A DNA stretch of 64,000 bases, from the NCBI GenBank assembly GCA_035496735.1, contig DATJEI010000135.1, positions 4,735-68,734 on the forward strand, written 5' to 3'. The notes beneath the pieces were generated by a model. It was not told the DNA's origin and did no database searches. It worked only from the letters and a program-made list of their open reading frames with translations. Both the position numbers and the translations under genes were made by a program. Origin of the DNA: Bryobacteraceae bacterium (GTDB lineage: Bacteria > Acidobacteriota > Terriglobia > Bryobacterales > Bryobacteraceae). Shown piece by piece: positions 1-64,000 of the stretch (position 1 is the first letter of the stretch; every line of letters begins with the position of its first letter).

Positions 1-312
1 CTGGTGGACGGAAGCTCGGCTTCCACTTCGGAGATTTTCGCCGGCGGCCTGAAAGACCTCGGCCGGGCCCGCATCTTCGGCACGCGAACCGCAGCGGCCG
101 CGCTTCCTTCCGTGATCACCCGGCTGCCCAACGGCGACGGTTTCCAATATGCCGTCGCGAATTACATCTCCCAGGGAGGAAAGCCGCTGGAGGGCAACGG
201 CGTCGTTCCCGACGTGGAAGTAAAGCTGACCCGGGAAGCCCTGCTCGCCGGGCACGATACGGTGGTCGACGCTGCGTTAGATTGGATACGGAAGCAGAAG
301 GTATCGCAATGA
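1..312 (+). CDS. S41 family (C-terminal processing/tail-specific) peptidase, C-terminal fragment; 5' end lies outside the window
   Basis: The frame is open to the window edge. The SASTSEIFAGG and GNGVVPDVEV segments resemble the S41 catalytic/C-terminal region. The stop TGA at 310-312 overlaps the next ATG (ATGA). Confidence 0.6.
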   Translation: MVDGSSASTSEIFAGGLKDLGRARIFGTRTAAAALPSVITRLPNGDGFQYAVANYISQGGKPLEGNGVVPDVEVKLTREALLAGHDTVVDAALDWIRKQKVSQ

Positions 313-1064
313 CTCTACTTACCCGCCTCACTGTTCTGGGCGCGCTTGCGGCAGCTTTCGCGTGGGCGCAGCCTCTGCCGAAAGCTGAGACCATCCTCGA
401 CCGCTACATCGAAGTCACGGGCGGCAAGGCGGCCTACCAGAAGCACACTCATGAAACGATGACAGGGACAATCTCCTTTCCAGCGCAGGGATTGGGGGGC
501 AAGCTCACACGCTATGCCACGGCCCCCGACAAAGAATATTCGGCCCTGGAACTGGGGCCGATCGGCAAGATTGAGACCGGATTCACGAATGGGGTCGCCT
601 GGGAGAAAAGCTCGATCCTGGGCCCGCGCGTCAAGACCGGTGACGAACGAGACCAAGCCGCGCGGGAAGCGCTCTTCGACTCGCAGGTGGAATGGCGCAA
701 GATTTTTCCCAAGGCCGAGACCATTGGCTCCGAATCCGTGAACGGCGAAGATTGTTACAAAGTCTTGCTGACGCCTGCCACGGGCAAGCCGGAGACGCGC
801 TTCTACTCGAAGAAATCCGGACTGCTGCTGAAGACGACCACGACGGCAGTTAGCCCCATGGGAGAGATCGCGGTTGAAGTGGAGGTGTCGGATTACAAGA
901 ATTTCGATGGCATCCTGTTTCCAACGCAGTCCAAATCAAAGATGGGCGCGCAGCAAATGAATATTCTGATCACGGGCATGAGTTTCGACCAGCCCGCTGC
1001 GGCGGGCACCTTCGATCTTCCGCCCGAAATTAAGACGCTGATCGATAAGGCGGGCGGCAAATAG
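309..1064 (+). CDS. secreted hypothetical protein; a LolA-like lipoprotein-sorting fold is suspected but not shown
   Basis: ATG 309 overlaps the upstream stop, suggesting translational coupling. The N-terminus MTLLTRLTVLGALAAAFAWAQ looks like a signal peptide. The rest is beta-rich with no catalytic motif I recognise. Confidence 0.6.
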   Translation: MTLLTRLTVLGALAAAFAWAQPLPKAETILDRYIEVTGGKAAYQKHTHETMTGTISFPAQGLGGKLTRYATAPDKEYSALELGPIGKIETGFTNGVAWEKSSILGPRVKTGDERDQAAREALFDSQVEWRKIFPKAETIGSESVNGEDCYKVLLTPATGKPETRFYSKKSGLLLKTTTTAVSPMGEIAVEVEVSDYKNFDGILFPTQSKSKMGAQQMNILITGMSFDQPAAAGTFDLPPEIKTLIDKAGGK

Positions 1065-1095
1065 TTCACGCCCGAGCGCGAAAGCCCCCGCTTGC

Positions 1096-1296
1096 TCAAA
1101 AATCTCCCGGTGCGTCCGAGGCCCGGTAGAACCGTGCGCGGCAACTGCGGCAGCGGAATGGCCAGCGTCCAAAAATGCGAAAAAAGGCCGCTAGCCCGCC
1201 ATGGCTTGAGGAGCGGCGTACATCACTCGACCCGCACTTGGGGCAGGTGAGTTGGGTTGGCGGACGATCGTCGGTTACTTCCACGGGCCGTACCAA
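1096..1296 (-). CDS. small zinc-ribbon protein
   Basis: 66 aa with paired Cys motifs CPKCG ... CRSC. It lies divergent from the ftsB-like gene. It is short, so it is not certain that it codes. Confidence 0.45.
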   Translation of the reverse strand: MVRPVEVTDDRPPTQLTCPKCGSSDVRRSSSHGGLAAFFRIFGRWPFRCRSCRARFYRASDAPGDF

Positions 1297-1376
1297 CTAA
1301 AAGCGTAACATTCCACAAAAGAACTGCCGCAGCACTAGTATTTTTTCGCGATCCGGGCTATAAACGTAATTTAGAA

Positions 1377-1739
1377 GTGTTCTCGCGCGCGCCTTCTCCT
1401 CAGTTTCGAATCTCTGCGCTTACACGGCGGACCGGCTACATCCTGGTTGTAGGCGGTGTGGTGATCTATGGATTAGTGGCCTTGCGTGGGCCGCAAGGCA
1501 TTTCCGCGTTGCTCGATAAACGACGCGAAGTCCGCATGCTCGAGGAACAGAACGCGGCGCAGGCCGCCGAGAACGAGCGCCGCCGGGAACGCATCCACCG
1601 CCTGGAACAGAACTCGACCGAGCAGGAAATGGAAATTCGCAAGCAGCTCAAGCTGCTGCGCCCCGGCGAAACGACGTTTATTCTGGAAGATCCGCCGAAG
1701 GCGGGCCCAACGCACGGCGCGCCGCAAAACCAACCTTGA
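1377..1739 (+). CDS. ftsB: septum formation initiator FtsB/DivIC-like protein
   Basis: One TM segment (GYILVVGGVVIYGLVAL) is followed by a coiled coil and LRPGETTFIL, which is typical of FtsB/DivIC. The start is uncertain: an in-frame GTG at 1377 was chosen, while the tracked ORF begins at 1257. Confidence 0.6.
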   Translation: MFSRAPSPQFRISALTRRTGYILVVGGVVIYGLVALRGPQGISALLDKRREVRMLEEQNAAQAAENERRRERIHRLEQNSTEQEMEIRKQLKLLRPGETTFILEDPPKAGPTHGAPQNQP

Positions 1740-1774
1740 AGGCTAGTGGCCTTGGCGCCGATCCGGTTCTGGAC

Positions 1775-3805
1775 TCACCAAACTCTGCACGCCGGTCCCC
1801 GGACCATGGGCTGACCCGTCCGGCACGCAAATGCCTTTGCGAACTCCGGCATATTGGAGACCACTCCGTTCACGCGGAAGTTCCCCGGCGAGTGCGGATC
1901 CGTCTGCGCACGCAGACGAGCCGCCTCCGGCCGCACATTCTGGCACCACACTTGTCCCCAACCCAGAAAGAAGCGTTGCTCGGCGGTGAAGCCATCGCGG
2001 GGAGGTGGTTCCTTGCCTCCCAGCTTGCTCATCAGAGCCATGTAGGCGAGGCGCAGCCCGCCGTTATCCGCCGTGTTCTCGCCCAGCGTCAGCTTCCCAT
2101 TCAATTTCAGGTCATCCACCGGGCTATAGTTGCCATACTGCTGGACGATACAGTCGGCTCGCTGATTGAAAGCCTTGGCATCGGCCTCGGTCCACCAGTC
2201 GCGCAGGTTGCCCTTGGCGTCGAACTGGCGGCCTTCATCGTCAAAACCGTGGGTCAGTTCATGTCCGATCACCGAGCCGATGGCGCCATAATTCACGCCG
2301 TCGTCCATCTGGTTATCGTAGAATGGCGGCTGCAGGATGCCCGCCGGAAAATTGATGTTGTTCTGCTGGGGATCGTAATAGGCGTTGACGGTGGGCTGGC
2401 TCATTCCCCACTCTTTCTTATCCACCGGCTTGCCGATGCGGGATAGCTCGCGATCCACTTCATAGCGGCTGGCGCGCTCTGTGTTGCCAAAGAAGTCATC
2501 CCGTGAGATGCGCACCGTTGAATAAGTCCGCCATTTGTCGTTCGTGCCGATTTTATTGAGAACGCCGTGCAGCTTCTCCATTGCCAGTTGCTTGGTTTGG
2601 GGAGTCATCCAGTCCAGCGATTGCAGGTCCGCGGCCATGGCTTTCTCAATCTCCCCCACCATCTCGTGCGTGCGCCGCATGCCTTCGGCTCCCAAGGTGG
2701 TTTCGACAAATTTGCGGCCTAGTGCATCCGGCAACTGCTGATCGGTCAAATCCACGCAGCGCTTCCAGCGCGGGCGCATCTCCTTGGCTCCGCGCAACAC
2801 CTTGCCGTAAAAGTTGAAAGATTCCTCCTCGAAGGGGAGGGATAGCGCATTAGACGAATCCCGCACCAGGTTCCAGGTAAGATACGCCTTGAGATCGTCG
2901 AGCGATGCGGCAGCAATGGCCGCATTCATACCTTTAATAAAGTCCGGCACATCCACATTCAGCGCTTGAAAACCCGGTGCTCCGGCAGCCTTGAAATAGC
3001 GGTCCCACGCAAAGCCCGAGCCCAATGCATCCAGTTCCCGCAGCGTCATCTTGTGATACACCTTCTCCGGATCGCGGCGCGCCACGCGATCGAGGGATGC
3101 CTTGGCCAATTCGGTTTCCAGCGCCATCACCGCCTGCGCCTGTTTGGCCGCGGCCTCCGGGCTGGCGCCCGCGAGTTGCAGCATCTTTTGCACATGGGCC
3201 ACGTATAGCCTGCGGATCTCGGCGGACTTCTCATCGGTCTTCAAGTAATAATCGCGATCCGGCAACCCCAAACCTCCTTGATCCAGATCCGCAATCATCA
3301 TGGCCGAGTTCTTGGCATCCGGCCCCGAGCCAAAGCGGAAGAACGGAGATGTTCCGTTACGATACAGCGCCACCACGGTATCGGTGAGACTCGTTTTATC
3401 TTCCATTGCCTTGATGCGGTCGAGTTCCGGTTTCAGCGGCGTCCCGTCCTTGGCATCGATCTCTTTCTCGTTCATGCAGGCGGCGTAATAATCGCCAATC
3501 TTCTGTTCGATCGCCGCGCGGCCCGGCTTCACCACCGCCGCCTCTTCCAGAATCTTGTGCAGGACTTCACGATTCCGGTCCTGCAGCGCATCGAAGCGCC
3601 CCCAGCGCGACTGATCCGGCGGAACGGGGTTGGCCTTCATCCAGGCGCCGCAAGCGAACTGATAGAAATCCACGCACGGATCGGCGCCGCGGTCAATTGC
3701 AGCGGGATCGAATCCAGGGGCAGTCTGGCCCCACGCCGCCCCCGGTAAGAGGCACAACGTGAGGAGCCCGAGCGAAAGAAGGTGAAACGAGAGTAGTGTC
3801 CTCAT
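1775..3805 (-). CDS. M13 family zinc metallopeptidase (PepO/neprilysin-like), secreted
   Basis: Signal peptide present, HELTH (HExxH) within VIGHELTHGFDDEG, the ENTADNGG motif, and a length of 676 aa. Confidence 0.95.
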   Translation of the reverse strand: MRTLLSFHLLSLGLLTLCLLPGAAWGQTAPGFDPAAIDRGADPCVDFYQFACGAWMKANPVPPDQSRWGRFDALQDRNREVLHKILEEAAVVKPGRAAIEQKIGDYYAACMNEKEIDAKDGTPLKPELDRIKAMEDKTSLTDTVVALYRNGTSPFFRFGSGPDAKNSAMMIADLDQGGLGLPDRDYYLKTDEKSAEIRRLYVAHVQKMLQLAGASPEAAAKQAQAVMALETELAKASLDRVARRDPEKVYHKMTLRELDALGSGFAWDRYFKAAGAPGFQALNVDVPDFIKGMNAAIAAASLDDLKAYLTWNLVRDSSNALSLPFEEESFNFYGKVLRGAKEMRPRWKRCVDLTDQQLPDALGRKFVETTLGAEGMRRTHEMVGEIEKAMAADLQSLDWMTPQTKQLAMEKLHGVLNKIGTNDKWRTYSTVRISRDDFFGNTERASRYEVDRELSRIGKPVDKKEWGMSQPTVNAYYDPQQNNINFPAGILQPPFYDNQMDDGVNYGAIGSVIGHELTHGFDDEGRQFDAKGNLRDWWTEADAKAFNQRADCIVQQYGNYSPVDDLKLNGKLTLGENTADNGGLRLAYMALMSKLGGKEPPPRDGFTAEQRFFLGWGQVWCQNVRPEAARLRAQTDPHSPGNFRVNGVVSNMPEFAKAFACRTGQPMVRGPACRVW

Positions 3806-4022
3806 AAGCTCTATTGTAAATAGACGGCGGCGTAACCCGTTTGTCCCGTTCCAGGGAGCCTTCGGCCCGTTCCGCAGCCCGTTTGTTCAATTCCGCCCTG
3901 TTTGTCTCATTCCCGGCTGGCGAGTTCATCCTTTAGTACTCAGGTACGTCAGGCGATCCCCCCTTCCAACTAAGCGCTCTTCCTAATTGGGCTGAGCCGG
4001 ACGCGGCCCCTACAATCGAAGT

Positions 4023-4250
4023 GTGGCCCATATGCTCATGACCCGTCCAAGTAAGTCTCAATACACCGAAGTAGAAGCAGCCGAGGAACTTGGCGTGTCA
4101 GTCGATCGTCTGCGGACCATCATTCGCAGCCACGTGGTGGATCGCGAAGAGGACGCGGTAAACATCCCTGTCACCACCTTCCAGCCCTCAGATCTGCTTA
4201 TTTTGCGCCTGCTGGCCGGAATGCCCACGAATCCCACACAGCTGGATTGA
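4023..4250 (+). CDS. small hypothetical protein, possibly a helix-turn-helix protein
   Basis: 75 aa. The segment EVEAAEELGVSVDRLRTII resembles an excisionase/MerR-like HTH. Its 3' end overlaps the convergent dehydrogenase gene by about 50 nt, so it may be spurious. Confidence 0.35.
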   Translation: MAHMLMTRPSKSQYTEVEAAEELGVSVDRLRTIIRSHVVDREEDAVNIPVTTFQPSDLLILRLLAGMPTNPTQLD

Positions 4251-5202
4251 GCAGGTTCGGCGGCTTCTGTCCGGTTAGCGCGGCTAGAGCGTTCTCCGCC
4301 GCAATCATCGTCATCTTGCTGCGTGTAGCCACGCTGGCCGAGGCACAATGCGGCGCCATCACTACGTTCTTGCACGCGAGCAGCGCGGGGTCCACTTGGG
4401 GCTCGCGTTCAAATACGTCCAGGCCCGCGCCGGCGATCCAGTGCTCGCTGAGCGCCTTGGCAAGCGCGGCTTCATTGACCACCGGACCCCGTGCCGTATT
4501 CACCAGAATGGCGGTAGGCTTCATTTCCCGCAACTCGGCCTCGCCGATCAGGTGCCGTGTGCTTTCATTTAGAGGCACGTGGATACTGACGAAATCCGAT
4601 TCTCGCATCAACTGATCCTTTTCCACCCAGGTGGCCTTCAACGCGCTCTCGATCTCCGGCGCGAGCCGCGTGCGGTTGTGATACAGCACGCGCATCGAGA
4701 AGCCGCTGGCGCGCTTCGCCAGAGCTTGTCCAATGCGCCCCATGCCCAAAATTCCCAGCGTGCGGTGATGGACGTCGAGTCCGATATTCAGCTCCAGATT
4801 CCAGCGTTTCCACTGGCCTGAGCGAACGAAAGTATCGCCCTCGGGCACGCGCCGGGCCGTCGCCAGCATCAGCGCAAACGCGTGGTCGGCGGTGGTATCG
4901 TCCAGCACGCCGGGAGTGTTGCTGACCAAAATGCCGTTCGCGGTCGCTGCCGCGACATCGATATTGTCGAAGCCCACGCCCACATGCGCGATCATCCCCA
5001 GGCTCTTCATCCCGGCAATCACGGAACCGGAAAGCGCATCGGTAAACTGGCTCACGATGGCCTGTTTTCCGCGCGCCCGGGCGATCAGTTCCTCGGATGT
5101 GAGGCCCTCCTGAGTGTCGGCGTAGTCCACCTCAGCGTGCTGCTTGAGGAAGGCGACAGTTTCAGGAAAGACATGTTTCGTAACCAAAATTGTTGGGCGC
5201 AT
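4198..5202 (-). CDS. D-isomer-specific 2-hydroxyacid dehydrogenase (glyoxylate/hydroxypyruvate reductase-like)
   Basis: NAD-binding motif GILGMGRIGQALAKRA and family-typical length. The start was set at the MRPTILVTK ATG (5202). Confidence 0.9.
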   Translation of the reverse strand: MRPTILVTKHVFPETVAFLKQHAEVDYADTQEGLTSEELIARARGKQAIVSQFTDALSGSVIAGMKSLGMIAHVGVGFDNIDVAAATANGILVSNTPGVLDDTTADHAFALMLATARRVPEGDTFVRSGQWKRWNLELNIGLDVHHRTLGILGMGRIGQALAKRASGFSMRVLYHNRTRLAPEIESALKATWVEKDQLMRESDFVSIHVPLNESTRHLIGEAELREMKPTAILVNTARGPVVNEAALAKALSEHWIAGAGLDVFEREPQVDPALLACKNVVMAPHCASASVATRSKMTMIAAENALAALTGQKPPNLLNPAVWDSWAFRPAGAK

Positions 5203-5217
5203 TGGTAAGATTCTCTC

Positions 5218-6108
5218 ATGGCACAACTTGGTTTTCTAGGTTTAGGGATTATGGGCTATCCAATGGCCCGGCATTTGTTGGAGGCGGGACACGAAGTCGC
5301 GCTGTGGACTCATTCGTCGGCAAAGGCCCGCGAGCTGGCGGCGAAAGGCAAGGGCACCGCTTGCGCCACGCCCAAAGAAGTGGCCCAGCGCTCCGACTTC
5401 ATTTTCTATTGCGTCGGCGACAACGCCATGGCTCGCGCCATCACCCTCGGCAAGGACGGACTGATTGAAGGCCTGCGGCTCAGTAGCGTGACTGCGGATT
5501 GCAGCACCATTTCGCCAACCGAGAGCATCGAGATCGGCGCGATGTTCGCCGCGAAGGGTGCACACTTTCTGGATGCCCCCATCACCGGATCGAAAGCCGG
5601 AGCGGAAGGCGGTACATTGACTTTCATGGTAGGCGGCGACCAAGGTGCTTTCGATCGCTCCAAACCGTACTTCGAGGCCATGGGCAAACGAATGTTCTAC
5701 TGCGGGGCCGCCGGGCAGGGCCTGCAGACAAAACTCGCCCTGAATCTGGTGATGGCGAACGTTTTGCAAGCCTTCAGCGAGGGATTGGTACTGGCGGTCA
5801 AGAACGGCATCAAGGCGGAAATGATGTTCGAGATTCTGGACAACACCGCAGGCAAGAGCGCCCTGATGAGCGCCAAGGCTCCTTCCATCCTGAAGCGTGA
5901 CTTCAGCACGAAATTCTCGATCAAATGGATGCATAAAGACGTAGGGTTGGCCCTGGAGTCCGCCAAAGCGCTGGACCTGCCACTCCCTCTGACGGCCATT
6001 ACGGAACAGATGCTGCGGGCGACGATCGCCAAGGGCTACGGCGAGGACGACTTCTGCTCAGTTATACGTGTTTTGGAAGATTTGGCCGGTGTCGAGGTGA
6101 AGAGCTAG
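5218..6108 (+). CDS. NAD(P)-dependent 3-hydroxyisobutyrate / tartronate-semialdehyde reductase family oxidoreductase
   Basis: N-terminal Rossmann motif LGFLGLGIMGYPMARHLLEAGHEV and a length of 296 aa, typical of the family. Confidence 0.9.
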   Translation: MAQLGFLGLGIMGYPMARHLLEAGHEVALWTHSSAKARELAAKGKGTACATPKEVAQRSDFIFYCVGDNAMARAITLGKDGLIEGLRLSSVTADCSTISPTESIEIGAMFAAKGAHFLDAPITGSKAGAEGGTLTFMVGGDQGAFDRSKPYFEAMGKRMFYCGAAGQGLQTKLALNLVMANVLQAFSEGLVLAVKNGIKAEMMFEILDNTAGKSALMSAKAPSILKRDFSTKFSIKWMHKDVGLALESAKALDLPLPLTAITEQMLRATIAKGYGEDDFCSVIRVLEDLAGVEVKS

Positions 6109-6512
6109 CCGACGCACCTCAGGGCGGGGTACCTATTACTGGCTGAACGCTTCTTTGCCGAATGACATAGGGATATCTAATATCGTGTAATATCAGAGTC
6201 ATAGGAGACTTCTATGGCTCCAGCCCAATCTAAATTGCTTTGAGATACAAAAAACTGTTGCTTTTGTCGTTGGAGTATATTATTATTGGAATCAAGCCGG
6301 GGAGGGAACTCCCACCAAAGCGAGACTAACCTCACTAAGACCCCTGAAGCACCTTCCCGGCGCCCCTTTCCAAAAGTAATTTTCAAACCCAGCCCCAAGG
6401 AACAAGTCGGGGCCAGCCGCAGCGGCTTAGAACGGCGATCCCGGCAGCAAAATATGGCAGCGGCGAAGTTTTTCTTAGCCTCGCGTTTCCAAAATGATAT
6501 GATCGGAGGCAG

Positions 6513-7733
6513 GTGACTCACCTCACTCTACTTGGCTCCACGGGGTCCATCGGCACCAGTACCCTGGATGTCGTTCGCCGCTGGCCGGAGCGCTTTGGAA
6601 TCTTTGCTTTAGTAGCAGGCCGGAACGTCAGCTTGCTGGCTAGGCAGATCGCAGAGTTCAGCCCCAAGGTGGCAGTGGTCGCCGACCAGCAAGCCCTAGC
6701 CGAGCTTCGCTCCATCCTCAAATCCAACGGTACGCCGCTCCCGGAACTGGCCGCCGGTCCCCAAGCCCGCATTGCGGCTGCCGCGGCCCCCGAAGCCGGA
6801 TTCGTAATGTCAGCCATCGTCGGCGTGGAAGGACTGGAGGCCACCTACCAGGCGGTGCGGCTTGCAAAGCGTGTAGGTCTGGCAAATAAAGAGGTTTTGG
6901 TCACCAGCGGCAAGCTCGTCACCGATGCAATGCGGATCTCTGGCGCCGAACTCATCCCCGTCGACAGCGAGCACAACGGCGCCCATCAGTGTTTTCGTGC
7001 CGGATTGCGGGGTGAGGTTTCGAAGCTGATTCTGACGGCCTCAGGCGGCCCCTTCCGCGAAACTCCGGCGGCGGATCTCAAATTTGTAACACCGGAGCAG
7101 GCCTTGAATCATCCAACTTGGAGGATGGGCCAGAGAATCACCATCGATTCGGCTACCCTCATGAACAAAGGTTTCGAGGTGATTGAGGCCTGTTGGTTAT
7201 TCGATCTTGCGCCGAAGGAAATAGAAGTGGTGGTGCATCCTCAATCCAAGGTTCACGCAATGGTGGAGTTTGCTGACGGTAGCGTGATGGCGCAGGTCTC
7301 AGCCACGGATATGCGCATGCCGATCCAGTATGCCCTTACCTATCCGGAGCGGGCCGATGCGCCGGTGGCGCGCCTCGACTGGACCCAATCCGCCCACTGG
7401 ACTTTCGATCCGCCGGATTTCGAAAAGTTTCCGTTGCTAAAGCTGGCCTATCAGGCCCAGGAAACCGGCGGCTCCGCCACGTGTACGCTGAACGCAGCCG
7501 ATGAGGTAGCGGTGGAGGCGTTTCTGGCTGGGCAGATTTCTTACCCCAGGATCGCTGCCACCATAGCCGAGACCTTAGCGAAGGTGCCGGTGCGCGAACC
7601 CAGTTCGGTGGGAGAGGTGCTTGAGATTGACCGCGAATCGCGGGCCGTCGCCCGTGGCATTATGGAGAAGGGTGAGATAACGCGCATGCATTCGTCTGAA
7701 AACGACCCAAGCGAAGCGACCCTGCACGCGTAA
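6513..7733 (+). CDS. dxr: 1-deoxy-D-xylulose 5-phosphate reductoisomerase
   Basis: LGSTGSIGTSTLDVV N-terminus, the NKGFEVIEA segment, and rseP immediately downstream (classic synteny). Confidence 0.95.
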   Translation: MTHLTLLGSTGSIGTSTLDVVRRWPERFGIFALVAGRNVSLLARQIAEFSPKVAVVADQQALAELRSILKSNGTPLPELAAGPQARIAAAAAPEAGFVMSAIVGVEGLEATYQAVRLAKRVGLANKEVLVTSGKLVTDAMRISGAELIPVDSEHNGAHQCFRAGLRGEVSKLILTASGGPFRETPAADLKFVTPEQALNHPTWRMGQRITIDSATLMNKGFEVIEACWLFDLAPKEIEVVVHPQSKVHAMVEFADGSVMAQVSATDMRMPIQYALTYPERADAPVARLDWTQSAHWTFDPPDFEKFPLLKLAYQAQETGGSATCTLNAADEVAVEAFLAGQISYPRIAATIAETLAKVPVREPSSVGEVLEIDRESRAVARGIMEKGEITRMHSSENDPSEATLHA

Positions 7734-7741
7734 GGCAATAT

Positions 7742-9064
7742 ATGGCTCTGCTGCAGAACATCTGGTGGTACCTGGTCCTCATCGGCGTGATGATCCTGGT
7801 CCACGAATTCGGCCACTACTTCGCTGCACGTTTTTTCGATGTAAAAGTAGAGACCTTCAGTTTTGGTTTTGGTCCCCGCCTATTTGGATTCCGCCGCGGC
7901 GAGACCGACTTTCGCTTTTCCCTTATCCTGTTTGGCGGCTACGTGAAAATGACCGGCGAGCAGCCGGGTGAAGAAGGCGCCGCCGATCCCCGTGCGCTTA
8001 CCTCCAAGCCGCGGTGGCAGCGCTTGCTGATCGCATTTGCCGGCCCCGCCATTAACATTGTCTTGGCTATCGCGTTGCTCACCGGCTTGTTCATGGTGCA
8101 TTACGAGAAAGTGCCGAACCCGCGGTCGCCCGTGATTGGATATGTGGCATCCGACGGCGCCGCAGCCAAGGCTGGAATAAAAGCGGGAGATAAGATCGTC
8201 CAGATCGACGATACTACGGACCCCACCTGGGAGCAGGTCGCAATCAAGAGCGCCATGAACCCCAAGCAGCCCCTCGACGTATGGGTGATGCGCGGTGGCG
8301 ATCATCTTCACCTGACCCTCACACCGGCTTTGCAAGAAAAAGAGAGCATCGGTAATGCGGGTTGGCAACAGGAATCGGAGATCGAAGTGGCAAGTGTCCT
8401 GAAGGATATGGACGGCGCGCGCGTTGGTCTTCAACGGGGCGACATCCTGGTAAGCGTCAACGGCCAGCCTCTGCGCTCGATCCCCCGCCTGAACGAGATT
8501 GAAAATGAAACCAGCGGCGCTCCGCTGGACCTGGTTTACTCGCGGAAGGGCCAGCAGCACAAAGTTAAGGTAACGCCGGCCAAGCGCGACATCGAAGGGC
8601 AGGGCGGTGCACGCTGGATGATCGGTCTGACACTTCAGCCCCGGGTCGAAATTACCAAGCTGGCGCTGCCGCAGGCGCTCGCCGAGTCCTGGCGCCAGAA
8701 CCTGCTGAACACGCAACTGATCGTAAAATCGCTCGAGGGCATCGTGGAGCGCAAGATGTCCGCGAAGTCGCTGCAAGGTCCCATCGGTATCGCGCAGATG
8801 TCGGGCGATGCGGCGCGGGAAGGCCCCATCCCCTACTTCCTGCTGATGGCCGCGGTCAGCCTCAACCTCGCCATCTTCAACCTGTTGCCCGTGCCCATCC
8901 TCGACGGCGGCGTAATGTTGATGCTGTTCGTCGAGATGCTGATGCGCCGCGATCTGGATATGAAGGTCAAGGAAACCGTGGTCAAGGTAGGCTTCGTGTT
9001 TCTGATGTTCGTGGTGGTCTTCGTGATCTATAACGATATCTCGAAGATCTTTCCGCCTGGATAG
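7742..9064 (+). CDS. rseP: RIP site-2 zinc metalloprotease RseP
   Basis: HEFGH (HExxH) in the first TM segment, central PDZ-like regions, and the C-terminal NLLPVPILDGG motif. Confidence 0.95.
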   Translation: MALLQNIWWYLVLIGVMILVHEFGHYFAARFFDVKVETFSFGFGPRLFGFRRGETDFRFSLILFGGYVKMTGEQPGEEGAADPRALTSKPRWQRLLIAFAGPAINIVLAIALLTGLFMVHYEKVPNPRSPVIGYVASDGAAAKAGIKAGDKIVQIDDTTDPTWEQVAIKSAMNPKQPLDVWVMRGGDHLHLTLTPALQEKESIGNAGWQQESEIEVASVLKDMDGARVGLQRGDILVSVNGQPLRSIPRLNEIENETSGAPLDLVYSRKGQQHKVKVTPAKRDIEGQGGARWMIGLTLQPRVEITKLALPQALAESWRQNLLNTQLIVKSLEGIVERKMSAKSLQGPIGIAQMSGDAAREGPIPYFLLMAAVSLNLAIFNLLPVPILDGGVMLMLFVEMLMRRDLDMKVKETVVKVGFVFLMFVVVFVIYNDISKIFPPG

Positions 9065-9073
9065 ACGCTCGCG

Positions 9074-9421
9074 CTAAGCAGCGGCGTGAACTCGAATCTC
9101 TTGCAGCGCAACCCTGCCCGCGTCGCGGATCGCGCACCATTCTTCGTCCGCGTTCAATCGATCCCACGCCTTGACTCGGGCTTCGACCGAAGCAAACGAG
9201 ATCGAGTAGGCAGTGCCATTTTGCCGCCGTTCCACCGACAGAGGGTGGATTCCATGGCGCTCAAGAACTTCCCGGGGCGGCAGCACGCTGCCGATCGCGT
9301 AAACGCGCCGCTCGATGATCGCGGGCGGCCGGGCCATGGAGGAACCGAGCACTGCGGTTCCGGAAGCCAGACCAGCGACGCCAGTCAGGCCACACGCAAA
9401 CTGGCGACGGCTGATGCGCAT
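9074..9421 (-). CDS. NIPSNAP-like protein with a twin-arginine signal
   Basis: MRISRRQFACGLTGVAGLASG is a Tat-type signal (SRRQF). It is followed by a roughly 90-aa NIPSNAP-like alpha/beta domain. Confidence 0.55.
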   Translation of the reverse strand: MRISRRQFACGLTGVAGLASGTAVLGSSMARPPAIIERRVYAIGSVLPPREVLERHGIHPLSVERRQNGTAYSISFASVEARVKAWDRLNADEEWCAIRDAGRVALQEIRVHAAA

Positions 9422-9435
9422 GCCTCAATTGTAGA

Positions 9436-10407
9436 ATGGGACACATGCCGAAAATTCTGGTAACCGGGGGCGCCGGATACATCGGCTCCGTCACTACCCG
9501 CCACCTGTTGAGTCGCGGTTTTGAAGTGGCGGTGATCGACGACCTCTCCCGAGGCCATCGCGAAAACATCGCGCCGGAGCGTTTGCATGTCCTGCGATTA
9601 CAGGACACCAGCGCCGTCGCGCGCCTGCTTAAAGGCGTGGATGCCGTGGTTCATTTCGCGGCCCATAGCATGGTGGGCGAATCCATGCGCGAGCCGGAGC
9701 TGTATTTTTCCAATAACGTCGGCGGCACGGTGTCGCTGCTCGAAGCCATGGCGCAGACGGGCGTCCGCCGCCTGGTGTTTTCCTCCACCGCCGCCGTGTA
9801 TGGCGATCCTGAAAAGCTTCCCATCCCGGAGGACGCGCGCATTGCGCCGGTCAACCCCTACGGAGAATCCAAGGCCATCGTCGAAAAGATACTGCAGAAG
9901 CTGGATCTCTACCGGGGCTTGCGTAGCGTGGTCCTGCGCTACTTTAACGCCTGCGGCGCCGAACCCGACGCGAGCTTGGGCGAGGCGCACAACCCCGAAA
10001 CCCACCTGATCCCGCTGCTCTTCCGCGCCATTGCGACCGGCGAGCCGATCCAGATTTTTGGCGACGATTACGCCACCTCCGACGGCACCTGTATCCGCGA
10101 CTACATTCACGTCACCGATCTCGCAACCGCGCATCTGGCCGCGCTCGATCACTTGATGGCAGGCGGTGCGTCCGGCGCTTTCAACGTCGGCACCGGCAAG
10201 GGGTTAACCGTGATGGAAGTTCTGCGCGCCGTGGAAGAAGTCACCGGCAAGCGCGTGCCGCATAAGGTCGCCCCCCGCCGCGAGGGCGATCCGACCGAAC
10301 TGGTGGCGGATTCCACGCGGCTCCGCAATACGCTTGGCTGGGAACCGCGGCACAGCGAAATCCACGAAATCGTACGGGACGCCTGGGCCTATTTTCAAAA
10401 GATGTGA
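9436..10407 (+). CDS. galE: UDP-glucose 4-epimerase
   Basis: ILVTGGAGYIGS Rossmann motif, YGESK catalytic motif, 323 aa. The start could instead be the ATG at 9445. Confidence 0.9.
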   Translation: MGHMPKILVTGGAGYIGSVTTRHLLSRGFEVAVIDDLSRGHRENIAPERLHVLRLQDTSAVARLLKGVDAVVHFAAHSMVGESMREPELYFSNNVGGTVSLLEAMAQTGVRRLVFSSTAAVYGDPEKLPIPEDARIAPVNPYGESKAIVEKILQKLDLYRGLRSVVLRYFNACGAEPDASLGEAHNPETHLIPLLFRAIATGEPIQIFGDDYATSDGTCIRDYIHVTDLATAHLAALDHLMAGGASGAFNVGTGKGLTVMEVLRAVEEVTGKRVPHKVAPRREGDPTELVADSTRLRNTLGWEPRHSEIHEIVRDAWAYFQKM

Positions 10408-10470
10408 CTCCGGTGAAGCCGCCTTGCCTTGCGTCCAAACGCGCGCCGGCAATGGAGTAGCATAGAAACC

Positions 10471-11493
10471 ATGAAGAAATTCATCCTCGTAGCGCTTTTT
10501 ACCGGCTTCGCTGCCCTATCCGCGCCGGCTCGCGATCTCGACATCTATTGGGTGGACGTAGAAGGCGGCGGCGCCACTCTCATCGTCACTCCCGAAGGAC
10601 AGTCGCTGCTGGTCGACACCGGAAATCCGGCTCCCGATGACCGCGATGCGAAGCGAATTTTTCGCGCGGCCCAAAAAGCCGGCCTCAAGAAGATCGACTA
10701 CCTGATGATCACGCATTACCACGGCGATCATATCGGCGGCGCGCCGGCGCTCGCCAAGCTGATCCCCATCGAGCATTTTCTGGATCACGGCGAGTCCATT
10801 GAAGCCCAGGACCCGCGCAGCGGCAAGATCTGGGACGCCTACAAAGCCTTGGGCGATGGGAAACGCACCACCCTGAAGCCCGGCGACAAGCTGCCGCTCA
10901 AGGGACTGGATGCTGTGGTGGTTGCCGCCAACGGCCAAGTCATCGCGTCGCCGGTGAAAGGCGCGAGCGGCGCCGAGAATCCCTACTGCAAGGATGCCCA
11001 GCAAAAGCCGCCCGATACCACCGAGAATCAGCGCAGCGCTGGAATTCTATTGACCTATGGAAAGTTTAAGTTCCTGGACCTGGGCGATTTGACCTGGGAC
11101 GTCGAAATGCAGCTCGCCTGCCCCGTGAACAAACTGGGCACCGTCACATTGTTTCAGGCCACGCACCACGGGTTCTTCAACGATTTCTCCGGCGCTCCGG
11201 CGCACGTGCTCGCGCTCAAACCGCAGATCGTGATTGTCAATAACGGCGCGACCAAAGGTTGGCAGAATTCAGCCTGGGACACGGTCTACAAGATCCCCGG
11301 CCTGGAGGACGTGTGGCAGGTACATCAGGCCATGGGACCCAACCGCGACCACAACGTGAAACCGGATCAGATCGCGAATCTGGAATCAACGCCGCACGAA
11401 GGCCAGTGGTTAATGGCATCGGTCACGCGCGACGGCAAGATCACGATCACCAATGAACGCACTGGATTCAGCAAGACCTATAAGACTCGTTAA
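10471..11493 (+). CDS. secreted MBL-fold metallo-hydrolase
   Basis: Signal peptide MKKFILVALFTGFAALSAPA and the HxHxDH motif ITHYHGDHIGG. Confidence 0.85.
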   Translation: MKKFILVALFTGFAALSAPARDLDIYWVDVEGGGATLIVTPEGQSLLVDTGNPAPDDRDAKRIFRAAQKAGLKKIDYLMITHYHGDHIGGAPALAKLIPIEHFLDHGESIEAQDPRSGKIWDAYKALGDGKRTTLKPGDKLPLKGLDAVVVAANGQVIASPVKGASGAENPYCKDAQQKPPDTTENQRSAGILLTYGKFKFLDLGDLTWDVEMQLACPVNKLGTVTLFQATHHGFFNDFSGAPAHVLALKPQIVIVNNGATKGWQNSAWDTVYKIPGLEDVWQVHQAMGPNRDHNVKPDQIANLESTPHEGQWLMASVTRDGKITITNERTGFSKTYKTR

Positions 11494-13649
11494 TGCGTGA
11501 CTTTTACCGTCACTGTATTCGAATACGCTGAAACGCTGGTGACGCCGTTGGTCGTATTGTAAGCCTGCACCCGGTAAAGGTATGTGCCCTTGCTGACAGT
11601 GTTCGTGAAAGTCTTCACATTACCCGCGACCGTCCCAACACGCACGAAACTGTTGCTGCCAGAGGGCGCACGCTCGATGTAGAAGCCGGTCTGGTAAGTG
11701 GAAGCATCGCTCCACTTCAAGGTTACGGAGCCTCTTCCGGCGGTGCCTGTCAAGTTAGTAGGCGCGATCAGCGGGTTAGCGCTCACCGTGACTGAAGCGT
11801 TTGCTGTCGCCGTGGCGCCGCTATTGTCGGTGACCGTGAGGACCGCAGTGTAGCTGCCCGCGTTCCGATACACATGCGCCGGCGAAGCGCTGCTGCTGTT
11901 GGCCGTGCCATCGCCGAAATTCCAGCTATAAGACGCGATAGATCCGTCCGGATCGTTCGACCCAGCCGAACTGAAGGTCACGGTCAGCGGCGCGATCCCG
12001 GATGTGGGCATCGCCGAAGCCTGTGCTACCGGCGGCACATTGGCGGTGCCGGTAGGCAATACCAGCAGTGTAATGCTTTGTGGTGGCGCAGTGAACGCCG
12101 CCGTGCTGCCGCTGAAGCTCAGGTCGGCCAGCCGCGTGATCGCATTGGCCGCCGTGAGCTGATAAACCTGGGCTGTTCCATTAGCGGCAAAATTGTTCAG
12201 CGCCAGATTCACCGGCGTGTTCCCCGACAGATACTTATTGATGACCATCACCGTCAGCGCGCTATCGGCGGTACGCTGTGCGGCGAACACAGCAACGTTG
12301 TCGGGATTCGGGCCGCTGGCCGAAACGCTCATGTCACCAAAGCTCGACTTGTTGCCGTCGTAGTTGCGATAAAGCTTGATAGCTTTGTAAGTAGGCGTCG
12401 ATGCGTCGGGCGTGGTCCAGCGCGCTGCCAGATTCAGACCCTCCCGGCCGAAAATCCCCAGGATGTCTGCCTGCGCCGTCGCACCGTTGATATAGGGCTC
12501 CGCGCCCCAATTGTATTCCGTGATGCCGATGGGCGTGCCCGCGTCATAATACGCGTCCACCCAGCCACGGAGGCGCGGAATCAGCATCACTTGAGTATTG
12601 ATCCAGGTCTGGTCCACATAATTGGGATCCCACAACGAACGCGTCGACTTGTTCCGCAGCAATTGCATCGTGGTGCTGACGTCATTGCTGAATTCGCCGC
12701 CCTGTGGATAATAGTGCACTGTGAAGACGTCCAGCAAATGCCGCCCGTCGGCTTTCAGTTGCTCCAGCAGCCACGGCAGGTAGTCCATGCCGCCGTGGTT
12801 GGTGCGGTCGGGAAGATAGCTCCAGCCGTGCAGGCTGCCGTACTGCTGGTCATAGCCGCTGTAAAAATAGCCGCTCCAGCCCCATTCTTCCGGTCCCACA
12901 ATCAGTGCGCCCGGATCCGTCCCGCGTATCGTTGCGCCGTAGTCTTTGATCCGCGCCAGAACTTCATCCATGGTCGCGCCGGTGGGGTGCACGTCGCGAT
13001 GGGTCGAATGCCAGATGCTGTGCTCGTTATCCAGAACGTAATAGCGCGGCGCATTAGTGCTCGCCGGGCCGAAGGCTGTGGCCATGTGTTGCACCCATTG
13101 CTGCTGATAAGACGACGTACTCGGTACGTTGGCGTCGTTGGGATCGTTGCCGGTTACATATTGCCCGTTGGATTTCAGAATGCCATTGCCGGCATCCGGA
13201 TACCATTGCGCGTCGTTCCCGGTCTGCGGGCCGTACTTGGCCTGCGAAAAACTGGCCAGCTTGCTGCGATTCGCGCCCAGCTTCGCTACCCAGTCGAGCA
13301 TCGGAATCGTGATCATTGCCCGCGCCCCGGCCGCCTGCGTGCTCGAAATGAAGGTATCGCCGCGCTCCCCGGCCACCGCCGACGCATCGCCGATGCTTTC
13401 AAAATACCAGTCCTGGTCGCGATTGTCGGCGTTCACCTGCCAGTTGTAGCGGCTGCTATTGTTGCCCCCGTAGCGGTTCAACGGAACGTTCAAATCGGAA
13501 AGTTGCGCGGTGGTTCCGTAGGCCACGCCATAGATCCGCGGATCAATCGCGTGGCGGTTGGCGTTGGCATCCACGGTTAATGAAGCGGTCGGGTTCTGCG
13601 CCAGTGCAGCGCCGCTCAACAGAGCGGCGAGTAACGAAATCTTAAGCAT
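11490..13649 (-). CDS. glycoside hydrolase family 44 endoglucanase/xyloglucanase-like protein with C-terminal PKD and Fn3 domains
   Basis: Signal peptide, NRYGGNNSSRYNW, VLDNEHSIWHSTHRDVHP and ITEYNWG (GH44-like catalytic Glu contexts). PKD-like segment SWNFGDGT...YTAVLTVTDNSG. Fn3-like tail. Confidence 0.85.
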   Translation of the reverse strand: MLKISLLAALLSGAALAQNPTASLTVDANANRHAIDPRIYGVAYGTTAQLSDLNVPLNRYGGNNSSRYNWQVNADNRDQDWYFESIGDASAVAGERGDTFISSTQAAGARAMITIPMLDWVAKLGANRSKLASFSQAKYGPQTGNDAQWYPDAGNGILKSNGQYVTGNDPNDANVPSTSSYQQQWVQHMATAFGPASTNAPRYYVLDNEHSIWHSTHRDVHPTGATMDEVLARIKDYGATIRGTDPGALIVGPEEWGWSGYFYSGYDQQYGSLHGWSYLPDRTNHGGMDYLPWLLEQLKADGRHLLDVFTVHYYPQGGEFSNDVSTTMQLLRNKSTRSLWDPNYVDQTWINTQVMLIPRLRGWVDAYYDAGTPIGITEYNWGAEPYINGATAQADILGIFGREGLNLAARWTTPDASTPTYKAIKLYRNYDGNKSSFGDMSVSASGPNPDNVAVFAAQRTADSALTVMVINKYLSGNTPVNLALNNFAANGTAQVYQLTAANAITRLADLSFSGSTAAFTAPPQSITLLVLPTGTANVPPVAQASAMPTSGIAPLTVTFSSAGSNDPDGSIASYSWNFGDGTANSSSASPAHVYRNAGSYTAVLTVTDNSGATATANASVTVSANPLIAPTNLTGTAGRGSVTLKWSDASTYQTGFYIERAPSGSNSFVRVGTVAGNVKTFTNTVSKGTYLYRVQAYNTTNGVTSVSAYSNTVTVKVTH

Positions 13650-13652
13650 GAT

Positions 13653-15149
13653 CTATTTCCTTGTGATACTGACCGTCGCACTGGCTGACTTGCTGGCATC
13701 CGCATTGCTAGTGGCGCTAACCGTGACCTTCGACGGCGAAGGAACAATATTCGGCGCCTTATATAGTCCGCCGGTGCTAACGGTGCCGAACGTCGAATTC
13801 CCGCCGGTGACTCCGTTTACTTTCCATGTGACCGAGGTGTTTGTGGTATTGGTCACGCTAGCCGTGAACTGTTTAGTAGCCGTCACGCGCACTCTCGCGC
13901 TCGTGGGAGAAATGGTCACCGCGATCGGAAGCGCGTTCACCACTGTAACCGTCGCGCTGCCGGCAACCGCGGGCGCCACAGCGCTGCTGCTGGCGTGAAC
14001 CGTAACCGTTGCCGGCGATGGTACCGACGCCGGCGCTGTGTACAGCCCGCTCACTGAGTCTATGAAACCGACCGTGCCATTTCCTCCGACCGCACCATTC
14101 ACATCCCAGGTAACCGCTTGATTCGAGCTGCCGCTCACCGTGGCAGTGAATTGTTTCTGCGTGCTCAGTGGAACGCTCGCGCTCGACGGACTCACGCTCA
14201 CCGTCACGCCGCTTTGCACCGCCTGCCCCGAGTCTGGATTCACCATCAGCACCGTCGCATCCACCGCCTCGAAATTGGACCCCGCGATGGTCGTTAAGGC
14301 GTGCAGATCGTCGTTATTCCAGCCAGCATCCGGCGCGCCGGAGAGGAACCAGGCGGAGCCATTGTCCGCCAGCATCATGCCGTACTGCTTCAAGGCTGTC
14401 AGAATCACTTGGTTAGTTGGCGAGAAACCCGACATGTCAAAGCTCGCCTTCAGGCGAAACCGCGCTCCCATCGGCGGATACTGCGCCCCGGTTAGCGACG
14501 ACGCATAGTGCCGCGCGGGCCATACATATGCCCTCTGTGTCTGCGGCACCGTGAAGCGAAGCGCGTGGTGAATCGCACCGGTGGCAACTTCATCGTGCCG
14601 CACCAGTCCCGGGAAAATCGGCAGCCCGGCGGCATCGGCCGAGGTCCAGGTGGCTGGCCGCAGCGCGTCTGAAAGCAGGTTGAAGATGGCACCGGAACCG
14701 CCGGTCCAGCTCGACGTCTGCGGATAAGCGTCGTAAATTTCGTAAAGAATACAATTGTCCGTGTCGACTGAGATCACATGTCGGTCGCCAGTGCTTGAGC
14801 TGCCGCCTTCAATCGGCGCGTTCAGCGGGATGGCGTAAGGACCGGTATCGCTCTCGCTTTGATACGTGAAGGTCGCGGGATACTTGGTTTGCGTCCCAGG
14901 AACCGTGACGTACGGGATGCCGATGGGGCCCCCGTTATACAAACCTGAACCGAAATCCGGGTGCAGTGGTGAAGACGCGCCGATGGTGCTCACCCAGGTG
15001 GAAGAACTTGGGTGAACCGGCAGTTGATCGATTCGCGTGTTCCAAATATTATCCGCCGGAAGAACCGCGCAATTCCCGATGGTGGGCGTCTGAGCGGACG
15101 CAAGGCTTCCGAGCCCTAGCAACAGGGCTGCAGGTACGATGTTTTTCAC
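13653..15149 (-). CDS. secreted protein with an uncharacterised N-terminal domain plus two Ig-like (Big_2-type) repeats
   Basis: Signal peptide present. Two similar C-terminal modules (VSPSSASVPLSTQKQFTATVSGSSNQAVTWDVNG and ISPTSARVRVTATKQFTASVTNTTNTSVTWKVNG). It ends 4 nt from the GH44 gene start, on the same strand. Confidence 0.75.
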   Translation of the reverse strand: MKNIVPAALLLGLGSLASAQTPTIGNCAVLPADNIWNTRIDQLPVHPSSSTWVSTIGASSPLHPDFGSGLYNGGPIGIPYVTVPGTQTKYPATFTYQSESDTGPYAIPLNAPIEGGSSSTGDRHVISVDTDNCILYEIYDAYPQTSSWTGGSGAIFNLLSDALRPATWTSADAAGLPIFPGLVRHDEVATGAIHHALRFTVPQTQRAYVWPARHYASSLTGAQYPPMGARFRLKASFDMSGFSPTNQVILTALKQYGMMLADNGSAWFLSGAPDAGWNNDDLHALTTIAGSNFEAVDATVLMVNPDSGQAVQSGVTVSVSPSSASVPLSTQKQFTATVSGSSNQAVTWDVNGAVGGNGTVGFIDSVSGLYTAPASVPSPATVTVHASSSAVAPAVAGSATVTVVNALPIAVTISPTSARVRVTATKQFTASVTNTTNTSVTWKVNGVTGGNSTFGTVSTGGLYKAPNIVPSPSKVTVSATSNADASKSASATVSITRK

Positions 15150-15264
15150 AGCGACACTCCTCCGAGGGTCTCAGGATACCGCCTGAAGAGTCTTCCTTCT
15201 ATCGGGTAAGCACCCGAGAAACCTTAGTGAATCGCCGCTTAGAAGCCCGCGAACCGCCCGTTCG

Positions 15265-16584
15265 CTAATCGCCGCTCGCCATGGCCACGGACGCTTCCAC
15301 CGCGCCGCCCACCTGGACCGCGCCGGCCTTGCCGCTGTCGAATTCGTTCTCCCATTTCGCCACCACAATCGTCGCCACCGCGTTACCGGCCAGATTGGTG
15401 AGACTCCGCATTTGCGACATGAAACGGTCCACGCCTAGCAGCAGAGTGATCCCCGCAACCGGCACGGTATGCAGCGAAGACAGGGTTGCGGCCAAGGTGA
15501 TAAAGCCGCCGCCGGTGACCGCCGCCGCGCCCTTGGAGGTCAGCATGAGCACCACCAGCAACTGGAATTCCTGCGCCGCGGTCAAGTGCGTATTGGTGGC
15601 CTGGGCGACGAATAACGCCGCAAGGGTCAGGTAGATCGACGTGCCGTCGAGATTAAACGAATACCCTGACGGCACCACCAGCCCAACCACGGACTTGGTG
15701 CAGCCCAGTCTCTCAAGTTTTATCATCAGCGATGGCAAAGCCGCCTCGGATGTAGAGGTCCCCAAGACGATCAAAAACTCCTCTTTCAAGTACTTCAACA
15801 GGTTCCAGATGCGGAATCCGTGCAGCCGCGCGATCGCCCCCAATATCACGAAAACAAACAGCGCCGCCGTGGCATAGAAGCACAGCATCAGGTTTCCAAG
15901 CTGCAGAAGGGTTCCGACTCCATACCGTCCAATAGTAAAGGCCATCGCGCCGAATGCTCCTAAGGGAGCGACATACATGATGAAGCCGATCATCTTGAAC
16001 AAGATGTGATTGATGTAGTGAAACGCGTCCAGCACCGGCTTGCCCCTATCGAAAGTTGCCAGCGCCATTCCGAACATAATGGCGATCAACAGGATCTGCA
16101 GGACCTCGCCTTTGGCGAAGGCGTTGACCATTTGATCCGGAATGATGTTCATGATGAAATCCACGGTGCTCAAATGCTCGCCCGACGTGGTGTATTGCGC
16201 CACGGCTTTAGTGTCCAGCGTTGCAGGGTCGGCATTGATGCCGGCACCCGGCCGCACCACCGTCACGATCAAAAGCCCGATCAGCAGCGCCGCCGTGGTA
16301 ACCACCTCGAAGTACAGCAGTGCCTTGACGCCCACGCGTCCCAGCTTCTTCATGTCGCTCATGCCCGCGATGCCCGTCACCACGGTGCAGAAGATGATAG
16401 GCGCAATCATCATGCGGATCAGTTTGATGAAACCGTCCCCCAGGGGCTTCATTTTTTCGGCCAGCGGGGGATCGAACACGCCCAGCGCAACCCCCAGCAC
16501 GATCGCCACGAATACCTGGAAATACAGGGCCTGATAGAACGGCTGTCGCGTGGCGCTCACCGGAGAGGGCGTTGTGTCTGCCAT
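15265..16584 (-). CDS. dctA: C4-dicarboxylate / amino acid:cation symporter (DAACS family)
   Basis: [21 protein letters not shown]-terminus and a 439-aa multi-TM protein typical of DctA. Confidence 0.9.
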
Positions 16585-16722
16585 AAGCTCCTACAATTCT
16601 ACGCTGCAATTCCCGGGAATGGTGCGCTGCCCGGGCGTCCCACCCGGTCGTGCATCCACTACCACCGCTCGCACCGCCGCCCGCCCCTTGTGACTCGTGA
16701 GAAATGCCTCTACCCTGTACAA

Positions 16723-17562
16723 ATGCTCCCTTTTCGAAAAATCCTTTTTCCGGTGGATTACTCCGAGCCCTGCCAGGCCATCGTTCCCTATGTCTCGGAA
16801 ATGCAGAAGCGTTTTTCCACGGAATTGAGTTTGGTTCACGCCTACGGCGCTGAGGCTCTGGCCTTCAGCTCGCTGCCGATCGCGGATCTGCAGCTGCCGG
16901 AACAAGTGCGCGCAATGTCGGAAGAACGGCTGCGGGAATTCGCGCGTGTCAATTTTCCCGGCCTGAAGGTGGATATCTACGTTGAAGTCGGCGAACCCGG
17001 CGCCGTCATCGATAACATCGTCCAGCATCAGGGCGCCGACCTGGTGATGTTGCCCACTCACGGCCGCGCGCCCCTGCGGCGTTTTCTGCTGGGATCGGTG
17101 ACCGCCAAGGTTTTGCACGATCTCACCGTGCCCGTCTGGACCGGTCATCCGTTACGCATTCCTTACACTTCCGTCCTGGCCGCGATCGATACCAGTGACG
17201 AAGCCGAGGCCGTGATTCGCGCTGCGTCCGCCCTTGCGGCATCCTACGGGGCTCAGATGTCACTGGCCTACGCGCTGGAAATGCCGCCTATAGGCATTGG
17301 TGAAGCCTTCATCGATTACCATGACGATTTCATGAAGGCCGCCGACGCCCGCATTATTGAGTTGAAGAAGCGAGCCGGCGTGAACGCGCCGCACACGATT
17401 CTGCAAGGACCGGTAGCTGATGCGATCCATGACCAGGCTCTGCATACCGGCGCGGACCTCATCGTGACCGGACGCGGTGTAGTTTATGGCGCCGTCAGCC
17501 GGATGTGGTCTCACCTTTATCCCATCATTCGCCACGCGCCGTGCCCCGTTTTGAGTATTTGA
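16723..17562 (+). CDS. tandem universal stress protein (UspA family)
   Basis: MLPFRKILFPVDYSE start and two USP modules, the second ending GADLIVTGRG. The tracked ORF from 16006 is an antisense extension over dctA. Confidence 0.85.
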   Translation: MLPFRKILFPVDYSEPCQAIVPYVSEMQKRFSTELSLVHAYGAEALAFSSLPIADLQLPEQVRAMSEERLREFARVNFPGLKVDIYVEVGEPGAVIDNIVQHQGADLVMLPTHGRAPLRRFLLGSVTAKVLHDLTVPVWTGHPLRIPYTSVLAAIDTSDEAEAVIRAASALAASYGAQMSLAYALEMPPIGIGEAFIDYHDDFMKAADARIIELKKRAGVNAPHTILQGPVADAIHDQALHTGADLIVTGRGVVYGAVSRMWSHLYPIIRHAPCPVLSI

Positions 17563-17572
17563 CTGGTTTTCA

Positions 17573-18058
17573 CTAGGCGGCCTGGAAGCATATGCGACGC
17601 AGCAACCGGATCTGTCCCGCGTGATACAGGTCGTGCGCCGACGCGCCGCGGATCAAATGGCATGTCGCGGGAGTCAATGCGCGAGCCGGTAAGGCCGCCA
17701 CTGTGTCGCGCAATTTTCCATGCTCGGCTTCCAGGATGGCGATGTCTCGCTTCCACGCCGCTTCGGCGGCGGCCGATCCAGCGGCGGCAAATCCGCGCTC
17801 CGGCCGTTCGAAGAAATTGCTGCCGGTGAGCACGAACCTCCCGCGCTTCTCCCGCAAAATCTTCCGCCGCACCACATACTTCCAGTACGCCGCATGCAGC
17901 GTCAGTTCCCAGATGTTATGACAATCCCCCGCTGGACGCCACGCCGCCTGCGCTGCCGTCACGCCGCGAATCGCTCCGCGCAGATTGGGGCCGTGCCAAG
18001 ACTTTTTAGCGAACGCTTCGTCCAGGCCATCCAGCAGCAGCGAGGTAATGACGCTCAT
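17573..18058 (-). CDS. DinB superfamily protein
   Basis: Four-helix His pattern (WELTLHAAYW ... AHDLYHAGQIRLL) typical of DinB/YfiT-like proteins. Confidence 0.8.
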   Translation of the reverse strand: MSVITSLLLDGLDEAFAKKSWHGPNLRGAIRGVTAAQAAWRPAGDCHNIWELTLHAAYWKYVVRRKILREKRGRFVLTGSNFFERPERGFAAAGSAAAEAAWKRDIAILEAEHGKLRDTVAALPARALTPATCHLIRGASAHDLYHAGQIRLLRRICFQAA

Positions 18059-18312
18059 AAAAGATGCGCCGGCGTCGCACGCGGCTTCGATAATACCTTA
18101 GACCGGAGGCACACATTCACTTCTTCGATCGACCCAAAGAATCCCACGAACGCCTGGTCCAAGTGCCGCGGCCTGCGCCGCGATTGTCGAAAATCGCGCG
18201 GCCGGAACTGATCGGTAAAAGAAATCACTGCGGTCCCTAGCGGCCGGTATTCGTGCGTGCCCTGGGCCCACGCGAGACCCGGCTCCGCATCAATCCACAG
18301 GGCGAACCCCAT
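18055..18312 (-). CDS. hypothetical small protein, or a decayed gene remnant
   Basis: 85 aa with a 4-nt overlap with the DinB start. The second half is Arg-rich and low in complexity, so the coding status is doubtful. Confidence 0.3.
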   Translation of the reverse strand: MGFALWIDAEPGLAWAQGTHEYRPLGTAVISFTDQFRPRDFRQSRRRPRHLDQAFVGFFGSIEEVNVCLRSKVLSKPRATPAHLL

Positions 18313-18325
18313 ACTTCAATTATGA

Positions 18326-19009
18326 TTATGCCGGCGATTCCCCGCGAGCCGCCTGCTGCAGGATGCGCGCCGCGCGAGCCGGATTAAACACTCCGCAAGA
18401 GCAGAATCGCGTCAGGCAGGCGGCCGCTTGCTCCGGCGTGCGGCGGCCTTCCTTCACCCAGTCGATCATTTTTTTCGCCAGCGAATGGCTCACCATGCCG
18501 TGCCCGCACATGGTCGAAAGCAGCAGTACATCGGCGTTCGGCAGCTTTTCGGTCTTGCCTTCGAAACCCAGCGAGTAGCCGACGCTGTGCCGTGGAATTC
18601 CGGCAGCGAAACAACACTGCTCAGCGCCGTCCACGGAAGTCGAAATGTTGATGCTCAATCCCAGATCGGCTTCCTTAACCGCTTTTACGAAATCCTCAGC
18701 GGCAACCCGATTGTCGAACACCGCGGCCACGGTAGTCAGCGCATCCATTCCGTCGATTACCGCCCGGAAGTCGGCGGTCGAATCGCGATTCCAGTGCGCC
18801 AGCGGATTCATCGCGCGTGACGGCCGCAGCGCACCGCCGTGAATCGCATCGCCCAGATTCACCGGCTTGAAGGGCACCGCCATTTCGAGAAACTGGCGCA
18901 GCTTGGGCAGCGCATCGCCGTCATTCTTGCCGCGCGCGCACATCGCAAAAACAATGTAGTCGTCCGCAAAACTTTGCGAGGGGCCAAAGCGATGGAGCGT
19001 GTTGGTCAT
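18326..19009 (-). CDS. conserved-looking hypothetical protein with Cys motifs (CC, MCGHG, CSCG)
   Basis: 227 aa with non-repetitive, globular-looking composition. It has a 4-nt overlap with the upstream 4Fe-4S gene. I recognise no family. Confidence 0.7.
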   Translation of the reverse strand: MTNTLHRFGPSQSFADDYIVFAMCARGKNDGDALPKLRQFLEMAVPFKPVNLGDAIHGGALRPSRAMNPLAHWNRDSTADFRAVIDGMDALTTVAAVFDNRVAAEDFVKAVKEADLGLSINISTSVDGAEQCCFAAGIPRHSVGYSLGFEGKTEKLPNADVLLLSTMCGHGMVSHSLAKKMIDWVKEGRRTPEQAAACLTRFCSCGVFNPARAARILQQAARGESPA

Positions 19010-19872
19010 GCGCTCACCGTGATCTTGGCTTCAGCCTGGGTCACCCGCCCCAATCCGATATTGGTCTTCGCCCGTTCCGGATGATAGCCCAGTTTTTCCA
19101 GCATCGGCGCCACCACATGATCCTCCCCGTCTGCATCGCAGCGCGCGCCCACGCCCAGCGCGACCACGGTATCGATCTGCTTTTCCACGTCCCACACCAG
19201 CCGTATGATTTCTTCGGCGCGCTCTACCGGTACTTTGATCTCGATAATCGCCGACAGCACCTTTTCGTTCATGATGTCTTCGCGGATCGTCCCCGTCGCC
19301 ATATCACTCATCAAGGACGTCACCGGATTGCGCTTCTCAAAAGTCACGCCCGCCTTGGCCAGCGCCCAGCACATCGTTTGCAAATCGCGGAACCACACGC
19401 CCACGCCGGGACGCCCGAATTCGATGGTGAATCCCACCTCGCCCTGTTTCACCCGGCCGCTGACATCGTTGGTCTTCACTTCTTCGGTGCCGCGTCCGTG
19501 CACGCCCGTCGATTCGTGCGGCACACGCGGATCGGAAAACGCGCGCCGTACCGTCCGTGGCCACACCAATTCGTCCGGCGCGAACGCGGCCGTCGGGCAC
19601 ACATCAGGTTCGGGATCGAAGCGCAGCCGCAGCATTTGAAACACCTTGCGCAAGGTGCGCACAAACGTGGGATTCAGGTGTTCCTGACTCAGCCCGTTGT
19701 AACACGCGTAACATTCCACGCATTCCTTGGAGTTGACAGTCGCGCGCCGCGTCGCCGGATCGATGTAGATCGCCCCCACCGGACACACATAGGTGCAATT
19801 CCCGCACGCCACGCACTTGTTCGGATCGATCTTCACGCTTTCATTCTCATGCGACCCGTTTGGTCGCGTCAA
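19006..19872 (-). CDS. 4Fe-4S dicluster domain protein with an uncharacterised C-terminal domain
   Basis: CVACGNCTYVCP and CVECYACYNG ferredoxin-type motifs in the first 60 aa. The remaining roughly 220 aa are unassigned. The ATG start overlaps the MFS 3' end by 26 nt; an alternative GTG lies at 19836. Confidence 0.8.
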   Translation of the reverse strand: MTRPNGSHENESVKIDPNKCVACGNCTYVCPVGAIYIDPATRRATVNSKECVECYACYNGLSQEHLNPTFVRTLRKVFQMLRLRFDPEPDVCPTAAFAPDELVWPRTVRRAFSDPRVPHESTGVHGRGTEEVKTNDVSGRVKQGEVGFTIEFGRPGVGVWFRDLQTMCWALAKAGVTFEKRNPVTSLMSDMATGTIREDIMNEKVLSAIIEIKVPVERAEEIIRLVWDVEKQIDTVVALGVGARCDADGEDHVVAPMLEKLGYHPERAKTNIGLGRVTQAEAKITVSA

Positions 19873-21175
19873 TTTTCAGGAACAGCGCCGCCGCAATCAA
19901 ACATAGCGCGCACGTGATGAAGAAAGGCGCATTCCAGCCATAATCTCTCGCCGCATACGTGACCACTGCCGCTGAAATCGCGCCGCCGATGTTGCCCAGA
20001 GTGTTCATCACCGCCGAAACGGAGCCGGCGAAATCGCCCCCGATATCGAGCGTCACCGCCCAGGAAATTCCCACAGTCCATTCGAGACTGAAGAAGGCCG
20101 CGCAGTAAAACGCTACGGATACCTGAGGATCGCGCGCCAACACTGCCGGAATCGTGGCCGCGGCGGAAACCAGAAAACCCGCAATCGCCACCCAGCGGCG
20201 TGCCAGATTCACGTTGCTGGTCCGCTTCAGCACGCGATCTGAACACCATCCGCCCAGCAGATCCCCCAGCGTCCCTGCAAACAACGGCAAACTCGCATAG
20301 ATGCCCATCTTCGCCAGCGTCATGCCGCGCGAATCGTGCAGATAGGTCGGAAACCAATCGTTATAGACATTGAGATTGAAGTTGTAGCAGAAGTACATCA
20401 CCGAAAGAATCCACAGATTGGGGTGGGTGAGAATCTGGCGCCACGGAATATCAGTGGCACGTTTCCGCCCGGACCCGATCAGCTCGCGTTCGGCCGCATT
20501 GACGCTGCGGTGCTCTTCCGGCGTGTCGCGATAGTAGAAATACCAGACCGCGGACCATGCCACGCCCAGCAATCCAAAAAGCAGAAATGCCGCGCGCCAG
20601 CCAAACATGGGGATGAAACCGCTCCAATGCAAGCCGTAAATCGTGAAGCCTGCCAGTACCAGCGGCGTCAGCGCCGCGCCTAAGCGTGATCCGGCGTGCG
20701 TGACGCCCTGTGCGAAACCTCGCTCCGTCGGCCGCATCCAGCGCGAAAGGGAACGCGTGGCGATGGGGAACGCGCCGGCCTCGCCCAGCCCAAAGAATAT
20801 TTGAATCACCAGCATCGAAACCGCGTTCCACGCCAGCGCCGTGATCCCCGTGAAGATGCTCCACCATGTGACCACCGCCGTCAACGCCCGGCGGGCGCCA
20901 AAACGGTCGCCCAACCAGCCGCCGGGCAGTTGAAACAGCGCGTAGGCGATGCGGAAACTAAACGTGATCCACCCCATCATCACCAGCGAGATTCCAAGTT
21001 CGTCGCGAATCGCGGGACGCGCTACGGCCAGAATCTGGCGGTCCATGTAAGTGATCATGTACGCCGCTACCGTCAGGCCCAGAACCGCGTGGCGTACGCG
21101 GGTAGGGCGCTCGCCGGAAGGCCTCCCGCTGTGGGGAGCGCTCTGCATCAGAGGATGGGGAGGAGGTACGGCCAC
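19847..21175 (-). CDS. MFS transporter, anion:cation symporter (hexuronate/galactonate-like) type
   Basis: 12-TM-like protein of 442 aa with MDRQILAVARP and LPGGWLGDRFGARR (the MFS loop 2-3 motif). Confidence 0.9.
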   Translation of the reverse strand: MAVPPPHPLMQSAPHSGRPSGERPTRVRHAVLGLTVAAYMITYMDRQILAVARPAIRDELGISLVMMGWITFSFRIAYALFQLPGGWLGDRFGARRALTAVVTWWSIFTGITALAWNAVSMLVIQIFFGLGEAGAFPIATRSLSRWMRPTERGFAQGVTHAGSRLGAALTPLVLAGFTIYGLHWSGFIPMFGWRAAFLLFGLLGVAWSAVWYFYYRDTPEEHRSVNAAERELIGSGRKRATDIPWRQILTHPNLWILSVMYFCYNFNLNVYNDWFPTYLHDSRGMTLAKMGIYASLPLFAGTLGDLLGGWCSDRVLKRTSNVNLARRWVAIAGFLVSAAATIPAVLARDPQVSVAFYCAAFFSLEWTVGISWAVTLDIGGDFAGSVSAVMNTLGNIGGAISAAVVTYAARDYGWNAPFFITCALCLIAAALFLKIDATKRVA

Positions 21176-21185
21176 AAAGGAGTGA

Positions 21186-24080
21186 TCATACCACTTCCAA
21201 CAAACTGCGGATCAAGACCGCGGGATGCACGCCCGTGGCGCCAGCCAGATCCGCCACTTGATGCCGGCATGAAGTGCCCACCGCCACCAGCGCCTCGCCG
21301 GCCTTCATCGCCCTCACCGCAGGCAGCAACTTGCGGTTCGCGATGGCTACCGACACATCATAGTGATCCTTCGAATAGCCAAACGACCCAGCCATGCCGC
21401 AGCACCCCGCATCCAGATCCACCACACTGCATTCGGGAATGCGCCCCAGCAGCTTCTTGGTCGATTCCAGCAGTCCCATCGACTTTTGATGACAGTGCCC
21501 GTGCAGCAGGATTTTCGACGGCCCTTTGCGGATCGGCAGGTCCAGCGTTCCCGCGAACTCTTCCCACAACAGCACTGCGCCGGCTACCGCACGGGCCTTC
21601 TGCTGCTGTTCACCGCGCAGCAGCGATGCCGCGTCTTCCTTCAGCACCGAAAGGCAGCTCGGTTCACAAAACAGGATCTTGTCCCCGTGCGCCGCAATCG
21701 GGTAAAGCCCTTCCACCAACTGCCCGACCTGTGCGCGAGCCTCACTCAACAGCCCCTTTGAGATCATCGGCCGTCCGCAGCACCCCGGCCTGACTACGTC
21801 GACGCTGCATCCCCCGCGCTCCAGAACTTCCACCGCCGCCACGCCGATCTCCGGATCGTAGTGATTGGTAAAAGTGTCATTGAAGAGCGTAATGCGCCGC
21901 CCGCTCCCCTGCGCGCGTGCCGTCCTCCCCGCGACCCGCCCATTCACCCAGTGCCCGAAGGTCTTGCGACGCCACTCCGGCAACTTACGGCGCGGGTCCA
22001 GCCCTAGCAGCTTCTTGTTAAGCGCCGTGCCCGCTACCCAATTCGAGATCGGCGCGAACGCACTGCCCAGCTTCGCCAGATTCGCCGTGTTTCCCAGCGC
22101 GCGCGCGTGCACCGGCGTCCCATGACGCGAATAATAATCTGCCAGGAACTCGCTCTTATAGCGCGCCATGTCGACGCCCACCGGGCACTCCGCCTTACAG
22201 GCGCGGCATTCGAGACACAAATCGAGAGCCCTGTGGACCCCGTCGTCGCCCAGGCCCGCCTCGCCCTCAATTTGACCGCTCATCGCGAGCCGCAGGACAT
22301 TCGCGCGCCCGCGCGTCGAATCCGATTCTTCCCGCGTCGCCATATACGACGGGCACATCGTGCCGGAAAGCTTTTTGCGGCACGCCCCTACGCCGCTGCA
22401 CATTTCAACCGCGCCGCCCAGGCCGCCGTATTCCGAGTAATCGAACCAGGTTTTTGGATTCGGCGTCTTATATCCGCCGCCGAAGCGCAGGTTCGAAGTC
22501 ATCGGCGGCGAATCCACGATCTTGCCCGGATTGAAAATGCCGTGCGGATCGAAAGTACGCTTGACTTCGCGAAACGCTTCGTACAACGTATCGCCGAACA
22601 TCTGCCGCATGAAAGGACCGCGCACCAGGCCGTCGCCATGCTCCCCCGACAGCGCACCGCCGAATTCGAGCACCAGCTTCGCCACGTCATTGGCGATGGC
22701 CTCGAACTGCCGCACGCCCTCTTCGGTCTTCATGTTGATCACCGGACGCACGTGCAGACAGCCTACCGACGCGTGCGCATAAACTCCCGCCGTGGTGTTG
22801 TGCCCGCGCACCAGCTCCATGAATCGTCCGATAAACGGGCTCAGTTTTTCCGGCGCCACCGCCGTGTCCTCGACGAATGAAATCGATTTCGCGTCGTCCT
22901 TCATCGCGGTCGAAAGGCCCAGCGCCGATTCGCGCAGGCTCCAGACGCGAGCTTGCCCAGCAAGGTCAGTCTCGGTGTGATAGTGATAGCCGAGCTTCCG
23001 TCCCCGCAGGTCTTCTTCCAGCGCCTGCATGCGCGGCGGCAGGTCTTCTTTTTGATCGGCGTACATTTCGACGCACAGCGTCGCACCCGGATCGCCCGAA
23101 ACATAGGTATTGCGAATTTTGTCGAGCGTCGCGTTCTGGCGCGTGAAATCCAGGATGTGCTTGTCCATCACCTCCACCGCCGAAGGCTTGTGCTTCAGGA
23201 TCACCGGCGCCGCCGTCAGCGACTCCAGCAATTGCTCGAAGCCGATCACCATAACCGCTTTGGCCTTCGGCAGCGGCACCAGGTTGAGCTTAGCTTCGAG
23301 CACCACGCCCAGCGTGCCTTCCGACCCCACCATGATCTTCGCCAGATTGACCGGCTTATCCTGATCGACAAAATCGTTCAGGTTGTAGCCGCCCACGCGA
23401 CGCACCACCTTGGGATAACGCCGGTCGATTTCATCCGCGTGTTCGCCAGCCAGCCCCAGCACCGCGCGGTAACAGGCCGCTTCGAGCGTATCGCCCACCG
23501 GCACCTCGCTGCGCGGGATCTCGCGAAAATGCACGACACTGCCGTCCGAGAGCAGCACCGTCTGCTCCAGCACATGGTCGATGGTCTTGCCGTAAAGCAC
23601 ACTGCGCGCGCCGCAGGAATTGTTGGCCATCATCCCGCCGATGGTGGCGCGGCTGGCGGTGGAGATATCCGGCGCGAAGCGCAGCCCCAGCGGAGCCATC
23701 TGCGCATTCAGTTCATCCAGCACGATGCCCGGCTCGACCCGCGCCCACCGCTCCTGCGCATTCACTTCCAGCAGACGGTTGTAGTATTTCGACGTGTCGA
23801 CTTGAATCCCTTCGCCGATTGCTTGCCCCGCCTGCGACGTTCCCCCGCCCCGCATCGTAATGGGGCATCGATAGCGCCCGCAAATATCCACCACGCGAAC
23901 GATGTCCGCGCGCGTCTTCGGGATGACAACCCCCAGCGGCCGAATCTTATACACGCTGGCGTCAGTCGAATAGAGCGCGCGCGATACCGGGTCGAAACGT
24001 ACTTCGCCTTCGAGCTGTTTACGGAGTTCACCCTCGAGAGCGCTCGCGTCGATTCGCGGTTCTAACTGCACCAGGCTCAT
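21186..24080 (-). CDS. FAD-linked oxidase fused to an Fe-S/CCG domain (YdiJ/GlcD-GlcF fusion type, D-2-hydroxyacid dehydrogenase-like)
   Basis: N-terminal FAD_binding_4-like segment (MRGGGTSQAGQ), two 4Fe-4S Cys clusters (CSGVGACRKK...CPSY; CLECRACKAECP), and CCG motifs (CCGRP, CCGMAGSFG). 964 aa. Confidence 0.9.
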   Translation of the reverse strand: MSLVQLEPRIDASALEGELRKQLEGEVRFDPVSRALYSTDASVYKIRPLGVVIPKTRADIVRVVDICGRYRCPITMRGGGTSQAGQAIGEGIQVDTSKYYNRLLEVNAQERWARVEPGIVLDELNAQMAPLGLRFAPDISTASRATIGGMMANNSCGARSVLYGKTIDHVLEQTVLLSDGSVVHFREIPRSEVPVGDTLEAACYRAVLGLAGEHADEIDRRYPKVVRRVGGYNLNDFVDQDKPVNLAKIMVGSEGTLGVVLEAKLNLVPLPKAKAVMVIGFEQLLESLTAAPVILKHKPSAVEVMDKHILDFTRQNATLDKIRNTYVSGDPGATLCVEMYADQKEDLPPRMQALEEDLRGRKLGYHYHTETDLAGQARVWSLRESALGLSTAMKDDAKSISFVEDTAVAPEKLSPFIGRFMELVRGHNTTAGVYAHASVGCLHVRPVINMKTEEGVRQFEAIANDVAKLVLEFGGALSGEHGDGLVRGPFMRQMFGDTLYEAFREVKRTFDPHGIFNPGKIVDSPPMTSNLRFGGGYKTPNPKTWFDYSEYGGLGGAVEMCSGVGACRKKLSGTMCPSYMATREESDSTRGRANVLRLAMSGQIEGEAGLGDDGVHRALDLCLECRACKAECPVGVDMARYKSEFLADYYSRHGTPVHARALGNTANLAKLGSAFAPISNWVAGTALNKKLLGLDPRRKLPEWRRKTFGHWVNGRVAGRTARAQGSGRRITLFNDTFTNHYDPEIGVAAVEVLERGGCSVDVVRPGCCGRPMISKGLLSEARAQVGQLVEGLYPIAAHGDKILFCEPSCLSVLKEDAASLLRGEQQQKARAVAGAVLLWEEFAGTLDLPIRKGPSKILLHGHCHQKSMGLLESTKKLLGRIPECSVVDLDAGCCGMAGSFGYSKDHYDVSVAIANRKLLPAVRAMKAGEALVAVGTSCRHQVADLAGATGVHPAVLIRSLLEVV

Positions 24081-24181
24081 GGAACCAAAAGATTAACATA
24101 CGAAATCGCTGCCACAGCGCGCCGACGCAACCCGGAATTGACTTTCCTGCCCTCCGGAGCCTGTAATGGAAGCTTGCGATC

Positions 24182-25237
24182 ATGCTCAAATCTGAAATTC
24201 TAACTCCCGCTCTGCTGCTGGACCTGGACGCCTTCGAGGCTAACCTCGCGCGTATGATGGATCGTGTGAAGAGCTCCCGCAAAGCTCTTCGGCCCCACGC
24301 CAAGGCCCACAAATGTGTCGAAATCGCCAAACGCCAACTAGCCGCGGGGGCTTGCGGCGTCTGTGTGGCCACGCTCGCCGAAGCGGAACTGATGGCGAGC
24401 GCGGGCATCGGCGGCATCCTGCTGACCTCGCCCGTAGCGGACCCGGCGAAGATGGCTCGTGTCGTAGAGACCGGCGCCATGGTAGCAGTGGATCACGTCC
24501 AGCAGGTCGAGTGGTACCAGGAAGCCGCCCAGGCCGTCGGCCGTCAGCTCGACATGCTTATCGACCTCGACGTCGGTGACCACCGCACCGGGGCTCGCTC
24601 CACCGCGCAGGCGCTCGAAATCGCGGAGGCCATCGCCCGCTCGGCGAACCTGAATCTGCGCGGCCTCCAAGGATACTCGGCCAAAGGCTCCCATTTGGCC
24701 GGGGAAGAAGGCCAGCGCCTGTCCCGCGCAACGTGGGCCCATGCCGCCGAAGTACGCGACGCGCTAGCCCGCAAAGGCATGCCAACCGACATCGTATCCG
24801 GCGGAAGCACCGGAACCTGGCAAATCGATACCGCGAATCCCGAAATAACCGAGATGCAAGCCGGATCGTTCGTGCTGATGGATCTGGAGTACCGCAAAGC
24901 CGGTGTGGATTTCCCGCAGGTGATCACCGTGCTGGGAACAGTCGTGAGCGCAAATCACCTTAACTTCGTCACCACCGACGCCGGGATCAAATCTTTTTCC
25001 ACCGATCGTGCCTATCCGCCCGAAGCCGCGAACTTACCCGGTTTGACCTATCGCTTCGGTGGCGACGAATTCGGCTACTTGAACGTTGACGACACCCACA
25101 AACTGCCGCGCCTGGGCCAGAAAATCGAATTCATTCCGCCACACTGCGACCCCACGGTGAACCTCTATAACCGCATGTATGCCTGCCGCGGCGATCGCGT
25201 GGAAGCGGTCTGGCCGGTGAAGTCCCTGGCGCTCTAA
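24182..25237 (+). CDS. DSD1-type PLP enzyme (D-threonine aldolase / D-serine dehydratase-like, alanine racemase N-terminal fold)
   Basis: LRPHAKAHKCVEIA (PLP-lysine context) and a 351-aa length typical of the family. Confidence 0.85.
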   Translation: MLKSEILTPALLLDLDAFEANLARMMDRVKSSRKALRPHAKAHKCVEIAKRQLAAGACGVCVATLAEAELMASAGIGGILLTSPVADPAKMARVVETGAMVAVDHVQQVEWYQEAAQAVGRQLDMLIDLDVGDHRTGARSTAQALEIAEAIARSANLNLRGLQGYSAKGSHLAGEEGQRLSRATWAHAAEVRDALARKGMPTDIVSGGSTGTWQIDTANPEITEMQAGSFVLMDLEYRKAGVDFPQVITVLGTVVSANHLNFVTTDAGIKSFSTDRAYPPEAANLPGLTYRFGGDEFGYLNVDDTHKLPRLGQKIEFIPPHCDPTVNLYNRMYACRGDRVEAVWPVKSLAL

Positions 25238-25238
25238 C

Positions 25239-26606
25239 TCAGACTTCAACCACTTCTTCGAATACTTCCGCCCGCAGACGAATCCCGGCGGCCACCAGTT
25301 TTTCGTAGAACTTGGGCCGGATGCCGGTGGCCGCGAAACGCCCGATCACTCTGCCGTCCGGATCGATACCGCGCTTTTCGAACACAAACAGATCCTGCAG
25401 CGTGATGATGTTGCCTTCCATTCCGGTCACCTCCGTGATCCCCGTCACGCGGCGCGAGCCGTCGCTAAAACGAGCGGCCTGAACCAGCAGGTGCACGGCG
25501 CTGGAAATCTGCTGGCGAATGGCGCTTACCTGCATGTTCGCATTGGCCATCGATACCATTACCTCCAGCCGCGAAATCGCGTCACGCGGGGAGTTCGCGT
25601 GAATCGTCGTCAGGGACCCGTCATGGCCCGTGTTCATGGCCTGCAGCATGTCGAGCGCTTCCTCGCCGCGGACCTCGCCCACCACGATACGGTCCGGGCG
25701 CATGCGGAGGCTGTTGATCAATAATTCCCGCTGCCGCACTGCTCCGCCGCCTTCGAGGTTCGCAGGGCGAGTTTCCAGGCGCACCACGTGCGGCTGCTTC
25801 AACTGCAATTCAGCGGCGTCTTCGATCGTGACAATCCGCTCTTTGGCATTGATGAATACCGAAAGCGCGTTCAATAGCGTAGTCTTGCCGGAACCCGTAC
25901 CCCCGGAAATGATGATGTTCAGTTTCGACTTCACCGCCGCTTCCAGCATTTCGATCATGCCCTGGGTCAGCGCCTTGCGCTCCACCAGATCATTGGGCAT
26001 CAGCTTATCGGTCGAAAACCGGCGAATGGATAGAATGGGTCCGTCCACCGCTAGGGGAGGAATGATCGCATTCACGCGCGAGCCGTCGCTCAAACGCGCG
26101 TCCACCATGGGCGTCGATTCGTCGATGCGACGCCCCACCTGGCTGACGATCTTATCGATAATGCGCAGCAGATGCGGATCGTCGCGGAAAGCCACATTGG
26201 TCAGTTCCAACAAGCCGCGCCGCTCCACGTAAACATACTTGGAGGTATTCACCAGAATGTCGGATATGGTGGGGTCTTTCAACAGCGGCTCCAGCGGCCC
26301 CAGCCCAAAAACTTCATCCAGGACCTCATCGCAGATCTGCTGTTTTTCGGTCGAGCTGAGCAGCGTGGGCTCACCGTCGATCAATCCCAGCAGCGCCTGG
26401 CGTACTTCGCTGCGCATCTTCTGGTTGTCGATGCTGGCCAACGCATCCAGGTTGATCTTGTCCACCAGTTTGCGGTGCAGGGTGAATTTCAGTTCCTGGT
26501 ACTCGGGCGTCGGCGTGGTCTTCGGCCGCCCGGATGCTTTAAGGAGCCGGTGCTCCCAGGAAGCCTGCTGCGCGTTCCTATTGCTCTTATCAAGGGTGGA
26601 AAACAT
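25239..26606 (-). CDS. cpaF: CpaF/TadA family type II/IV secretion ATPase
   Basis: Walker [25 protein letters not shown], and His-box region [14 protein letters not shown]. The N-terminal domain is typical of CpaF. Confidence 0.9.
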
Positions 26607-26615
26607 GGGAATCCG

Positions 26616-27824
26616 TCAATTTTTGCCGCTCTGCTGCGCGCCATCGGGACGAAATCCGCGGACTTTGCACCGAGTTGCTACAGCGCCGCGGCCCGCTTGG
26701 GAAGTGAAGAGTTTGAAAGCTCTGAAGATCAACTCATCGGCATCCCAAGGCCCCAGCAGGAAATCCCAATTCGGCTCAGGAATCCCGGCTTCGCGGCGCA
26801 ACAGGGTCTCGGCCGAGCCCACAAACAGTATCGGTTTCGGGCTATCCGAGGCCACCTCGCTGTTGGCCCATGAAAAGATTCCCTCGCCCTGGCAAACATT
26901 CACCACTCCGGCGTGAAACGGCAGCAGGGTGTCGTTATCGGGCAGATCCTGGAAGGTGCGGCAGCGCGCCCGCGCATACTGCAGCGCTCGCGTGATGCGC
27001 GCGGCTTCGGCCGCTTCAAAGCCGATCACCGCGAAGCGCTTGTCGCCCAGCAGCTCCCCTACTACCGGCGGCAAATCCGGAGTCTCCCTCCGCCCCCGCA
27101 CAGCTTGCGAAAACAGTTGCCGCATGCCCAGCAATTCCGCGCGCAAACGGCTGACGCATTCCCCGGCGGCGAGCATCGCGCGGGCCTCCCGGTTGCTCCG
27201 GCGCCGCTCGCCCGGATCCGCCAGGTAGTCTTCGATTCCCCGCGCCTTGCGCGCAATCTCGGCGAAACCCAGCATGCCGGCAATGCCAGTCCAGTGGTGT
27301 ACCGTGCGCTGCGCCCGGTCGAGATCCAGCCCTTGCGTCAGGCTTCCCAGCAAGCGGGCGCTCTCTTCCTCGCCTTCCACCAGGAAATTGGACCGCATCT
27401 CCGCCAGCAGGTCGTGGTAATCGCCCGGCTGCAACGCCGGCCGGGCCGCCTGGCGCGCACCCAGGTGCAACTTGACGGTCGCCGGGAGCGTGCGCGTGTC
27501 GACCGGCTTGGTGATATAGCCGCTACAACCCGACGCGTGGGCCCTTTCCTCGTCGCCCGGCATGGTGTAGGCCGTGCAGGCGACTACAATGATGTCGCGC
27601 GTAGCCGGATCCGATTTCAAACGCCGCGTCAGCTCGAAACCGTCGGCGCCCGGCAGTTGCACATCCATCAGGATCAGCCGCGGCCGGAATTCGGCCAGAA
27701 CTTTGGCCACTTCCGGCCCGTCACCCGCGGTGCGGATTTCATAGCCGTCCGGCGCGAGCACCGCCCGCATCAGTTTTAGATTGACCGGGTTGTCGTCGAC
27801 AAGCAGAACCGGATCGCTGCCCAT
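26616..27824 (-). CDS. response regulator receiver - Hpt - degenerate receiver-like fusion protein
   Basis: Canonical REC (LLVDDNP, LILMDVQLPG, ACT, YITKP). Hpt-like segment (VHHWTGIAGMLGF). The C-terminal roughly 160 aa have receiver-like beta/alpha periodicity but no acceptor Asp. It sits 9 nt upstream of cpaF. Confidence 0.8.
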   Translation of the reverse strand: MGSDPVLLVDDNPVNLKLMRAVLAPDGYEIRTAGDGPEVAKVLAEFRPRLILMDVQLPGADGFELTRRLKSDPATRDIIVVACTAYTMPGDEERAHASGCSGYITKPVDTRTLPATVKLHLGARQAARPALQPGDYHDLLAEMRSNFLVEGEEESARLLGSLTQGLDLDRAQRTVHHWTGIAGMLGFAEIARKARGIEDYLADPGERRRSNREARAMLAAGECVSRLRAELLGMRQLFSQAVRGRRETPDLPPVVGELLGDKRFAVIGFEAAEAARITRALQYARARCRTFQDLPDNDTLLPFHAGVVNVCQGEGIFSWANSEVASDSPKPILFVGSAETLLRREAGIPEPNWDFLLGPWDADELIFRAFKLFTSQAGRGAVATRCKVRGFRPDGAQQSGKN

Positions 27825-27949
27825 GCCGGAACATATCGTTTGGGGATGGGAAAGTGTGAAAGAAGAGAGAATCTCAGCCGCTCCCGGAAAATCCCGACGA
27901 GCCTAAAATTAGGCCGCTTTCGCCGATAAGCCACGCAGGGAAGTTTTGC

Positions 27950-29200
27950 ATGCCGACTCAACTTTTTGCTCTGATACTCGAAGACCATCTTGCCGATTTT
28001 GAACTGATTGCGCACGAGCTGGCTCGCTTCGGATTTAGCGCCCGCTGTAAGCGGGTTGAGACTGAGGCCGACTACATCGAGCGGCTCCGGGAAATGCCGG
28101 ATATCGTCCTGGCCAATGATTCGCTGGCGGGCTTGGACAACCTGCGCGCGCTGGAGATTTTGCACCAGTCCGGATTGGTGATCCCCTTTATCGTGCTTAC
28201 CGGCACTTTCGGCGAGGAGCAGGTGGTCGAGTGCATGCAGAAGGGCGCTACCGACTATCTGCTGAAGGATCGCATTTTGCGGCTGGGACCGGCGGTGGAG
28301 CGGGCGCTTGAAGAAGGCGAGCTGCGCCGCCGGAAAATTGCGGCGGAGGAAGCTTTGCGGCGCCACAACCTCCAGCTCGAAGAGCAATATCACCGGGCGC
28401 AGGCCGCCAGCCGCATGAAGAGCATCTTTCTCGCGAATATGTCGCACGAATTGCGCACGCCGCTCACCGCCGTCATTGGTTTCGCGGAGTTGCTGGTCGA
28501 CGGCAAGGTCGGGCCGCTCGCTCCCCAGCAACTGGATTTCACGCGCGACATTCTGGCCAATGGCAAGCATTTGCTCAGCCTGATTAACGATGTGCTGGAT
28601 CTCGCCCGGGTCGAATCCGGCAGCATGGCTTTCCATCCCGAACGGCTGTGTCTGCCGGACCTGATTCGGGAAACCATCGCGGGTTTTAGGCTACAGGCGT
28701 CCGAGCGCAATATAACCCTCACCACCGACGTGCAGATGTCCGCGATCGAAGTCTTCCTCGATCCCCGGAAATTAAAGCAGGTGCTGCTCAATTATGTTTC
28801 CAACGCTCTCAAATTCACTCCTTCCGGCGGCCGCGTCACCGTGCACGCTCGCTTTGAGGAGGGGTCCACCTTTCGCCTCGAAGTAGAAGACACCGGCATG
28901 GGAATCGCGGCCCGCGATATCGGCCGTCTGTTTCAGGATTTTCAGCAACTGGGCGGCGGCCTTTCGGAGGACGTCCAGGGCACCGGCCTGGGGCTGGCTC
29001 TCACCAAGCGGCTGGTTGAGGCGCAGGGCGGCAAAGTCGGGGTGGTCAGCCAGTCCGGCCAGGGCAGCAGATTCTATGCGGACTTGCCGTGTTCCGCCGA
29101 GTGGATGCAGACCGATCTGAGCCGCCTTCACCAAGTTGCCGCCGTCCATCCCGAGGCGGAGTACTCCGAGACCGAACCGCAGGTCGCCGGAGCTTCCTAA
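27950..29200 (+). CDS. soluble histidine kinase with an N-terminal receiver domain (REC-HisKA-HATPase_c)
   Basis: H-box SHELRTPLTAVIGFAELL, N-box NYVSNALKFT, G-boxes EDTGMGIA and GTGLGLALTKRLVE. No TM segment and no sensor-sized domain between REC and HisKA. Confidence 0.9.
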   Translation: MPTQLFALILEDHLADFELIAHELARFGFSARCKRVETEADYIERLREMPDIVLANDSLAGLDNLRALEILHQSGLVIPFIVLTGTFGEEQVVECMQKGATDYLLKDRILRLGPAVERALEEGELRRRKIAAEEALRRHNLQLEEQYHRAQAASRMKSIFLANMSHELRTPLTAVIGFAELLVDGKVGPLAPQQLDFTRDILANGKHLLSLINDVLDLARVESGSMAFHPERLCLPDLIRETIAGFRLQASERNITLTTDVQMSAIEVFLDPRKLKQVLLNYVSNALKFTPSGGRVTVHARFEEGSTFRLEVEDTGMGIAARDIGRLFQDFQQLGGGLSEDVQGTGLGLALTKRLVEAQGGKVGVVSQSGQGSRFYADLPCSAEWMQTDLSRLHQVAAVHPEAEYSETEPQVAGAS

Positions 29201-29310
29201 AACGGCGCGGCCCTCACATTCCCGCGGTGGCTGCCGAAGAGGCAAAGGTAGCTGGCTGGGTTTCTCGTAAAGACGGTTTCCGGTAAGGAACCAGGTCGCG
29301 GCATAGAACG

Positions 29311-29421
29311 GCCGGAGAAAGTCGGTGGAGAAGAACGCCGGAGACGGACGCCGGAGAAGGATGCCGGGGAAGTCGAGAAGGAAGCCGAGAAGAACGTTGG
29401 AGAAGTACACCGAAGAAGGAC
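29311..29421 (+). repeat. tandem array of nine degenerate 12-13 nt purine-rich units (consensus GCCGGAGAAGRAC)
   Basis: Units read directly from the sequence: gccggagaaagtc, ggtggagaagaac, gccggagacggac, gccggagaaggat, gccggggaagtc, gagaaggaa, gccgagaagaac, gttggagaagtac, accgaagaaggac. The array is intergenic and ends 87 nt upstream of the GTG at 29508. Confidence 0.85.
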
Positions 29422-29507
29422 TATAGGCCGCAACAGCGCCGGCCCGCAACGGTCAAGCGCCGAAACACCCGGATGGCTCGACATAGCCCCGATCGCGAGG
29501 AGACGCA

Positions 29508-30731
29508 GTGGAAGAAAGTACCCTTACCGTTCTGCTGATTGAGGACAGCCCGCAATTCGCGCAACTCGTGCAGCACTGGCTCGCCAACATGGCCGGCGGC
29601 GCAGCCTTCGTTTTGAACTGGACCGACTCCCTCGCCGATGGCATGAGCCGACTCGATCGCGGCGGCGTCGACGTCATCCTGCTGGATCTTGGACTCCCCG
29701 ATTGCAGCGGCATGGAGACCTTCCTTCAAGCCCGGGATCGCGCCCTCAGGACGCCCATCGTGATCCTCAGCTCCGCCGATAGCGAGTCGCTGGCGCTGGA
29801 GATGATTCAGGAAGGGGCCGAAGATTATCTGGTCAAAAGCACGTGCGACGCCGAATCGCTCGCTCGGGCCGTGCGCCGCGCCGTGGTCAGGCGTAAATCG
29901 CACGCGGCTGTTATGCCGGTGGCTTCCGCCCTCAACCCCGTGATCAGCGTCGTCGGCGCCAAGGGAGGCAGTGGCACCACCACCATCGCATGCACCTTGG
30001 CGGCTGAACTGCGCCAGCAGACCGGCCAAAAAGTCCTCATCGCGGACTTGGATCCCAGCGGCGGATTAGTGTCGTTTCTCACCGGCGTCGAATGCCAGTA
30101 TTCTATGCGGGACGCCATCAGCAACCTGCAGCGCCTGGACGCCGCCGTCTGGGAATCCCTCGTGGCGCGGAATCCCGATGGGCTGGAGGTGATGTGCTCG
30201 CCCAACCCCGGCCAGGAAGAAATTGACAACGGCCGGTTGCGGGAGGTCCTGGATTTCGCGCGGCCCCTCTATGCCTGGACGGTCATCGACCTGGGGCGCC
30301 TCAACTATAAGTCCGTGAATCTGCTGGGAGCCGACGGCGAAGTTTTTGTGGTGACGGCCGCCACTATCCCGGCCTTATATAACGCCAAGCGCGCAGTGGA
30401 GACCTTGCTGGCCGCCGCCATCGATGCGGACCGCATTCGGCTCATCGTGAATCATATAGGCGGAAAACACGAGGTATCCCGCGAAGACATGCAGAGTATG
30501 TTTGGCGTTCCAGTGTACGCCACGGTACCGAGCGATGAGTCCGAAGTGCATCAGGCGTGTGTTCAAAAACGACTGCCGGGCGTGCAAAGTCACATTCGCA
30601 AAGCCGTCGCTGCCCTGGCGCGGAAAATGACGGGCCTACCCGAACAACGTAAAGCCAGTGCCTTGACCTCGCTGGTCTCCTTCGCCCGATTCCGCAGACC
30701 CTCCGGGGACGCCGCGTCGTCCTCCCTTTGA
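29508..30731 (+). CDS. receiver + ParA/MinD-fold ATPase (TadZ/CpaE-like) with a canonical receiver
   Basis: REC with LLIEDSP, ILLDLGLPDCSG, ILSS and YLVKS. The ParA-like domain has VVGAKGGSGTTTIA, a deviant Walker A that lacks the GK[ST] lysine. Confidence 0.85.
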   Translation: MEESTLTVLLIEDSPQFAQLVQHWLANMAGGAAFVLNWTDSLADGMSRLDRGGVDVILLDLGLPDCSGMETFLQARDRALRTPIVILSSADSESLALEMIQEGAEDYLVKSTCDAESLARAVRRAVVRRKSHAAVMPVASALNPVISVVGAKGGSGTTTIACTLAAELRQQTGQKVLIADLDPSGGLVSFLTGVECQYSMRDAISNLQRLDAAVWESLVARNPDGLEVMCSPNPGQEEIDNGRLREVLDFARPLYAWTVIDLGRLNYKSVNLLGADGEVFVVTAATIPALYNAKRAVETLLAAAIDADRIRLIVNHIGGKHEVSREDMQSMFGVPVYATVPSDESEVHQACVQKRLPGVQSHIRKAVAALARKMTGLPEQRKASALTSLVSFARFRRPSGDAASSSL

Positions 30732-32032
30732 GACACGGCATGGACAACGACACCACCATTCTGCTGATCGACGAAGATTCCGCCGGCATAGAGCCGATTA
30801 GACGGGTTTTAGGCGACCAGGCCAATCGCTTTAAGTTGCGGCGCGTCGCCGACGTGTCCACTGCCCTGGCGCGCATCCGCGGCGGCGGAATTGACCTGGT
30901 GTTGCTGACTCTGCGGGCCAGCGCGAAACCGGTCGAAATCAGCGGCTGCGTGGGAGATCCGTTGGCTCCGTTCCTCGAATTGCAGCAGAACGCGCAAGGC
31001 GCGCCGGTGGTGGTCCTCTGCGATTCCGCCGGCGAAGTTCTCGCCCAAACCGCGGTCAAGCAAGGCGCGGCGGCTTATCTGCTCCGCGAAGCCTTGGCAC
31101 CGGATCTTCTCAATCTGCTGCGCTCCGTTGCCGGCAAAAGCGCGCTTTCCTCCACAATCCCGCGGACGCGCGCGCCCCACGGAAAAGGTGGTGAGATCAT
31201 CGCATTCATGGGTGCTAAGGGCGGAGCAGGTGCAACCACCGTAGCCTTAAATGTGGCTGCCGCCCTGGCCGGCCACCGGCGCGTGATTCTCGTCGAGTTG
31301 CACGCGGAGTTGGGATCCCTGCACCTCTACTTCCAGCCTCATCGCTCCATCCGCGACATCGGCGACCTGCTTGCCGCGGCGGATCGAGCGGAAGAAATTC
31401 CGCTGCACGAATTGGAATCCTGCCTGTGGCCGGTTAAGAATGTGCCGGGGCTCCAGGTGTTGTTTGGCCCGCGAAGTCAGCAGAATTCCGCTCCCCTCAA
31501 TCCCGCGAATGCAGCCGGCATTCTTGCGCGCGCCTCGGAAATCGCGGATTACGTGATCGTCGACCTGCCGGCATCGCTCTCCGAAATCAATCGCGTGGTG
31601 CTTGAAAATTCCGCCTGTCTGGCGCTGGTGGTGGAGCGCGACCCCATCTCCGTCCAGTCCGCAAAATTGATTCTCAACCGTGTGGATTCCTGGAAAGCCG
31701 GTAGACTCAGCATCGGCGCCGTGATTCTGAATCGCGCGGCCCTGGTTTCGCCCGTTCCATTCGCGGAGATCGACGCGGAGCTTCACATCCCCACGCTGGG
31801 CGTGATCCCTCCGGCGCCCGATCTGTGCGCGGCCGCCCAGCATGCCCATTCTCCAATGCTGACGCTCGATGCGGAAAGCCTCGCGTCCGTTGCGCTGCGC
31901 GACTTGGGCCGGAAGATCGAGGAACTGATGCCGTCGCCTCGGCCCGCTGAGCGCACCGAAACCCGGCCTCTTGCGGCGGGACAGGTTCACCAGCGTGCCA
32001 GTCCGAACATGACCCGTGCCGGAACCCGTTAG
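30728..32032 (+). CDS. degenerate receiver + ParA/MinD-fold ATPase (second TadZ/CpaE-like paralog)
   Basis: 4-nt overlap with the upstream gene. The receiver-like N-terminus has Thr at the acceptor position (LVLLTLRAS) and Arg for the conserved Lys (YLLRE). The ParA-like domain has FMGAKGGAGATTVA. Confidence 0.8.
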   Translation: MRHGMDNDTTILLIDEDSAGIEPIRRVLGDQANRFKLRRVADVSTALARIRGGGIDLVLLTLRASAKPVEISGCVGDPLAPFLELQQNAQGAPVVVLCDSAGEVLAQTAVKQGAAAYLLREALAPDLLNLLRSVAGKSALSSTIPRTRAPHGKGGEIIAFMGAKGGAGATTVALNVAAALAGHRRVILVELHAELGSLHLYFQPHRSIRDIGDLLAAADRAEEIPLHELESCLWPVKNVPGLQVLFGPRSQQNSAPLNPANAAGILARASEIADYVIVDLPASLSEINRVVLENSACLALVVERDPISVQSAKLILNRVDSWKAGRLSIGAVILNRAALVSPVPFAEIDAELHIPTLGVIPPAPDLCAAAQHAHSPMLTLDAESLASVALRDLGRKIEELMPSPRPAERTETRPLAAGQVHQRASPNMTRAGTR

Positions 32033-32112
32033 AGCCGCCGGGTCCGGCGGAATAAGATGCCGTTGAACTCAGTTCTCCCCGTCCCGCCCGCCAGCCAGCA
32101 CTGGCGGAAACC

Positions 32113-32433
32113 GTGATCACTCCGCCCACGAAACTCACGCCGGCACTGGTTTCCGAGTACCTGCAGAGCTGCCGCAGAGAGCTGGCTCAACTAAAGGCTG
32201 CCCTCGCGGCGGGCGAATATCAGACCGCGCGCCGCCTGGGCCATCAGATGAAAGGAACCGGCGAGCCCTACGGCTTTCCCAGCCTCACCCAGATCGGCAG
32301 AGCGATTGAATGGGCCGCGTCCAAACGAGTAGTTCCGGAACTCGAGAGCCAGATTCAGAGGCTGGAAGTGTGCTTGAATAGCATCGACGTCGCCTCCAAA
32401 CTGGACTCAGGGCCGCCGGAGCCAGCGGCGTAA
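32113..32433 (+). CDS. stand-alone Hpt phosphotransfer protein
   Basis: 106 aa with the GHQMKGTGEPYGFPSLTQIG motif (HxxKG). Confidence 0.7.
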   Translation: MITPPTKLTPALVSEYLQSCRRELAQLKAALAAGEYQTARRLGHQMKGTGEPYGFPSLTQIGRAIEWAASKRVVPELESQIQRLEVCLNSIDVASKLDSGPPEPAA

Positions 32434-32786
32434 TCCCGCACCAGACCCACGAACGTCCGTGTGTCGATCGGCTTCGTAATATACCCGTCGCATCCGGCGG
32501 CCCGCGCGATCTCCTCGTCCCCGTTGATGGCCGAAGCTGTTAACGCGACAATTGGCACATTCTGCAAGGAGCCGTCCCGCCGCAGATGCCGCGTTAGGGC
32601 CAGCCCGTCCATGCCGGGCATCTGAATATCCATGAGGATCATATCCGGGAGGCTGCTCTCCAGCGCCTGGAGTGCTTGTTCGGCATTTTCGGCGGTCCGC
32701 ACCTCGAATCCGTCCTGCATCAGCAGGAAACGTGTCAACTTCAGATTGGGAACGCTGTCATCCACCAGCAGAATCGATTTATTCAT
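32355..32786 (-). CDS. single-domain CheY-like response regulator
   Basis: MNKSILLVDDS start, MILMDIQMPGMDG, ALTAS, YITKP. It is a close paralog of the receiver of 26616-27824. Its 3' tail overlaps the convergent Hpt gene. Confidence 0.85.
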   Translation of the reverse strand: MNKSILLVDDSVPNLKLTRFLLMQDGFEVRTAENAEQALQALESSLPDMILMDIQMPGMDGLALTRHLRRDGSLQNVPIVALTASAINGDEEIARAAGCDGYITKPIDTRTFVGLVRDYAAGSGGPESSLEATSMLFKHTSSL

Positions 32787-32860
32787 CAGCTGCGTCCTTT
32801 CCCTCCTCATCGGCCATCTCGGCGCACTATAGATCTCCAATCTCGCGCACAATAGATTCG

Positions 32861-33577
32861 ATGGAACCCAACTTCTTCCTCCGCGCCCTGGCATGGCTGG
32901 GCCGCCATGAGCTGGCAATTCTCCTCGCCATCGGCAGCCTCGCCGCCGGCGTCTGGCTCTTCGCCGCGCTTGCCGATGAGGTCATGGAAGGAGACACGCG
33001 CAAAATTGATCGCACTCTGCTCCTCGCCCTGCGCCGGCCCTCCGATCTTCAGCCTCTCGGCCCGCCCGCCCTGCTGAATGCGGCTCGCGACATCACCGCT
33101 CTCGGCGGCGCGGCCGTCCTGACGCTGCTCACTGCCGCCGTAAGCCTGTTCCTGGCACTCGACGGCAAGAAGCACATGGCGCTGTTCGTCTGCGGGTCCA
33201 TTGGGAGCGGCTTGCTGGTCAGCAACCTTCTCAAGGACTCCTTCGACCGCCCGCGCCCCGACATCGTGCCCCACGAAGTTTACGCCGCCTCTTCGAGCTT
33301 CCCCAGCGGGCATTCCATGCTCTCCGCGCTCACCTATCTCACGCTGGGAGCCATCCTTGCCCGCTCGCAGGAGCGTAAGCTCCTCAAGGCCTACTTCCTA
33401 TTGATCGCGGTGTTCCTCACCGTGCTGGTCGGCGTCACGCGCGTCTACCTGGGCGTGCATTGGCCCACGGACGTGCTAGCCGGCTGGACCGCCGGAGCCG
33501 TTTGGGCCCTCCTCTGTTGGCTACTCGCTCGCTGGCTGCAAAGCCGCCGCGCCCTCGAACCCGAAGCCAGGCACTAG
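32861..33577 (+). CDS. PAP2 superfamily phosphatase (membrane)
   Basis: The three PAP2 motifs: KDSFDRPRP, PSGHS, RVYLGVHWPTDV. The start is set at ATG 32861; the upstream part of the tracked ORF overlaps the CheY-like gene. Confidence 0.9.
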   Translation: MEPNFFLRALAWLGRHELAILLAIGSLAAGVWLFAALADEVMEGDTRKIDRTLLLALRRPSDLQPLGPPALLNAARDITALGGAAVLTLLTAAVSLFLALDGKKHMALFVCGSIGSGLLVSNLLKDSFDRPRPDIVPHEVYAASSSFPSGHSMLSALTYLTLGAILARSQERKLLKAYFLLIAVFLTVLVGVTRVYLGVHWPTDVLAGWTAGAVWALLCWLLARWLQSRRALEPEARH

Positions 33578-33838
33578 CCCACAGTCGCCGCCGGCAAGCG
33601 CTAATCACACACCACTGGTGCGCTCCAGCCCCGCTCGAAGTGCAGATCATCGTGAACCACACACGCACTGCCAGCTACACCGGACCTCCCCGACTTGAAC
33701 TGGCCCGACGCAAAGTTCTAGGGCTCGTACGCCACTAACCCGCAGCCACGCGTCCCCGCTGATCGGCAACTCTGACCGCACCGTGGCCAGCGCCGCCAGT
33801 CGCCGGCCTGCGCCGCCCCGGGGCTCATGCCGCAAGCC

Positions 33839-34924
33839 CTAGCTCGCCTGTGCCGTCTGAATCAGCGCGCGAATGTATCCGTAGCAATAGGCGAAGGACT
33901 GCAATCCACGAGGATCATTCGCCGCCTCCGGCACATGATCCGGCATCAACATGTACGGATAACTGACTTCCTTATACACCTGAATGGCCTTGACGAAATC
34001 CACGTCGCCCTCATCCGGATACGTTTCCACAAAATCGTCGCGATGGCCGCGAATATTGCGGAAGTGCACGTTAAAAATCTTCCCCCGAGATCCGAAATAC
34101 CGGATCACATCGAAAATTTCCGTGCCCGGGTTCTGCAGCATTTCCGAAACCGTTCCCTGACAGAAATTGAGGCCGTGATACGGACTCTCTTTAATACTCA
34201 CCAGCCGCTTCAACCCATCCACGGTTCCCAGCACGCGCACCACTCCCTGATAGCCTTCCGGGGGAACGCCGGGGTCGTGCGGATGGCAAGCCATGCGGAT
34301 CTTATACTCCTGCGCCACTGGAATCACGCGATCCAGAAAATAGGTAATGCGTTCCCAGGCCGCATCCGCGTCGACTTTGCCCGCACGCGTCAGCGGCGTC
34401 GCCGGGTGCGCCTCCCTCAGACGCCACGTGCTGTACCTTGCGTCCCCTCGCCCCGGAGTGCGCTCCGTGCGGATCACGCCCAGCAGGCTCATGTTGTATT
34501 TAATCGATGGAATCCCCGCCGCGGCGCAATTCTTAATCATGGTTTGCAGCGACTCAATATCGCGGTCGCGCTGCGGGCTCTCGGCCAGCATGATGGCGGG
34601 ATGTTTTTCCTTGTCGATATGGCTCGACTCCAGAAACGGCGGAGCCGTGCAATCCACCGTGATCCCGTTCTTCTCTGCCAGCTCGCGCATCTGCTTGAGT
34701 TCATCGACAGTCGCGTAAATCCGGTCGCCGGCGATCTCGGGATATCCGCAAATGTTGCGCACTCCGTAGCGCGCCAGGTATTTCAAGTGCGTTTCGTTGG
34801 TGGGCGCGCTCTGGCACCCGAGCTTCATCAGCGCGCGTCCCGGCGTGGCCGCAGCCACCGGTATCGAAGTCAGACTCGCAGCCGCGGCTGCGCTCGAAAC
34901 AGTTACAAATCGTCGGCGATTCAT
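33839..34924 (-). CDS. mannonate dehydratase (UxuA) family protein with a twin-arginine signal peptide
   Basis: MNRRRFVTVSSAAAAASL Tat-like N-terminus. IPVAQEYKIRMACHPHDP, NVHFRNIRG and LMPDH align by eye with E. coli UxuA regions (recalled sequence). Confidence 0.75.
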   Translation of the reverse strand: MNRRRFVTVSSAAAAASLTSIPVAAATPGRALMKLGCQSAPTNETHLKYLARYGVRNICGYPEIAGDRIYATVDELKQMRELAEKNGITVDCTAPPFLESSHIDKEKHPAIMLAESPQRDRDIESLQTMIKNCAAAGIPSIKYNMSLLGVIRTERTPGRGDARYSTWRLREAHPATPLTRAGKVDADAAWERITYFLDRVIPVAQEYKIRMACHPHDPGVPPEGYQGVVRVLGTVDGLKRLVSIKESPYHGLNFCQGTVSEMLQNPGTEIFDVIRYFGSRGKIFNVHFRNIRGHRDDFVETYPDEGDVDFVKAIQVYKEVSYPYMLMPDHVPEAANDPRGLQSFAYCYGYIRALIQTAQAS

Positions 34925-35041
34925 CAGCGTTTCACTCCTCCCGATTCGAAATTACTATACATTGTCCCGACCGGAGCCGGTATGCCGCCCGGCAAATCGC
35001 AACTTCATTGCACGTGCTTCGCCGCAACGGTTCACCCCATC

Positions 35042-35074
35042 TATCTGTGTCCATCGGTTCCCATCTGTGAGCCA
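35042..35074 (+). repeat. short intergenic repeat, copy A (tatctgtgtccatcggttcccatctgtgagcca)
   Basis: 30 of 33 nt are identical to 37361-37393 in the same orientation. It translates as ICVH-type pseudo-peptide, as in REP-like elements I recall from Acidobacteria. Confidence 0.7.
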
Positions 35075-35281
35075 GAAAAATGCTGCCGCTAGGCCCGCCG
35101 TCTTGGCAGCATCGCGATCGCGACATCTTCGTCGATCAATTCACCGCGCTCCGCCTTGGGCAACCTTCGCCCTGGCATAGATCCTTCGATACGCCGCGTT
35201 TTAATAGCATCGATTTTAGTCCATAAGACTTACCGGGATGACCAATCAAGCAGCGAAAGCACGAGTGTGTAATTCGCCCTC

Positions 35282-36472
35282 CTACCTCAAAAAGTAATCC
35301 GCCTTCCCCATCTCCGCCGGCACCGCCACATCGAAGAACCCGATCATCATCTCGTCCCAGCTCTGCTGCCCGTACCGCACCTCAGCCGAAGGGTCCGGAT
35401 TCCGTGGATTATTCGGCGAATTATCGAACCACGCCATCCACTCCAGCCGCGTCCCCTTCTTCAGCGCTAGCGGAGTCGCCAGCCGGTAAGTCATCTGCCA
35501 GTAAAAATCGTACTTGCTCACCTTCAGCAGCGTCTCCGGCAGCCCGTTGTCGCCGATGCGCGTATATTCGAACGCTTTCCCGCGCAAATGCATGTGCGGA
35601 AAAAATCCCAGCAGCAGCGCATCGTTCGGCAGCGTGCCTCCCACGCGCACGCGGTAATCCCGCTCGCCCGGCGGAATCGTGAACGTGTCGTTGCCCATCT
35701 GCAGCGTCAGCACCGCCTTTTCCGGAGGTGACTTAGCGAACACCAGCCCCACCCGCTCACGGTCCGTCGTGGGCCTGCCGTTCGGCGTGTAGTGAATCTC
35801 AAACACCAGATCGGACCCCGCCTTCACCCGCTTGGCCATCCCCTGCGGCCACACGTCGGGCGAGCTTCCCGGCGCGTACACCGTCAAAATATCGGCCTTG
35901 GTCGGACCTCCCGTCCACGTCGATCCCGGCTCGCGAATGTACACCACCACGTGATGCACCACCGCCCGATTCCCCGGTCGCACTTCCACGCCCTGCACCC
36001 AGCGGTCTTTGGTAAACCCCGTCGGAGCCGCGAAATACTGATACTCTACCGCGCCCTTCGCCGGCACATCGAACGCGCGCGGCATCTCCACCACCTGATC
36101 CGGCGTGCCCAAATTCCAACCCCGCGGCCACTCACGCGCCTGCGGAGCGTCTTTCGCATCGCCCTCCGCGGCGCCCGTCGACGCCCACGCGCCCAACGTA
36201 TCGATCTCCGCCGCCGTTAGCGACCGGTCATTGGCGAACTTCCCGCAGCAGGGATCGCCAAACCACGGCGGCATCTTGCGCGTTCGCGTCGCCTCGCGGA
36301 TCGCCTTCGCCCACGGCCGCGTCTCCCGATAAGTGACCAGCGGCATCGGAGCCATCTCCCCCGCCCGATGGCACTCCTGGCAGCGATTTTGCAGGATGGG
36401 AAGAACGTCGCGATAAAACGTAGGGGATGCGGCCAGCGCTGGCCAAGCGATCAAAACCCACGCCCACCGCAT
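35282..36472 (-). CDS. secreted CxxCH heme-motif + PHM/DBH-like copper monooxygenase-fold protein (paralog 1)
   Basis: Signal peptide MRWAWVLIAWPALAASP. Motifs present are CQECH, HHVVVY, PHMHLRGK (HxH) and SWDEMM. The tracked ORF extends to 36508. Confidence 0.8.
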   Translation of the reverse strand: MRWAWVLIAWPALAASPTFYRDVLPILQNRCQECHRAGEMAPMPLVTYRETRPWAKAIREATRTRKMPPWFGDPCCGKFANDRSLTAAEIDTLGAWASTGAAEGDAKDAPQAREWPRGWNLGTPDQVVEMPRAFDVPAKGAVEYQYFAAPTGFTKDRWVQGVEVRPGNRAVVHHVVVYIREPGSTWTGGPTKADILTVYAPGSSPDVWPQGMAKRVKAGSDLVFEIHYTPNGRPTTDRERVGLVFAKSPPEKAVLTLQMGNDTFTIPPGERDYRVRVGGTLPNDALLLGFFPHMHLRGKAFEYTRIGDNGLPETLLKVSKYDFYWQMTYRLATPLALKKGTRLEWMAWFDNSPNNPRNPDPSAEVRYGQQSWDEMMIGFFDVAVPAEMGKADYFLR

Positions 36473-36499
36473 ATCCCCGAGTATACTGCCGAGTAAAGC

Positions 36500-37315
36500 A
36501 TGAATCACATCCTGATCCTCGGCTGCGGCTTCACCGGTCAGCGCGTGGCCCGCCGCTTTCTCGCCCGCGGCTGCCAGGTCACCGTAACCACGCGCACGCC
36601 CGCCCGCCTCGCGTCACTCACCCAGCTCGGCGCACGCGTTATTACGCTTGACGATCTCGCCGCGCACCTGCACCCTGGCGTTCTCGTCCTCCATTCCATC
36701 CCGCCCTCCGGCCCCGCATATCTCGTCGACGCCCTCGGTACTGCCCCCGCGCGACTGGTTTACCTCTCCACCACCGCCGTCTATGGCAGCGCGACCTACG
36801 TCGACGCAACCACCCCCGTCGATCCGCAATCCGACCGCGCCCGCACCCGTCTCGCAGCCGAACAGCGCGTCGTTGCCGGACCCTGGTCGTCCCTCATCCT
36901 CCGCCCTGCTGCGATCTACGGACCCGGCCGCGGCGTCCAGGAATCCCTTCCGCGCTGCGCCTATTACTCCGGCGACAACTACGTCAGCCGTATCCACGTG
37001 GATGATCTCGCCGCCCACGCCGAAGCCGCATTACTTTCGAATCTCGAAGGCGCCTACCCCGTCGCCGACGAAGACCCCTGCACTACCCGTGAAATCGCCG
37101 AGTTCTGCGCCCGTTTCCTGCACTTGCCCTCCGTGCCTCAACCCGGGCCGGGGACGAAAGCCCGCACTACATCCAACCGCCGCGTCGACGGCTCCGCGAT
37201 CCGCAACGCTCTCGGCATTACGCTGACTTACCCGTCCTACCGCACCGGTATCCCCGCGTCGCTAGTCACCAAGCCCGCTCAACGGACGAATTGGCTCACG
37301 GATGAAAACCGATAG
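36500..37315 (+). CDS. NAD(P)-dependent epimerase/dehydratase-type (extended SDR) oxidoreductase
   Basis: ILILGCGFTGQRVARRF Rossmann motif, 271 aa. Confidence 0.8.
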   Translation: MNHILILGCGFTGQRVARRFLARGCQVTVTTRTPARLASLTQLGARVITLDDLAAHLHPGVLVLHSIPPSGPAYLVDALGTAPARLVYLSTTAVYGSATYVDATTPVDPQSDRARTRLAAEQRVVAGPWSSLILRPAAIYGPGRGVQESLPRCAYYSGDNYVSRIHVDDLAAHAEAALLSNLEGAYPVADEDPCTTREIAEFCARFLHLPSVPQPGPGTKARTTSNRRVDGSAIRNALGITLTYPSYRTGIPASLVTKPAQRTNWLTDENR

Positions 37316-37360
37316 ACACAGATAGCTCGTGGCCCCAGTTCGACTAGATTTGATCTTTCT

Positions 37361-37393
37361 TATCTGCGTTCATCGGTTCCCATCTGCGAGCCA
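37361..37393 (+). repeat. short intergenic repeat, copy B (tatctgcgttcatcggttcccatctgcgagcca)
   Basis: 30 of 33 nt are identical to 35042-35074. It lies 46 nt downstream of the SDR stop. Confidence 0.7.
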
Positions 37394-37893
37394 ATTCTTA
37401 GAGTCGTGATGCCGTCACACGCCCTCCCTCACCTCCATCCCGCCTGTGCTCAGCGACATCCCACATCCAACTCCTCTCCCTTCGCCGCCCGCTACCGCAT
37501 AATCCAACCGTAGTTGAGCCTGGCCAGGCCGATCGTCGTTGTTTGGTTAAATCCGCGTCCGCGAACTTGGTTGTCGCGGACTTGCCGCCCCGGAAACATT
37601 GAGGAAAGGGCGGGACACGGAAGAGAATCGATTCTCTGGTTGATACGGACGTCGCGAAAGTGGCGCGAGGTGACCGCGAAAGAAATAGGAGAGCGCAATT
37701 GCCGGTTGATTTGGAAACTTTTCTAAGACCGGAGCCCGCACCGACGCTAGCCGTTTGTGCGGGCTGAAAAAATAGACAGCCGCCTGTTTTCTTCACCCCC
37801 GGTGGGTTGCTTACGTAAGCAGCCCGCCGCGAGACGATCCGCAAGTTTCAAATCCGCATGGGAAACATGTCTAAATTTTCGCCGCTAGACGGC

Positions 37894-38760
37894 TTAAGGT
37901 TGAACCGTGACCTTAACTTTGCCGGTCGTCCAGCAGCACTGGAATCCGTTGCCGCCTTCGCCCGAATAGTCGTTGGCCGTCACGTTCAAGATGTAGTCGC
38001 CCGGTTGGCTGAAGGTCACGCTAGTAGTGGCCTTGCCGTTAAAAGGAGCTTTCGAACCAGGTCGTTCGACCTTCACCACTTGAGGACGCTCACTGGCGAA
38101 CTTCACCGTTCCCGGGCTGCGGTACGCAATCCATTTCACTGTGACCGGAGACGGCGTCTTCTTCGGCCGCGCTCCGGAGGAAGACGTGTACTTGTCATCG
38201 TCGGAGACCCACACCGTCAAATCCATCGGCGTCCCCGCCTTCGCCGTGCGCTCGGTGGAAACCGAGTGCGGCCCCTGCCCCGTCGGTCCACCCTCGTCGA
38301 AACTCACCACTGGCGGCGTGTTGCCCACCGACGCTTCCGTGAACGGCGAAATCTCGTAATCCGGATGCAGGCTCGCCGGAATTACGGTAGTCTTGCCGTT
38401 GGCCACCAGCGTCCAGGTGATTTTGTTTTGTCCGAAATCCGCCGGGACCGTCACTGTGAACAAACCCCAGCCGCGTCCCGGCATGAAGTGCGTAGGCTGC
38501 CCGCGGTCCGGCCCGCCGGGTTCGATGCGATTGCTGGGGCCGATCGGAATTTCCACCTCTTGGGTCTGATTCCGGTTGTAGTAGCCCAACAACAGGCCGA
38601 ACGTGCCGTCGGGATTCTTGAACCAGCCTTCAAACGCGCCCGTTACGCTGGAGCCGGTTTCACGCGCCGGCTCGACCGGCAGCGCCTGCCCCCACGCCAC
38701 GGCAGTGCTCGCAAGCAGAAACACAGCCGTCAGTCCGGACACCTGCCTACTCACCCGCAA
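37894..38760 (-). CDS. secreted hypothetical protein, operon partner of monooxygenase paralog 2
   Basis: Signal peptide (LLASTAVAWGQ). 288 aa and beta-rich. It starts 10 nt after the stop of 38770-40158 on the same strand. Confidence 0.7.
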   Translation of the reverse strand: MRVSRQVSGLTAVFLLASTAVAWGQALPVEPARETGSSVTGAFEGWFKNPDGTFGLLLGYYNRNQTQEVEIPIGPSNRIEPGGPDRGQPTHFMPGRGWGLFTVTVPADFGQNKITWTLVANGKTTVIPASLHPDYEISPFTEASVGNTPPVVSFDEGGPTGQGPHSVSTERTAKAGTPMDLTVWVSDDDKYTSSSGARPKKTPSPVTVKWIAYRSPGTVKFASERPQVVKVERPGSKAPFNGKATTSVTFSQPGDYILNVTANDYSGEGGNGFQCCWTTGKVKVTVQP

Positions 38761-38769
38761 TCCGCGCTC

Positions 38770-40158
38770 CTAGCGAGCCGAGGCATCCGCGGTCTGCACC
38801 TTCGGTTTATGCTGCGCCGCCCACGCGTTGTATTCCTCATCGCTCAGGTAAGTGACGTTCATCCACGCGTGTCCCATTTCATCCACCGTGCGGTCGCCAA
38901 AGCCGACCCATTGATCCGGATCGGGATTATACGGATTCGCATGCGTGTTGTCGTACCACGCCGTGACGTGAATCATCGTGCCCTTCGGGAACACCGGCGC
39001 CGCGTCGTCCGCGTAAATATAGTTGGTCATCCAGTTGAAGTTGAAATTGCCGACATGGCTGACGATCTGCGCCGTTCCGTCCGGCAAAATGGCTTCCACC
39101 GTCATGGCCTTGCCGCGCAGATGCATATGCGGCTGGAAATTCTCCAGTTGCGCGGGGCGCGTCAGGACCGTGTAATTGTCCACTGCGGCAAGCGTATTCG
39201 GGGCGATATCGATATTGCGCCCCGCACGCGTTCGCGATCCGTCAGAAGATTTGAAGCCGCGCAACGCCTGGAATCCCGTCAGATATGTGCGGTGCGTAGG
39301 CTCCTGCCCCTTGGGATAAAGCCAGATTCCCAGCTCCACATTGTCACGAATCTCTTCGCCCACCGCGTGAATGTGCACGTCCCAGGAAATCTGCGAACCT
39401 GGCAACAGCAGTTTGCCGGTGTCCGGGCGATACAGATCGTAGCCCTTGCCGATGGCCCATTCCATCAGGAACGAACGCGCGCCCAAGTCGGCGTCGCCCG
39501 CGCCCGGAGCCAGGCTCGACGGATCGTCCTGCACCAGATACGCCACCGCGTGATGCGTGATCTTGCGACCCGCAGCGGTCCCCGGCCGGATCTCGACGGC
39601 CCGCACCCAGCGCGGCTCGGTCACCGGGATATTCGAACTCGGCCGCCACCACACGTCCTGATGATGCGCCGCCATCGTGTAGGGATCGGACTTGATCACC
39701 AGATCCGGCTGGCCCAGCTCTTTCGCCGCTTTCCATTCATTCGCAGCGGGCCATTCTTTGGGAGGCGGCATATCTTTGGGGTCCCCCATAGGCGCGCCGC
39801 TGTCCACCCACCGCACCACGGTTGCGATCTGTTCATCGGTGAGCGAGATGTCGTTCTTGAATTTCTGAATGCCGACGGTTTTGTCAATGTGCCACGGCGG
39901 CATCTGCCGCGTAATCACACGCTGGCGGATGGCCTTGGCCCACGGGCGGGTTTCTTCGTAGGTCACCAGCGACATGGGCGCGAGCGAGCCTTTGCGATGG
40001 CACTCCTGGCAGCGCTCCTGGAAAATCGGGGCAATGTCTTTGGCGAACGTAACCGCTTTCGCGGTCTCCGCCTGACCTGCGGCAGTGGCCGCATCCGCGC
40101 CCAACAGCGCAGCAGGCAGCACGAAAGCAGCAAACGCAAAAAACTTAGCAGGCGTCAT
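38770..40158 (-). CDS. secreted CxxCH heme-motif + PHM/DBH-like copper monooxygenase-fold protein (paralog 2)
   Basis: Start set at MTPAKFFAFAAFVLPAALLG (ATG 40158). Motifs present are CQECH, THHAVAY, PHMHLRGK and TVDEMG. It aligns along its length with 35282-36472. Confidence 0.8.
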   Translation of the reverse strand: MTPAKFFAFAAFVLPAALLGADAATAAGQAETAKAVTFAKDIAPIFQERCQECHRKGSLAPMSLVTYEETRPWAKAIRQRVITRQMPPWHIDKTVGIQKFKNDISLTDEQIATVVRWVDSGAPMGDPKDMPPPKEWPAANEWKAAKELGQPDLVIKSDPYTMAAHHQDVWWRPSSNIPVTEPRWVRAVEIRPGTAAGRKITHHAVAYLVQDDPSSLAPGAGDADLGARSFLMEWAIGKGYDLYRPDTGKLLLPGSQISWDVHIHAVGEEIRDNVELGIWLYPKGQEPTHRTYLTGFQALRGFKSSDGSRTRAGRNIDIAPNTLAAVDNYTVLTRPAQLENFQPHMHLRGKAMTVEAILPDGTAQIVSHVGNFNFNWMTNYIYADDAAPVFPKGTMIHVTAWYDNTHANPYNPDPDQWVGFGDRTVDEMGHAWMNVTYLSDEEYNAWAAQHKPKVQTADASAR

Positions 40159-40403
40159 AATACGCTCCTTCGACACACGTTTTACAAACCGCCAATCGTC
40201 GATAAGTCTAGCGATGCGAATGGATAATGTCAAAGGGGTAGGCGCCGCGAGCAAAGGACCCGTCCGAAAAACGCGCCACTGGCACGACCGGATAGCTCCC
40301 CGCATGGTCGGCAATCCAATTAACTAGCTACTGGATTGCGACGTGTACTTCCGGACGCTTTCTCATGGAAGGCGCTATCCGCTTTGCAATAGGCTAAACT
40401 TAA

Positions 40404-41702
40404 GTGCACAGTAATATGCTGCCGGCCCCACCTGAATCCCACGCGCAGAAGGGAGATGCGGAAGGGTTGGCCAAATTACGATCCCTGCCCCGAGATACGC
40501 TCTCTCTGTCGGACTGCGACAAAACATTGGTCAGGTCACACGGAGATTCCACTGTCCGTGCATTCGCCAGAGGTTTGTTCGAGTTGCAGACGGCTGGGTT
40601 CCGGCTCCTTCCCATGGAAGGAATGCGAGGAATCAGCGCGCTGCTGGTTTTCTTCGTGCATTTTTATTCTCTCTTCGGATCGCGCGCGCAGTCTCCGCGG
40701 TTGGCCAGTTCATTTTTGTTTCTTGGAACCATCGGCCATGTGGGCGTAGACGTCTTCTTCGCGCTCAGTGGCTTCATCGTGTATGGAATGCTGATCGAGA
40801 AACCGATAGGATACTTAACATTCATCTGGCGGCGCGTCGTCCGGCTGTATCCAGTGTTCACGACCATCTTCGTGGTGTACGTGATCCTGGAATTGACGAT
40901 CGCGCCGAATGACCGGCTATTGGGCTCTTTCGGGTCCAACGTGGTCTATCTAGCTGCGAATTATCTGATGCTGCCCGGGTTCTTCCCGATCGTTCCTTTG
41001 ATCACAGTTGCATGGTCGCTCAGCTACGAACTCTTCTTCTACCTGGTGCTGCCGCTGGTAATAAGCAGCCTGCGGCTGAGGGCATGGCCACACAATAAGC
41101 GGGTGGTCCTTGTGACCGCGATCTCAATAGTGCATCTCGCCCTGGCCGGGAGTGGACTGATCGGGCATCCCCGGATGGTCATGTTCACCTGCGGAATCCT
41201 GTTGCGAGAGACTATCTCGTTCCAAACCATCTGGAACCAGCCGGCATGGCGCCGGACAGGGAGCATCGCTTCTTTATTGGCCTTCGCCAGCGCATTGGCA
41301 GTGCAGGGGTTGAGTGCGGAGCCGACGTTTGGACAATACTCTGGATTGGTCTCCCACGTACAGGGCTGGCGATTGGACCTCCTGTTTGGCGCAACGTATG
41401 CCTTGGGTTATTTCGCACTGGGCGGCGATGGATTCTTAGCCAAATGGTTCAGCTGGGACTGGATTCGCTGGTTTGGCAACATCAGCTACTCGTACTATCT
41501 CGTGCACGGGCTCGTCTTGCATATATTATTGAAGGGTTTTGACTTGATCCGCCTGCCCCCATCGCTTTCCATCCCATGGTTCCTGCTGCTCGCCGTGTTC
41601 TCCTTCCTGGCCACGGCACTCGGCGGGGCTGCGCTCTTTCTGACTGTGGAGAAGCCTTTTTTGGCTCTCAGAAAGCGGAATTTAAAGTACGCTAAGGCGT
41701 GA
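40404..41702 (+). CDS. acyltransferase family 3 (OafA-like) integral membrane protein
   Basis: MEGMRGISALLVFFVH motif and multiple TM segments. The exact start is uncertain: the first 70 aa are hydrophilic. Confidence 0.85.
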   Translation: MHSNMLPAPPESHAQKGDAEGLAKLRSLPRDTLSLSDCDKTLVRSHGDSTVRAFARGLFELQTAGFRLLPMEGMRGISALLVFFVHFYSLFGSRAQSPRLASSFLFLGTIGHVGVDVFFALSGFIVYGMLIEKPIGYLTFIWRRVVRLYPVFTTIFVVYVILELTIAPNDRLLGSFGSNVVYLAANYLMLPGFFPIVPLITVAWSLSYELFFYLVLPLVISSLRLRAWPHNKRVVLVTAISIVHLALAGSGLIGHPRMVMFTCGILLRETISFQTIWNQPAWRRTGSIASLLAFASALAVQGLSAEPTFGQYSGLVSHVQGWRLDLLFGATYALGYFALGGDGFLAKWFSWDWIRWFGNISYSYYLVHGLVLHILLKGFDLIRLPPSLSIPWFLLLAVFSFLATALGGAALFLTVEKPFLALRKRNLKYAKA

Positions 41703-41747
41703 GGTCGACTCGACCGCACCAGCCGGAACTTCCCGGCGTCAAGACAA

Positions 41748-42134
41748 TTAATCTGCAGCCGTTTCCTTCATGATTTTGATCATGGCGGTTTCGACTTCCT
41801 GCGCTACGCCTTCCAGTTGCGGCGTGTGGAACAGCGCCAGAAGAAGGGTCGGCTTTAACGCTGCGAGCATGGTTTTACCGCCCTCCTGGTAAATCGAGAT
41901 CCGGCAGGGCAGCGCTGTGGAGACGCTCATGTTTTCCTCAAGCACCTTCTTCGCTTGCTGCGGCTGGCAGACTTCAAAGATCAGACATTCGCGGGCGAAC
42001 TCCACGCCTTTCTTCGCCATGGTTTCTTTGAGGTTGTGAACCTGCATCACGCCAAAGTGATTGGCTTGCACGGCAGCCTGTAAGGCAGCCGCGGTTTCAC
42101 TTACGGTTTTATCGGTGGAGTATTTGAGCAGCAT
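41748..42134 (-). CDS. DUF302 domain protein
   Basis: 128 aa with ...FGVMQVHNLKETMAKKGVEF...EVCQPQQAKKVL...LPCRISIY..., typical of DUF302. Confidence 0.85.
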   Translation of the reverse strand: MLLKYSTDKTVSETAAALQAAVQANHFGVMQVHNLKETMAKKGVEFARECLIFEVCQPQQAKKVLEENMSVSTALPCRISIYQEGGKTMLAALKPTLLLALFHTPQLEGVAQEVETAMIKIMKETAAD

Positions 42135-42262
42135 ATATTTTCGTTGAGCAGTCGCGCATGACCACCAGCACGGAGATCACGGTCCAAGCGACATCCCGCC
42201 GCCAATCCATCTGCTTCCGCCCGTCCATCGGCGCGAGCACGTGGCGCTCCCAATGATTGCGG

Positions 42263-42679
42263 CTATTGGTGATGCTCTTTGTGGGCATCCGTGGATTTGT
42301 CGTCCATGTCCTTCATGCCCTTCATGTCCTTCATCATAGGCTCGTGCATTCCCATCATCTTCGCCATCATCTGTTTGTGCTGCGAGACCATTTCGTTAAT
42401 GACGGCGGCCATCGCGTCCACTTTGGCGCGGCCTTTCGCCGCGTTCATGGCCGCCACCTTCAGATCGAGACTCGCGTCCATAGCCTTCATCTCAGCCATC
42501 ATCTGGTTGTGCATGGCCATCATCTGCGGGTTCCCGCTCATCATGCCACTCTGGCCGCTGCCCGGCGGCATCCCAGCTTTGGACTCATTCTCCTGCGCGA
42601 GAGCACCGCTCGCCATGAGCGCCGCCACGAACGCAAATGCGGCCAGTATTCGAGTAGTCGAAACGACTTTCATAAACAA
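42263..42679 (-). CDS. periplasmic methionine-rich protein (paralog 1)
   Basis: Signal peptide (AALMASGALAQ). By hand count about 26 Met in 138 aa, in MxxM/MM motifs (GMMSGNPQMMAMHNQMMAEM; MMAKMMGMHEPMMKDMKGMKDM). His-rich C-terminus. Confidence 0.75.
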   Translation of the reverse strand: MFMKVVSTTRILAAFAFVAALMASGALAQENESKAGMPPGSGQSGMMSGNPQMMAMHNQMMAEMKAMDASLDLKVAAMNAAKGRAKVDAMAAVINEMVSQHKQMMAKMMGMHEPMMKDMKGMKDMDDKSTDAHKEHHQ

Positions 42680-42895
42680 TCTCCCATGTGTTCAAGGCCC
42701 AGCCCGTCAACGAGCTTCCTGTTATCACGACTTTGGTTATGCATGCGGACTGCCGTTTCCGGCTTTCGCAGAATTCAAGTCAAACCAAGCACGGTTTCAT
42801 GCGTCTAGATCCGACGGCTTGGGGTCTCCACTGACCGAATTCGGTCATTGGCTCGAGGGACCGAGGCGCGGCGCCCGGCAAGCAAGGGATTCCCG

Positions 42896-43285
42896 CTATT
42901 TTCTGGCGTCGCCCATCGCAGGGCAGTTCTTCATTTGCCCGGCCATATCATGCATTATGTTCCCCTGACCCATCATCTTGCTGTGCATCTGATCGAGCAA
43001 CGCAGAGTGTTCAGCGAGCAGGGCTTTCAACTTTGCCGGATCCTTCTCACTGTTCATTGCCGTCATGCTCTGCATCAGTTTGGACATCAGTTGAGACATT
43101 TCCTGATGTTGCCCCATCATCTGGCCCATCCTCATATTGCCGCTCATCATCCCCTTGCCCATCTGGCCATGGCCCATCGGGCTGGATTTTCCGGCCGGAG
43201 GATTGCCCTGCTGGGCCAAAGCAAGTGTCGAGAAAAAGGCGAGGATGGTCATGCCAAGCATCGCCATCAGGCTCTTGTAGCTCAT
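42896..43285 (-). CDS. periplasmic methionine-rich protein (paralog 2)
   Basis: Signal peptide (FFSTLALAQQ). By hand count about 24 Met in 129 aa. It shares the GMMSGN motif with paralog 1. Confidence 0.75.
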   Translation of the reverse strand: MSYKSLMAMLGMTILAFFSTLALAQQGNPPAGKSSPMGHGQMGKGMMSGNMRMGQMMGQHQEMSQLMSKLMQSMTAMNSEKDPAKLKALLAEHSALLDQMHSKMMGQGNIMHDMAGQMKNCPAMGDARK

Positions 43286-43508
43286 ACAATTTCTCCATCT
43301 TCCTGTTGATGCCTCTTTATCGAAGAGGCGTTTGTTCTATATGCACATAGCGCGCCAACCGTTAAGCATGGCATTCTAGCCGCTTACCAAGGTCGGTACG
43401 CGGCCGAACCCACAGGGTGCGCCAAATCGCGCATTCCCGATGGAGTGGGGAAGCCTCAAACAGGGATCGGGCTGGAACGGTAAATGGGTCGGAAGGGGTC
43501 GCGCCGGC

Positions 43509-46500
43509 TCAGGCCTCGAGCACCACTTCTTCAAGGGGCCGCGGCGAGTGTTTCTTGGCCGCTTTGCGGTCCTTGCGTCTCTTGCCGGAACCGGCGAAGC
43601 GTTCCATGTAGGTGTAAAACACCGGCGTGATAAACAGCGTCAGAAGCTGCGATACTACTAGGCCGCCGACTACCGCCAGACCCATAGGGCGACGCGCTTC
43701 GCCGCCGGCGCCCAAGCCCAGCGCGATGGGCAGCGTGCCCACCAGCGCCGACATGGTGGTCATCATAATGGGGCGGAAACGCACCAGGCAGGCTTCGACA
43801 ATCGCCTCGGCGGGCGCGATGCCATCGGTACGCTGGGTCTCCAGCGCGAAGTCGATCATCATGATGGCGTTTTTCTTGACGATGCCCACCAGCATGATAA
43901 TGCCGACGAACGAATAAATATTGAGCTCCTGATGGAACAGCACCAGCGTGGCCAAAGCGCCCAATCCGGCGGAAGGAAGTCCGGAAAGAATAGTGATGGG
44001 ATGGATGAAGCTCTCATAGAGAATTCCCAGCACCATGTAGATCACCAGCACGGCCAGCGCTAACAGCAGCCCCATGCCGCGCAGAGAATCCTGGAAAGCC
44101 GCGGCCGTGCCCTGGAACGTGGTGCTGATGGTATCCGGCAGAGTCTCGCGGGCCACCGCCTGCACGCGGTCGACGGCATCGCCCAGGGCCACGCCGGGCG
44201 CGGTATTAAAGGAAACGGTCACCGCCGGCAATTGACCAAAGTGCTGGATCGTGAGCGGACCCACTCCGGTCTTGAGCGAGGCCACGGCGCTCAGCGGAAC
44301 CAGATTTCCGTTGCTCGAACGCACGTATAAGAGTCCCAGGCTGTTCATGTCGCGCTGATACTGCGGCAAGACTTCGAGCATGACCCAGTAACTATCCACC
44401 TGCGTATAGATGGTGGAGATTTGCGGCTGCCCGTAGGCGCTGTTGAGCGCGCTCTCGATTTGTCCTTCGCTGACGCCCACGGCGGACGCCCGGTCGTGGT
44501 TGATATCCACGCTGAGAATGGGACTCGCTATCTGCAGATCGCTATTCACGTCGGTGAGACCCGGCACCGTATGCAGGCGTTTTTCAAAGGCGGCGGCGGC
44601 GGAGTAGAGCGTATTGAGATCGCCGGATTGCAGCGTGAACTGATACAGCGTGCGGATCTGGTTGCCGCCGATGCGCACCATGGGCGGGTTCGCCAGGAAA
44701 ACGCGGACACCCGGAACCGTAGCCAACTGCGGGCGGAGTTCCTCAATAATCTGCTCCGGAGTCAGCTTGCGTTGCTTGCGGGGTTTGAGGCGGATAAAGA
44801 AGCGGCCCTGGTTCATGGGCGAGCCCTGATCGCCGCCCACTCCCATGAAGGAGCCGAACAACTCGATGTTCGGATCCTTAGCCATAATGGCAGCCACCCG
44901 GCCCTGCAGATCTTTCATAGCCTCAAAGGAGATGTCCTGGCTGGCTTCCGTGCTCCCCTGCAGCATGCCGGTGTCCTGGCTGGGAATGAAACCCTTAGGC
45001 GTTACCACCAGCAGATATGCCGTGCCCGCCAAGGTTCCGGCAGCTACCAGCATGGTGAGGGGACGGTGCCGCATAACGCCGCGCAGCACCCAGCCGTAAG
45101 CGTCGCGCGCCCCATTGAGCACGCGTTCGGTCGCGCGGTAGAGCGCGTTGTGATGTTCGGTGGGCGGCTTCAGGAAGCGGCTGCACAACATGGGCGTGAG
45201 GCTGACGGAGACGAAGCCGGAAATCAGGATGGCCACGATAATGGTGACCGCGAATTCATGGAACAGGCGGCCCATGATGCCGCTCATGAACATTACCGGG
45301 ATGAAAACGGCGGCCAGCGACAGCGTCATCGACATCACGGTGAAGCCAATCTCCCGAGCGCCTTCGAGCGCGGCTTCCATGCGGGGCTTGCCCATTTCCA
45401 TGTGCCGGACGATATTCTCCAGCACCACAATGGCGTCGTCCACCACGAAACCAACCGATAGCGTGAGCGCCATCAGCGACAAGTTGTCGAGCGAATATCC
45501 CAGTGCCCACATGGCTGCAAAGGTGCCGATCACTGAGATCGGCAGCGCCAGGCTGGGAATCGCGGTGGCAGAGACGTTGCGCAGGAACAGGAAGATCACC
45601 AGGACCACCAGGATCACGGTGGCTAGCAACGTGAATTTAACGTCATTGACCGACTCCAGAATCGGCTGCGAGCGGTCGAGCTGGATGTCGACGTTAACCG
45701 TCGGCGGCATCACTTCCGCAAAGGCCGGCAACAGGGCTTTAATCCGGTTCACGACCTCTACTGTGTTGGCTCCGGGCTGACGCCGAATTGCCAGCATGAT
45801 GTAACGCTCGCTGCCCCGGTTGGTATAGAGCGTCATCGCGGCCTTATCCACCTGAACCCCGTCAATCACCCGCCCCAGATCCCGCAAGCGCACCGGGGAG
45901 CCGTTGCGGTAGGACACGATCATGTTGTTAAAAGCGTTCGCGTCCATGAGCTGGCCGTTGGCGCGCACCGTGAAAGCTTGATTCTTGCCCCACAGAGCGC
46001 CGGTGGGCTGGTTCACGTTATGGGCCTTGAGGGCATTGGAAACCTCATCGATTCCGATGTGGCGTGCAGCCAGCAGGCTGGGGTCGAGCTGCACATGGAC
46101 CGCCCACTTCTGGGCGCCGAACACATTCACCTGAGCCACGCCGTCCAGCGAGGAAATTCGCTGTGCCATCAGGTTTTCGGCGTACTCATCGAGTCTGGAA
46201 AGTTCCATGGTCGGCGCGGAGAGTGCCAGCAGGAGGACCGGCATGTCCCCGGGATTCACCTTGCGCAGGGTGGGTGGCGAAGGCATCCCCGGCGGGAGCA
46301 GCCGCAGGACCGCCGCAATGGCGCTCTCGACATCGGCTGCCGCGCCATCAATCGAGCGATCGAGAGTGAATTGGATGGTGATGCTGGTGCTGCCGACTCC
46401 GCTCGAGGAGGTCATGGTATCGATGCCGGCGACAGTCGCGAACTGGCGTTCGAGAGGCGTGGCGACCGCGGTAGCCATGGTTTCCGGGTTGGCGCCTGGC

Positions 46501-46652
46501 AGGCTGGCCTGGACCTGAATGGTGGGGAAATCTACGTTGGGGAGATCACTGACCGGCAGCGCGCGATAACCGGCAATTCCAAACAGAACGATACCGATCA
46601 TGACCAGCGCGGTCATTACAGGGCGCTTGATAAAGAGATCGGTAATGCTCAT
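43509..46652 (-). CDS. RND efflux transporter permease (AcrB/MdtBC-like, HAE1-type)
   Basis: 1047 aa with an N-terminus MSITDLFIKRPVMTALVMIGIVLFG...LPVSDLPNVDFPTIQV typical of multidrug RND pumps. Confidence 0.95.
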   Translation of the reverse strand: MSITDLFIKRPVMTALVMIGIVLFGIAGYRALPVSDLPNVDFPTIQVQASLPGANPETMATAVATPLERQFATVAGIDTMTSSSGVGSTSITIQFTLDRSIDGAAADVESAIAAVLRLLPPGMPSPPTLRKVNPGDMPVLLLALSAPTMELSRLDEYAENLMAQRISSLDGVAQVNVFGAQKWAVHVQLDPSLLAARHIGIDEVSNALKAHNVNQPTGALWGKNQAFTVRANGQLMDANAFNNMIVSYRNGSPVRLRDLGRVIDGVQVDKAAMTLYTNRGSERYIMLAIRRQPGANTVEVVNRIKALLPAFAEVMPPTVNVDIQLDRSQPILESVNDVKFTLLATVILVVLVIFLFLRNVSATAIPSLALPISVIGTFAAMWALGYSLDNLSLMALTLSVGFVVDDAIVVLENIVRHMEMGKPRMEAALEGAREIGFTVMSMTLSLAAVFIPVMFMSGIMGRLFHEFAVTIIVAILISGFVSVSLTPMLCSRFLKPPTEHHNALYRATERVLNGARDAYGWVLRGVMRHRPLTMLVAAGTLAGTAYLLVVTPKGFIPSQDTGMLQGSTEASQDISFEAMKDLQGRVAAIMAKDPNIELFGSFMGVGGDQGSPMNQGRFFIRLKPRKQRKLTPEQIIEELRPQLATVPGVRVFLANPPMVRIGGNQIRTLYQFTLQSGDLNTLYSAAAAFEKRLHTVPGLTDVNSDLQIASPILSVDINHDRASAVGVSEGQIESALNSAYGQPQISTIYTQVDSYWVMLEVLPQYQRDMNSLGLLYVRSSNGNLVPLSAVASLKTGVGPLTIQHFGQLPAVTVSFNTAPGVALGDAVDRVQAVARETLPDTISTTFQGTAAAFQDSLRGMGLLLALAVLVIYMVLGILYESFIHPITILSGLPSAGLGALATLVLFHQELNIYSFVGIIMLVGIVKKNAIMMIDFALETQRTDGIAPAEAIVEACLVRFRPIMMTTMSALVGTLPIALGLGAGGEARRPMGLAVVGGLVVSQLLTLFITPVFYTYMERFAGSGKRRKDRKAAKKHSPRPLEEVVLEA

Positions 46653-46780
46653 AAACCGAGACTAGCTAAAAATGCGTGGCAGCAGCTTCTTTACTTGCAC
46701 TTGCCGACACTTAGGCCGATGGTTCTATTGTAGACCGGGGGCCGCGACGGCGGATGTGCCATATGGGTGGGTTTGGAGCT

Positions 46781-46898
46781 AGCAAGCGGAGGGGGCGGCC
46801 GACTTCCGCAGGCCCGTGAGCGCGCGATGATGCCCGACGACTTATTTTGCGCTGGCGGCGGTCCAGTAGGCGGGCAAGTTAGGCTTGGTCTCGCGGAC
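46781..46898. repeat. direct repeat, left copy, bounding the McrBC islet (contains a displaced copy of the last 18 codons + stop of gene 50468-51787)
   Basis: 46835-46898 is identical over 64 nt to 50461-50524. 46781-46834 is similar to 50412-50460, with substitutions and small indels. Confidence 0.9.
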
Positions 46899-46912
46899 CG
46901 CAGACCTCAATT

Positions 46913-47362
46913 TTGTTAGGCTTTAGGATCGACATGACCAAAGGACAACGGAATTTGTTGGGTCGCCGCCTTCGAGCCGCCATTAAATACCAGCCAGAGA
47001 TTAAGCTGCTTCGTGGGTTGCTGCTTGAGTTGGGCGGCGTGGAGTTAGTTGCCGCGAGTGGGTTTGATCCCGATGCGCCTCTCCTTATTCGCTTCGGCTT
47101 TGCCATGTCGGGGTCCGTGGAAAAGAAAGTCATGGAACGCAGCGCATGCCATAAAAATATAGCGGCGCTTTGGATAGCAAAACAAAGCAGACTATTGGCA
47201 ATAGGTACCGGGTATGCTCTCAGCGATGATGGCCTCTGGCGTCAGCATTCGTGGGGCATTCGGCGAAATGGTATTCTCGAAACCACTGAAAGTCGCGTTA
47301 AATACTTCGGGAGGGCTCTTAAAGGACGAGAGGCGGATTCTTTTGCCGCGTTCAACATTTAG
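46913..47362 (+). CDS. hypothetical protein inside the McrBC islet
   Basis: 149 aa (or 142 aa from ATG 46934). I recognise no motif. It is convergent with mcrC, with a 16-nt gap. Confidence 0.5.
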   Translation: MLGFRIDMTKGQRNLLGRRLRAAIKYQPEIKLLRGLLLELGGVELVAASGFDPDAPLLIRFGFAMSGSVEKKVMERSACHKNIAALWIAKQSRLLAIGTGYALSDDGLWRQHSWGIRRNGILETTESRVKYFGRALKGREADSFAAFNI

Positions 47363-47378
47363 GGTGGTTGGAATGGTA

Positions 47379-48851
47379 TCACCGGAGTTCCGCTCGCAGC
47401 TCATGAGACAAGGCTCCCACGATATGTTCCACCGCGGTCGCCATGGGTAGCGCAGTAAGCCATAAATGCAGCGACCGTGAGCCAACCACCAACTCCGCCC
47501 GGTGGATCAGTCGGCCACGCGCTCGCAATGAATCCCAGTTCTGCGGTGAACAGGGATAAACGAGGCACGCGATCACCTTTGACGTTCGCGCCAAATTCAC
47601 GTATGCCAGGACCTGCAGTAAGTCATTACGGTGCTGCTCGCGGAGTTCCTCTTCCGCGTTCGACCAAGAGCCCTGTAGTTCTTCCCAGTGGCGTTTGTAT
47701 TTCGCGTCCACAATAAGCGTTGTAGAGTCGAATTCCACCCAGACGTCTGGCACAAGGGATTTTTGCGAGCCCAGATAGGGTGGTTCCCAGCTTATGGGAT
47801 GGGTAGTCTCGCGCTTTCTGCCGACCTTCATTTGTCCGCCCGTTCGTTGCGCCACCACGCGAAATATAGTTTCGATCCACGCCTCGAAGAACTGATCCAT
47901 CGGCAGCTTCCACGGTATGCCTTCGCGATCACTCAACCCGGCCAAACCTCGCTCCTCGATTGTCCACTCGATGGCCTGCAGGCCGTTGACGAATCGTTCG
48001 GTCCGAAACGGCCGTTGCATCCAGTTTCCTAATGTTATTGATGATGGTACGTACACTGGAACCGACTGAACGCGATGCAATAATTGATCCCCGAACTCGA
48101 TTAGTCTGTGAACAAAGGCCCCGTGTTCCTTCTGCGTTTCCAACGCACGCAACTGACGCTCCACGGCATGCCGAACCGCGCCTTTGAGAAATCGATTGTC
48201 CAGGAGATCTGGAAATGTGCAGGGGATGGACAATAGACTGGCGGTGGGTATGCTTCCAGTCGCGTACTTGGCCCAATTTACGGTTCCGCGCGGCGCGCGG
48301 CGCGTTTCGGTGGTTAGTTCAAACCGCCGATCGAGAGTATCGAGCAGCGCTTTCAGTCTTGCCAGAATCATGAAAGACAGTACCCACGCGGGCACACGAC
48401 GTTCCGAGCGGAGCAGTAGAGGCAGCCGAAGCGGCGATGGGCTTACTCGCCAACCCATCTCTGCCAGCATCGGGCCAATGCCCGCCCAGGAAAAGCGAGG
48501 TTGCACGACGAGCCCGTAGTCTGGCCGAGCTGTAGTCGGAGAGATCAGCGGCATTGCACCGACCGCATTCCCGGACTGAATGACGAGCCGTACGTCTCGA
48601 CCGTCATAATCTCGCTCGACTCGAACGTCAAGTAAAGCCATCAGGGACCGGTTCTGAGTGATGAACTGCTCCGCCAACCTTGCTGCTCTAGCGGCCACCG
48701 TTTGCGGATCGCCAAGCTTACGCAGTTGAAAGAAATCGATTGCGGATGGACGGATAGTCGAGTGATCTTCCAGTTCAAGACAGACTTCATTTGAGTGGGC
48801 TGGCGCCAATAGCGGCGTGGTCCTACGGTGGCGCTGCAAGCGGGAGCGCAT
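47379..48851 (-). CDS. mcrC: McrC-like endonuclease subunit of a type IV restriction system
   Basis: C-terminal PD-(D/E)xK-like motif (LVPDVWVEF...LIVDAKYK). The start ATG shares one nt with the mcrB stop (TGATG). 490 aa. Confidence 0.8.
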   Translation of the reverse strand: MRSRLQRHRRTTPLLAPAHSNEVCLELEDHSTIRPSAIDFFQLRKLGDPQTVAARAARLAEQFITQNRSLMALLDVRVERDYDGRDVRLVIQSGNAVGAMPLISPTTARPDYGLVVQPRFSWAGIGPMLAEMGWRVSPSPLRLPLLLRSERRVPAWVLSFMILARLKALLDTLDRRFELTTETRRAPRGTVNWAKYATGSIPTASLLSIPCTFPDLLDNRFLKGAVRHAVERQLRALETQKEHGAFVHRLIEFGDQLLHRVQSVPVYVPSSITLGNWMQRPFRTERFVNGLQAIEWTIEERGLAGLSDREGIPWKLPMDQFFEAWIETIFRVVAQRTGGQMKVGRKRETTHPISWEPPYLGSQKSLVPDVWVEFDSTTLIVDAKYKRHWEELQGSWSNAEEELREQHRNDLLQVLAYVNLARTSKVIACLVYPCSPQNWDSLRARGRLIHRAELVVGSRSLHLWLTALPMATAVEHIVGALSHELRAELR

Positions 48852-50323
48852 CAGAGGCTTTTCAGTTTCTGCAAATAGGCTCGGATCGGTTCGGCGAACC
48901 CGCTAACGTAGCCTTGAGCTAGATATTCCTCAAGCAATGGAGCAAGATTTACCTGGAGGATCTGTTTCGCGCGAGATTCCTCAGGCTCGAGAAAATACGA
49001 GTGTCCCGGCACCAAAGGAAACGCGTCATCGGCCGCGTGCTCGATAAAGATGTTGACCAGGCCTTTAAAGGCGTCTTGCATAGTCGCACATCCGAACTGT
49101 TCGACCACGCTCATTCGGGGCCAAAGCGACACGAACGCGAAGCGTCGTCGAACCGCGACATCAACGATAGCGATGCTGCGGTCTGCGCTATTCATGGTGC
49201 CTAAAATATGCAGGTTCTTTGGCAAGAAAAATATCCGATGAAACGGTTCGCCGAAGTCATATGGGAGGTTGATTCTTCGATCCGAGCCGGATGTTGCTTC
49301 CAGCAAAAAAATTGCTTCGCCGAGAATCTTTCCCAGATCCGCGCGATTAATCTCATCGATGTGGAGGAGATAGTCATGTGACGGATCTTCGCATGCATCT
49401 ACGGCGACCTCCATTAGCGAACCGGGAGTTGGAGCAAAACTAAACCCCACGCCCCCCGTGGTACTCGCCGGGGCAAGACCGCCTATGAAGTTCTCGTAGG
49501 TAGTGTTCGGATGAAACTGGATCGTGCGCCCACGTCCTTGATATTTTTCTCGCAGGAGATCGGTGGCCATCATCGTCTTACCAGTTCCCGGCGGCCCTTG
49601 GATGATGACGTATCGTCTAGCGGCAAGAAGTTCGGCAACACGCGTCAGATCTACACCCGGCATCAGATGTTCGAACCAGCTATTTCGAATTGACTCAAAG
49701 TCATTCTGACTACTGGTCAATGGCTGATAGCCTCGCTCTTCGAAAAGAAGATCTAGGAAAGCGGTCACCGCCGCTTCCGTCGCTGCGCGATTGGCGGTTG
49801 GGCAGTAGAGCGCGTATATCTCACCGCCGTAGCGATCGAAAACGGTCTTGTAGGCAGGCCATTCCTGTCTTACTTCTTCCGGCACGGGGATGTCGTTCCG
49901 AGTTGGGTCCTGTTTTGCCCAAGCCACTCTTTTTCCGTTTCCATACGCTTGATTTAGCCATGAGCAGATCGCTTGAGCTTTACGAGAATGACCGGGTCTA
50001 CCAAGAATCGCTTCGTCGGGAGTTAATCCGGCTGTTCCAATCACCAAGCCAACGAGGCATTGCTGGTTCGCTATCGGGAAGATCACGAACGACAATCCGC
50101 TATAGGCTCCAGAAGAGGGATTCGACGGATGGATATAGGCTGCGAATGGAACGCCGGTGTCCGCATTCATTTCGGGCGCTCTGAGCGTTACTGCCTTTTC
50201 CGCTGCCTTCGGATAACGCCCGCCTGGGCTACCAAAGAGCGATTCGAAGGCGATTTTATTTGTGGCGGCCCAAGAATCGTGAGTCGTAGCATGGACGATA
50301 TCGAACAATGGCGAAATATTCAT
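48851..50323 (-). CDS. mcrB: McrB-like AAA+ GTPase subunit of a type IV restriction system
   Basis: Walker A GPPGTGKT, FHPNTTYENFIGG, HIDEINRA and GTMNSADRS signatures. The N-terminal roughly 230 aa form a separate, possibly DUF3578/MrcB_N-like domain. Confidence 0.9.
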   Translation of the reverse strand: MNISPLFDIVHATTHDSWAATNKIAFESLFGSPGGRYPKAAEKAVTLRAPEMNADTGVPFAAYIHPSNPSSGAYSGLSFVIFPIANQQCLVGLVIGTAGLTPDEAILGRPGHSRKAQAICSWLNQAYGNGKRVAWAKQDPTRNDIPVPEEVRQEWPAYKTVFDRYGGEIYALYCPTANRAATEAAVTAFLDLLFEERGYQPLTSSQNDFESIRNSWFEHLMPGVDLTRVAELLAARRYVIIQGPPGTGKTMMATDLLREKYQGRGRTIQFHPNTTYENFIGGLAPASTTGGVGFSFAPTPGSLMEVAVDACEDPSHDYLLHIDEINRADLGKILGEAIFLLEATSGSDRRINLPYDFGEPFHRIFFLPKNLHILGTMNSADRSIAIVDVAVRRRFAFVSLWPRMSVVEQFGCATMQDAFKGLVNIFIEHAADDAFPLVPGHSYFLEPEESRAKQILQVNLAPLLEEYLAQGYVSGFAEPIRAYLQKLKSL

Positions 50324-50411
50324 TCGGCTCCAGTCGAGTTAGTTTCAATCTCGGACTTCATTATTTCATTCCTCCCTATGGAGCGCGAGAGAGCTCGAAG
50401 AAATGCCGAAT

Positions 50412-50524
50412 AGCAAGCGGGGGCAGCCGACTTCCGCAGGCTCGTGGCGCGAGCGATGCTCGACGACTTATTTTGCGCTGGCGGCGGTCCAGTAGGCGGG
50501 CAAGTTAGGCTTGGTCTCGCGGAC
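50412..50524. repeat. direct repeat, right copy (the functional 3' end of gene 50468-51787 plus its downstream region)
   Basis: See the left copy. The 64-nt identical core is 50461-50524 and includes the TAA stop at 50468-50470. Confidence 0.9.
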
Positions 50525-51787
50525 GATTTCGAGAATCGCGCGCCGGTCCTCGGCGGACAGATTCTTCAGCGAGAGGCCGCCTACGGATGCGCTCGAGTCC
50601 TGGCCGGTGAGGATCTCATAAAGGCGCCGGTAGATGCGGTCGCGCACCAGGCCGGGCAGGCCGTCGAAGGCCGGGCTGTAGATCATGTAGGAAAGCGGAT
50701 AGCGGAACAGGCGCGTCTGCAGATCGAAATCGCGCAACGAGCGGCCTTGTTTATCGCGCGGACCGCGCTGCTGGAAGGTTTTGGAAAACCCGGAAACGCC
50801 GGCCACCGGCTGGCGCAACGGCGCTTCGTCGCCGAATAACATATTCGCCACCAATTCGTCGATTTCGGCGTTGAGCTGCGCACCTTGCGTAACGAGCGCG
50901 CCGTCGTGCTGCGCGATGCGTGCATCCCAGCCAATGCGGATCAGCAGATTGGTCATGCGGGTCTGATGCTCCAGCACCAGCAACGCGACCAGATCGCTGG
51001 TGGGAACCAGATAACGCGAGGTGTCGAACCAGGGGCTGAGATCGGTGACGTTCTGCGTGCCTTCGAGCGAAGCGGGGCCGGGATGGATGGGATCGGCCAG
51101 CGCGCGGTTGTTGCCTAAATGGGTTTGCGCACCGTGGGTGCCGGTGACGTACCAGCCGCCCCAACGTTGGTTGAAAGGAGTGCGATGATCCGTCATCATG
51201 GCATTGCCATGTTCCTGGCCGGGGCCAGCGGAGGGATGGACTGAACTGATCAGGAGTCCGGGGACGGCCAGGGTGACGGGACCCTGATGGCAGCGGAGGC
51301 AATCGTCGCGGCGGGCGATCACGGGTTGCGGAGAGCGGGCGGGGTCCAGGCTGTAGAGGATCACGCCTTGCCGCGGATCGAGCGAGGTCAGCTCCAGCAC
51401 TTCGCCATTTTGAACATAGCCGATGCTCGAATCGTCGTTGAAATAAATTGCGCGCGGCGTGCGCGGGGAGATGCGTTCCACCTGAATGCTGGTGCGGGAG
51501 AAAACCAATACCTGCGAGTCGGCGGGAATGCCAAGTTCTTTGAGCAGAGCGGGCAGATAACCCCAGCCGTTGGGCGCATAGTCGAGCTTAAGCTGTCCCG
51601 CGGCAACGCGCTTCGCGAGACGGCCCACAGGATCCGTGGTCGCACCGGCGTAGAGGATGGCGGGGTGATCCAGCGGGATGAAGATGGTGTCTTCGAGGCG
51701 CTCCGCCAGCAGCGCAGCCGCGACAAGAAGAACCGCGCCCGCGGCAAGAAGCGGAAGGCGCGCGCGCGGACCCATAACCAGCCCCAT
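50468..51787 (-). CDS. secreted/membrane-anchored hypothetical protein with a single CxxCH motif
   Basis: Start set at MGLVMGPRARLPLLAAGAVLLVAAALL (ATG 51787), which avoids overlap with the upstream gene. Contains CLRCH. I recognise no family. Confidence 0.7.
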   Translation of the reverse strand: MGLVMGPRARLPLLAAGAVLLVAAALLAERLEDTIFIPLDHPAILYAGATTDPVGRLAKRVAAGQLKLDYAPNGWGYLPALLKELGIPADSQVLVFSRTSIQVERISPRTPRAIYFNDDSSIGYVQNGEVLELTSLDPRQGVILYSLDPARSPQPVIARRDDCLRCHQGPVTLAVPGLLISSVHPSAGPGQEHGNAMMTDHRTPFNQRWGGWYVTGTHGAQTHLGNNRALADPIHPGPASLEGTQNVTDLSPWFDTSRYLVPTSDLVALLVLEHQTRMTNLLIRIGWDARIAQHDGALVTQGAQLNAEIDELVANMLFGDEAPLRQPVAGVSGFSKTFQQRGPRDKQGRSLRDFDLQTRLFRYPLSYMIYSPAFDGLPGLVRDRIYRRLYEILTGQDSSASVGGLSLKNLSAEDRRAILEIVRETKPNLPAYWTAASAK

Positions 51788-51843
51788 AGTTCCCAATATA
51801 AGGCAGACCGGCCGCCCGGACAGCGGAGCTTCGCCCTGAAAAG

Positions 51844-53097
51844 CTACGACGGGTGCCCTTCCGGCATTGCGCTGGGCGCGAGTCTTTGCGCCGCCAGCAT
51901 CACGGCGTACACCGCGGGAGTGAGAAAGATCCAGCCCAGCGGATAGGTATAGCGCGCGTCCACCTGAATGAAATAGTAAACCAGCGGATACGTCAGAAGA
52001 ATCAGCCAGGTCAGGCGGGTTCCCGAGTTTGCGGGCAGGAGGCACAATCCCAGCAGGCCGAGCAGCGTGATGGCGGTAGACGCCGCGGTGGTCTTGAAGC
52101 GGCGGCTGGGCGCGAGCCAGAAGCGCCAGAAACGTTCGCCGGTCAAGCGCAGGAAACGCGCCGGGTCGCGGCGGATTTCCGCGCGCGCATCGGCCATCGC
52201 GGAGCGCGTGTAAGCCATCTCGCCCTCCGCCGCCACCTTGCGCGCTTCCTCCTCATTGAGCCCGGGATGGAAGCGGCGCATGACGCCGTGCGAAACGTTG
52301 TCTTCCATCAGCGCGAAGCTTTCAGGCCGGTTGGAGACTCGCAGCTCGAGTCCGAAATTCGAGCGGGTGGGCACGAAGGCGTGGAACTCCATCCAATTCC
52401 GGATCGCCCACGGCGCTTGTATCGCGGCGAAAGCGGCCACCAGCGGCACCAGCCCCGCGTGACGGCGCAAAGCGAAGAACTCGTATCCGATGACGGCGGC
52501 GAACACAAAGCCCAGTATCGGCGAGAAGAGCGAGGCCAGGCCCCACCACAAACCGCGAGCGAGGGGGGAGATAGCTTCTACCGGCGATGACCACGCTTTC
52601 CAGGTGTAGAGAAAAAGCAGAACCAGGGCCAGCGCCACGTAGGGCTGATCGACGGAATCACGAGAACCCTCGACGTATCCTTTGTAGGGCGCGAGAGCGG
52701 CCAGCAAGCCGGCCACGGCGCCGGTGAAGCGCGGCAATCCCAAAGCGGTGCTGACTCGCGGCAAGAGGGCGTATTGAATGGAGGCGACGATCGCGGAGGC
52801 CATGCGGCTCACGGTCTCGCCTGCGGCGCCCACGCCGAATAGTAGAAAAATTAGTCCAAGTACAAGGGGATACCCGGGCGCGGTGTGCGCAGTGGGGCCG
52901 GTCGGCAGCAGATACGGATCGGCAAAAATTCCGTGCACCGCGAGGGATCTTGCGATGTTCTCCATCTCGGAAAGATGGGTACCCGGCGGGCGCGGCGCGG
53001 CTAGCACCTTCACGATTCGAATCAGAGACGAAACCGCAAAAATGAGCCAGAAAGAATGCCGCTCAAACCGGTCCTTCAGTGGCAAGGGTGCGATCAA
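51844..53097 (-). CDS. polytopic membrane protein; GT-C fold (ArnT/PMT-like) glycosyltransferase suspected
   Basis: 417 aa with more than 8 hydrophobic segments. The first loop SEMENIARSLAVHG resembles the acidic loop motif of GT39/GT83 enzymes. Confidence 0.55.
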   Translation of the reverse strand: MIAPLPLKDRFERHSFWLIFAVSSLIRIVKVLAAPRPPGTHLSEMENIARSLAVHGIFADPYLLPTGPTAHTAPGYPLVLGLIFLLFGVGAAGETVSRMASAIVASIQYALLPRVSTALGLPRFTGAVAGLLAALAPYKGYVEGSRDSVDQPYVALALVLLFLYTWKAWSSPVEAISPLARGLWWGLASLFSPILGFVFAAVIGYEFFALRRHAGLVPLVAAFAAIQAPWAIRNWMEFHAFVPTRSNFGLELRVSNRPESFALMEDNVSHGVMRRFHPGLNEEEARKVAAEGEMAYTRSAMADARAEIRRDPARFLRLTGERFWRFWLAPSRRFKTTAASTAITLLGLLGLCLLPANSGTRLTWLILLTYPLVYYFIQVDARYTYPLGWIFLTPAVYAVMLAAQRLAPSAMPEGHPS

Positions 53098-53501
53098 TAT
53101 AGCATATAGCGGCTTGAAGAAAGAGTGCGAACTTCAGATCGCGGGCGGCAACGGGCGTTGACATCATTCTTCTTTCTAATAAAGCAGTACTGGGCGTTCT
53201 AAGCCAGTACTCGGCGCCTTGAACGGTGATCGAACCGGCCTCAATATACGTCAGAGACAGCGCCTTAGTCCTGCCATTTAAGAGGGGATAGATGTGGTCC
53301 CGAAATTGCTTTTGCCCGTCGTTCAAAATTCAACTTTGCCTCACTTAGCTGGAGCTTAAGGAAAGGGTTACCGGGTTACAGCCCGTAAGATTTTCCTGCA
53401 GGTCACAAACCTACCGCTCCGGTTCTGCAAGAGAGTAGAGATCTTAACTTATGGGACTGCACTAGTCTACTGAGTTTTGGACCTAAGGCCGATTTCTATG
53501 T

Positions 53502-55685
53502 ATGGCAAGCTGGGGAGTCTATTTGAACTCATTTTTTGGCAATCTACCCTCGGCGAAGGTTTGCTTCGCAAGAGTGCTCCGATGGAACAGCTTGCTGGTA
53601 TTGACCGCGAACCAGATCTTTGGTCAGCAGGTGGCGGTATCGCTCAGCTCCGCAATCACCACTCCCGGCTCAGGCGCTGCGCTCACGGTAACGACATCGA
53701 GCAGCGGAGGCGTCCAACCGGCAGTGCTTCGCTGGAGCATGCAATATCCTGCGGACGTGACCGCTGTCGAAGTGACCCCAGGGCCGGCTGCCTTCAACGC
53801 CGGCAAGACGATCACGTGTTCCTACGGAATTTCTGCCGCCACATGTCTAGCTTGGGGGGAGAACCAAACGGCCATCCCGGATGGCACCGTCGCGACCGCC
53901 ACTTTCCAAGTCTCCGGAGCGAGCAGGAACAGCAGCATCGCGATCATCAATAGTCCCGGAAGCGCTTCCGATGGGGACGGAAATTCACTTCCTGTCACCA
54001 GCGCCGGAGGTATGATCAGCCTGATTCTCCCGCCTGCGATAAGCTGCGCGCCCAGTAGCGGTCCGCGATTCTTGAACCAATACTACTCCGCGCAATGCTC
54101 GGTAACCCAAGGAGCACCTCCCTACAATTGGATGATCAGTTCCGGCGCGTTACCTCCCGGATTGAGTCTCACCAGCCAAGGAGCTTCCGCGCTGATCACC
54201 GGGACACCGACCGTGGCCGGAGTTTATCGCTACACAGTTTCTGTCGCGGACAGTAATTCGCCGATAGCCGGAAGTGCTACGCTCGCCTACTCCGTTACCA
54301 TCCAATCGAGTGCGCCGAAGCTTGGCTTGCTTGGCTCCATGGCTCACTTAGTTTCGAGCCAGGACTGGACGACAACGTTCACCCTGGTCAATACCAGCTC
54401 GGGCGATGCCCAGACCGAGCTCAATCTTTTTGACAATGACGGGAATCCGTTGCCGATTCCGCTCGCCTTGCCCCAGCAAGGCGCCACCGAAAGCCTGGTC
54501 ACCACGCCGTCGTTCGATTGGACGCTAGCGTCGAACGCTTCGCTGATCGTGCAGACGGACACCCCTGCAAACGTGCCGCTCCAAACCGGCTCGGCGCAAT
54601 TGGCTGGTACCGGCGGCGTGGGAGGATTTGCGATCTTCCACTTGAATTCCACCGCCCAAGAGGCGGTAGTACCTTTAGAAACCAGAAATGCGAGTTCATA
54701 TCTGCTGGCTTTCGATAACACCAGTGGCGCCGGGCTGGGCGTGGCGCTGGCCAACATCAGCGCGCAAGCGGCGAACCTTGCGGTGGTGGTCCGTGACGAT
54801 AACGGCGTTCAGATTGCCTCCGGATCCCTCGCTGTGCCAGCGAGCGGCCACAGCGCGTTCGTATTGTCCGAATTGTTCCCGGCCACAGCGGGGCTGCGCG
54901 GAACCGTCGAATTCGATACTCCAGCAGGCGGACAAATCAGCGTGGTGGGAGTGCGCACGACGCCTCCGGGGACTCTGACGACCGTTCCTGCTTTGGCTGA
55001 CGTTGGTACCGGCGGCGGAGCGTTCCCGCATATCGCCATCGCAAATGGATGGAAGACCAGCTTCGTACTGGTCAATACGGGTGTCGGCGCCGCGCAAGCC
55101 CGCCTCAACTTCTTTGACGATGCTGGCAATCCGCTGATCTTGCCACTTTCATCCCCGCAGTCCGGCGGCGGTGTTTTCACGACGGCTTCGTCGGTCGACC
55201 GCACCCTGAATGCCGGCGCAACATTAGTGGTCGAGAGCACCGGACCGGATACGAGCCCGCTGCAGATCGGATGGGCGCAACTCACCACTGATGGCAACAT
55301 CTCGGGCTTTGCGATTTTCCGTTATGAGCCCACCGGGCAGGAAGCGGTGGTGCCGCTGGAAAGCCGCAACGCAAGCTCCTATCTACTTGCGTTCGACAAT
55401 ACCGGCGGGACCGCCACGGGCGTAGCGGTGAGTAGCAATTCCCAGCAGGCGGTAAGTGTGCCGGTAGTGATGCGCGACGACTCCGGCGCGCAAATCGGAA
55501 GCGGAGCAATCCCGCTGGCAGCCCATGGCCACAGTGCGTTTGTACTCGGAAGCCAATTTCCGCTGACCGAGGGCATCCGCGGCACGCTGGAGTTCGTTGC
55601 GCCAGCCGGCGGACAAATCGGCGTTTTGGGAATCCGCACTCCTCCCGCGAACACGTTTACAACTCTGCCTGCTCTTACGCGATAG
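53502..55685 (+). CDS. large secreted protein: cohesin-like N-terminal module, putative-Ig (He_PIG-like) module, and a duplicated module of about 220 aa
   Basis: Internal duplication: nt 54339-55022 versus 55023-55682 (e.g. GFAIFHLNSTAQEAVVPLETRNASSYLLAFDNTSG versus GFAIFRYEPTGQEAVVPLESRNASSYLLAFDNTGG). An alternative GTG start at 53574 gives a cleaner signal peptide. Confidence 0.8.
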   Translation: MASWGVYLNSFFGNLPSAKVCFARVLRWNSLLVLTANQIFGQQVAVSLSSAITTPGSGAALTVTTSSSGGVQPAVLRWSMQYPADVTAVEVTPGPAAFNAGKTITCSYGISAATCLAWGENQTAIPDGTVATATFQVSGASRNSSIAIINSPGSASDGDGNSLPVTSAGGMISLILPPAISCAPSSGPRFLNQYYSAQCSVTQGAPPYNWMISSGALPPGLSLTSQGASALITGTPTVAGVYRYTVSVADSNSPIAGSATLAYSVTIQSSAPKLGLLGSMAHLVSSQDWTTTFTLVNTSSGDAQTELNLFDNDGNPLPIPLALPQQGATESLVTTPSFDWTLASNASLIVQTDTPANVPLQTGSAQLAGTGGVGGFAIFHLNSTAQEAVVPLETRNASSYLLAFDNTSGAGLGVALANISAQAANLAVVVRDDNGVQIASGSLAVPASGHSAFVLSELFPATAGLRGTVEFDTPAGGQISVVGVRTTPPGTLTTVPALADVGTGGGAFPHIAIANGWKTSFVLVNTGVGAAQARLNFFDDAGNPLILPLSSPQSGGGVFTTASSVDRTLNAGATLVVESTGPDTSPLQIGWAQLTTDGNISGFAIFRYEPTGQEAVVPLESRNASSYLLAFDNTGGTATGVAVSSNSQQAVSVPVVMRDDSGAQIGSGAIPLAAHGHSAFVLGSQFPLTEGIRGTLEFVAPAGGQIGVLGIRTPPANTFTTLPALTR

Positions 55686-55716
55686 CGGACCGGAACGTGA
55701 TCTGCTTAGACCACCG

Positions 55717-57597
55717 CTAACGCGAACTGAGACTCGGCACCGAAGACTGTTGGCTCTGTAGCCAGCGCTCCAGGACCGCCACGTACCACAACTGATCCGA
55801 AGCGCCGCCGGCGGCGATGGCGCGGTCGATTTCAGCCCGCAATGCCGGACCCTGGATGTACCCTTCCCGTTCCACCAGCGTGCCGGACTGCAACAGGTCG
55901 AGGTCCTTGCGCCATGGTCCCGCCAGCCATTTTTCCGCCGGCACGCGGAAGCCTTGCTTAGGGCGCGATGCGGTCGATATCCCGATACGCCGCCGCACAA
56001 TTTCGCGCAGGACCGCCTTTAGGCGTCCGCCTCGAAAACGGATTTCCGGGGAGAGTCCCGCGGCGAACTCCCATAACGTGTGATCCAGAAATGGAGCCCG
56101 CGACTCAAGTCCGTAATACATCGTGCTGGAGTCCACTTTGGGCATGTATTCGCTCGTGAAATGGGTTCGGCGGTGATACTGAAAAACCTGGTCTAAAAGA
56201 TGGCGCGCGGAATCGAGCGACTCCGGCATGTCGCGTTGCGGCAATCGCAGATGTTGCAACCGCTCGCCCAACAAACTCCGCTCTTCGAAGTACGGCAGCC
56301 CGGCGCGCACCCGGTTGTAAGAGCCCAATCCACCCAAGGTGTAATTCGCAAAGCTACGGACGCGTTTTAAAAACCCGCTGTCCGGCACCACCCCGCGCAG
56401 GCGGCGCCATATCTCGGGAGCAAATCGGGGCGCTCGCGCGGCCACCTGCTGAGCCCGCCAGGCATAGAGAAAAAATGGATAGCCGAGGAACACGTCGTCG
56501 CCGCCATCGCCGGTTAGCAAAACCGTCGCCACCGGCTTAATGGCGGCCGACAGGTGCAGCATTCCCAGCGCGGACTGGCAGCCGAAGGGTTCGCTAAAGG
56601 CGTCGACCAACTCTCCGACTGGATCGCTTTCGCTCCGATCGATCACCAAGGCTTCATGCGGGACCCCCAAAACCTGCGCGGTGGCCCGCGCAGCTTCGGT
56701 TTCGTCGGAAGGATCGCCGGGCGCACTCATGGTGAAAGTTCGCACGTTGGCATTCAGCCGGGAAAGCGCCCAGCACACCAGCGCGGAATCGATTCCGCCG
56801 CTCAGCAGGGCCGCAATGGGGACATCGGAGACCAAGCGCAATCGCGTGCAGTCGATAATGCGCTTTTCGGTTTCTTCCAGCGCCTCTTCGAAGGAGATCT
56901 TCGGCCCTTCTCCGGTTTTCGGCAGATCCCAATAGCAGCGCGTGGTGATTCCGCCGTCGGCACTCCACTCCAGGATGGTGGCCGGCGGGACTTTCGAAAC
57001 CTCGCGATATACGCTGTGGATGTCGGTGACAAAACCGAATTCCAGGTATTCGAGCACCGCCTGCGGATCGATTTCCGTATTCACGGCGCCGGTCGAGCGC
57101 AGCGCAGCCACGGTGGAAGCAAACATCAGACGATTGCCCGTCGCAGAATAAACCAGCGGCTTGATCCCGAGGCGGTCGCGCACAAGGTATAGCCTGCGGC
57201 GGTTCTGATCCCACACGGCGAAGACGAACATACCGCGCAGCCGCGCCACCAGTCTGTCGATGCCCCAATGTTGGTATCCCGCCAGCAAAACTTCGGTATC
57301 GCAGCGCGAACGGAAGCGATAGCCAAGCCGCTCCAGTTCCGGGCGCAACTCCAAAAAATTATAAATGCAACCGTTGAAAACCAGCCCGATGCTGCCGTCG
57401 TCTGAGAGCATCGGCTGCCGGCCGGCTTCGCTCAAATCGATGATTGCCAGACGACGGTGACCGAGCGCCACGCCGGGCCAGGTAGCCATCCCCTCGCCAT
57501 CCGGCCCCCGGCGAGCCAGCGCATCCGTCATCACTCGCGTAGTGCTTTCGGCTAAGTCTGGCTCACCGAGCGCTACACATCCGGCAATTCCGCACAT
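55717..57597 (-). CDS. asnB: asparagine synthase (glutamine-hydrolysing)
   Basis: MCGIAG N-terminal nucleophile and the SGGIDS PP-loop motif. 626 aa. Confidence 0.95.
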   Translation of the reverse strand: MCGIAGCVALGEPDLAESTTRVMTDALARRGPDGEGMATWPGVALGHRRLAIIDLSEAGRQPMLSDDGSIGLVFNGCIYNFLELRPELERLGYRFRSRCDTEVLLAGYQHWGIDRLVARLRGMFVFAVWDQNRRRLYLVRDRLGIKPLVYSATGNRLMFASTVAALRSTGAVNTEIDPQAVLEYLEFGFVTDIHSVYREVSKVPPATILEWSADGGITTRCYWDLPKTGEGPKISFEEALEETEKRIIDCTRLRLVSDVPIAALLSGGIDSALVCWALSRLNANVRTFTMSAPGDPSDETEAARATAQVLGVPHEALVIDRSESDPVGELVDAFSEPFGCQSALGMLHLSAAIKPVATVLLTGDGGDDVFLGYPFFLYAWRAQQVAARAPRFAPEIWRRLRGVVPDSGFLKRVRSFANYTLGGLGSYNRVRAGLPYFEERSLLGERLQHLRLPQRDMPESLDSARHLLDQVFQYHRRTHFTSEYMPKVDSSTMYYGLESRAPFLDHTLWEFAAGLSPEIRFRGGRLKAVLREIVRRRIGISTASRPKQGFRVPAEKWLAGPWRKDLDLLQSGTLVEREGYIQGPALRAEIDRAIAAGGASDQLWYVAVLERWLQSQQSSVPSLSSR

Positions 57598-57722
57598 CCT
57601 AGGCCATTATCGCAGAGCAAACCTGTAGCAATCTGGGCGAATAGTACTGGGCGAACCTTTAAATAGTTCAATTGACGGGCCCTTTCGTTTTCACTCACAA
57701 TGGTTTTGATGAGCCCTCTGCT

Positions 57723-59153
57723 ATGAGCCGGTTTAAGGGCAGCAAACCCGTCCCGCGCGGGGAGTTCTCGCAGCCCACGGTAGGAGTGCTGTCTCCCCTT
57801 CCCAAACCGGCGCTGAGCCCGTCCGTTACGATCCCGGCGCCACGGCCTGCGCAGGTCCAAACTCCATGGCGGCGTGCAGGTACCTCGGAAACTATCCGGC
57901 AAGCGGATGTGGACAATCCCTTACGAAAACTGGGGCTTTACCTGGCGCTTGCATTTATCTTCTGCCGCTTCAGCTTAGTCCAGGAGGTGGTGGCGATTAC
58001 GCTAAACTTCGACCCCCATCTGGTTAGAATTTTGGGTATACCGACGGTTGTGCTGGCGGTAGTCACCGGCGGCCTCTGGCGCGTGCTTCGGTCCAGACTC
58101 GCTTACGGTTGGCTCGGCCTAGCCATCTGGATGGCTCTAGCCACGCCGCTAAGCTATTGGCCGGGCGGCTCCACTTCTCTGGTTATCAATTATTTGAGGG
58201 GCCAGTTACCCATGATGTTGATTGTTGGCGGTCTGGTCTTGACCTGGAAGGAGTGCAGGCTGGTTCTCATAACGATCGCGTTGGCCTGCGCGGTCAACGT
58301 GCTAAGCGGCAGGTTTTTCACGTCAAACCTGGACACGGATAGCCGGCTCAGCCTGGAAGGCGGCACCATCGGGAACGCTAACGATTTTACGGCGCACTTG
58401 CTTTTCGCCCTTCCTTTCGTGATTTTCGTGCTTGTCAACTCTGACCGCGCGTGGATCCGTAGAATCCTGTGCCTGGGAGTCTTGGGCTACGGAGTGTACC
58501 TTTGCGCGGCTACCGGATCAAGGGGAGGACTGGTGGGGTTCGCGGCCAGTTTGACGTTTATTCTGGTCCGGGCTCGGGGCCGGGTGCGGATCGGCGCCTT
58601 GGCGGCTTCCGCCGTGATGTTTATGCTGGTGGTAGCGGTGCTACCGCAATCCATGCTGCAGCGGTACGCCACCTTATTCACGAATGATTCCGACGACCAG
58701 GAAGCGGTTCAGTCTACCGCAGCCCGAACTTATCTGCTGAAGTCCAGTATTCAGTTCACCATGCAGCACCCTATCTTTGGCGTCGGTCCAGGAGAATTTT
58801 CGGACTACGAAGCCGCTTTTGCCAAGAACAAGGGAAAGAGACCAGCCTGGCTGGTAACGCACAACGCCTATACGCAGGTATCGAGTGAGGCCGGTATTCC
58901 AGCGCTTCTGTTCTTTTTGACGGCTGTCGTACTGAGCTTCCGGACGTTCGGGAGAGTCCAACGAGCCGCGCGCTCTCGCCCGCAGCTGCGGTCGATGGCC
59001 CTGGCTTGTTTTTGCTGCCAGCTTTCCCTGGTGGGATTCTGTACGGCCATTATATTTCTCTCACTGGCTTACACGATGTATTTGCCTACCATGAGCGGGC
59101 TAGCCTTGGCGTTCAGCCGGTCGCTGGAGCGGGAGCTGGCTGGACAGTCTTAA
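57723..59153 (+). CDS. O-antigen ligase / Wzy-like polymerase family membrane protein
   Basis: About 10 or more TM segments and a loop with GSRGGLVGFAASL, typical of the Wzy_C/O-antigen ligase domain. The start is uncertain (the tracked ORF begins at 57672). Confidence 0.75.
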   Translation: MSRFKGSKPVPRGEFSQPTVGVLSPLPKPALSPSVTIPAPRPAQVQTPWRRAGTSETIRQADVDNPLRKLGLYLALAFIFCRFSLVQEVVAITLNFDPHLVRILGIPTVVLAVVTGGLWRVLRSRLAYGWLGLAIWMALATPLSYWPGGSTSLVINYLRGQLPMMLIVGGLVLTWKECRLVLITIALACAVNVLSGRFFTSNLDTDSRLSLEGGTIGNANDFTAHLLFALPFVIFVLVNSDRAWIRRILCLGVLGYGVYLCAATGSRGGLVGFAASLTFILVRARGRVRIGALAASAVMFMLVVAVLPQSMLQRYATLFTNDSDDQEAVQSTAARTYLLKSSIQFTMQHPIFGVGPGEFSDYEAAFAKNKGKRPAWLVTHNAYTQVSSEAGIPALLFFLTAVVLSFRTFGRVQRAARSRPQLRSMALACFCCQLSLVGFCTAIIFLSLAYTMYLPTMSGLALAFSRSLERELAGQS

Positions 59154-59779
59154 ATCCAGCCGCGACCCCAGTAATAGCCGATTTTTGAGGTTTCTATCAA
59201 CAGGTCCTGAAACACTTCCCACCGCAGGTTCCAGCTTGTTGCGCGCTTGGTAGCATCCGGAATAGGGCGCGGGATCGCGACGACGCCGGCTTTGCGAAGT
59301 GCCCGAATGGCCCGGTACATGTGATAGTCGCTGGTCAATAAAATCCTCCGGCCCGGCGCCTTTGGAAGGATTCGTGCGAGATTCAGTGCGCTCTCGCGCG
59401 TGCTCAGCGATTGGGAATCGGCCAAAATCGCGTCCGCTGGAATTCCGCCGCTCTCCAAGAAAATTTTCATCGCCTCGCCGACCGGAAGCGAGGCTCCTCC
59501 TCCTCCCCCGCTCACGATCACCTGGCGCCATCCGCCCTCGCGCCAAGCCATGACTGTATAGGCGCTGCGCCAATAGGACGTCTCCCCAATCAGGCCATTG
59601 CTCAAGGCATTGCCGGTCAGCACGATCATCACATCTCCGCGCGTATCCGTCCAGGGTCCGGCGAGCTGGACCGCCCACCAGCCCACCAGCGGAGTGAAGG
59701 TCACCAGCACCACGGCCAGCCCCAGCAGCGCGGACGCTCTCACGGACGTGCGCCAAAAACTAGCCAAAGAGAGTTTCAA
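59150..59779 (-). CDS. DUF218 (YdcF/ElyC/SanA-like) protein
   Basis: N-terminal TM segment and VMIVLTGN...VIVSGGGG...ESALNLARIL...LLTSDYHMYRA, typical of DUF218. Confidence 0.8.
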   Translation of the reverse strand: MKLSLASFWRTSVRASALLGLAVVLVTFTPLVGWWAVQLAGPWTDTRGDVMIVLTGNALSNGLIGETSYWRSAYTVMAWREGGWRQVIVSGGGGGASLPVGEAMKIFLESGGIPADAILADSQSLSTRESALNLARILPKAPGRRILLTSDYHMYRAIRALRKAGVVAIPRPIPDATKRATSWNLRWEVFQDLLIETSKIGYYWGRGWI

Positions 59780-60930
59780 TGTGTGCGGCTCACTTTATCC
59801 GGCAAAGGGCCGCCGGAGGTGACCTTCCACAGCGTTCTCGGCGGGATAAAGAGGACCGAAAGCCCTCCCAGGGTGGCGATCATCATCACTAAAAAAGTGT
59901 GCGCGCTCGAGGAGACCCTCTTGAGGATCCGGGGCTTAACAATCCAAACGTCCGCCAGCGCGAGACCGTAGAATACGGCCTGCCCAGCCAGTAGAGCTTC
60001 GCGCCACGGAGCCGGCAGTCCAAACGACGCTGCCGCCAAAATCAGCAGAAGCCAGGGCAGGAGAAGCCGGCCGAACTTGTAGGAAACGAAATGCACCCAC
60101 ATCCGGTTGCCTGGTCCCAGGAGCGCCGGATACGCGCGCAGGATCTGATAATTTCCGGCGAGTGTTCGCATCTTTCGCGGGAACTCGGTCTCTAGCGACG
60201 TCGGAAGATCGTAGGCGCGGGCCCGCGGATCCATCACCAGCCGATAGCCTTGAAAATAGACCGCCAAAGGTAGATACACGTCGTCGAGAAGTGTATCGGC
60301 GGGTATCGGCACCGCTAGGGTGCGGCGGATGGCGTAAAAAGATCCGGTGGCGCCAAATGTCGAGTCTATGGAGCTGAGGCTCACGCGGATCCAGTTCTCG
60401 AAACGCCGGTACAAGCCGATGTCGGCCTCCTGCTGGGTCGCGCCGGCGCGAATAAGAAGTTCGCCGCTAGCGACGCCGACCGTGGGATCGGCAAAATTCT
60501 CCATCAGGCGGGCCACGCTGGGTGGCTCGAGAGGCTGGCGCACGTCGGTCAAAACCAGAATCTCCCCTTGTGCTTTGGCGATGGCCGCGTTGAGTGCCGC
60601 CGGCTTGCCTGCTCGCGGCAGGCGCAGCAGACAGACTTTCTGCGCAGCGAAGCTCTCGGCGATTTCTTCGGTGCGGTCAGTGGATCCGTCCGAGGCGACG
60701 ATGATCTCGAGCTTGTCGGCCGGATATTCCAGCGCCAGCACGGACTGCAGCTTGCCCTCCAGGAATCGTTCCCCGTTGTAAACCACGATAATCAGCGAAA
60801 CGGTGGGCTCCAAGGGCCGGCGTGCAACGGGCCGCGCGCGGTGTTGTGCCATCCATCGCAGCAGCAGCGGATAACCCGCCAGCACATAGATCATCAGCAG
60901 ACAGGCCGTGATCGCGGCAACGGCTGGCAT
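59776..60930 (-). CDS. family 2 glycosyltransferase with C-terminal TM segments (processive synthase-like)
   Basis: VSLIIVVYNGERFL, ASDGSTDRT and a DVRQ region. 4-nt overlap with the DUF218 gene. Confidence 0.9.
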   Translation of the reverse strand: MPAVAAITACLLMIYVLAGYPLLLRWMAQHRARPVARRPLEPTVSLIIVVYNGERFLEGKLQSVLALEYPADKLEIIVASDGSTDRTEEIAESFAAQKVCLLRLPRAGKPAALNAAIAKAQGEILVLTDVRQPLEPPSVARLMENFADPTVGVASGELLIRAGATQQEADIGLYRRFENWIRVSLSSIDSTFGATGSFYAIRRTLAVPIPADTLLDDVYLPLAVYFQGYRLVMDPRARAYDLPTSLETEFPRKMRTLAGNYQILRAYPALLGPGNRMWVHFVSYKFGRLLLPWLLLILAAASFGLPAPWREALLAGQAVFYGLALADVWIVKPRILKRVSSSAHTFLVMMIATLGGLSVLFIPPRTLWKVTSGGPLPDKVSRTH

Positions 60931-60936
60931 ACCCAG

Positions 60937-62166
60937 TTAAACGTGATTCCCGGGGTCAGCCGTCACGTTTTCCCCCGAAAGAATACTGCTTGCGCGGGTT
61001 TCGCGCCAAGTGTGCGGATGGTAGAAGAGGCCCTTCACGTTCCGCCCCGAATTGACCTGGATGGTCGAGCAGCGGTACTGCCAATCCAGGTTGTTTCCAT
61101 GCTGCTCGATGATGGCGTCGATCAGGTACGAGCCGGGCTGCAAGCCCAGTTCCTCGCAGGTGAATTCGACGATGCCGTTTCCGGGCTCCAGATCTGCGGT
61201 CTCGCCCGAAAGCCAGGTGGTGAACTGGCAATGCAGCGTGCCATCGGCCCCATAAAAGAACACGCTGAAGTTGACCTCTGCTACCGGGATTCGCGCGCGA
61301 TACTCGACACGGATCCGCAGCGCGTCGCCGGTTTTGACCACCTGGACCGGCGCGCCTCCGCGATCTAGAAATTCAAGCGAAACCACTTCGGCGGTCTTGG
61401 CAACGGCTTCGCTCCTTGGGGGAGGAGAAGCCCGGAAGCGGGCCAATGCGCTATAGGCCGTCATTGCGCCGGCTGTCGCTCCGTCGTAAACGATTTCTCC
61501 TTGGTTCATTACGATTACCCGGTCGCACAGCTGCTGCACGGCGGCCAGATCGTGAGAAATAAACACCACCGTCGAGCGCCGCTTGAGCTCCAACACGCGG
61601 TCAATGCACTTTTTCTGGAAAGCGGCATCACCCACCGCCAGCACCTCGTCAAGAAGCAGGATATCCGGATCGAGATGCGCCGCGACCGAGAAACCCAGCC
61701 GAACCACCATGCCCGACGAGAAGCGCTTGACTGGAACGTCGATGAATGGCCGCACGCCAGCGAAATCGATGATGCCATCTAGCTTGGCGCTGATTTCCTT
61801 GCGCTGCATCCCCAGGATGGAGCCGCTTAAGTAAATGTTTTCGATGCCTGTCAACTCGGGATGAAAACCGGAGCCGACTTCGAGCAGCGCCGAAAGTTTT
61901 CCGGAGATGGAAATTTCACCGACCGTGGGCGCAGTGATGCCGGCCAAGAGTTTCAGCAGCGTGCTCTTACCCGCGCCATTGGGGCCGATAATGCCCACAG
62001 CTTCACCCCGGGCCACCTCGAAGCTGACATCGCGCAGCGCCCAGAAGACGTGCGCAGGCGCGAAACGCTGCCGCAAGCGCGCCACCAAGCCGTTCGGCGC
62101 AGGGCCGACATGGGCCTGGCGGATCAGGTAACGCTTAGAAACATGATCGAGGCGTAAGGAGGACAT
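60937..62166 (-). CDS. wzt: polysaccharide ABC exporter ATP-binding protein (Wzt/TagH type) with a C-terminal beta-sandwich extension
   Basis: Walker A GPNGAGKSTLLKLL, signature FSSGM and Walker B LLLDE. About 160 extra C-terminal aa resemble a Wzt_C carbohydrate-binding domain. Confidence 0.9.
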   Translation of the reverse strand: MSSLRLDHVSKRYLIRQAHVGPAPNGLVARLRQRFAPAHVFWALRDVSFEVARGEAVGIIGPNGAGKSTLLKLLAGITAPTVGEISISGKLSALLEVGSGFHPELTGIENIYLSGSILGMQRKEISAKLDGIIDFAGVRPFIDVPVKRFSSGMVVRLGFSVAAHLDPDILLLDEVLAVGDAAFQKKCIDRVLELKRRSTVVFISHDLAAVQQLCDRVIVMNQGEIVYDGATAGAMTAYSALARFRASPPPRSEAVAKTAEVVSLEFLDRGGAPVQVVKTGDALRIRVEYRARIPVAEVNFSVFFYGADGTLHCQFTTWLSGETADLEPGNGIVEFTCEELGLQPGSYLIDAIIEQHGNNLDWQYRCSTIQVNSGRNVKGLFYHPHTWRETRASSILSGENVTADPGNHV

Positions 62167-62180
62167 CGCGCCGGACTCGC

Positions 62181-63056
62181 TCAGATGAAATCCGCCATCG
62201 AAGCCTCCCGGTATTTGAAAAACAGGTAGGCCACAGGCAGGAGCACCAAAGCGATTACCGAGGCTTCTGCGAACGACGAGTACTCGGGCGGCTTGCTTTG
62301 CAATAGGACTCGGCGGAAACTTTCGATTGTGCCCGCCAGCGGATTCACATCGTAGTAGACGCGGAGGCGGGAAGGTACCGCGGAAAGCGGGTAGACCACG
62401 GGAGTGGCAAACATCCAGACCTGCATGACCAGCGGCATCGCCAGGCCGATGTCCCGCACGCGCACCTGCAGCACCGATAGAAACAACGCCAAGGCCAAGC
62501 CGAACGCACTCAATACAGCCATGATAGGAATTAAATACAATACATAGCGGGTAACCGGAAGGTGGTAGTAAACCATCATGCCGGCCAGCACTACTGCGCC
62601 GACCAGAAAATCGACAAACGCAGCCGCCACATAGGTCAGCGGAAGAATCTCGCGCGGAAAATAGACCTTGGTAATGAGCTGGCTATGGTTAACCAGGCAG
62701 GTAGCCGAGTTAGTCATGATGGTGGCGAAGTAAGTCCAGGGGAGCAGAGCCGCGTACACGAAGACCGCGTATGGCACCCCTTCGTCGGGCATCCGCGTCA
62801 CCACGGAAAAAATGATGGTGTAGATCAGCATGAGCGCGAGCGGCTGAACCAAAGCCCACGCCCATCCGAGGATGGATTGCTTATAGCGGACGCTGAGTCG
62901 ATGCAAGCTCAGGGTGACCAGCAGGTCCCGGTAGCTCAGAAGCTCCCGGCCGGCGCTCCACAATCTCCATGGCTCGAACGACGGAGGCCGTATGTTCTTG
63001 GTCGAACGACCGGAAAACCTTGTAGATAAAGCTTCTTCTGCTGGTAAAGCCCGCAT
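62181..63056 (-). CDS. wzm: ABC-2 type polysaccharide exporter permease
   Basis: RYKQSILGWAWALVQP motif and 6 TM segments. It lies immediately upstream of wzt. Confidence 0.9.
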   Translation of the reverse strand: MRALPAEEALSTRFSGRSTKNIRPPSFEPWRLWSAGRELLSYRDLLVTLSLHRLSVRYKQSILGWAWALVQPLALMLIYTIIFSVVTRMPDEGVPYAVFVYAALLPWTYFATIMTNSATCLVNHSQLITKVYFPREILPLTYVAAAFVDFLVGAVVLAGMMVYYHLPVTRYVLYLIPIMAVLSAFGLALALFLSVLQVRVRDIGLAMPLVMQVWMFATPVVYPLSAVPSRLRVYYDVNPLAGTIESFRRVLLQSKPPEYSSFAEASVIALVLLPVAYLFFKYREASMADFI

Positions 63057-63143
63057 GGGTCCTCGGACGCTGATGTACTCAAAGCGAGCCGGTCTCGAAG
63101 TCTCAGTCTATCATATTCTCCCGCGGACACTTCCGGTGCTGGC

Positions 63144-64000
63144 TCAATGTAAGAACTTGTATTCGGTTGGGTTGCGCCATCTTACAAGCTTGTGAAGCAG
63201 CCCAGGCGCGATCCGCAACGCCAGCAAGGCGAAAATGATTTTGCGGCTGCGCAACACAAGATTGGCGCGGCCGAGCCGTTCCTTCGCCTCCTGGTTCCGG
63301 CCGGCGTAAAGCGCCTTCTTTCCGAGATAGAAGTCGAGAGTTGCCTCTTCGCGGCGCATCGCGACTTCCAGGCAAGCTCGGTCCGCTGCATTCAGATTAA
63401 GGGTCTCCGACAGATCTTTATAAACTTTCAGGGCATCTGGTCCGATGCGGGTGGGATCGTTGCTGAGGCTATCGGGCCGCGCCCGGTAGCGGATCAGCGG
63501 CTGGTGGTTTCGGATAAATCGGGTGCCCATGTGCGCCAGCCGGAGCCACAGGTGTAGATCTTCGGCCGAGCGCAGCGCTGGATCGAACAACCCCGCTCGC
63601 AGGATCAACTCGCGGCGCGCGATGACGCTCGAGAAAATGCGGCACCGCTGGTCCAACAAACGGCAGAAAGTGATTTCGCCGCGGTCGGGATAGAGGTCCA
63701 GAAACGTCTGGCCCGCAAAAAAGGTCTCGCCGATGAAGGTGACATTGGCGCAGGCCACGCCGGCTTCGGGATTTGATGCCAGCAGGCCGGTTTGGACCTC
63801 CAGATATTCTGGTTCCCACATGTCATCCGGGTCTAGAAGCGCTACCAAGGGCGCCCGCGCAGCGCGCAAAGCGGCGTTCCGAGCGGCCGCTACCCCCTGG
63901 TTTTCCTGGCGGATATAAACGATCTCGCCGCGGTATGGTTCGAGAACCCGCTCCAGATTGGAGCTATCCGGGCAACCATCGTTAACGACGATTGTCTCGA
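63144..64000 (-). CDS. family 2 glycosyltransferase (5' end outside the window)
   Basis: The reverse frame stays open to the window edge: ETIVVNDGCPDSSNLERVLEPYRGEIVYIRQENQGVAAARNAALRAARAPLVALLDPDDMW (DxD context). Confidence 0.85.
   Translation of the reverse strand, partial: ETIVVNDGCPDSSNLERVLEPYRGEIVYIRQENQGVAAARNAALRAARAPLVALLDPDDMWEPEYLEVQTGLLASNPEAGVACANVTFIGETFFAGQTFLDLYPDRGEITFCRLLDQRCRIFSSVIARRELILRAGLFDPALRSAEDLHLWLRLAHMGTRFIRNHQPLIRYRARPDSLSNDPTRIGPDALKVYKDLSETLNLNAADRACLEVAMRREEATLDFYLGKKALYAGRNQEAKERLGRANLVLRSRKIIFALLALRIAPGLLHKLVRWRNPTEYKFLH

Follow-up and report, generated by a model that had tools for sequence, protein, structure and literature searches.

Gene content of the locus

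Does a cytoplasmic phosphorelay here control a CpaF-type motor by way of TadZ-like ATPases, or do relay and motor merely share a neighbourhood? The question is raised by a cluster at positions 25239-32786 of the 64 kb stretch of DNA from a soil acidobacterium that we analysed (hereafter the window), which the first-pass annotation had read as a relay wired to CpaF and to two TadZ/CpaE-like proteins. The cluster contains the following features.

25239..26606, minus strand: CpaF/TadA-type hexameric motor ATPase, 455 aa (T2SSE, PF00437, 204 bits)
26607..26615, minus strand: spacer from the TGA of the fusion gene to the ATG of the CpaF gene, 9 nt, sequence read directly
26616..27824, minus strand: REC-Hpt-pseudoreceiver phosphotransfer protein (the fusion), 402 aa (REC 85 bits, Hpt 33.5 bits)
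about 27474-27809, minus strand: REC domain of the fusion, residues 6-117 (Pfam)
about 27135-27401, minus strand: Hpt domain of the fusion, residues 142-230 (Pfam)
about 26691-27041, minus strand: predicted pseudoreceiver of the fusion (structure model and Foldseek; no Pfam match)
27825..27949, no strand: intergenic region separating the divergent genes of the fusion and the REC-kinase, 125 nt
27950..29200, plus strand: soluble histidine kinase, 416 aa (weak REC 35.7 bits, HisKA 75 bits, HATPase_c 88 bits)
29508..30731, plus strand: TadZ1, 407 aa, receiver (REC 65 bits) plus TadZ/CpaE-type ParA/MinD-like ATPase (CbiA/AAA_31)
30728..32032, plus strand: TadZ2, second ParA/MinD-like ATPase (AAA_31/CbiA) with a degenerate, Asp-less receiver-like N-domain (REC 20.7 bits, sub-threshold)
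32113..32433, plus strand: stand-alone Hpt protein, 106 aa (Hpt 36 bits, 'GHQMKG' motif)
32355..32786, minus strand: CheY-like single-domain receiver, 143 aa (REC 95 bits)

ORF coordinates and Pfam and NCBIfam searches confirmed the seven ORFs and the domains originally assigned to them, with Pfam matching T2SSE, REC, Hpt, HisKA, HATPase_c and CbiA/ParA-type families; its TadZ_N model, also suggested at first pass, matched neither TadZ1 nor TadZ2. None of the seven proteins has a TM-like segment, in keeping with the earlier description of the kinase, and the flanking genes are indeed those of a PLP enzyme (Ala_racemase_N/D-ser_dehydrat) and a PAP2 phosphatase by Pfam. The window likewise lacks pilus structural genes, as had been claimed: a Pfam search of its other called genes returned no T2SSF, Flp, Peptidase_A24, secretin, RcpC/CpaB or TadE, and a six-frame scan for the Flp motif was empty. 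Neither Pfam nor NCBIfam found a DNA-binding or enzymatic output domain in the cluster. A scan for promoter and terminator consensus sequences gave counts at or below the shuffled expectation and was uninformative.

The phosphorelay proteins

The REC of the fusion has the complete set of DD/D/T/K residues, and His176 of its Hpt, in the motif 'HRWxGIAGxLGF', is nearly invariant. The whole-protein model of the fusion was poor (pLDDT 61.5), and its C-terminal domain, modelled alone with AF2, gave a pLDDT of 75.8 and a pTM of 0.70. Almost all Foldseek matches of this model are receiver domains (TMt 0.6-0.75), and Asn309 occupies the Asp position. Since an hhalign comparison of the domain with the fusion's own N-terminal REC found no similarity (Neff about 1.9), its identification as a pseudoreceiver, which is supported, rests on the model and its Foldseek matches, and it is on this basis that the REC-Hpt-pseudoreceiver architecture initially proposed is upheld. 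The JGI annotation names the fusion 'DivK'.

The CheY-like receiver also has complete DD/D/T/K residues and is a paralogue of the fusion REC (50% identity over 113 aa), as previously noted; its gene and that of the stand-alone Hpt converge, their 3' ends overlapping by 79 nt in the window. The 'GHQMKG' motif of the small Hpt is conserved in seven orthologues. Acceptor pockets are complete in the receivers of the fusion, the CheY-like protein and TadZ1; the receiver-like domains of the kinase and TadZ2 and the C-terminal domain of the fusion are Asp-less. The parts expected of a His-Asp-His-Asp relay are all present (HisKA/HATPase_c, Hpt His and complete receivers), as had been listed, and we infer from them a predicted phosphorelay of that type.

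The input side of the relay differs from what was first assumed. The kinase has an H-box ('SHELRTPL') preceded by a receiver-like domain without acceptor Asp, with an N at that position. Across the kinase orthologues of the Bryobacterales clade to which the locus belongs, the position reads N/N/D/E/I/V/N (LAND, LANY, LVDY, LAEH, LAID, LAVD and LANN), and the kinases of sister clades keep the Asp ('LADY'). In those sister clades, a PAS sensor kinase lies directly upstream of the fusion, and together with a 152-aa REC it occupies the place of the 125-nt intergenic region. By this comparison of gene content, the Bryobacterales clade has lost the PAS sensor kinase, the 152-aa REC and mostly the acceptor Asp of the kinase's own receiver, leaving a truncated input layer, and the sensor-less state of the cluster is a derived loss. 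The earlier proposal that the input is another kinase, made because the kinase starts with a receiver, fails since that receiver is mostly Asp-less and the PAS sensor kinase has been lost.

The CpaF motor

The assignment of the motor gene was borne out by a full-length match to solved structures of Caulobacter crescentus CpaF (9e24/8rjf; 448 bits). The alignment to 9e24 pairs query residues 22-442 with residues 63-489 and includes the N-terminal domains, and the Walker A and B, Asp and His boxes align with those of C. crescentus CpaF. Among the NCBIfam matches there is no general CpaF model, and the best, TIGR03819, stays below its curated equivalog cut-off (334 vs 373 bits); this model describes a TadA family associated with conjugal transfer.

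The CpaF gene is the last of the fusion-CpaF pair; a single base separates its end from the PLP-enzyme gene, which converges on it. Direct reading verified that the fusion lies 9 nt upstream of it, and because the two are on the same strand at this distance their co-transcription is suggested by the sequence.

The two TadZ-like ATPases

Across 98 full-length homologues of 34-99% identity, the receiver of TadZ1 keeps E12, D13, D60, S/T88 and K110 without exception, and the P-loop KGGxG[T/A]T is conserved as well. TadZ proteins carry a Walker-A-like consensus, K/RGGxGxS/T, without the GK[ST] lysine (bioRxiv 10.64898/2026.07.08.737194), and the motifs of both TadZ1 (KGGSGTTT) and TadZ2 (KGGAGATT) fit it. 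The ATPase domain of TadZ1 matches only 36 of 72,556 plasmids, and in each of the two matches inspected the ATPase gene immediately precedes cpaF-tadB-tadC within a canonical tad locus; the canonical tad loci compared here are those of Sinorhizobium meliloti pSymA and P. terrae pPT70 (L096/L097). In this test for a specific TadZ affinity, the best PDB match was the 'ParA family' ATPase 3ea0. The NCBIfam model CpaE_hom_Actino was the best ATPase-domain match for TadZ1 only, and the nearest CpaE model, with a cut-off of 154 bits, gave 75 bits for TadZ1 and 47 bits for TadZ2, both below that value.

TadZ2 is a paralogue of TadZ1 (24% identical). Its orthologues have T or N at the Asp position together with KGGxGxTT, and it matches no plasmid protein. 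The TadZ/CpaE-like description, first given to both proteins, is supported for TadZ1 through its plasmid TadZ affinity and Walker-A-like motif. Since the start of TadZ2 is probably the ATG at 30740, where its orthologues begin and where gene callers place a 430-aa protein, a short gap probably separates the two genes instead of the 4-nt overlap noted before. Measured against canonical TadZ, whose N-domain is non-phosphorylatable, TadZ2 fits and TadZ1 differs in having a complete, invariant acceptor pocket. We propose TadZ1 as the terminal phospho-acceptor and output of the relay.

Distribution of the relay and the motor

The conserved core consists of the REC-kinase, the REC-Hpt-pseudoreceiver fusion, the small Hpt and the CheY-like receiver, with REC-TadZ1 as output. 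This core was found in 15 loci outside the clade, none of which has a CpaF gene within the available flank of up to 10 kb; in the nine with Pfam-listed genes, no tad-gene family was present. The tandem partner of TadZ1 also occurs in L087, L089, L090, L093, L094, L103 and L105, equivalent Hpt genes (108-115 aa) in L092, L093, L094 and L095, and CheY-like orthologues of 73-75% identity in the CpaF-less loci L088 and L092. In a metagenome scan with the REC-TadZ alignment, both search patterns lay in the receiver, so that only about 11 of its 80 loci held full-length relatives, and it is these that were analysed. With no CpaF in the available flanks of these 15 loci, an adjacent copy is evidently dispensable for the core, which may not be about Tad at all.

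Same-strand adjacency of fusion and CpaF is found in L001-L016 and L104; it is kept in those species-level MAGs and metagenome contigs that are long enough to cover it, and is confined to the one Bryobacterales clade. CpaF orthologues of 87-97% identity are present in L007-L017, and an orthologue of 87% identity is solitary in three other contigs (L098-L100), being in one of them (L099, 9,308 nt) the only gene of the cluster. No TadB/TadC platform, Flp pilin or other tad gene was found in the window, in L001-L017 or in L098-L100. Gene order was considered as a sign of coupling and rejected, because about 20 kb of surrounding sequence is equally syntenic within the clade; for the same reason the adjacency could have been inherited by chance. 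The neighbourhood is therefore conserved within the clade, if no more strongly than its surroundings, but in the loci outside the clade no CpaF was found with it within the available flanks, and the first-pass view of a relay wired to CpaF is not supported as a general one. Since the relatives present cascade and motor as separable units, a relay-CpaF link would be specific to one lineage and is unproven.

A possible mechanism and its alternatives

Our tentative preference, held with a little less than even confidence, is that a phospho-controlled TadZ-type pair positions or licenses a CpaF-driven machine encoded elsewhere. Starting from the parts, catalytic residues, TadZ and CpaF affinities and distribution observed above, we infer an order of phosphotransfer, a TadZ-CpaF interaction and a distant Tad machine. 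The cluster would encode a multi-step phosphorelay in the cytoplasm, and its conserved output would be a positioning ATPase of TadZ/CpaE type that can be phosphorylated. The soluble kinase would autophosphorylate on the HisKA histidine and pass the phosphate to the N-terminal receiver of the fusion, the CheY-like paralogue of that receiver, or the two together, from where it would reach an Hpt histidine, either the fusion's own or that of the stand-alone protein, and finally Asp60 of TadZ1. Phosphorylation would alter the nucleotide-dependent dimerisation or the localisation of TadZ1, probably paired with the Asp-less TadZ2, and the state of TadZ1 would set the place or the time at which a Tad-type machine driven by CpaF is assembled or operated. 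In the Bryobacterales clade, the otherwise free-standing and highly conserved CpaF would have come to adjoin the fusion, 9 nt downstream, and the membrane platform, pilins, peptidase and secretin would have to be encoded elsewhere.

The TadZ-CpaF reading is favoured because of the invariant TadZ1 receiver, the plasmid TadZ affinity, the full-length CpaF and the 9-nt adjacency, and because the cluster lacks a DNA-binding or enzymatic output domain, Tad systems generally have tadZ close to tadA and Bdellovibrio offers a precedent for scattered tad genes with isolated tadA paralogues (bioRxiv 10.64898/2026.07.08.737194), and a relative, Ca. Solibacter usitatus, has four CpaE and four CpaF copies (PMC3174227). 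It is weakened by the CpaF-less core loci, the solitary CpaF and the clade-wide synteny, as well as by the sub-cut-off CpaE scores, the unmatched TadZ_N and the lack of a plasmid match for TadZ2.

Much of this weakening evidence would be expected if the REC-TadZ-like proteins were separate response regulators of ParA/MinD type serving a non-pilus cargo or process, with CpaF an independent neighbour placed there by rearrangement in one clade and acting on a Tad machine or on something else. We regard this as unlikely but a serious contender: the 15 loci without CpaF, the solitary orthologues, a background synteny that accounts for conservation within the clade and the CpaE scores all agree with it, but the same-strand spacing of fusion and CpaF points to one transcript, the ATPase domain matches TadZ specifically and not the thousands of plasmid ParA proteins, and the TadZ-type P-loop is conserved.

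It could also be that CpaF and the TadZ-like pair have been recruited, under phosphorelay control, to an undescribed machine other than a Flp/Tad pilus, perhaps one for secretion, for another kind of fibre or for remodelling in the cytoplasm. The CpaF clade does look isolated: the 120 matches listed in the homologue search, which describe the orthologues and not the next-closest CpaFs, are all orthologues of at least 85% identity, outside the clade the best representatives that align at full length in a single stretch, taken from a library without genomic context, are only 55-59% identical, and in all loci seen this CpaF occurs without tad genes. This isolation, however, may reflect general CpaF conservation, since CpaFs from different phyla reach much the same identity (57% for Paraburkholderia); in addition, the protein matches canonical CpaF along its whole length, all motifs included, and no conserved candidate partner genes lie beside it, which makes such a recruitment improbable. 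Equally doubtful, and resting on analogy, is direct switching of CpaF (extension/retraction or on/off) by the phosphorylated CheY-like receiver or the fusion pseudoreceiver, as CheY acts at the flagellar switch, with the TadZ-like proteins as a parallel branch, for although the suggested co-transcription, the strongly conserved pseudoreceiver with its 'DFLLGPWD' stretch and the phosphorylation proposed as an option for switching the bidirectional motor (PMC11300603) would fit, fusions with this pseudoreceiver occur in many CpaF-less loci.

A further reaching view, which we consider rather unlikely, is that a REC-TadZ family of genuine response regulators, fed by a dedicated Hpt relay, puts the bidirectional CpaF motor under direct control by phosphorylation, in its placement or its activity. 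For the switching of the single CpaF motor between extension and retraction, phosphorylation is one mechanism that has been proposed (PMC11300603). An ATPase of TadZ type that combines an invariant, complete receiver with a dedicated Hpt relay offers a concrete and biochemically testable candidate for control of Tad pilus positioning and of this switching. If true, such control would constitute a post-translational 'switch' layer for Tad-type machines, and the atypical receiver of ordinary TadZ would be explained as its relic, a TadZ1-type protein suggesting the origin of that degenerate domain. Literature searches for a phosphorylatable REC-TadZ or a CpaF-linked Hpt relay returned no description. 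Since Acidobacteriota response regulators annotated as 'CpaE' are usually not beside pilus genes, the label alone is no evidence of Tad pili.

Comparison with known systems

With canonical Tad/Flp loci (A. actinomycetemcomitans tad, C. crescentus cpa) the cluster shares a full-length CpaF motor, the TadZ-type ATPase motif, an Asp-less receiver-like N-domain in TadZ2 and TadZ-like and CpaF genes within 3 kb of each other. It differs in that no TadB/TadC, Flp, prepilin peptidase, CpaB/RcpC, secretin or TadE/F/G gene is present in 64 kb, in that two TadZ paralogues lie divergent from CpaF, about 3 kb away on the opposite strand and not immediately upstream, and in that the TadZ1 receiver is predicted to be catalytically complete, whereas neither of the two canonical plasmid TadZs inspected gave a REC match above threshold. 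Bdellovibrio bacteriovorus, with scattered tad genes, an isolated tadA3 paralogue, a TadZA fusion and the polarity hub RomR, likewise has tadA/cpaF copies apart from the structural genes, and its TadZ module joins a degenerate-receiver polarity protein to the motor (bioRxiv 10.64898/2026.07.08.737194). There, however, no Hpt phosphorelay has been described and TadZ has no receiver-like domain, whereas that of TadZ1 looks functional.

The Spo0F/Spo0B/Spo0A, RcsC/D/B and ChpT-CtrA/CpdR relays resemble the cluster in their HisKA kinase, single or fused receivers, Hpt with HxxKG and terminal output receiver. Their output is a transcription factor and that of the cluster would be a TadZ-type ATPase; the cluster also has a soluble kinase with an Asp-less receiver and a relay protein with an extra pseudoreceiver. 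Pseudomonas aeruginosa PprAB exerts two-component control of Tad pili via a DNA-binding regulator. In C. crescentus, control by PleC/DivK is exerted at the cell-cycle level. It works through polar scaffolds, with PodJ-CpaE localisation (bioRxiv 10.64898/2026.07.08.737194). Both cases tie two-component signalling to Tad pilus biogenesis, but in the cluster it is the TadZ-type ATPase that carries the fused receiver. Finally, Bryobacteraceae/Solibacter REC-Hpt-pseudoREC-REC proteins encoded beside CHASE3-PAS kinases (L018-L048) carry an extra C-terminal true receiver, and the genes after them encode HEAT-repeat and unknown proteins, neither TadZ-like genes nor CpaF being present in the vicinity, but they are 33-39% identical to the fusion over REC, Hpt and pseudoreceiver and likewise have a kinase as direct partner.

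Gene content of the cluster

The first-pass annotation had placed at 25239-32786 a sensor-less phosphorelay wired to an orphan CpaF and two TadZ/CpaE-like ATPases. Seven ORFs, all with coding-type GC3, are present there, and each architecture is backed by Pfam and NCBIfam as follows.

The seven genes of the cluster (window coordinates, strand, domains by Pfam/NCBIfam)
25239-26606, minus: CpaF, T2SSE ATPase
26616-27824, minus: fusion protein, REC, Hpt and about 170 residues without Pfam match
27950-29200, plus: REC-kinase, weak REC, HisKA and HATPase_c
29508-30731, plus: TadZ1, REC and CbiA/ParA-type ATPase
30728-32032, plus: TadZ2, sub-threshold REC and AAA_31/CbiA
32113-32433, plus: stand-alone Hpt
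32355-32786, minus: CheY-like REC

Composition around the cluster is uniform (GC 0.61-0.63), and TM-like segments were found in none of the seven proteins. Between the stop codon of the fusion and the CpaF start lie 9 nt. The TTG start of TadZ2 at 30728, which would overlap TadZ1 by 4 nt, is probably not used, because gene callers and orthologues begin at the ATG at 30740, giving a protein of 430 aa. The Hpt and CheY-like genes overlap convergently at their 3′ ends by 79 nt (32355-32433); the overlap is shorter in orthologues, where Hpt ends 8-12 codons sooner. The identification of CpaF holds, given its T2SSE domain and an almost end-to-end alignment with the solved C. crescentus CpaF (448 bits, residues 22-442), and the CheY-like receiver, regarded earlier as a paralog of the fusion receiver, is indeed 50% identical to it. 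Public precomputed Pfam annotation also lists PF27713 'UCP018868' on the window CpaF and all its orthologues.

Pfam scans of every other called window gene returned no T2SSF, Flp, Peptidase_A24, secretin, RcpC/CpaB or TadE, and the Flp motif 'xxIEYxL' occurs in none of the six frames of the window or of eleven orthologous loci, so that the reported lack of pilus genes in the 64-kb window is upheld.

Phosphorelay residues and the TadZ1 family

Acceptor-pocket residues were read from alignments of the receivers with CheY and with orthologues. Complete D/D/T(S)/K pockets are found in the fusion N-terminal REC, the CheY-like protein and TadZ1, and the Hpt histidine is retained in both modules ('GHQMKG' in the stand-alone Hpt, His176 in the fusion). 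The acceptor site of TadZ2 is T/N, resembling the atypical receiver domain of ordinary TadZ. The acceptor residue of the REC-kinase is N in the window, and since it varies as N, N, D, E, I, V, N among orthologues of the window's clade, the receiver is aspartate-less in most members.

The C-terminal domain of the fusion, modelled by itself from 46 homologues, gave a (beta-alpha)5 fold (pLDDT 75.8, pTM 0.70) whose Foldseek matches are receiver domains almost throughout. Compared by profile, this domain and the N-terminal REC showed no similarity. The label of pseudoreceiver, already used in the first-pass annotation, is nevertheless supported by the predicted fold, the Foldseek matches and Asn309 at the Asp position.

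For the ATPase domain of TadZ1, 140 homologues were detected, nearly all of them REC + ParA-type proteins of about 405-420 aa that carry the JGI name 'CpaE'. Across 98 full-length homologues of 34-99% identity, E12, D13, D60, S/T88 and K110 are invariant: they form a true response-regulator family. TadZ1 matches only 36 records among 72,556 plasmids, a set that includes thousands of ParA partition proteins, and the two matches inspected are an 'AAA family ATPase' gene within canonical tad loci. In P. terrae pPT70 this gene immediately precedes cpaF-tadB-tadC; in S. meliloti pSymA it also lies upstream of them, but tadE and flp genes stand between. On these grounds the output domain is predicted to be TadZ-type. 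Both TadZ1 and TadZ2 carry KGGxGxTT, which fits the TadZ-type Walker-A-like motif K/RGGxGxS/T (bioRxiv 10.64898/2026.07.08.737194), and the TadZ/CpaE-like assignment of TadZ1 is thus borne out by motif as well as by plasmid matches. Whereas the TadZ1 receiver looks functional, neither of the two canonical plasmid TadZs has a REC domain above threshold. Full-text literature searches yielded no description of a TadZ-type ATPase that combines an invariant, functional receiver with a dedicated Hpt relay.

Distribution and conservation

Soil metagenomes from Chinese forest and farmland contain the exact window CpaF, with gene order unchanged. Scanning one genome per species, we found fusion orthologues at 73-90% in eleven Bryobacterales MAGs (L007-L017). 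The cluster and both flanking genes, for a PLP enzyme and a PAP2 phosphatase, are syntenic there as far as contigs reach, with few gaps (PLP undetected in L007, Hpt in L009, fusion and PAP2 in L017). Gene order is therefore kept in relatives, but synteny runs about 10 kb further on each side, with neighbours 75-97% identical, so that conservation of the order within the clade does not exceed the background synteny expected of close relatives. CpaF identity within the clade (87-97%) is on par with the best-kept neighbours, and TadZ2 and Hpt are fast-evolving (49-78%). Outside the cluster, two proteins without recorded Pfam family at 35282-36508(-) and 38770-40314(-) are paralogues about 35% identical that match one shared region in L007, L015 and L017; the former opens with Cys-rich 'CxxCH'-like motifs.

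The fusion adjoins CpaF only in the window's clade (L001-L016, L104, and also L017, where the fusion region is unresolved). Three second-tier loci (L088, L092, L095) hold orthologues of the fusion (52-60%), REC-kinase (71-73%), TadZ1 (58%), small Hpt (45-47%) and CheY-like REC (73-75%) in a window-like arrangement, and both CpaF and TadZ2 are missing from them; L094 has the same relay genes plus TadZ2. In eleven others (L087, L089-L091, L093, L102, L103, L105, L107, L110, L111) a REC-TadZ is paired with kinases and single receivers, often with a second TadZ-like gene in tandem, and several of them also contain hybrid kinases, REC-Hpt proteins or small Hpt. Among these, the L089 metagenome contig is an expanded version of the module, with three REC-ParA-like genes, two hybrid kinases, a REC-Hpt and a CheB-CheR fusion at 10001-13596 and 20225-21224.

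No T2SSE/CpaF gene lies within the available flank (up to 10 kb) of any of the 15 non-clade REC-TadZ loci, and tad-gene families are absent from all nine with Pfam-listed genes. In the six metagenome loci, tblastn with proteobacterial queries detected no Tad proteins, a search that could overlook divergent TadB/C, though CpaF is conserved enough for detection. Conversely, CpaF orthologues (87% identity) are solitary among unrelated neighbours in L098, L099 and L100, on contigs where no relay, TadZ or tad genes were found. Since relay loci without CpaF and CpaF without relay both exist, the relay/REC-TadZ module and the orphan CpaF are two separable, individually conserved units. The proposed wiring of the relay to CpaF has in its favour the adjacency in one lineage, against the absence of CpaF from the 15 non-clade loci, and is an unproven, single-lineage claim.

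The solitary CpaF is preceded, on the other strand, by a conserved gene for a 317-aa protein without Pfam match (L098 5680-6633(-), L099 691-1644(-), L100 952-1905(-)); in L098 an OMP gene is inserted between the two. We read the protein's motifs 'YHDHCFDG' and 'GGGGH' as similar to those of DHH/DHHA1 phosphoesterases, and no homologue was found in the window.

Input layer of the relay

L094 and L095 encode a PAS-PAS-HisKA-HATPase sensor kinase directly upstream of the fusion and on its strand, with a 152-aa complete receiver between this kinase and the divergent REC-kinase; the 152-aa receiver is also present in L088, where the ORF called upstream of the fusion bears PAS domains. The REC-kinase acceptor Asp is kept in L092, L094 and L095 ('LADYSLAG'). 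In the window's clade this place spans only 125 nt and CpaF follows the fusion; both the sensor kinase and the additional receiver have been lost from the clade, and in most members the Asp has been replaced. 'Sensor-less' is hence correct for the window but describes a derived state. The further claim that another kinase feeds the REC-kinase receiver appears to be wrong for the window locus, as the acceptor Asp is gone in most members and the PAS kinase of L094 and L095 adjoins the fusion.

Distant fusion relatives (33-39% identical, L018-L048) are REC-Hpt-pseudoREC-REC proteins, nearly all with a kinase gene immediately upstream (CHASE3-PAS-HisKA in L023) and none with a TadZ-like gene or CpaF nearby. 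L023 (4305-13847) and L020 share a layout in which this protein recurs alongside a B12-binding radical-SAM protein, a PEGA-domain Ser/Thr kinase, a HEAT-repeat protein and an unknown protein of 424 aa.

Possible mechanism

The best-supported reading, which we propose tentatively, is that the relay acts through TadZ1 Asp60 and the TadZ1/TadZ2 pair on a CpaF-powered Tad-type machine. The kinase would phosphorylate the fusion REC, the CheY-like REC, or both; the phosphate would pass to an Hpt, either the fusion's own or the stand-alone one, and end on TadZ1 Asp60. Phosphorylated TadZ1 might then control ATP-dependent dimerisation or localisation of the pair, which would position or license the machine, its membrane parts being encoded elsewhere. 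The phosphotransfer steps and the TadZ-CpaF contact are suggested by family knowledge. Earlier work has already described orphan tadA/cpaF copies and genomes with several CpaE/CpaF paralogues: Bdellovibrio has scattered tad genes and isolated tadA paralogues (bioRxiv 10.64898/2026.07.08.737194), and the relative Ca. Solibacter usitatus has four copies each of CpaE and CpaF (PMC3174227), both of which fit the proposed reading.

The main rival, which we consider rather unlikely, is that REC-TadZ proteins carry out a positioning task unrelated to pili, with CpaF a mere neighbour; the loci without CpaF have to be set here beside the tad-locus position of the plasmid matches. Less weight is given to a novel CpaF-driven machine or to a CheY-like switch acting directly on the CpaF motor; phosphorylation has been raised as one possible way of switching the bidirectional CpaF motor (PMC11300603).

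Other features of the window

A McrBC-type restriction pair at 47379-50323(-), consisting of a McrC-like protein (PF10117, 47379-48851) and an AAA_5 McrB-like ATPase (48851-50323), lies where the GC content of the window is lowest (0.545-0.577); this stretch may represent a small defence island. A surface-polysaccharide cluster at 55717-63056 encodes asparagine synthase, a Wzy_C O-antigen ligase-like protein, DUF218, a GT2 glycosyltransferase, a Wzt-type ABC ATPase with Wzt_C domain and an ABC-2 permease. At 11490-13649(-) lies a GH44 glycoside hydrolase with PKD domains, adjoined by the gene for a 498-aa protein without Pfam match (13653-15149).

What the first reader, a model, noticed from the sequence alone, without database searches (positions are those of the whole stretch)
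46781..50524. Low-GC McrBC type IV restriction islet bracketed by 113-118 bp direct repeats that duplicate the 3' end of the adjacent gene; no recombinase
Seen: 46835-46898 and 50461-50524 are identical over 64 nt. A further roughly 50 nt to the left of each (46781-46834 and 50412-50460) are similar, with substitutions and small indels. The right copy is the genuine 3' end (last 18 codons plus TAA) and downstream region of gene 50468-51787. The left copy is a displaced duplicate lying next to the upstream region of the RND pump gene. Between them are only three genes: an unknown 149-aa ORF, mcrC and mcrB. Hand-counted G+C in two 60-nt lines there is 29/60 and 24/60, against 37/60 in a flanking line. 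Established knowledge: integrative elements often target gene 3' ends and regenerate them, leaving direct repeats. Unusually, no integrase, transposase or excisionase is present. Inference: this is a minimal defence cassette, mobilised in trans or acquired by homology-facilitated recombination through the conserved 3' end. The diverged outer part of the repeat may be donor-derived sequence.
Basis: partly seen in the sequence, partly recalled or inferred. Interest (0 to 1): 0.66.

Follow-up and report, generated by a model that had tools for sequence, protein, structure and literature searches.

The report
Repeat-flanked McrBC defence islet, no integrase
A 3.6-kb, low-GC cassette encoding a McrBC-type restriction enzyme and one small unknown gene was inserted into the tail of a chromosomal gene of a soil acidobacterium; it is bracketed by a 113-118-base duplication of that tail and carries no recombinase, which makes it a clean but not unprecedented example of a defence gene set that moved without its own mobility genes.

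Summary
Repeats 46781-46898 and 50412-50524 are real: the inner 64 nt are identical and the outer ~54 nt differ at 10 columns. They bracket orf142/149, mcrC and mcrB. The islet has the lowest GC (54.2% vs 60.0%) and the most deviant tetranucleotide usage in the window. Seven related Bryobacterales species have the empty site, with gene X followed directly by the RND pump gene. At least 15 soil-metagenome contigs of the same species (98.5-100% identical) carry the islet at the same place. No integrase or transposase family was found in the islet or in any ORF tested across the 64-kb window.

The left copy runs straight into ancestral spacer DNA; the right copy's outer half is linked to the islet. 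This fits one reciprocal (Campbell-type) crossover between the chromosome and a circular cassette that carried a close relative's copy of the gene end. The enzyme is unresolved: host recombination, or an integrase acting in trans or since lost.

One contig (L084) is circularly permuted across a single hybrid repeat, which suggests a circle or tandem copy. A sister species has only the small orf at this same site. A related mcrBC pair sits beside a tyrosine integrase and tRNA-Pro.

The closest known kinds are cis-mobilizable elements (CIMEs) and the recombinase-less H47 island.

The parts
46781..46898 (-). Left repeat copy (118 nt). It is the displaced, non-functional copy of the last 57 nt of gene X plus about 61 nt of the native downstream spacer. 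It continues leftwards into the ancestral RND upstream region.
   Evidence: repeat; beyond 46781 the sequence is colinear with the empty-site spacers of L003 and L097, including the CCCATATGGCACAT box.
50412..50524 (-). Right repeat copy (113 nt). It is the functional 3' end of gene X (18 codons plus TAA, 50468-50524) plus 56 nt of islet-linked spacer. The outer part is polymorphic between strains.
   Evidence: Strain variants in L083, L085 and L084.
46835..46898 (.). Identical 64-nt core of the repeat (partner at 50461-50524); the probable zone of strand exchange or gene conversion.
   Evidence: 0 mismatches, 0 expected by chance. (0 of 64 columns differ, against 10 of 54).
46887..46906 (.). 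Novel joint J1 (46898/46899), where islet DNA meets codon -19 of the gene X copy. Read on the minus strand, GGTCTGCG|GTCCGCGAGACC is an imperfect palindrome (noticed after the fact).
   Evidence: read directly from the sequence.
46934..47362 (+). orf142 (alternative TTG start at 46913 gives 149 aa). A conserved small protein of unknown function, part of the inserted DNA.
   Evidence: 244 homologues. (conserved motifs). (AF2 pLDDT 93.6). (no PDB match; uncharacterised viral proteins only). (2571 representative clusters). (fusions with Acb1-like/2'-5' RNA ligase, GIY-YIG, NTase and DUF4265 domains).
47379..48851 (-). mcrC-like nuclease subunit (490 aa) with a C-terminal PD...DAK motif.
   Evidence: PF10117, 40.2 bits, cutoff 23.9. 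(translation shows ...LVPDVWVEFDSTTLIVDAKYK...).
48851..50323 (-). mcrB-like AAA+ GTPase subunit (490 aa). Its stop overlaps the mcrC start by 1 nt. The N-terminal ~210 aa match no family.
   Evidence: Walker A GPPGTGKT, Walker B IDEINRA and MNSADRS aligned to E. coli McrB MNTADRS.
50324..50411 (.). Islet-specific 88 nt between mcrB and the right repeat. The second novel joint, J2, is at 50411/50412. There is no room here for a recombinase gene.
   Evidence: Homology to the L100 module starts only at 50335.
50468..51787 (-). Gene X, the target gene. It is a conserved acidobacterial protein of unknown function with a CxxCH motif and matches no Pfam or NCBIfam family.
   Evidence: (558 confirmed relatives).
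43509..46652 (-). RND (AcrB-type) transporter gene. In relatives that lack the islet it lies directly downstream of gene X.
   Evidence: PF00873, 5.9e-304..

Best explanation
A roughly 3.6-kb foreign module (mcrB, mcrC, orf142) entered the chromosome by a single reciprocal, Campbell-type crossover. The incoming DNA was circular. Besides the three genes it carried a close relative's copy of the last 57 nt of gene X plus about 55 nt of its downstream spacer. Pairing of this ~113-nt stretch with the resident gene end, and one exchange within or just past the identical 64 nt, placed the module behind an intact gene X. It pushed the native gene end and spacer to the far side, next to the RND gene. 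This is shown: the insertion, its boundaries, its foreign composition and the hybrid nature of the two repeat copies. The enzyme is inferred: because no recombinase is on board or nearby, I favour host recombination (RecA-dependent or RecA-independent exchange between extensive imperfect repeats). The same repeats can reverse the event, releasing a 3.6-kb circle, or amplify the module in tandem. Functionally the module is a type IV, modification-dependent McrBC restriction system plus an accessory protein of unknown role from a family linked to phage-host conflict.
For: Empty site in seven related species, with gene X and RND 140-220 nt apart. Islet composition is the most deviant in the window. 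The left copy is colinear with ancestral spacer, whereas the right copy's outer half ends abruptly at islet DNA. Differences are confined to the outer half (10/54 vs 0/64, p=2.5e-4), as expected for hybrid att-like products and not for a duplication that then drifted. Both outer halves resemble each other more than any other species' spacer (by eye on the alignment; identities not computed), so the donor was a close relative. No recombinase family in the islet or the 64-kb window. The length of identity between the copies varies among strains (64 nt in the window, 77 nt in L083). Contig L084 joins the orf142 side to the mcrB side across one repeat that is left-type and then right-type, with the switch in the diverged part. 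That pattern resembles the multi-point exchanges of the recombinase-less H47 island (PMC5426353). A sister species carries an orf142 homologue alone in the same intergenic spacer (L106/L107), which shows that this locus repeatedly hosts this gene family among relatives, as flank-homology-driven exchange predicts. The same three-gene module sits elsewhere without repeats (L100), so the repeats are a property of this event and not of the module.
Against: Insertion into a gene's 3' end with a regenerating copy, and a sharp inner boundary (J1) with an imperfect palindrome, are hallmarks of integrase-made junctions. A related mcrBC pair does sit next to a tyrosine integrase and tRNA-Pro (L101-L103). 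No donor with gene X' directly followed by mcrB was found among 79 species-level loci. How the circle closed at J1 is unexplained. No same-species empty site was found, so current mobility rests on one contig that could be an assembly loop. Only 64 kb of the genome is visible, so an integrase elsewhere cannot be excluded.
Confidence: 0.45

Rival explanations
1. This is a decayed or trans-mobilised integrative element, like a cis-mobilizable element (CIME). A tyrosine integrase recognising a site at the start of the repeat (J1) integrated an element whose attP carried the gene X 3' end. The integrase gene was later deleted, or the element always relied on an integrase encoded elsewhere.
For: The target is the 3' end of a gene and is regenerated. 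The att-like direct repeats have a sharp inner edge and an imperfect palindrome at J1. A 78%-identical McrB with its McrC lies next to a PF00589 integrase and tRNA-Pro in L101-L103. CIMEs are an established category: attL and attR retained, integration genes lost (PMC5704250).
Against: There is no integrase, nor any remnant: only 88 nt lie between the right repeat and mcrB and 14-35 nt between orf142 and the left repeat. The ORFs tested across the 64-kb window contain none. tblastn with the L102 integrase found nothing in the window or in any gene X locus. The repeat homology runs ~55 nt past the stop codon into ordinary spacer that is 80-85% like the native one, which looks like captured flank and not a dedicated attP. 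The L084 junction switches type about 20 nt beyond the core, not at J1. No integrase-bearing element was found at this site in any of the gene X loci fetched here.
Confidence: 0.3
2. The insertion event itself duplicated the target. A double-strand break with long staggered ends, or a replication-template switch, captured the module and copied ~115 nt of target on both sides. The copies then diverged, and the coding core was kept identical by gene conversion.
For: Both copies are closer to each other than to any other species' spacer (by eye on the alignment). Strain variants of the right copy look like conversion tracts of different lengths.
Against: Zero differences in 64 nt next to 10 in 54 nt requires an extra conversion step. 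The left core is non-coding, so selection cannot hold it. No known insertion mechanism gives target duplications of this length.
Confidence: 0.1
3. The islet is ancestral at this locus, and the seven 'empty' relatives each lost it by recombination between the flanking repeats.
For: Direct repeats would delete the islet cleanly. L106/L107 retain an orf142 homologue at the same locus.
Against: Islet GC, GC3 and tetranucleotide usage are foreign to the genome. Seven independent clean losses would be needed. The closest McrB relatives (83%, 78%, 76%) sit at unrelated loci. L106 has no repeat and a different insertion point, right after the stop codon.
Confidence: 0.05

Closest known systems
McrBC type IV (modification-dependent) restriction system, E. 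coli McrB/McrC
   Same: Two co-oriented genes with overlapping stop and start. McrB has the AAA+ GTPase core with Walker A, Walker B and an NTAD-like MNSADRS motif aligned to E. coli McrB. McrC matches PF10117 and has a PD...DxK motif.
   Different: The N-terminal ~210 residues of McrB (the DNA-reading part) match no known family. McrC is 490 aa and scores far below the E. coli equivalog model. PADLOC has no specific hit for it. The pair is accompanied here, and in L100, by a third conserved gene.
Cis-mobilizable elements (CIMEs) of Streptococcus: integrated elements that keep attL/attR but have lost integration and transfer genes (PMC5704250)
   Same: Flanked by direct repeats, inserted at the 3' end of a protein gene, and carrying no recombinase or transfer genes.
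   Different: No related integrase-bearing element using the same site was found. The repeats are much longer and imperfect, and include ordinary spacer DNA. The host is an acidobacterium.
Microcin H47 genomic island of E. coli (PMC5426353)
   Same: A small island with extensive, imperfect direct repeats and no recombinase of its own. Excision to a circle uses several homology blocks within the repeats. This parallels the hybrid L084 junction and the variable identity lengths seen here.
   Different: For H47, circle formation and independence from RecA and 16 site-specific recombinases were shown experimentally. Here the circle is inferred from one metagenome contig. The cargo here is a restriction system, not a microcin.
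tRNA-targeting integrase islets carrying McrBC
   Same: McrB and McrC are 78% identical to the window's. The element is minimal in size.
   Different: It has a PF00589 integrase next to tRNA-Pro, no orf142 and no long flanking repeats.
Integration hotspots without recognisable mobile elements (PMC5635113)
   Same: An intergenic spot between conserved genes that holds different accessory content in related species: empty, orf142 only, or orf142 plus mcrBC.
   Different: Here the junctions preserve the physical trace of the event (a hybrid gene-end duplication). Hotspot surveys usually lack this.

Membership tests
McrBC type IV restriction system | McrB subunit: AAA+ GTPase with Walker A, Walker B and the NTAD-type motif | tested here: met
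   PF07728 8.3e-13. NCBIfam McrB 5.2e-34, though below the equivalog cutoff. PDB 6hz4 3.6e-34, with GPPGTGKT, IDEINRA and MNSADRS aligned.
McrBC type IV restriction system | McrC subunit with a PD-(D/E)xK nuclease fold | tested here: met
   PF10117 2.6e-10, 40.2 bits against a cutoff of 23.9. VPD...VDAKYK seen in the translation. No solved-structure match by sequence.
McrBC type IV restriction system | mcrB immediately followed by mcrC on the same strand | tested here: met
   48851-50323(-) and 47379-48851(-) overlap by 1 nt.
McrBC type IV restriction system | N-terminal McrB domain that reads modified DNA; modification-dependent cleavage | not testable with these tools
   Residues 1-210 match no Pfam, NCBIfam or PDB sequence. 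Activity needs experiments.
Integrase-type genomic island / integrative element | Direct repeats (attL/attR) at both ends, one within the target gene's 3' end, which is regenerated | tested here: met
Integrase-type genomic island / integrative element | Self-encoded site-specific recombinase | tested here: not met
   No such family in the three islet genes. The orf142 model matches no recombinase fold.
Integrase-type genomic island / integrative element | Empty site in relatives | tested here: met
   L001-L003 and L096-L099.
Integrase-type genomic island / integrative element | Excised circular form with a single recombined att site | tested here: inconclusive
   L084 (3609 nt) is circularly permuted over one hybrid repeat and spans the whole unit minus 10 nt. 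It could be a circle, a tandem copy or an assembly loop. No reads are available.
CIME (cis-mobilizable element) | attL and attR retained while recombination and transfer genes are absent | tested here: met
CIME (cis-mobilizable element) | Descent from, or shared att with, an integrase-bearing ICE or IME | tested here: inconclusive
   No integrase-bearing element at gene X in the loci fetched here. An integrase-McrBC islet exists, but at tRNA-Pro.
Transposon / insertion sequence | Terminal inverted repeats, short target duplication, transposase | tested here: not met
   No terminal inverted repeats at the islet ends. The duplication is 113-118 nt. No transposase family.

The most novel reading that the evidence does not exclude
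The islet is a currently active, recombinase-free 'pop-out/pop-in' cassette. Host recombination between the 113-118-nt gene-end repeats releases a 3.6-kb circle, seen as contig L084. That circle can re-enter any relative that shares the gene X tail. This would be a general route by which defence genes move between the same hotspot in related soil bacteria without any mobile-element machinery. The orf142 family might contribute to targeting or maintenance, because it recurs at this very site (L106) and next to another gene-end duplication (L108).
Probability: 0.15. Interest if true: 0.7.

Novelty: new member of a known kind. Interest (0 to 1): 0.42.

Why it matters
How defence systems reach chromosomal hotspots that contain no mobile-element genes is still an open practical question (PMC5635113). 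This locus keeps the physical scar of the event: a hybrid duplication of the target gene's tail. Empty, partly filled and filled versions of the same site exist in related species, and one contig is consistent with a circular or tandem intermediate. That makes a concrete model, circle plus single crossover through captured flank homology, directly testable with reads or PCR in a widespread soil acidobacterium. It also flags a large, uncharacterised small-protein family (orf142) that travels with conflict-related genes.

Tried and rejected
1. A same-species empty site was sought in two ways. An exact-pattern scan of metagenome contigs gave only other species. Exact look-ups of gene X with two possible starts were not on record.

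2. A donor with gene X' directly followed by mcrBC: none among 79 species-level gene X loci.

3. McrB in viral contigs: no relative.

4. An integrase near the islet or near gene X. Pfam on about 50 window ORFs and tblastn with the L102 integrase were negative. The window has no tRNA genes.

5. orf142 as a hidden recombinase. It has no Pfam, NCBIfam, PADLOC or PHROG family. A confident AF2 model has no PDB match. Its fusions point to phage-host conflict functions instead. Rejected as unsupported.

6. Flanking repeats as a general property of this McrBC module: absent in L100-L103 and L111-L117. Rejected.

7. A survey of about 1.6 Mb of fetched loci for similar gene-end duplications found a few candidates (L108, L071, L066, L047). 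Their cargo annotation was too thin to generalise.

8. A terminator or promoter role for the repeat: the simple scans found nothing in it.

9. Assembly artefact for the repeat structure itself: rejected, because it is reproduced in independent contigs from many samples.
Full report
**Observation.** A gapless search gives 46829-46898 against 50455-50524 at 69/70, and a second block 46791-46818 against 50419-50446. The 63-nt core pattern occurs exactly twice in the window and never in 100 shuffles. A gapped alignment gives 118 nt (46781-46898) against 113 nt (50412-50524). All 10 differing columns fall in the outer 54 nt and none in the inner 64 (Fisher p=2.5e-4). The right copy contains the last 18 codons and the TAA of the minus-strand gene 50468-51787.

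**Gene content.** Three genes lie between the copies.
- 48851-50323(-) is an McrB-type AAA+ GTPase. It matches PF07728, the NCBIfam McrB model at 5e-34 and E. coli McrB structures at 3.6e-34. The motifs GPPGTGKT, IDEINRA and MNSADRS align.
- 47379-48851(-) overlaps mcrB by one base. It passes Pfam's McrBC model (40.2 bits, cutoff 23.9) and shows a PD...DAK motif.
- The third gene is best read as 142 aa from the ATG at 46934, which is how gene callers read it on other contigs.

The left flank is an AcrB-type RND gene. Gene X matches no family; it has a CxxCH motif and hundreds of acidobacterial relatives.

**Composition.** The islet interior is 54.2% GC against 60.0% for the window. It is the lowest of all same-size windows (sd 1.7%) and has the largest tetranucleotide distance from the rest (0.271 against 0.177+-0.023). 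GC3 is 0.53, 0.61 and 0.55 for the three islet genes against 0.71-0.78 for the neighbours.

**Empty sites.** Gene X relatives place the window in Bryobacterales (Acidobacteriota). In L001, L002 and L003 (gene X 75-87%, RND 88-90% amino-acid identity), gene X is followed directly by the RND gene with a 140-220-nt spacer and no McrBC. A pattern built to match only an empty junction found four more such contigs in metagenomes (L096-L099, 80-89% nucleotide identity).

The multiple alignment shows that the window's left copy continues into DNA homologous to those spacers, including the conserved CCCATATGGCACAT box. The right copy stops abruptly at islet-specific sequence (…GCTTGCTA|TTCGGCATTTC…). 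So the left copy is the displaced native gene end, and the outer half of the right copy came in with the islet.

**Population data.** The exact McrB and orf142 proteins are encoded on at least 15 short soil-metagenome contigs from different projects. These contigs are 98.5-100% identical to the window, colinear with it, and carry the islet at the same site. No same-species empty site was found.

The left copy is invariant in these contigs. The outer half of the right copy varies: L083 has a left-type base at the first diagnostic position and a replaced 15-nt segment, and L085 has another change. The length of perfect identity between the copies therefore differs among strains (64 or 77 nt).

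**A circular or tandem junction.** Contig L084 (JGI 3300086437, 3609 nt) is circularly permuted relative to the window.
- Positions 1-1941 match 48755 down to 46806 (mcrC, orf142, repeat).
- Positions 1852-3609 match 50524 down to 48766 (repeat, mcrB).
- It therefore covers the whole 3.6-kb unit except 10 nt.
- Its single repeat is left-type at the first two diagnostic positions and then right-type of the L083 kind. Its haplotype is closest to L083 (99.83%).

A k-mer chimera would have to switch inside a 6-nt match, so either that strain's right copy already has this sequence or the junction is a real recombinant. I read this as suggestive evidence for a circle or a tandem duplication. Without reads it is not proof.

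**No recombinase.** No integrase, transposase or resolvase family appears in the islet. None appears in about 50 ORFs spanning the whole window, which otherwise encode housekeeping, signalling and polysaccharide genes. There are no tRNA genes and no terminal inverted repeats.

**The module elsewhere.** McrB has thousands of relatives, many 70-83% identical and full length, mostly in Bryobacteraceae.
- The closest with a long context (L100, 83%) has mcrB, mcrC and an orf142 homologue at an unrelated locus. Nucleotide homology spans only window 50335-46914, and there are no flanking repeats.
- L101-L103 (78%) have mcrBC next to a PF00589 tyrosine integrase that abuts tRNA-Pro, which is a classical minimal integrative islet.
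- Other relatives (L104/105, L111-L117) sit at further loci with neither integrase, nor orf142, nor repeats.

The gene-end repeats are therefore a feature of this particular insertion, not of the module.

**orf142.** It belongs to a large family: 244 close homologues and 2571 representative clusters. It has strongly conserved motifs and a confident predicted fold (pLDDT 93.6). That fold matches nothing in the PDB and only uncharacterised giant-virus and phage proteins. Fusion partners include a 2'-5' RNA ligase/Acb1-like domain, GIY-YIG, a nucleotidyltransferase and DUF4265. This points to phage-host conflict and not to recombination.

The family is not bound to McrBC.
- In L106/L107, a sister species (RND 90%, gene X 76%), a 69%-identical copy sits alone in the same intergenic spacer, convergent with gene X and without any repeat.
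- In L108/L109 a 68% homologue lies beside a different insertion: an HNH endonuclease plus an HTH gene, bracketed by a 72-nt duplication of the 3' end of a methyltransferase gene.

**Mechanism.** The structure gene body | R(native core + foreign tail) | cargo | R(core + native tail) | native downstream is what one reciprocal crossover between a chromosome and a circular molecule produces.

The foreign tail is 80-85% like the native spacer. Judged by eye on the alignment (identities not computed), it is more like the native spacer than like any other species' spacer. So the circle carried flank DNA captured from a close relative in which the module already lay behind gene X. The presence of orf142 at this locus in L106 fits that picture.

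I favour host recombination through this captured homology (confidence 0.45) for four reasons. No recombinase is present. The homology is ordinary flank. The identity boundary varies between strains. The L084 switch lies in the diverged part, as in the recombinase-less H47 island, which excises at several homology blocks independently of RecA (PMC5426353).

The main rival (0.30) is an integrase acting in trans or since lost, that is, a CIME-like element (PMC5704250). It is supported by three things: the 3'-end target with regeneration, the sharp J1 boundary with an imperfect palindrome, and the integrase-linked relative at tRNA-Pro. A duplication made at insertion and later partly homogenised (0.10), and ancestral presence with seven losses (0.05), fit the data poorly.

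**Verdict.** It is a clean new example of a known kind: a repeat-flanked, recombinase-less genomic islet carrying a type IV restriction system. Two added points of interest are a possible circular or tandem form and a three-state occupancy of one hotspot among related species.

Noticed in passing
L084 (JGI 3300086437, Ga0683329_0085655), whole contig: A 3609-nt contig that is a circular permutation of the islet (orf142 side | one hybrid repeat | mcrB side), missing only 10 nt (window 48756-48765). It could be a circle, a tandem copy or an assembly loop.
   Followed up: partly
L106:7825-9781 and L107:4646-6602: In a sister species an orf142 homologue (153 aa, 69% identical) sits alone between the RND gene and gene X, 8 nt from the gene X stop. 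There is no mcrBC and no repeat, so the same hotspot holds different content.
   Followed up: partly
L108:6754-8003 (same in L109): A 72-nt direct repeat (85% identical) duplicates the 3' end of an O-methyltransferase gene and brackets an HNH-endonuclease-like gene plus a small HTH gene. The second copy ends at the ATG of an orf142 homologue. This is the same 'gene-end duplication, no recombinase' layout with different cargo.
   Followed up: partly
L102:5930-10350 (also L101, L103): A McrB/McrC pair 78% identical to the window's lies next to a PF00589 tyrosine integrase that abuts tRNA-Pro, with a cluster of six tRNA genes on the far side. No attR repeat could be found.
   Followed up: partly
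window 50412-50460 versus L083, L085 and L084: The outer half of the right repeat copy is polymorphic between strains: a base change, a GTCG-to-GAAG change, and replacement of AAGTCGGCTGCCCCC by TGTGAGGAGGCAGCC. The left copy is identical in every contig that holds it.
   Followed up: partly
window 40248-42261: About 2 kb present in the window but absent from the otherwise colinear contig L099. It holds an Acyl_transf_3 gene (40404-41702) and a 128-aa ORF. The 37-43 kb region has low GC (0.54-0.57) and the second most deviant tetranucleotide usage, so it may be another insertion.
   Followed up: no
L071:15517-19298: 131-nt direct repeats (90% identical) bracket a 1126-aa AAA_16 + TPR (STAND-like) gene next to an S4-domain gene. 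This may be another repeat-bracketed defence-type insertion.
   Followed up: no
proteins P0337, P0270, P0341, P0243 and P0379 (orf142 family): The orf142 domain is fused in other proteins to a 2'-5' RNA ligase/Acb1-like domain, GIY-YIG, a nucleotidyltransferase and DUF4265. It also has uncharacterised giant-virus and phage structural matches. It is a large unannotated family.
   Followed up: partly
window 50468-51787; L019, L023-L026: Gene X belongs to a large acidobacterial family with no database annotation. It has a CxxCH motif and is often present as tandem paralogues.
   Followed up: no
window 48851-50323, residues 1-210 of McrB: The N-terminal half of McrB, presumably the DNA-reading domain, matches no Pfam, NCBIfam or PDB sequence, yet it is conserved at 70-83% in many Bryobacteraceae homologues.
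   Followed up: no
window 36263-36385 and 39892-40014: A 125-nt direct similarity (74%) with 3629-nt spacing, also present in L001 and L003. Probably paralogous gene segments and unrelated to the islet.
   Followed up: no
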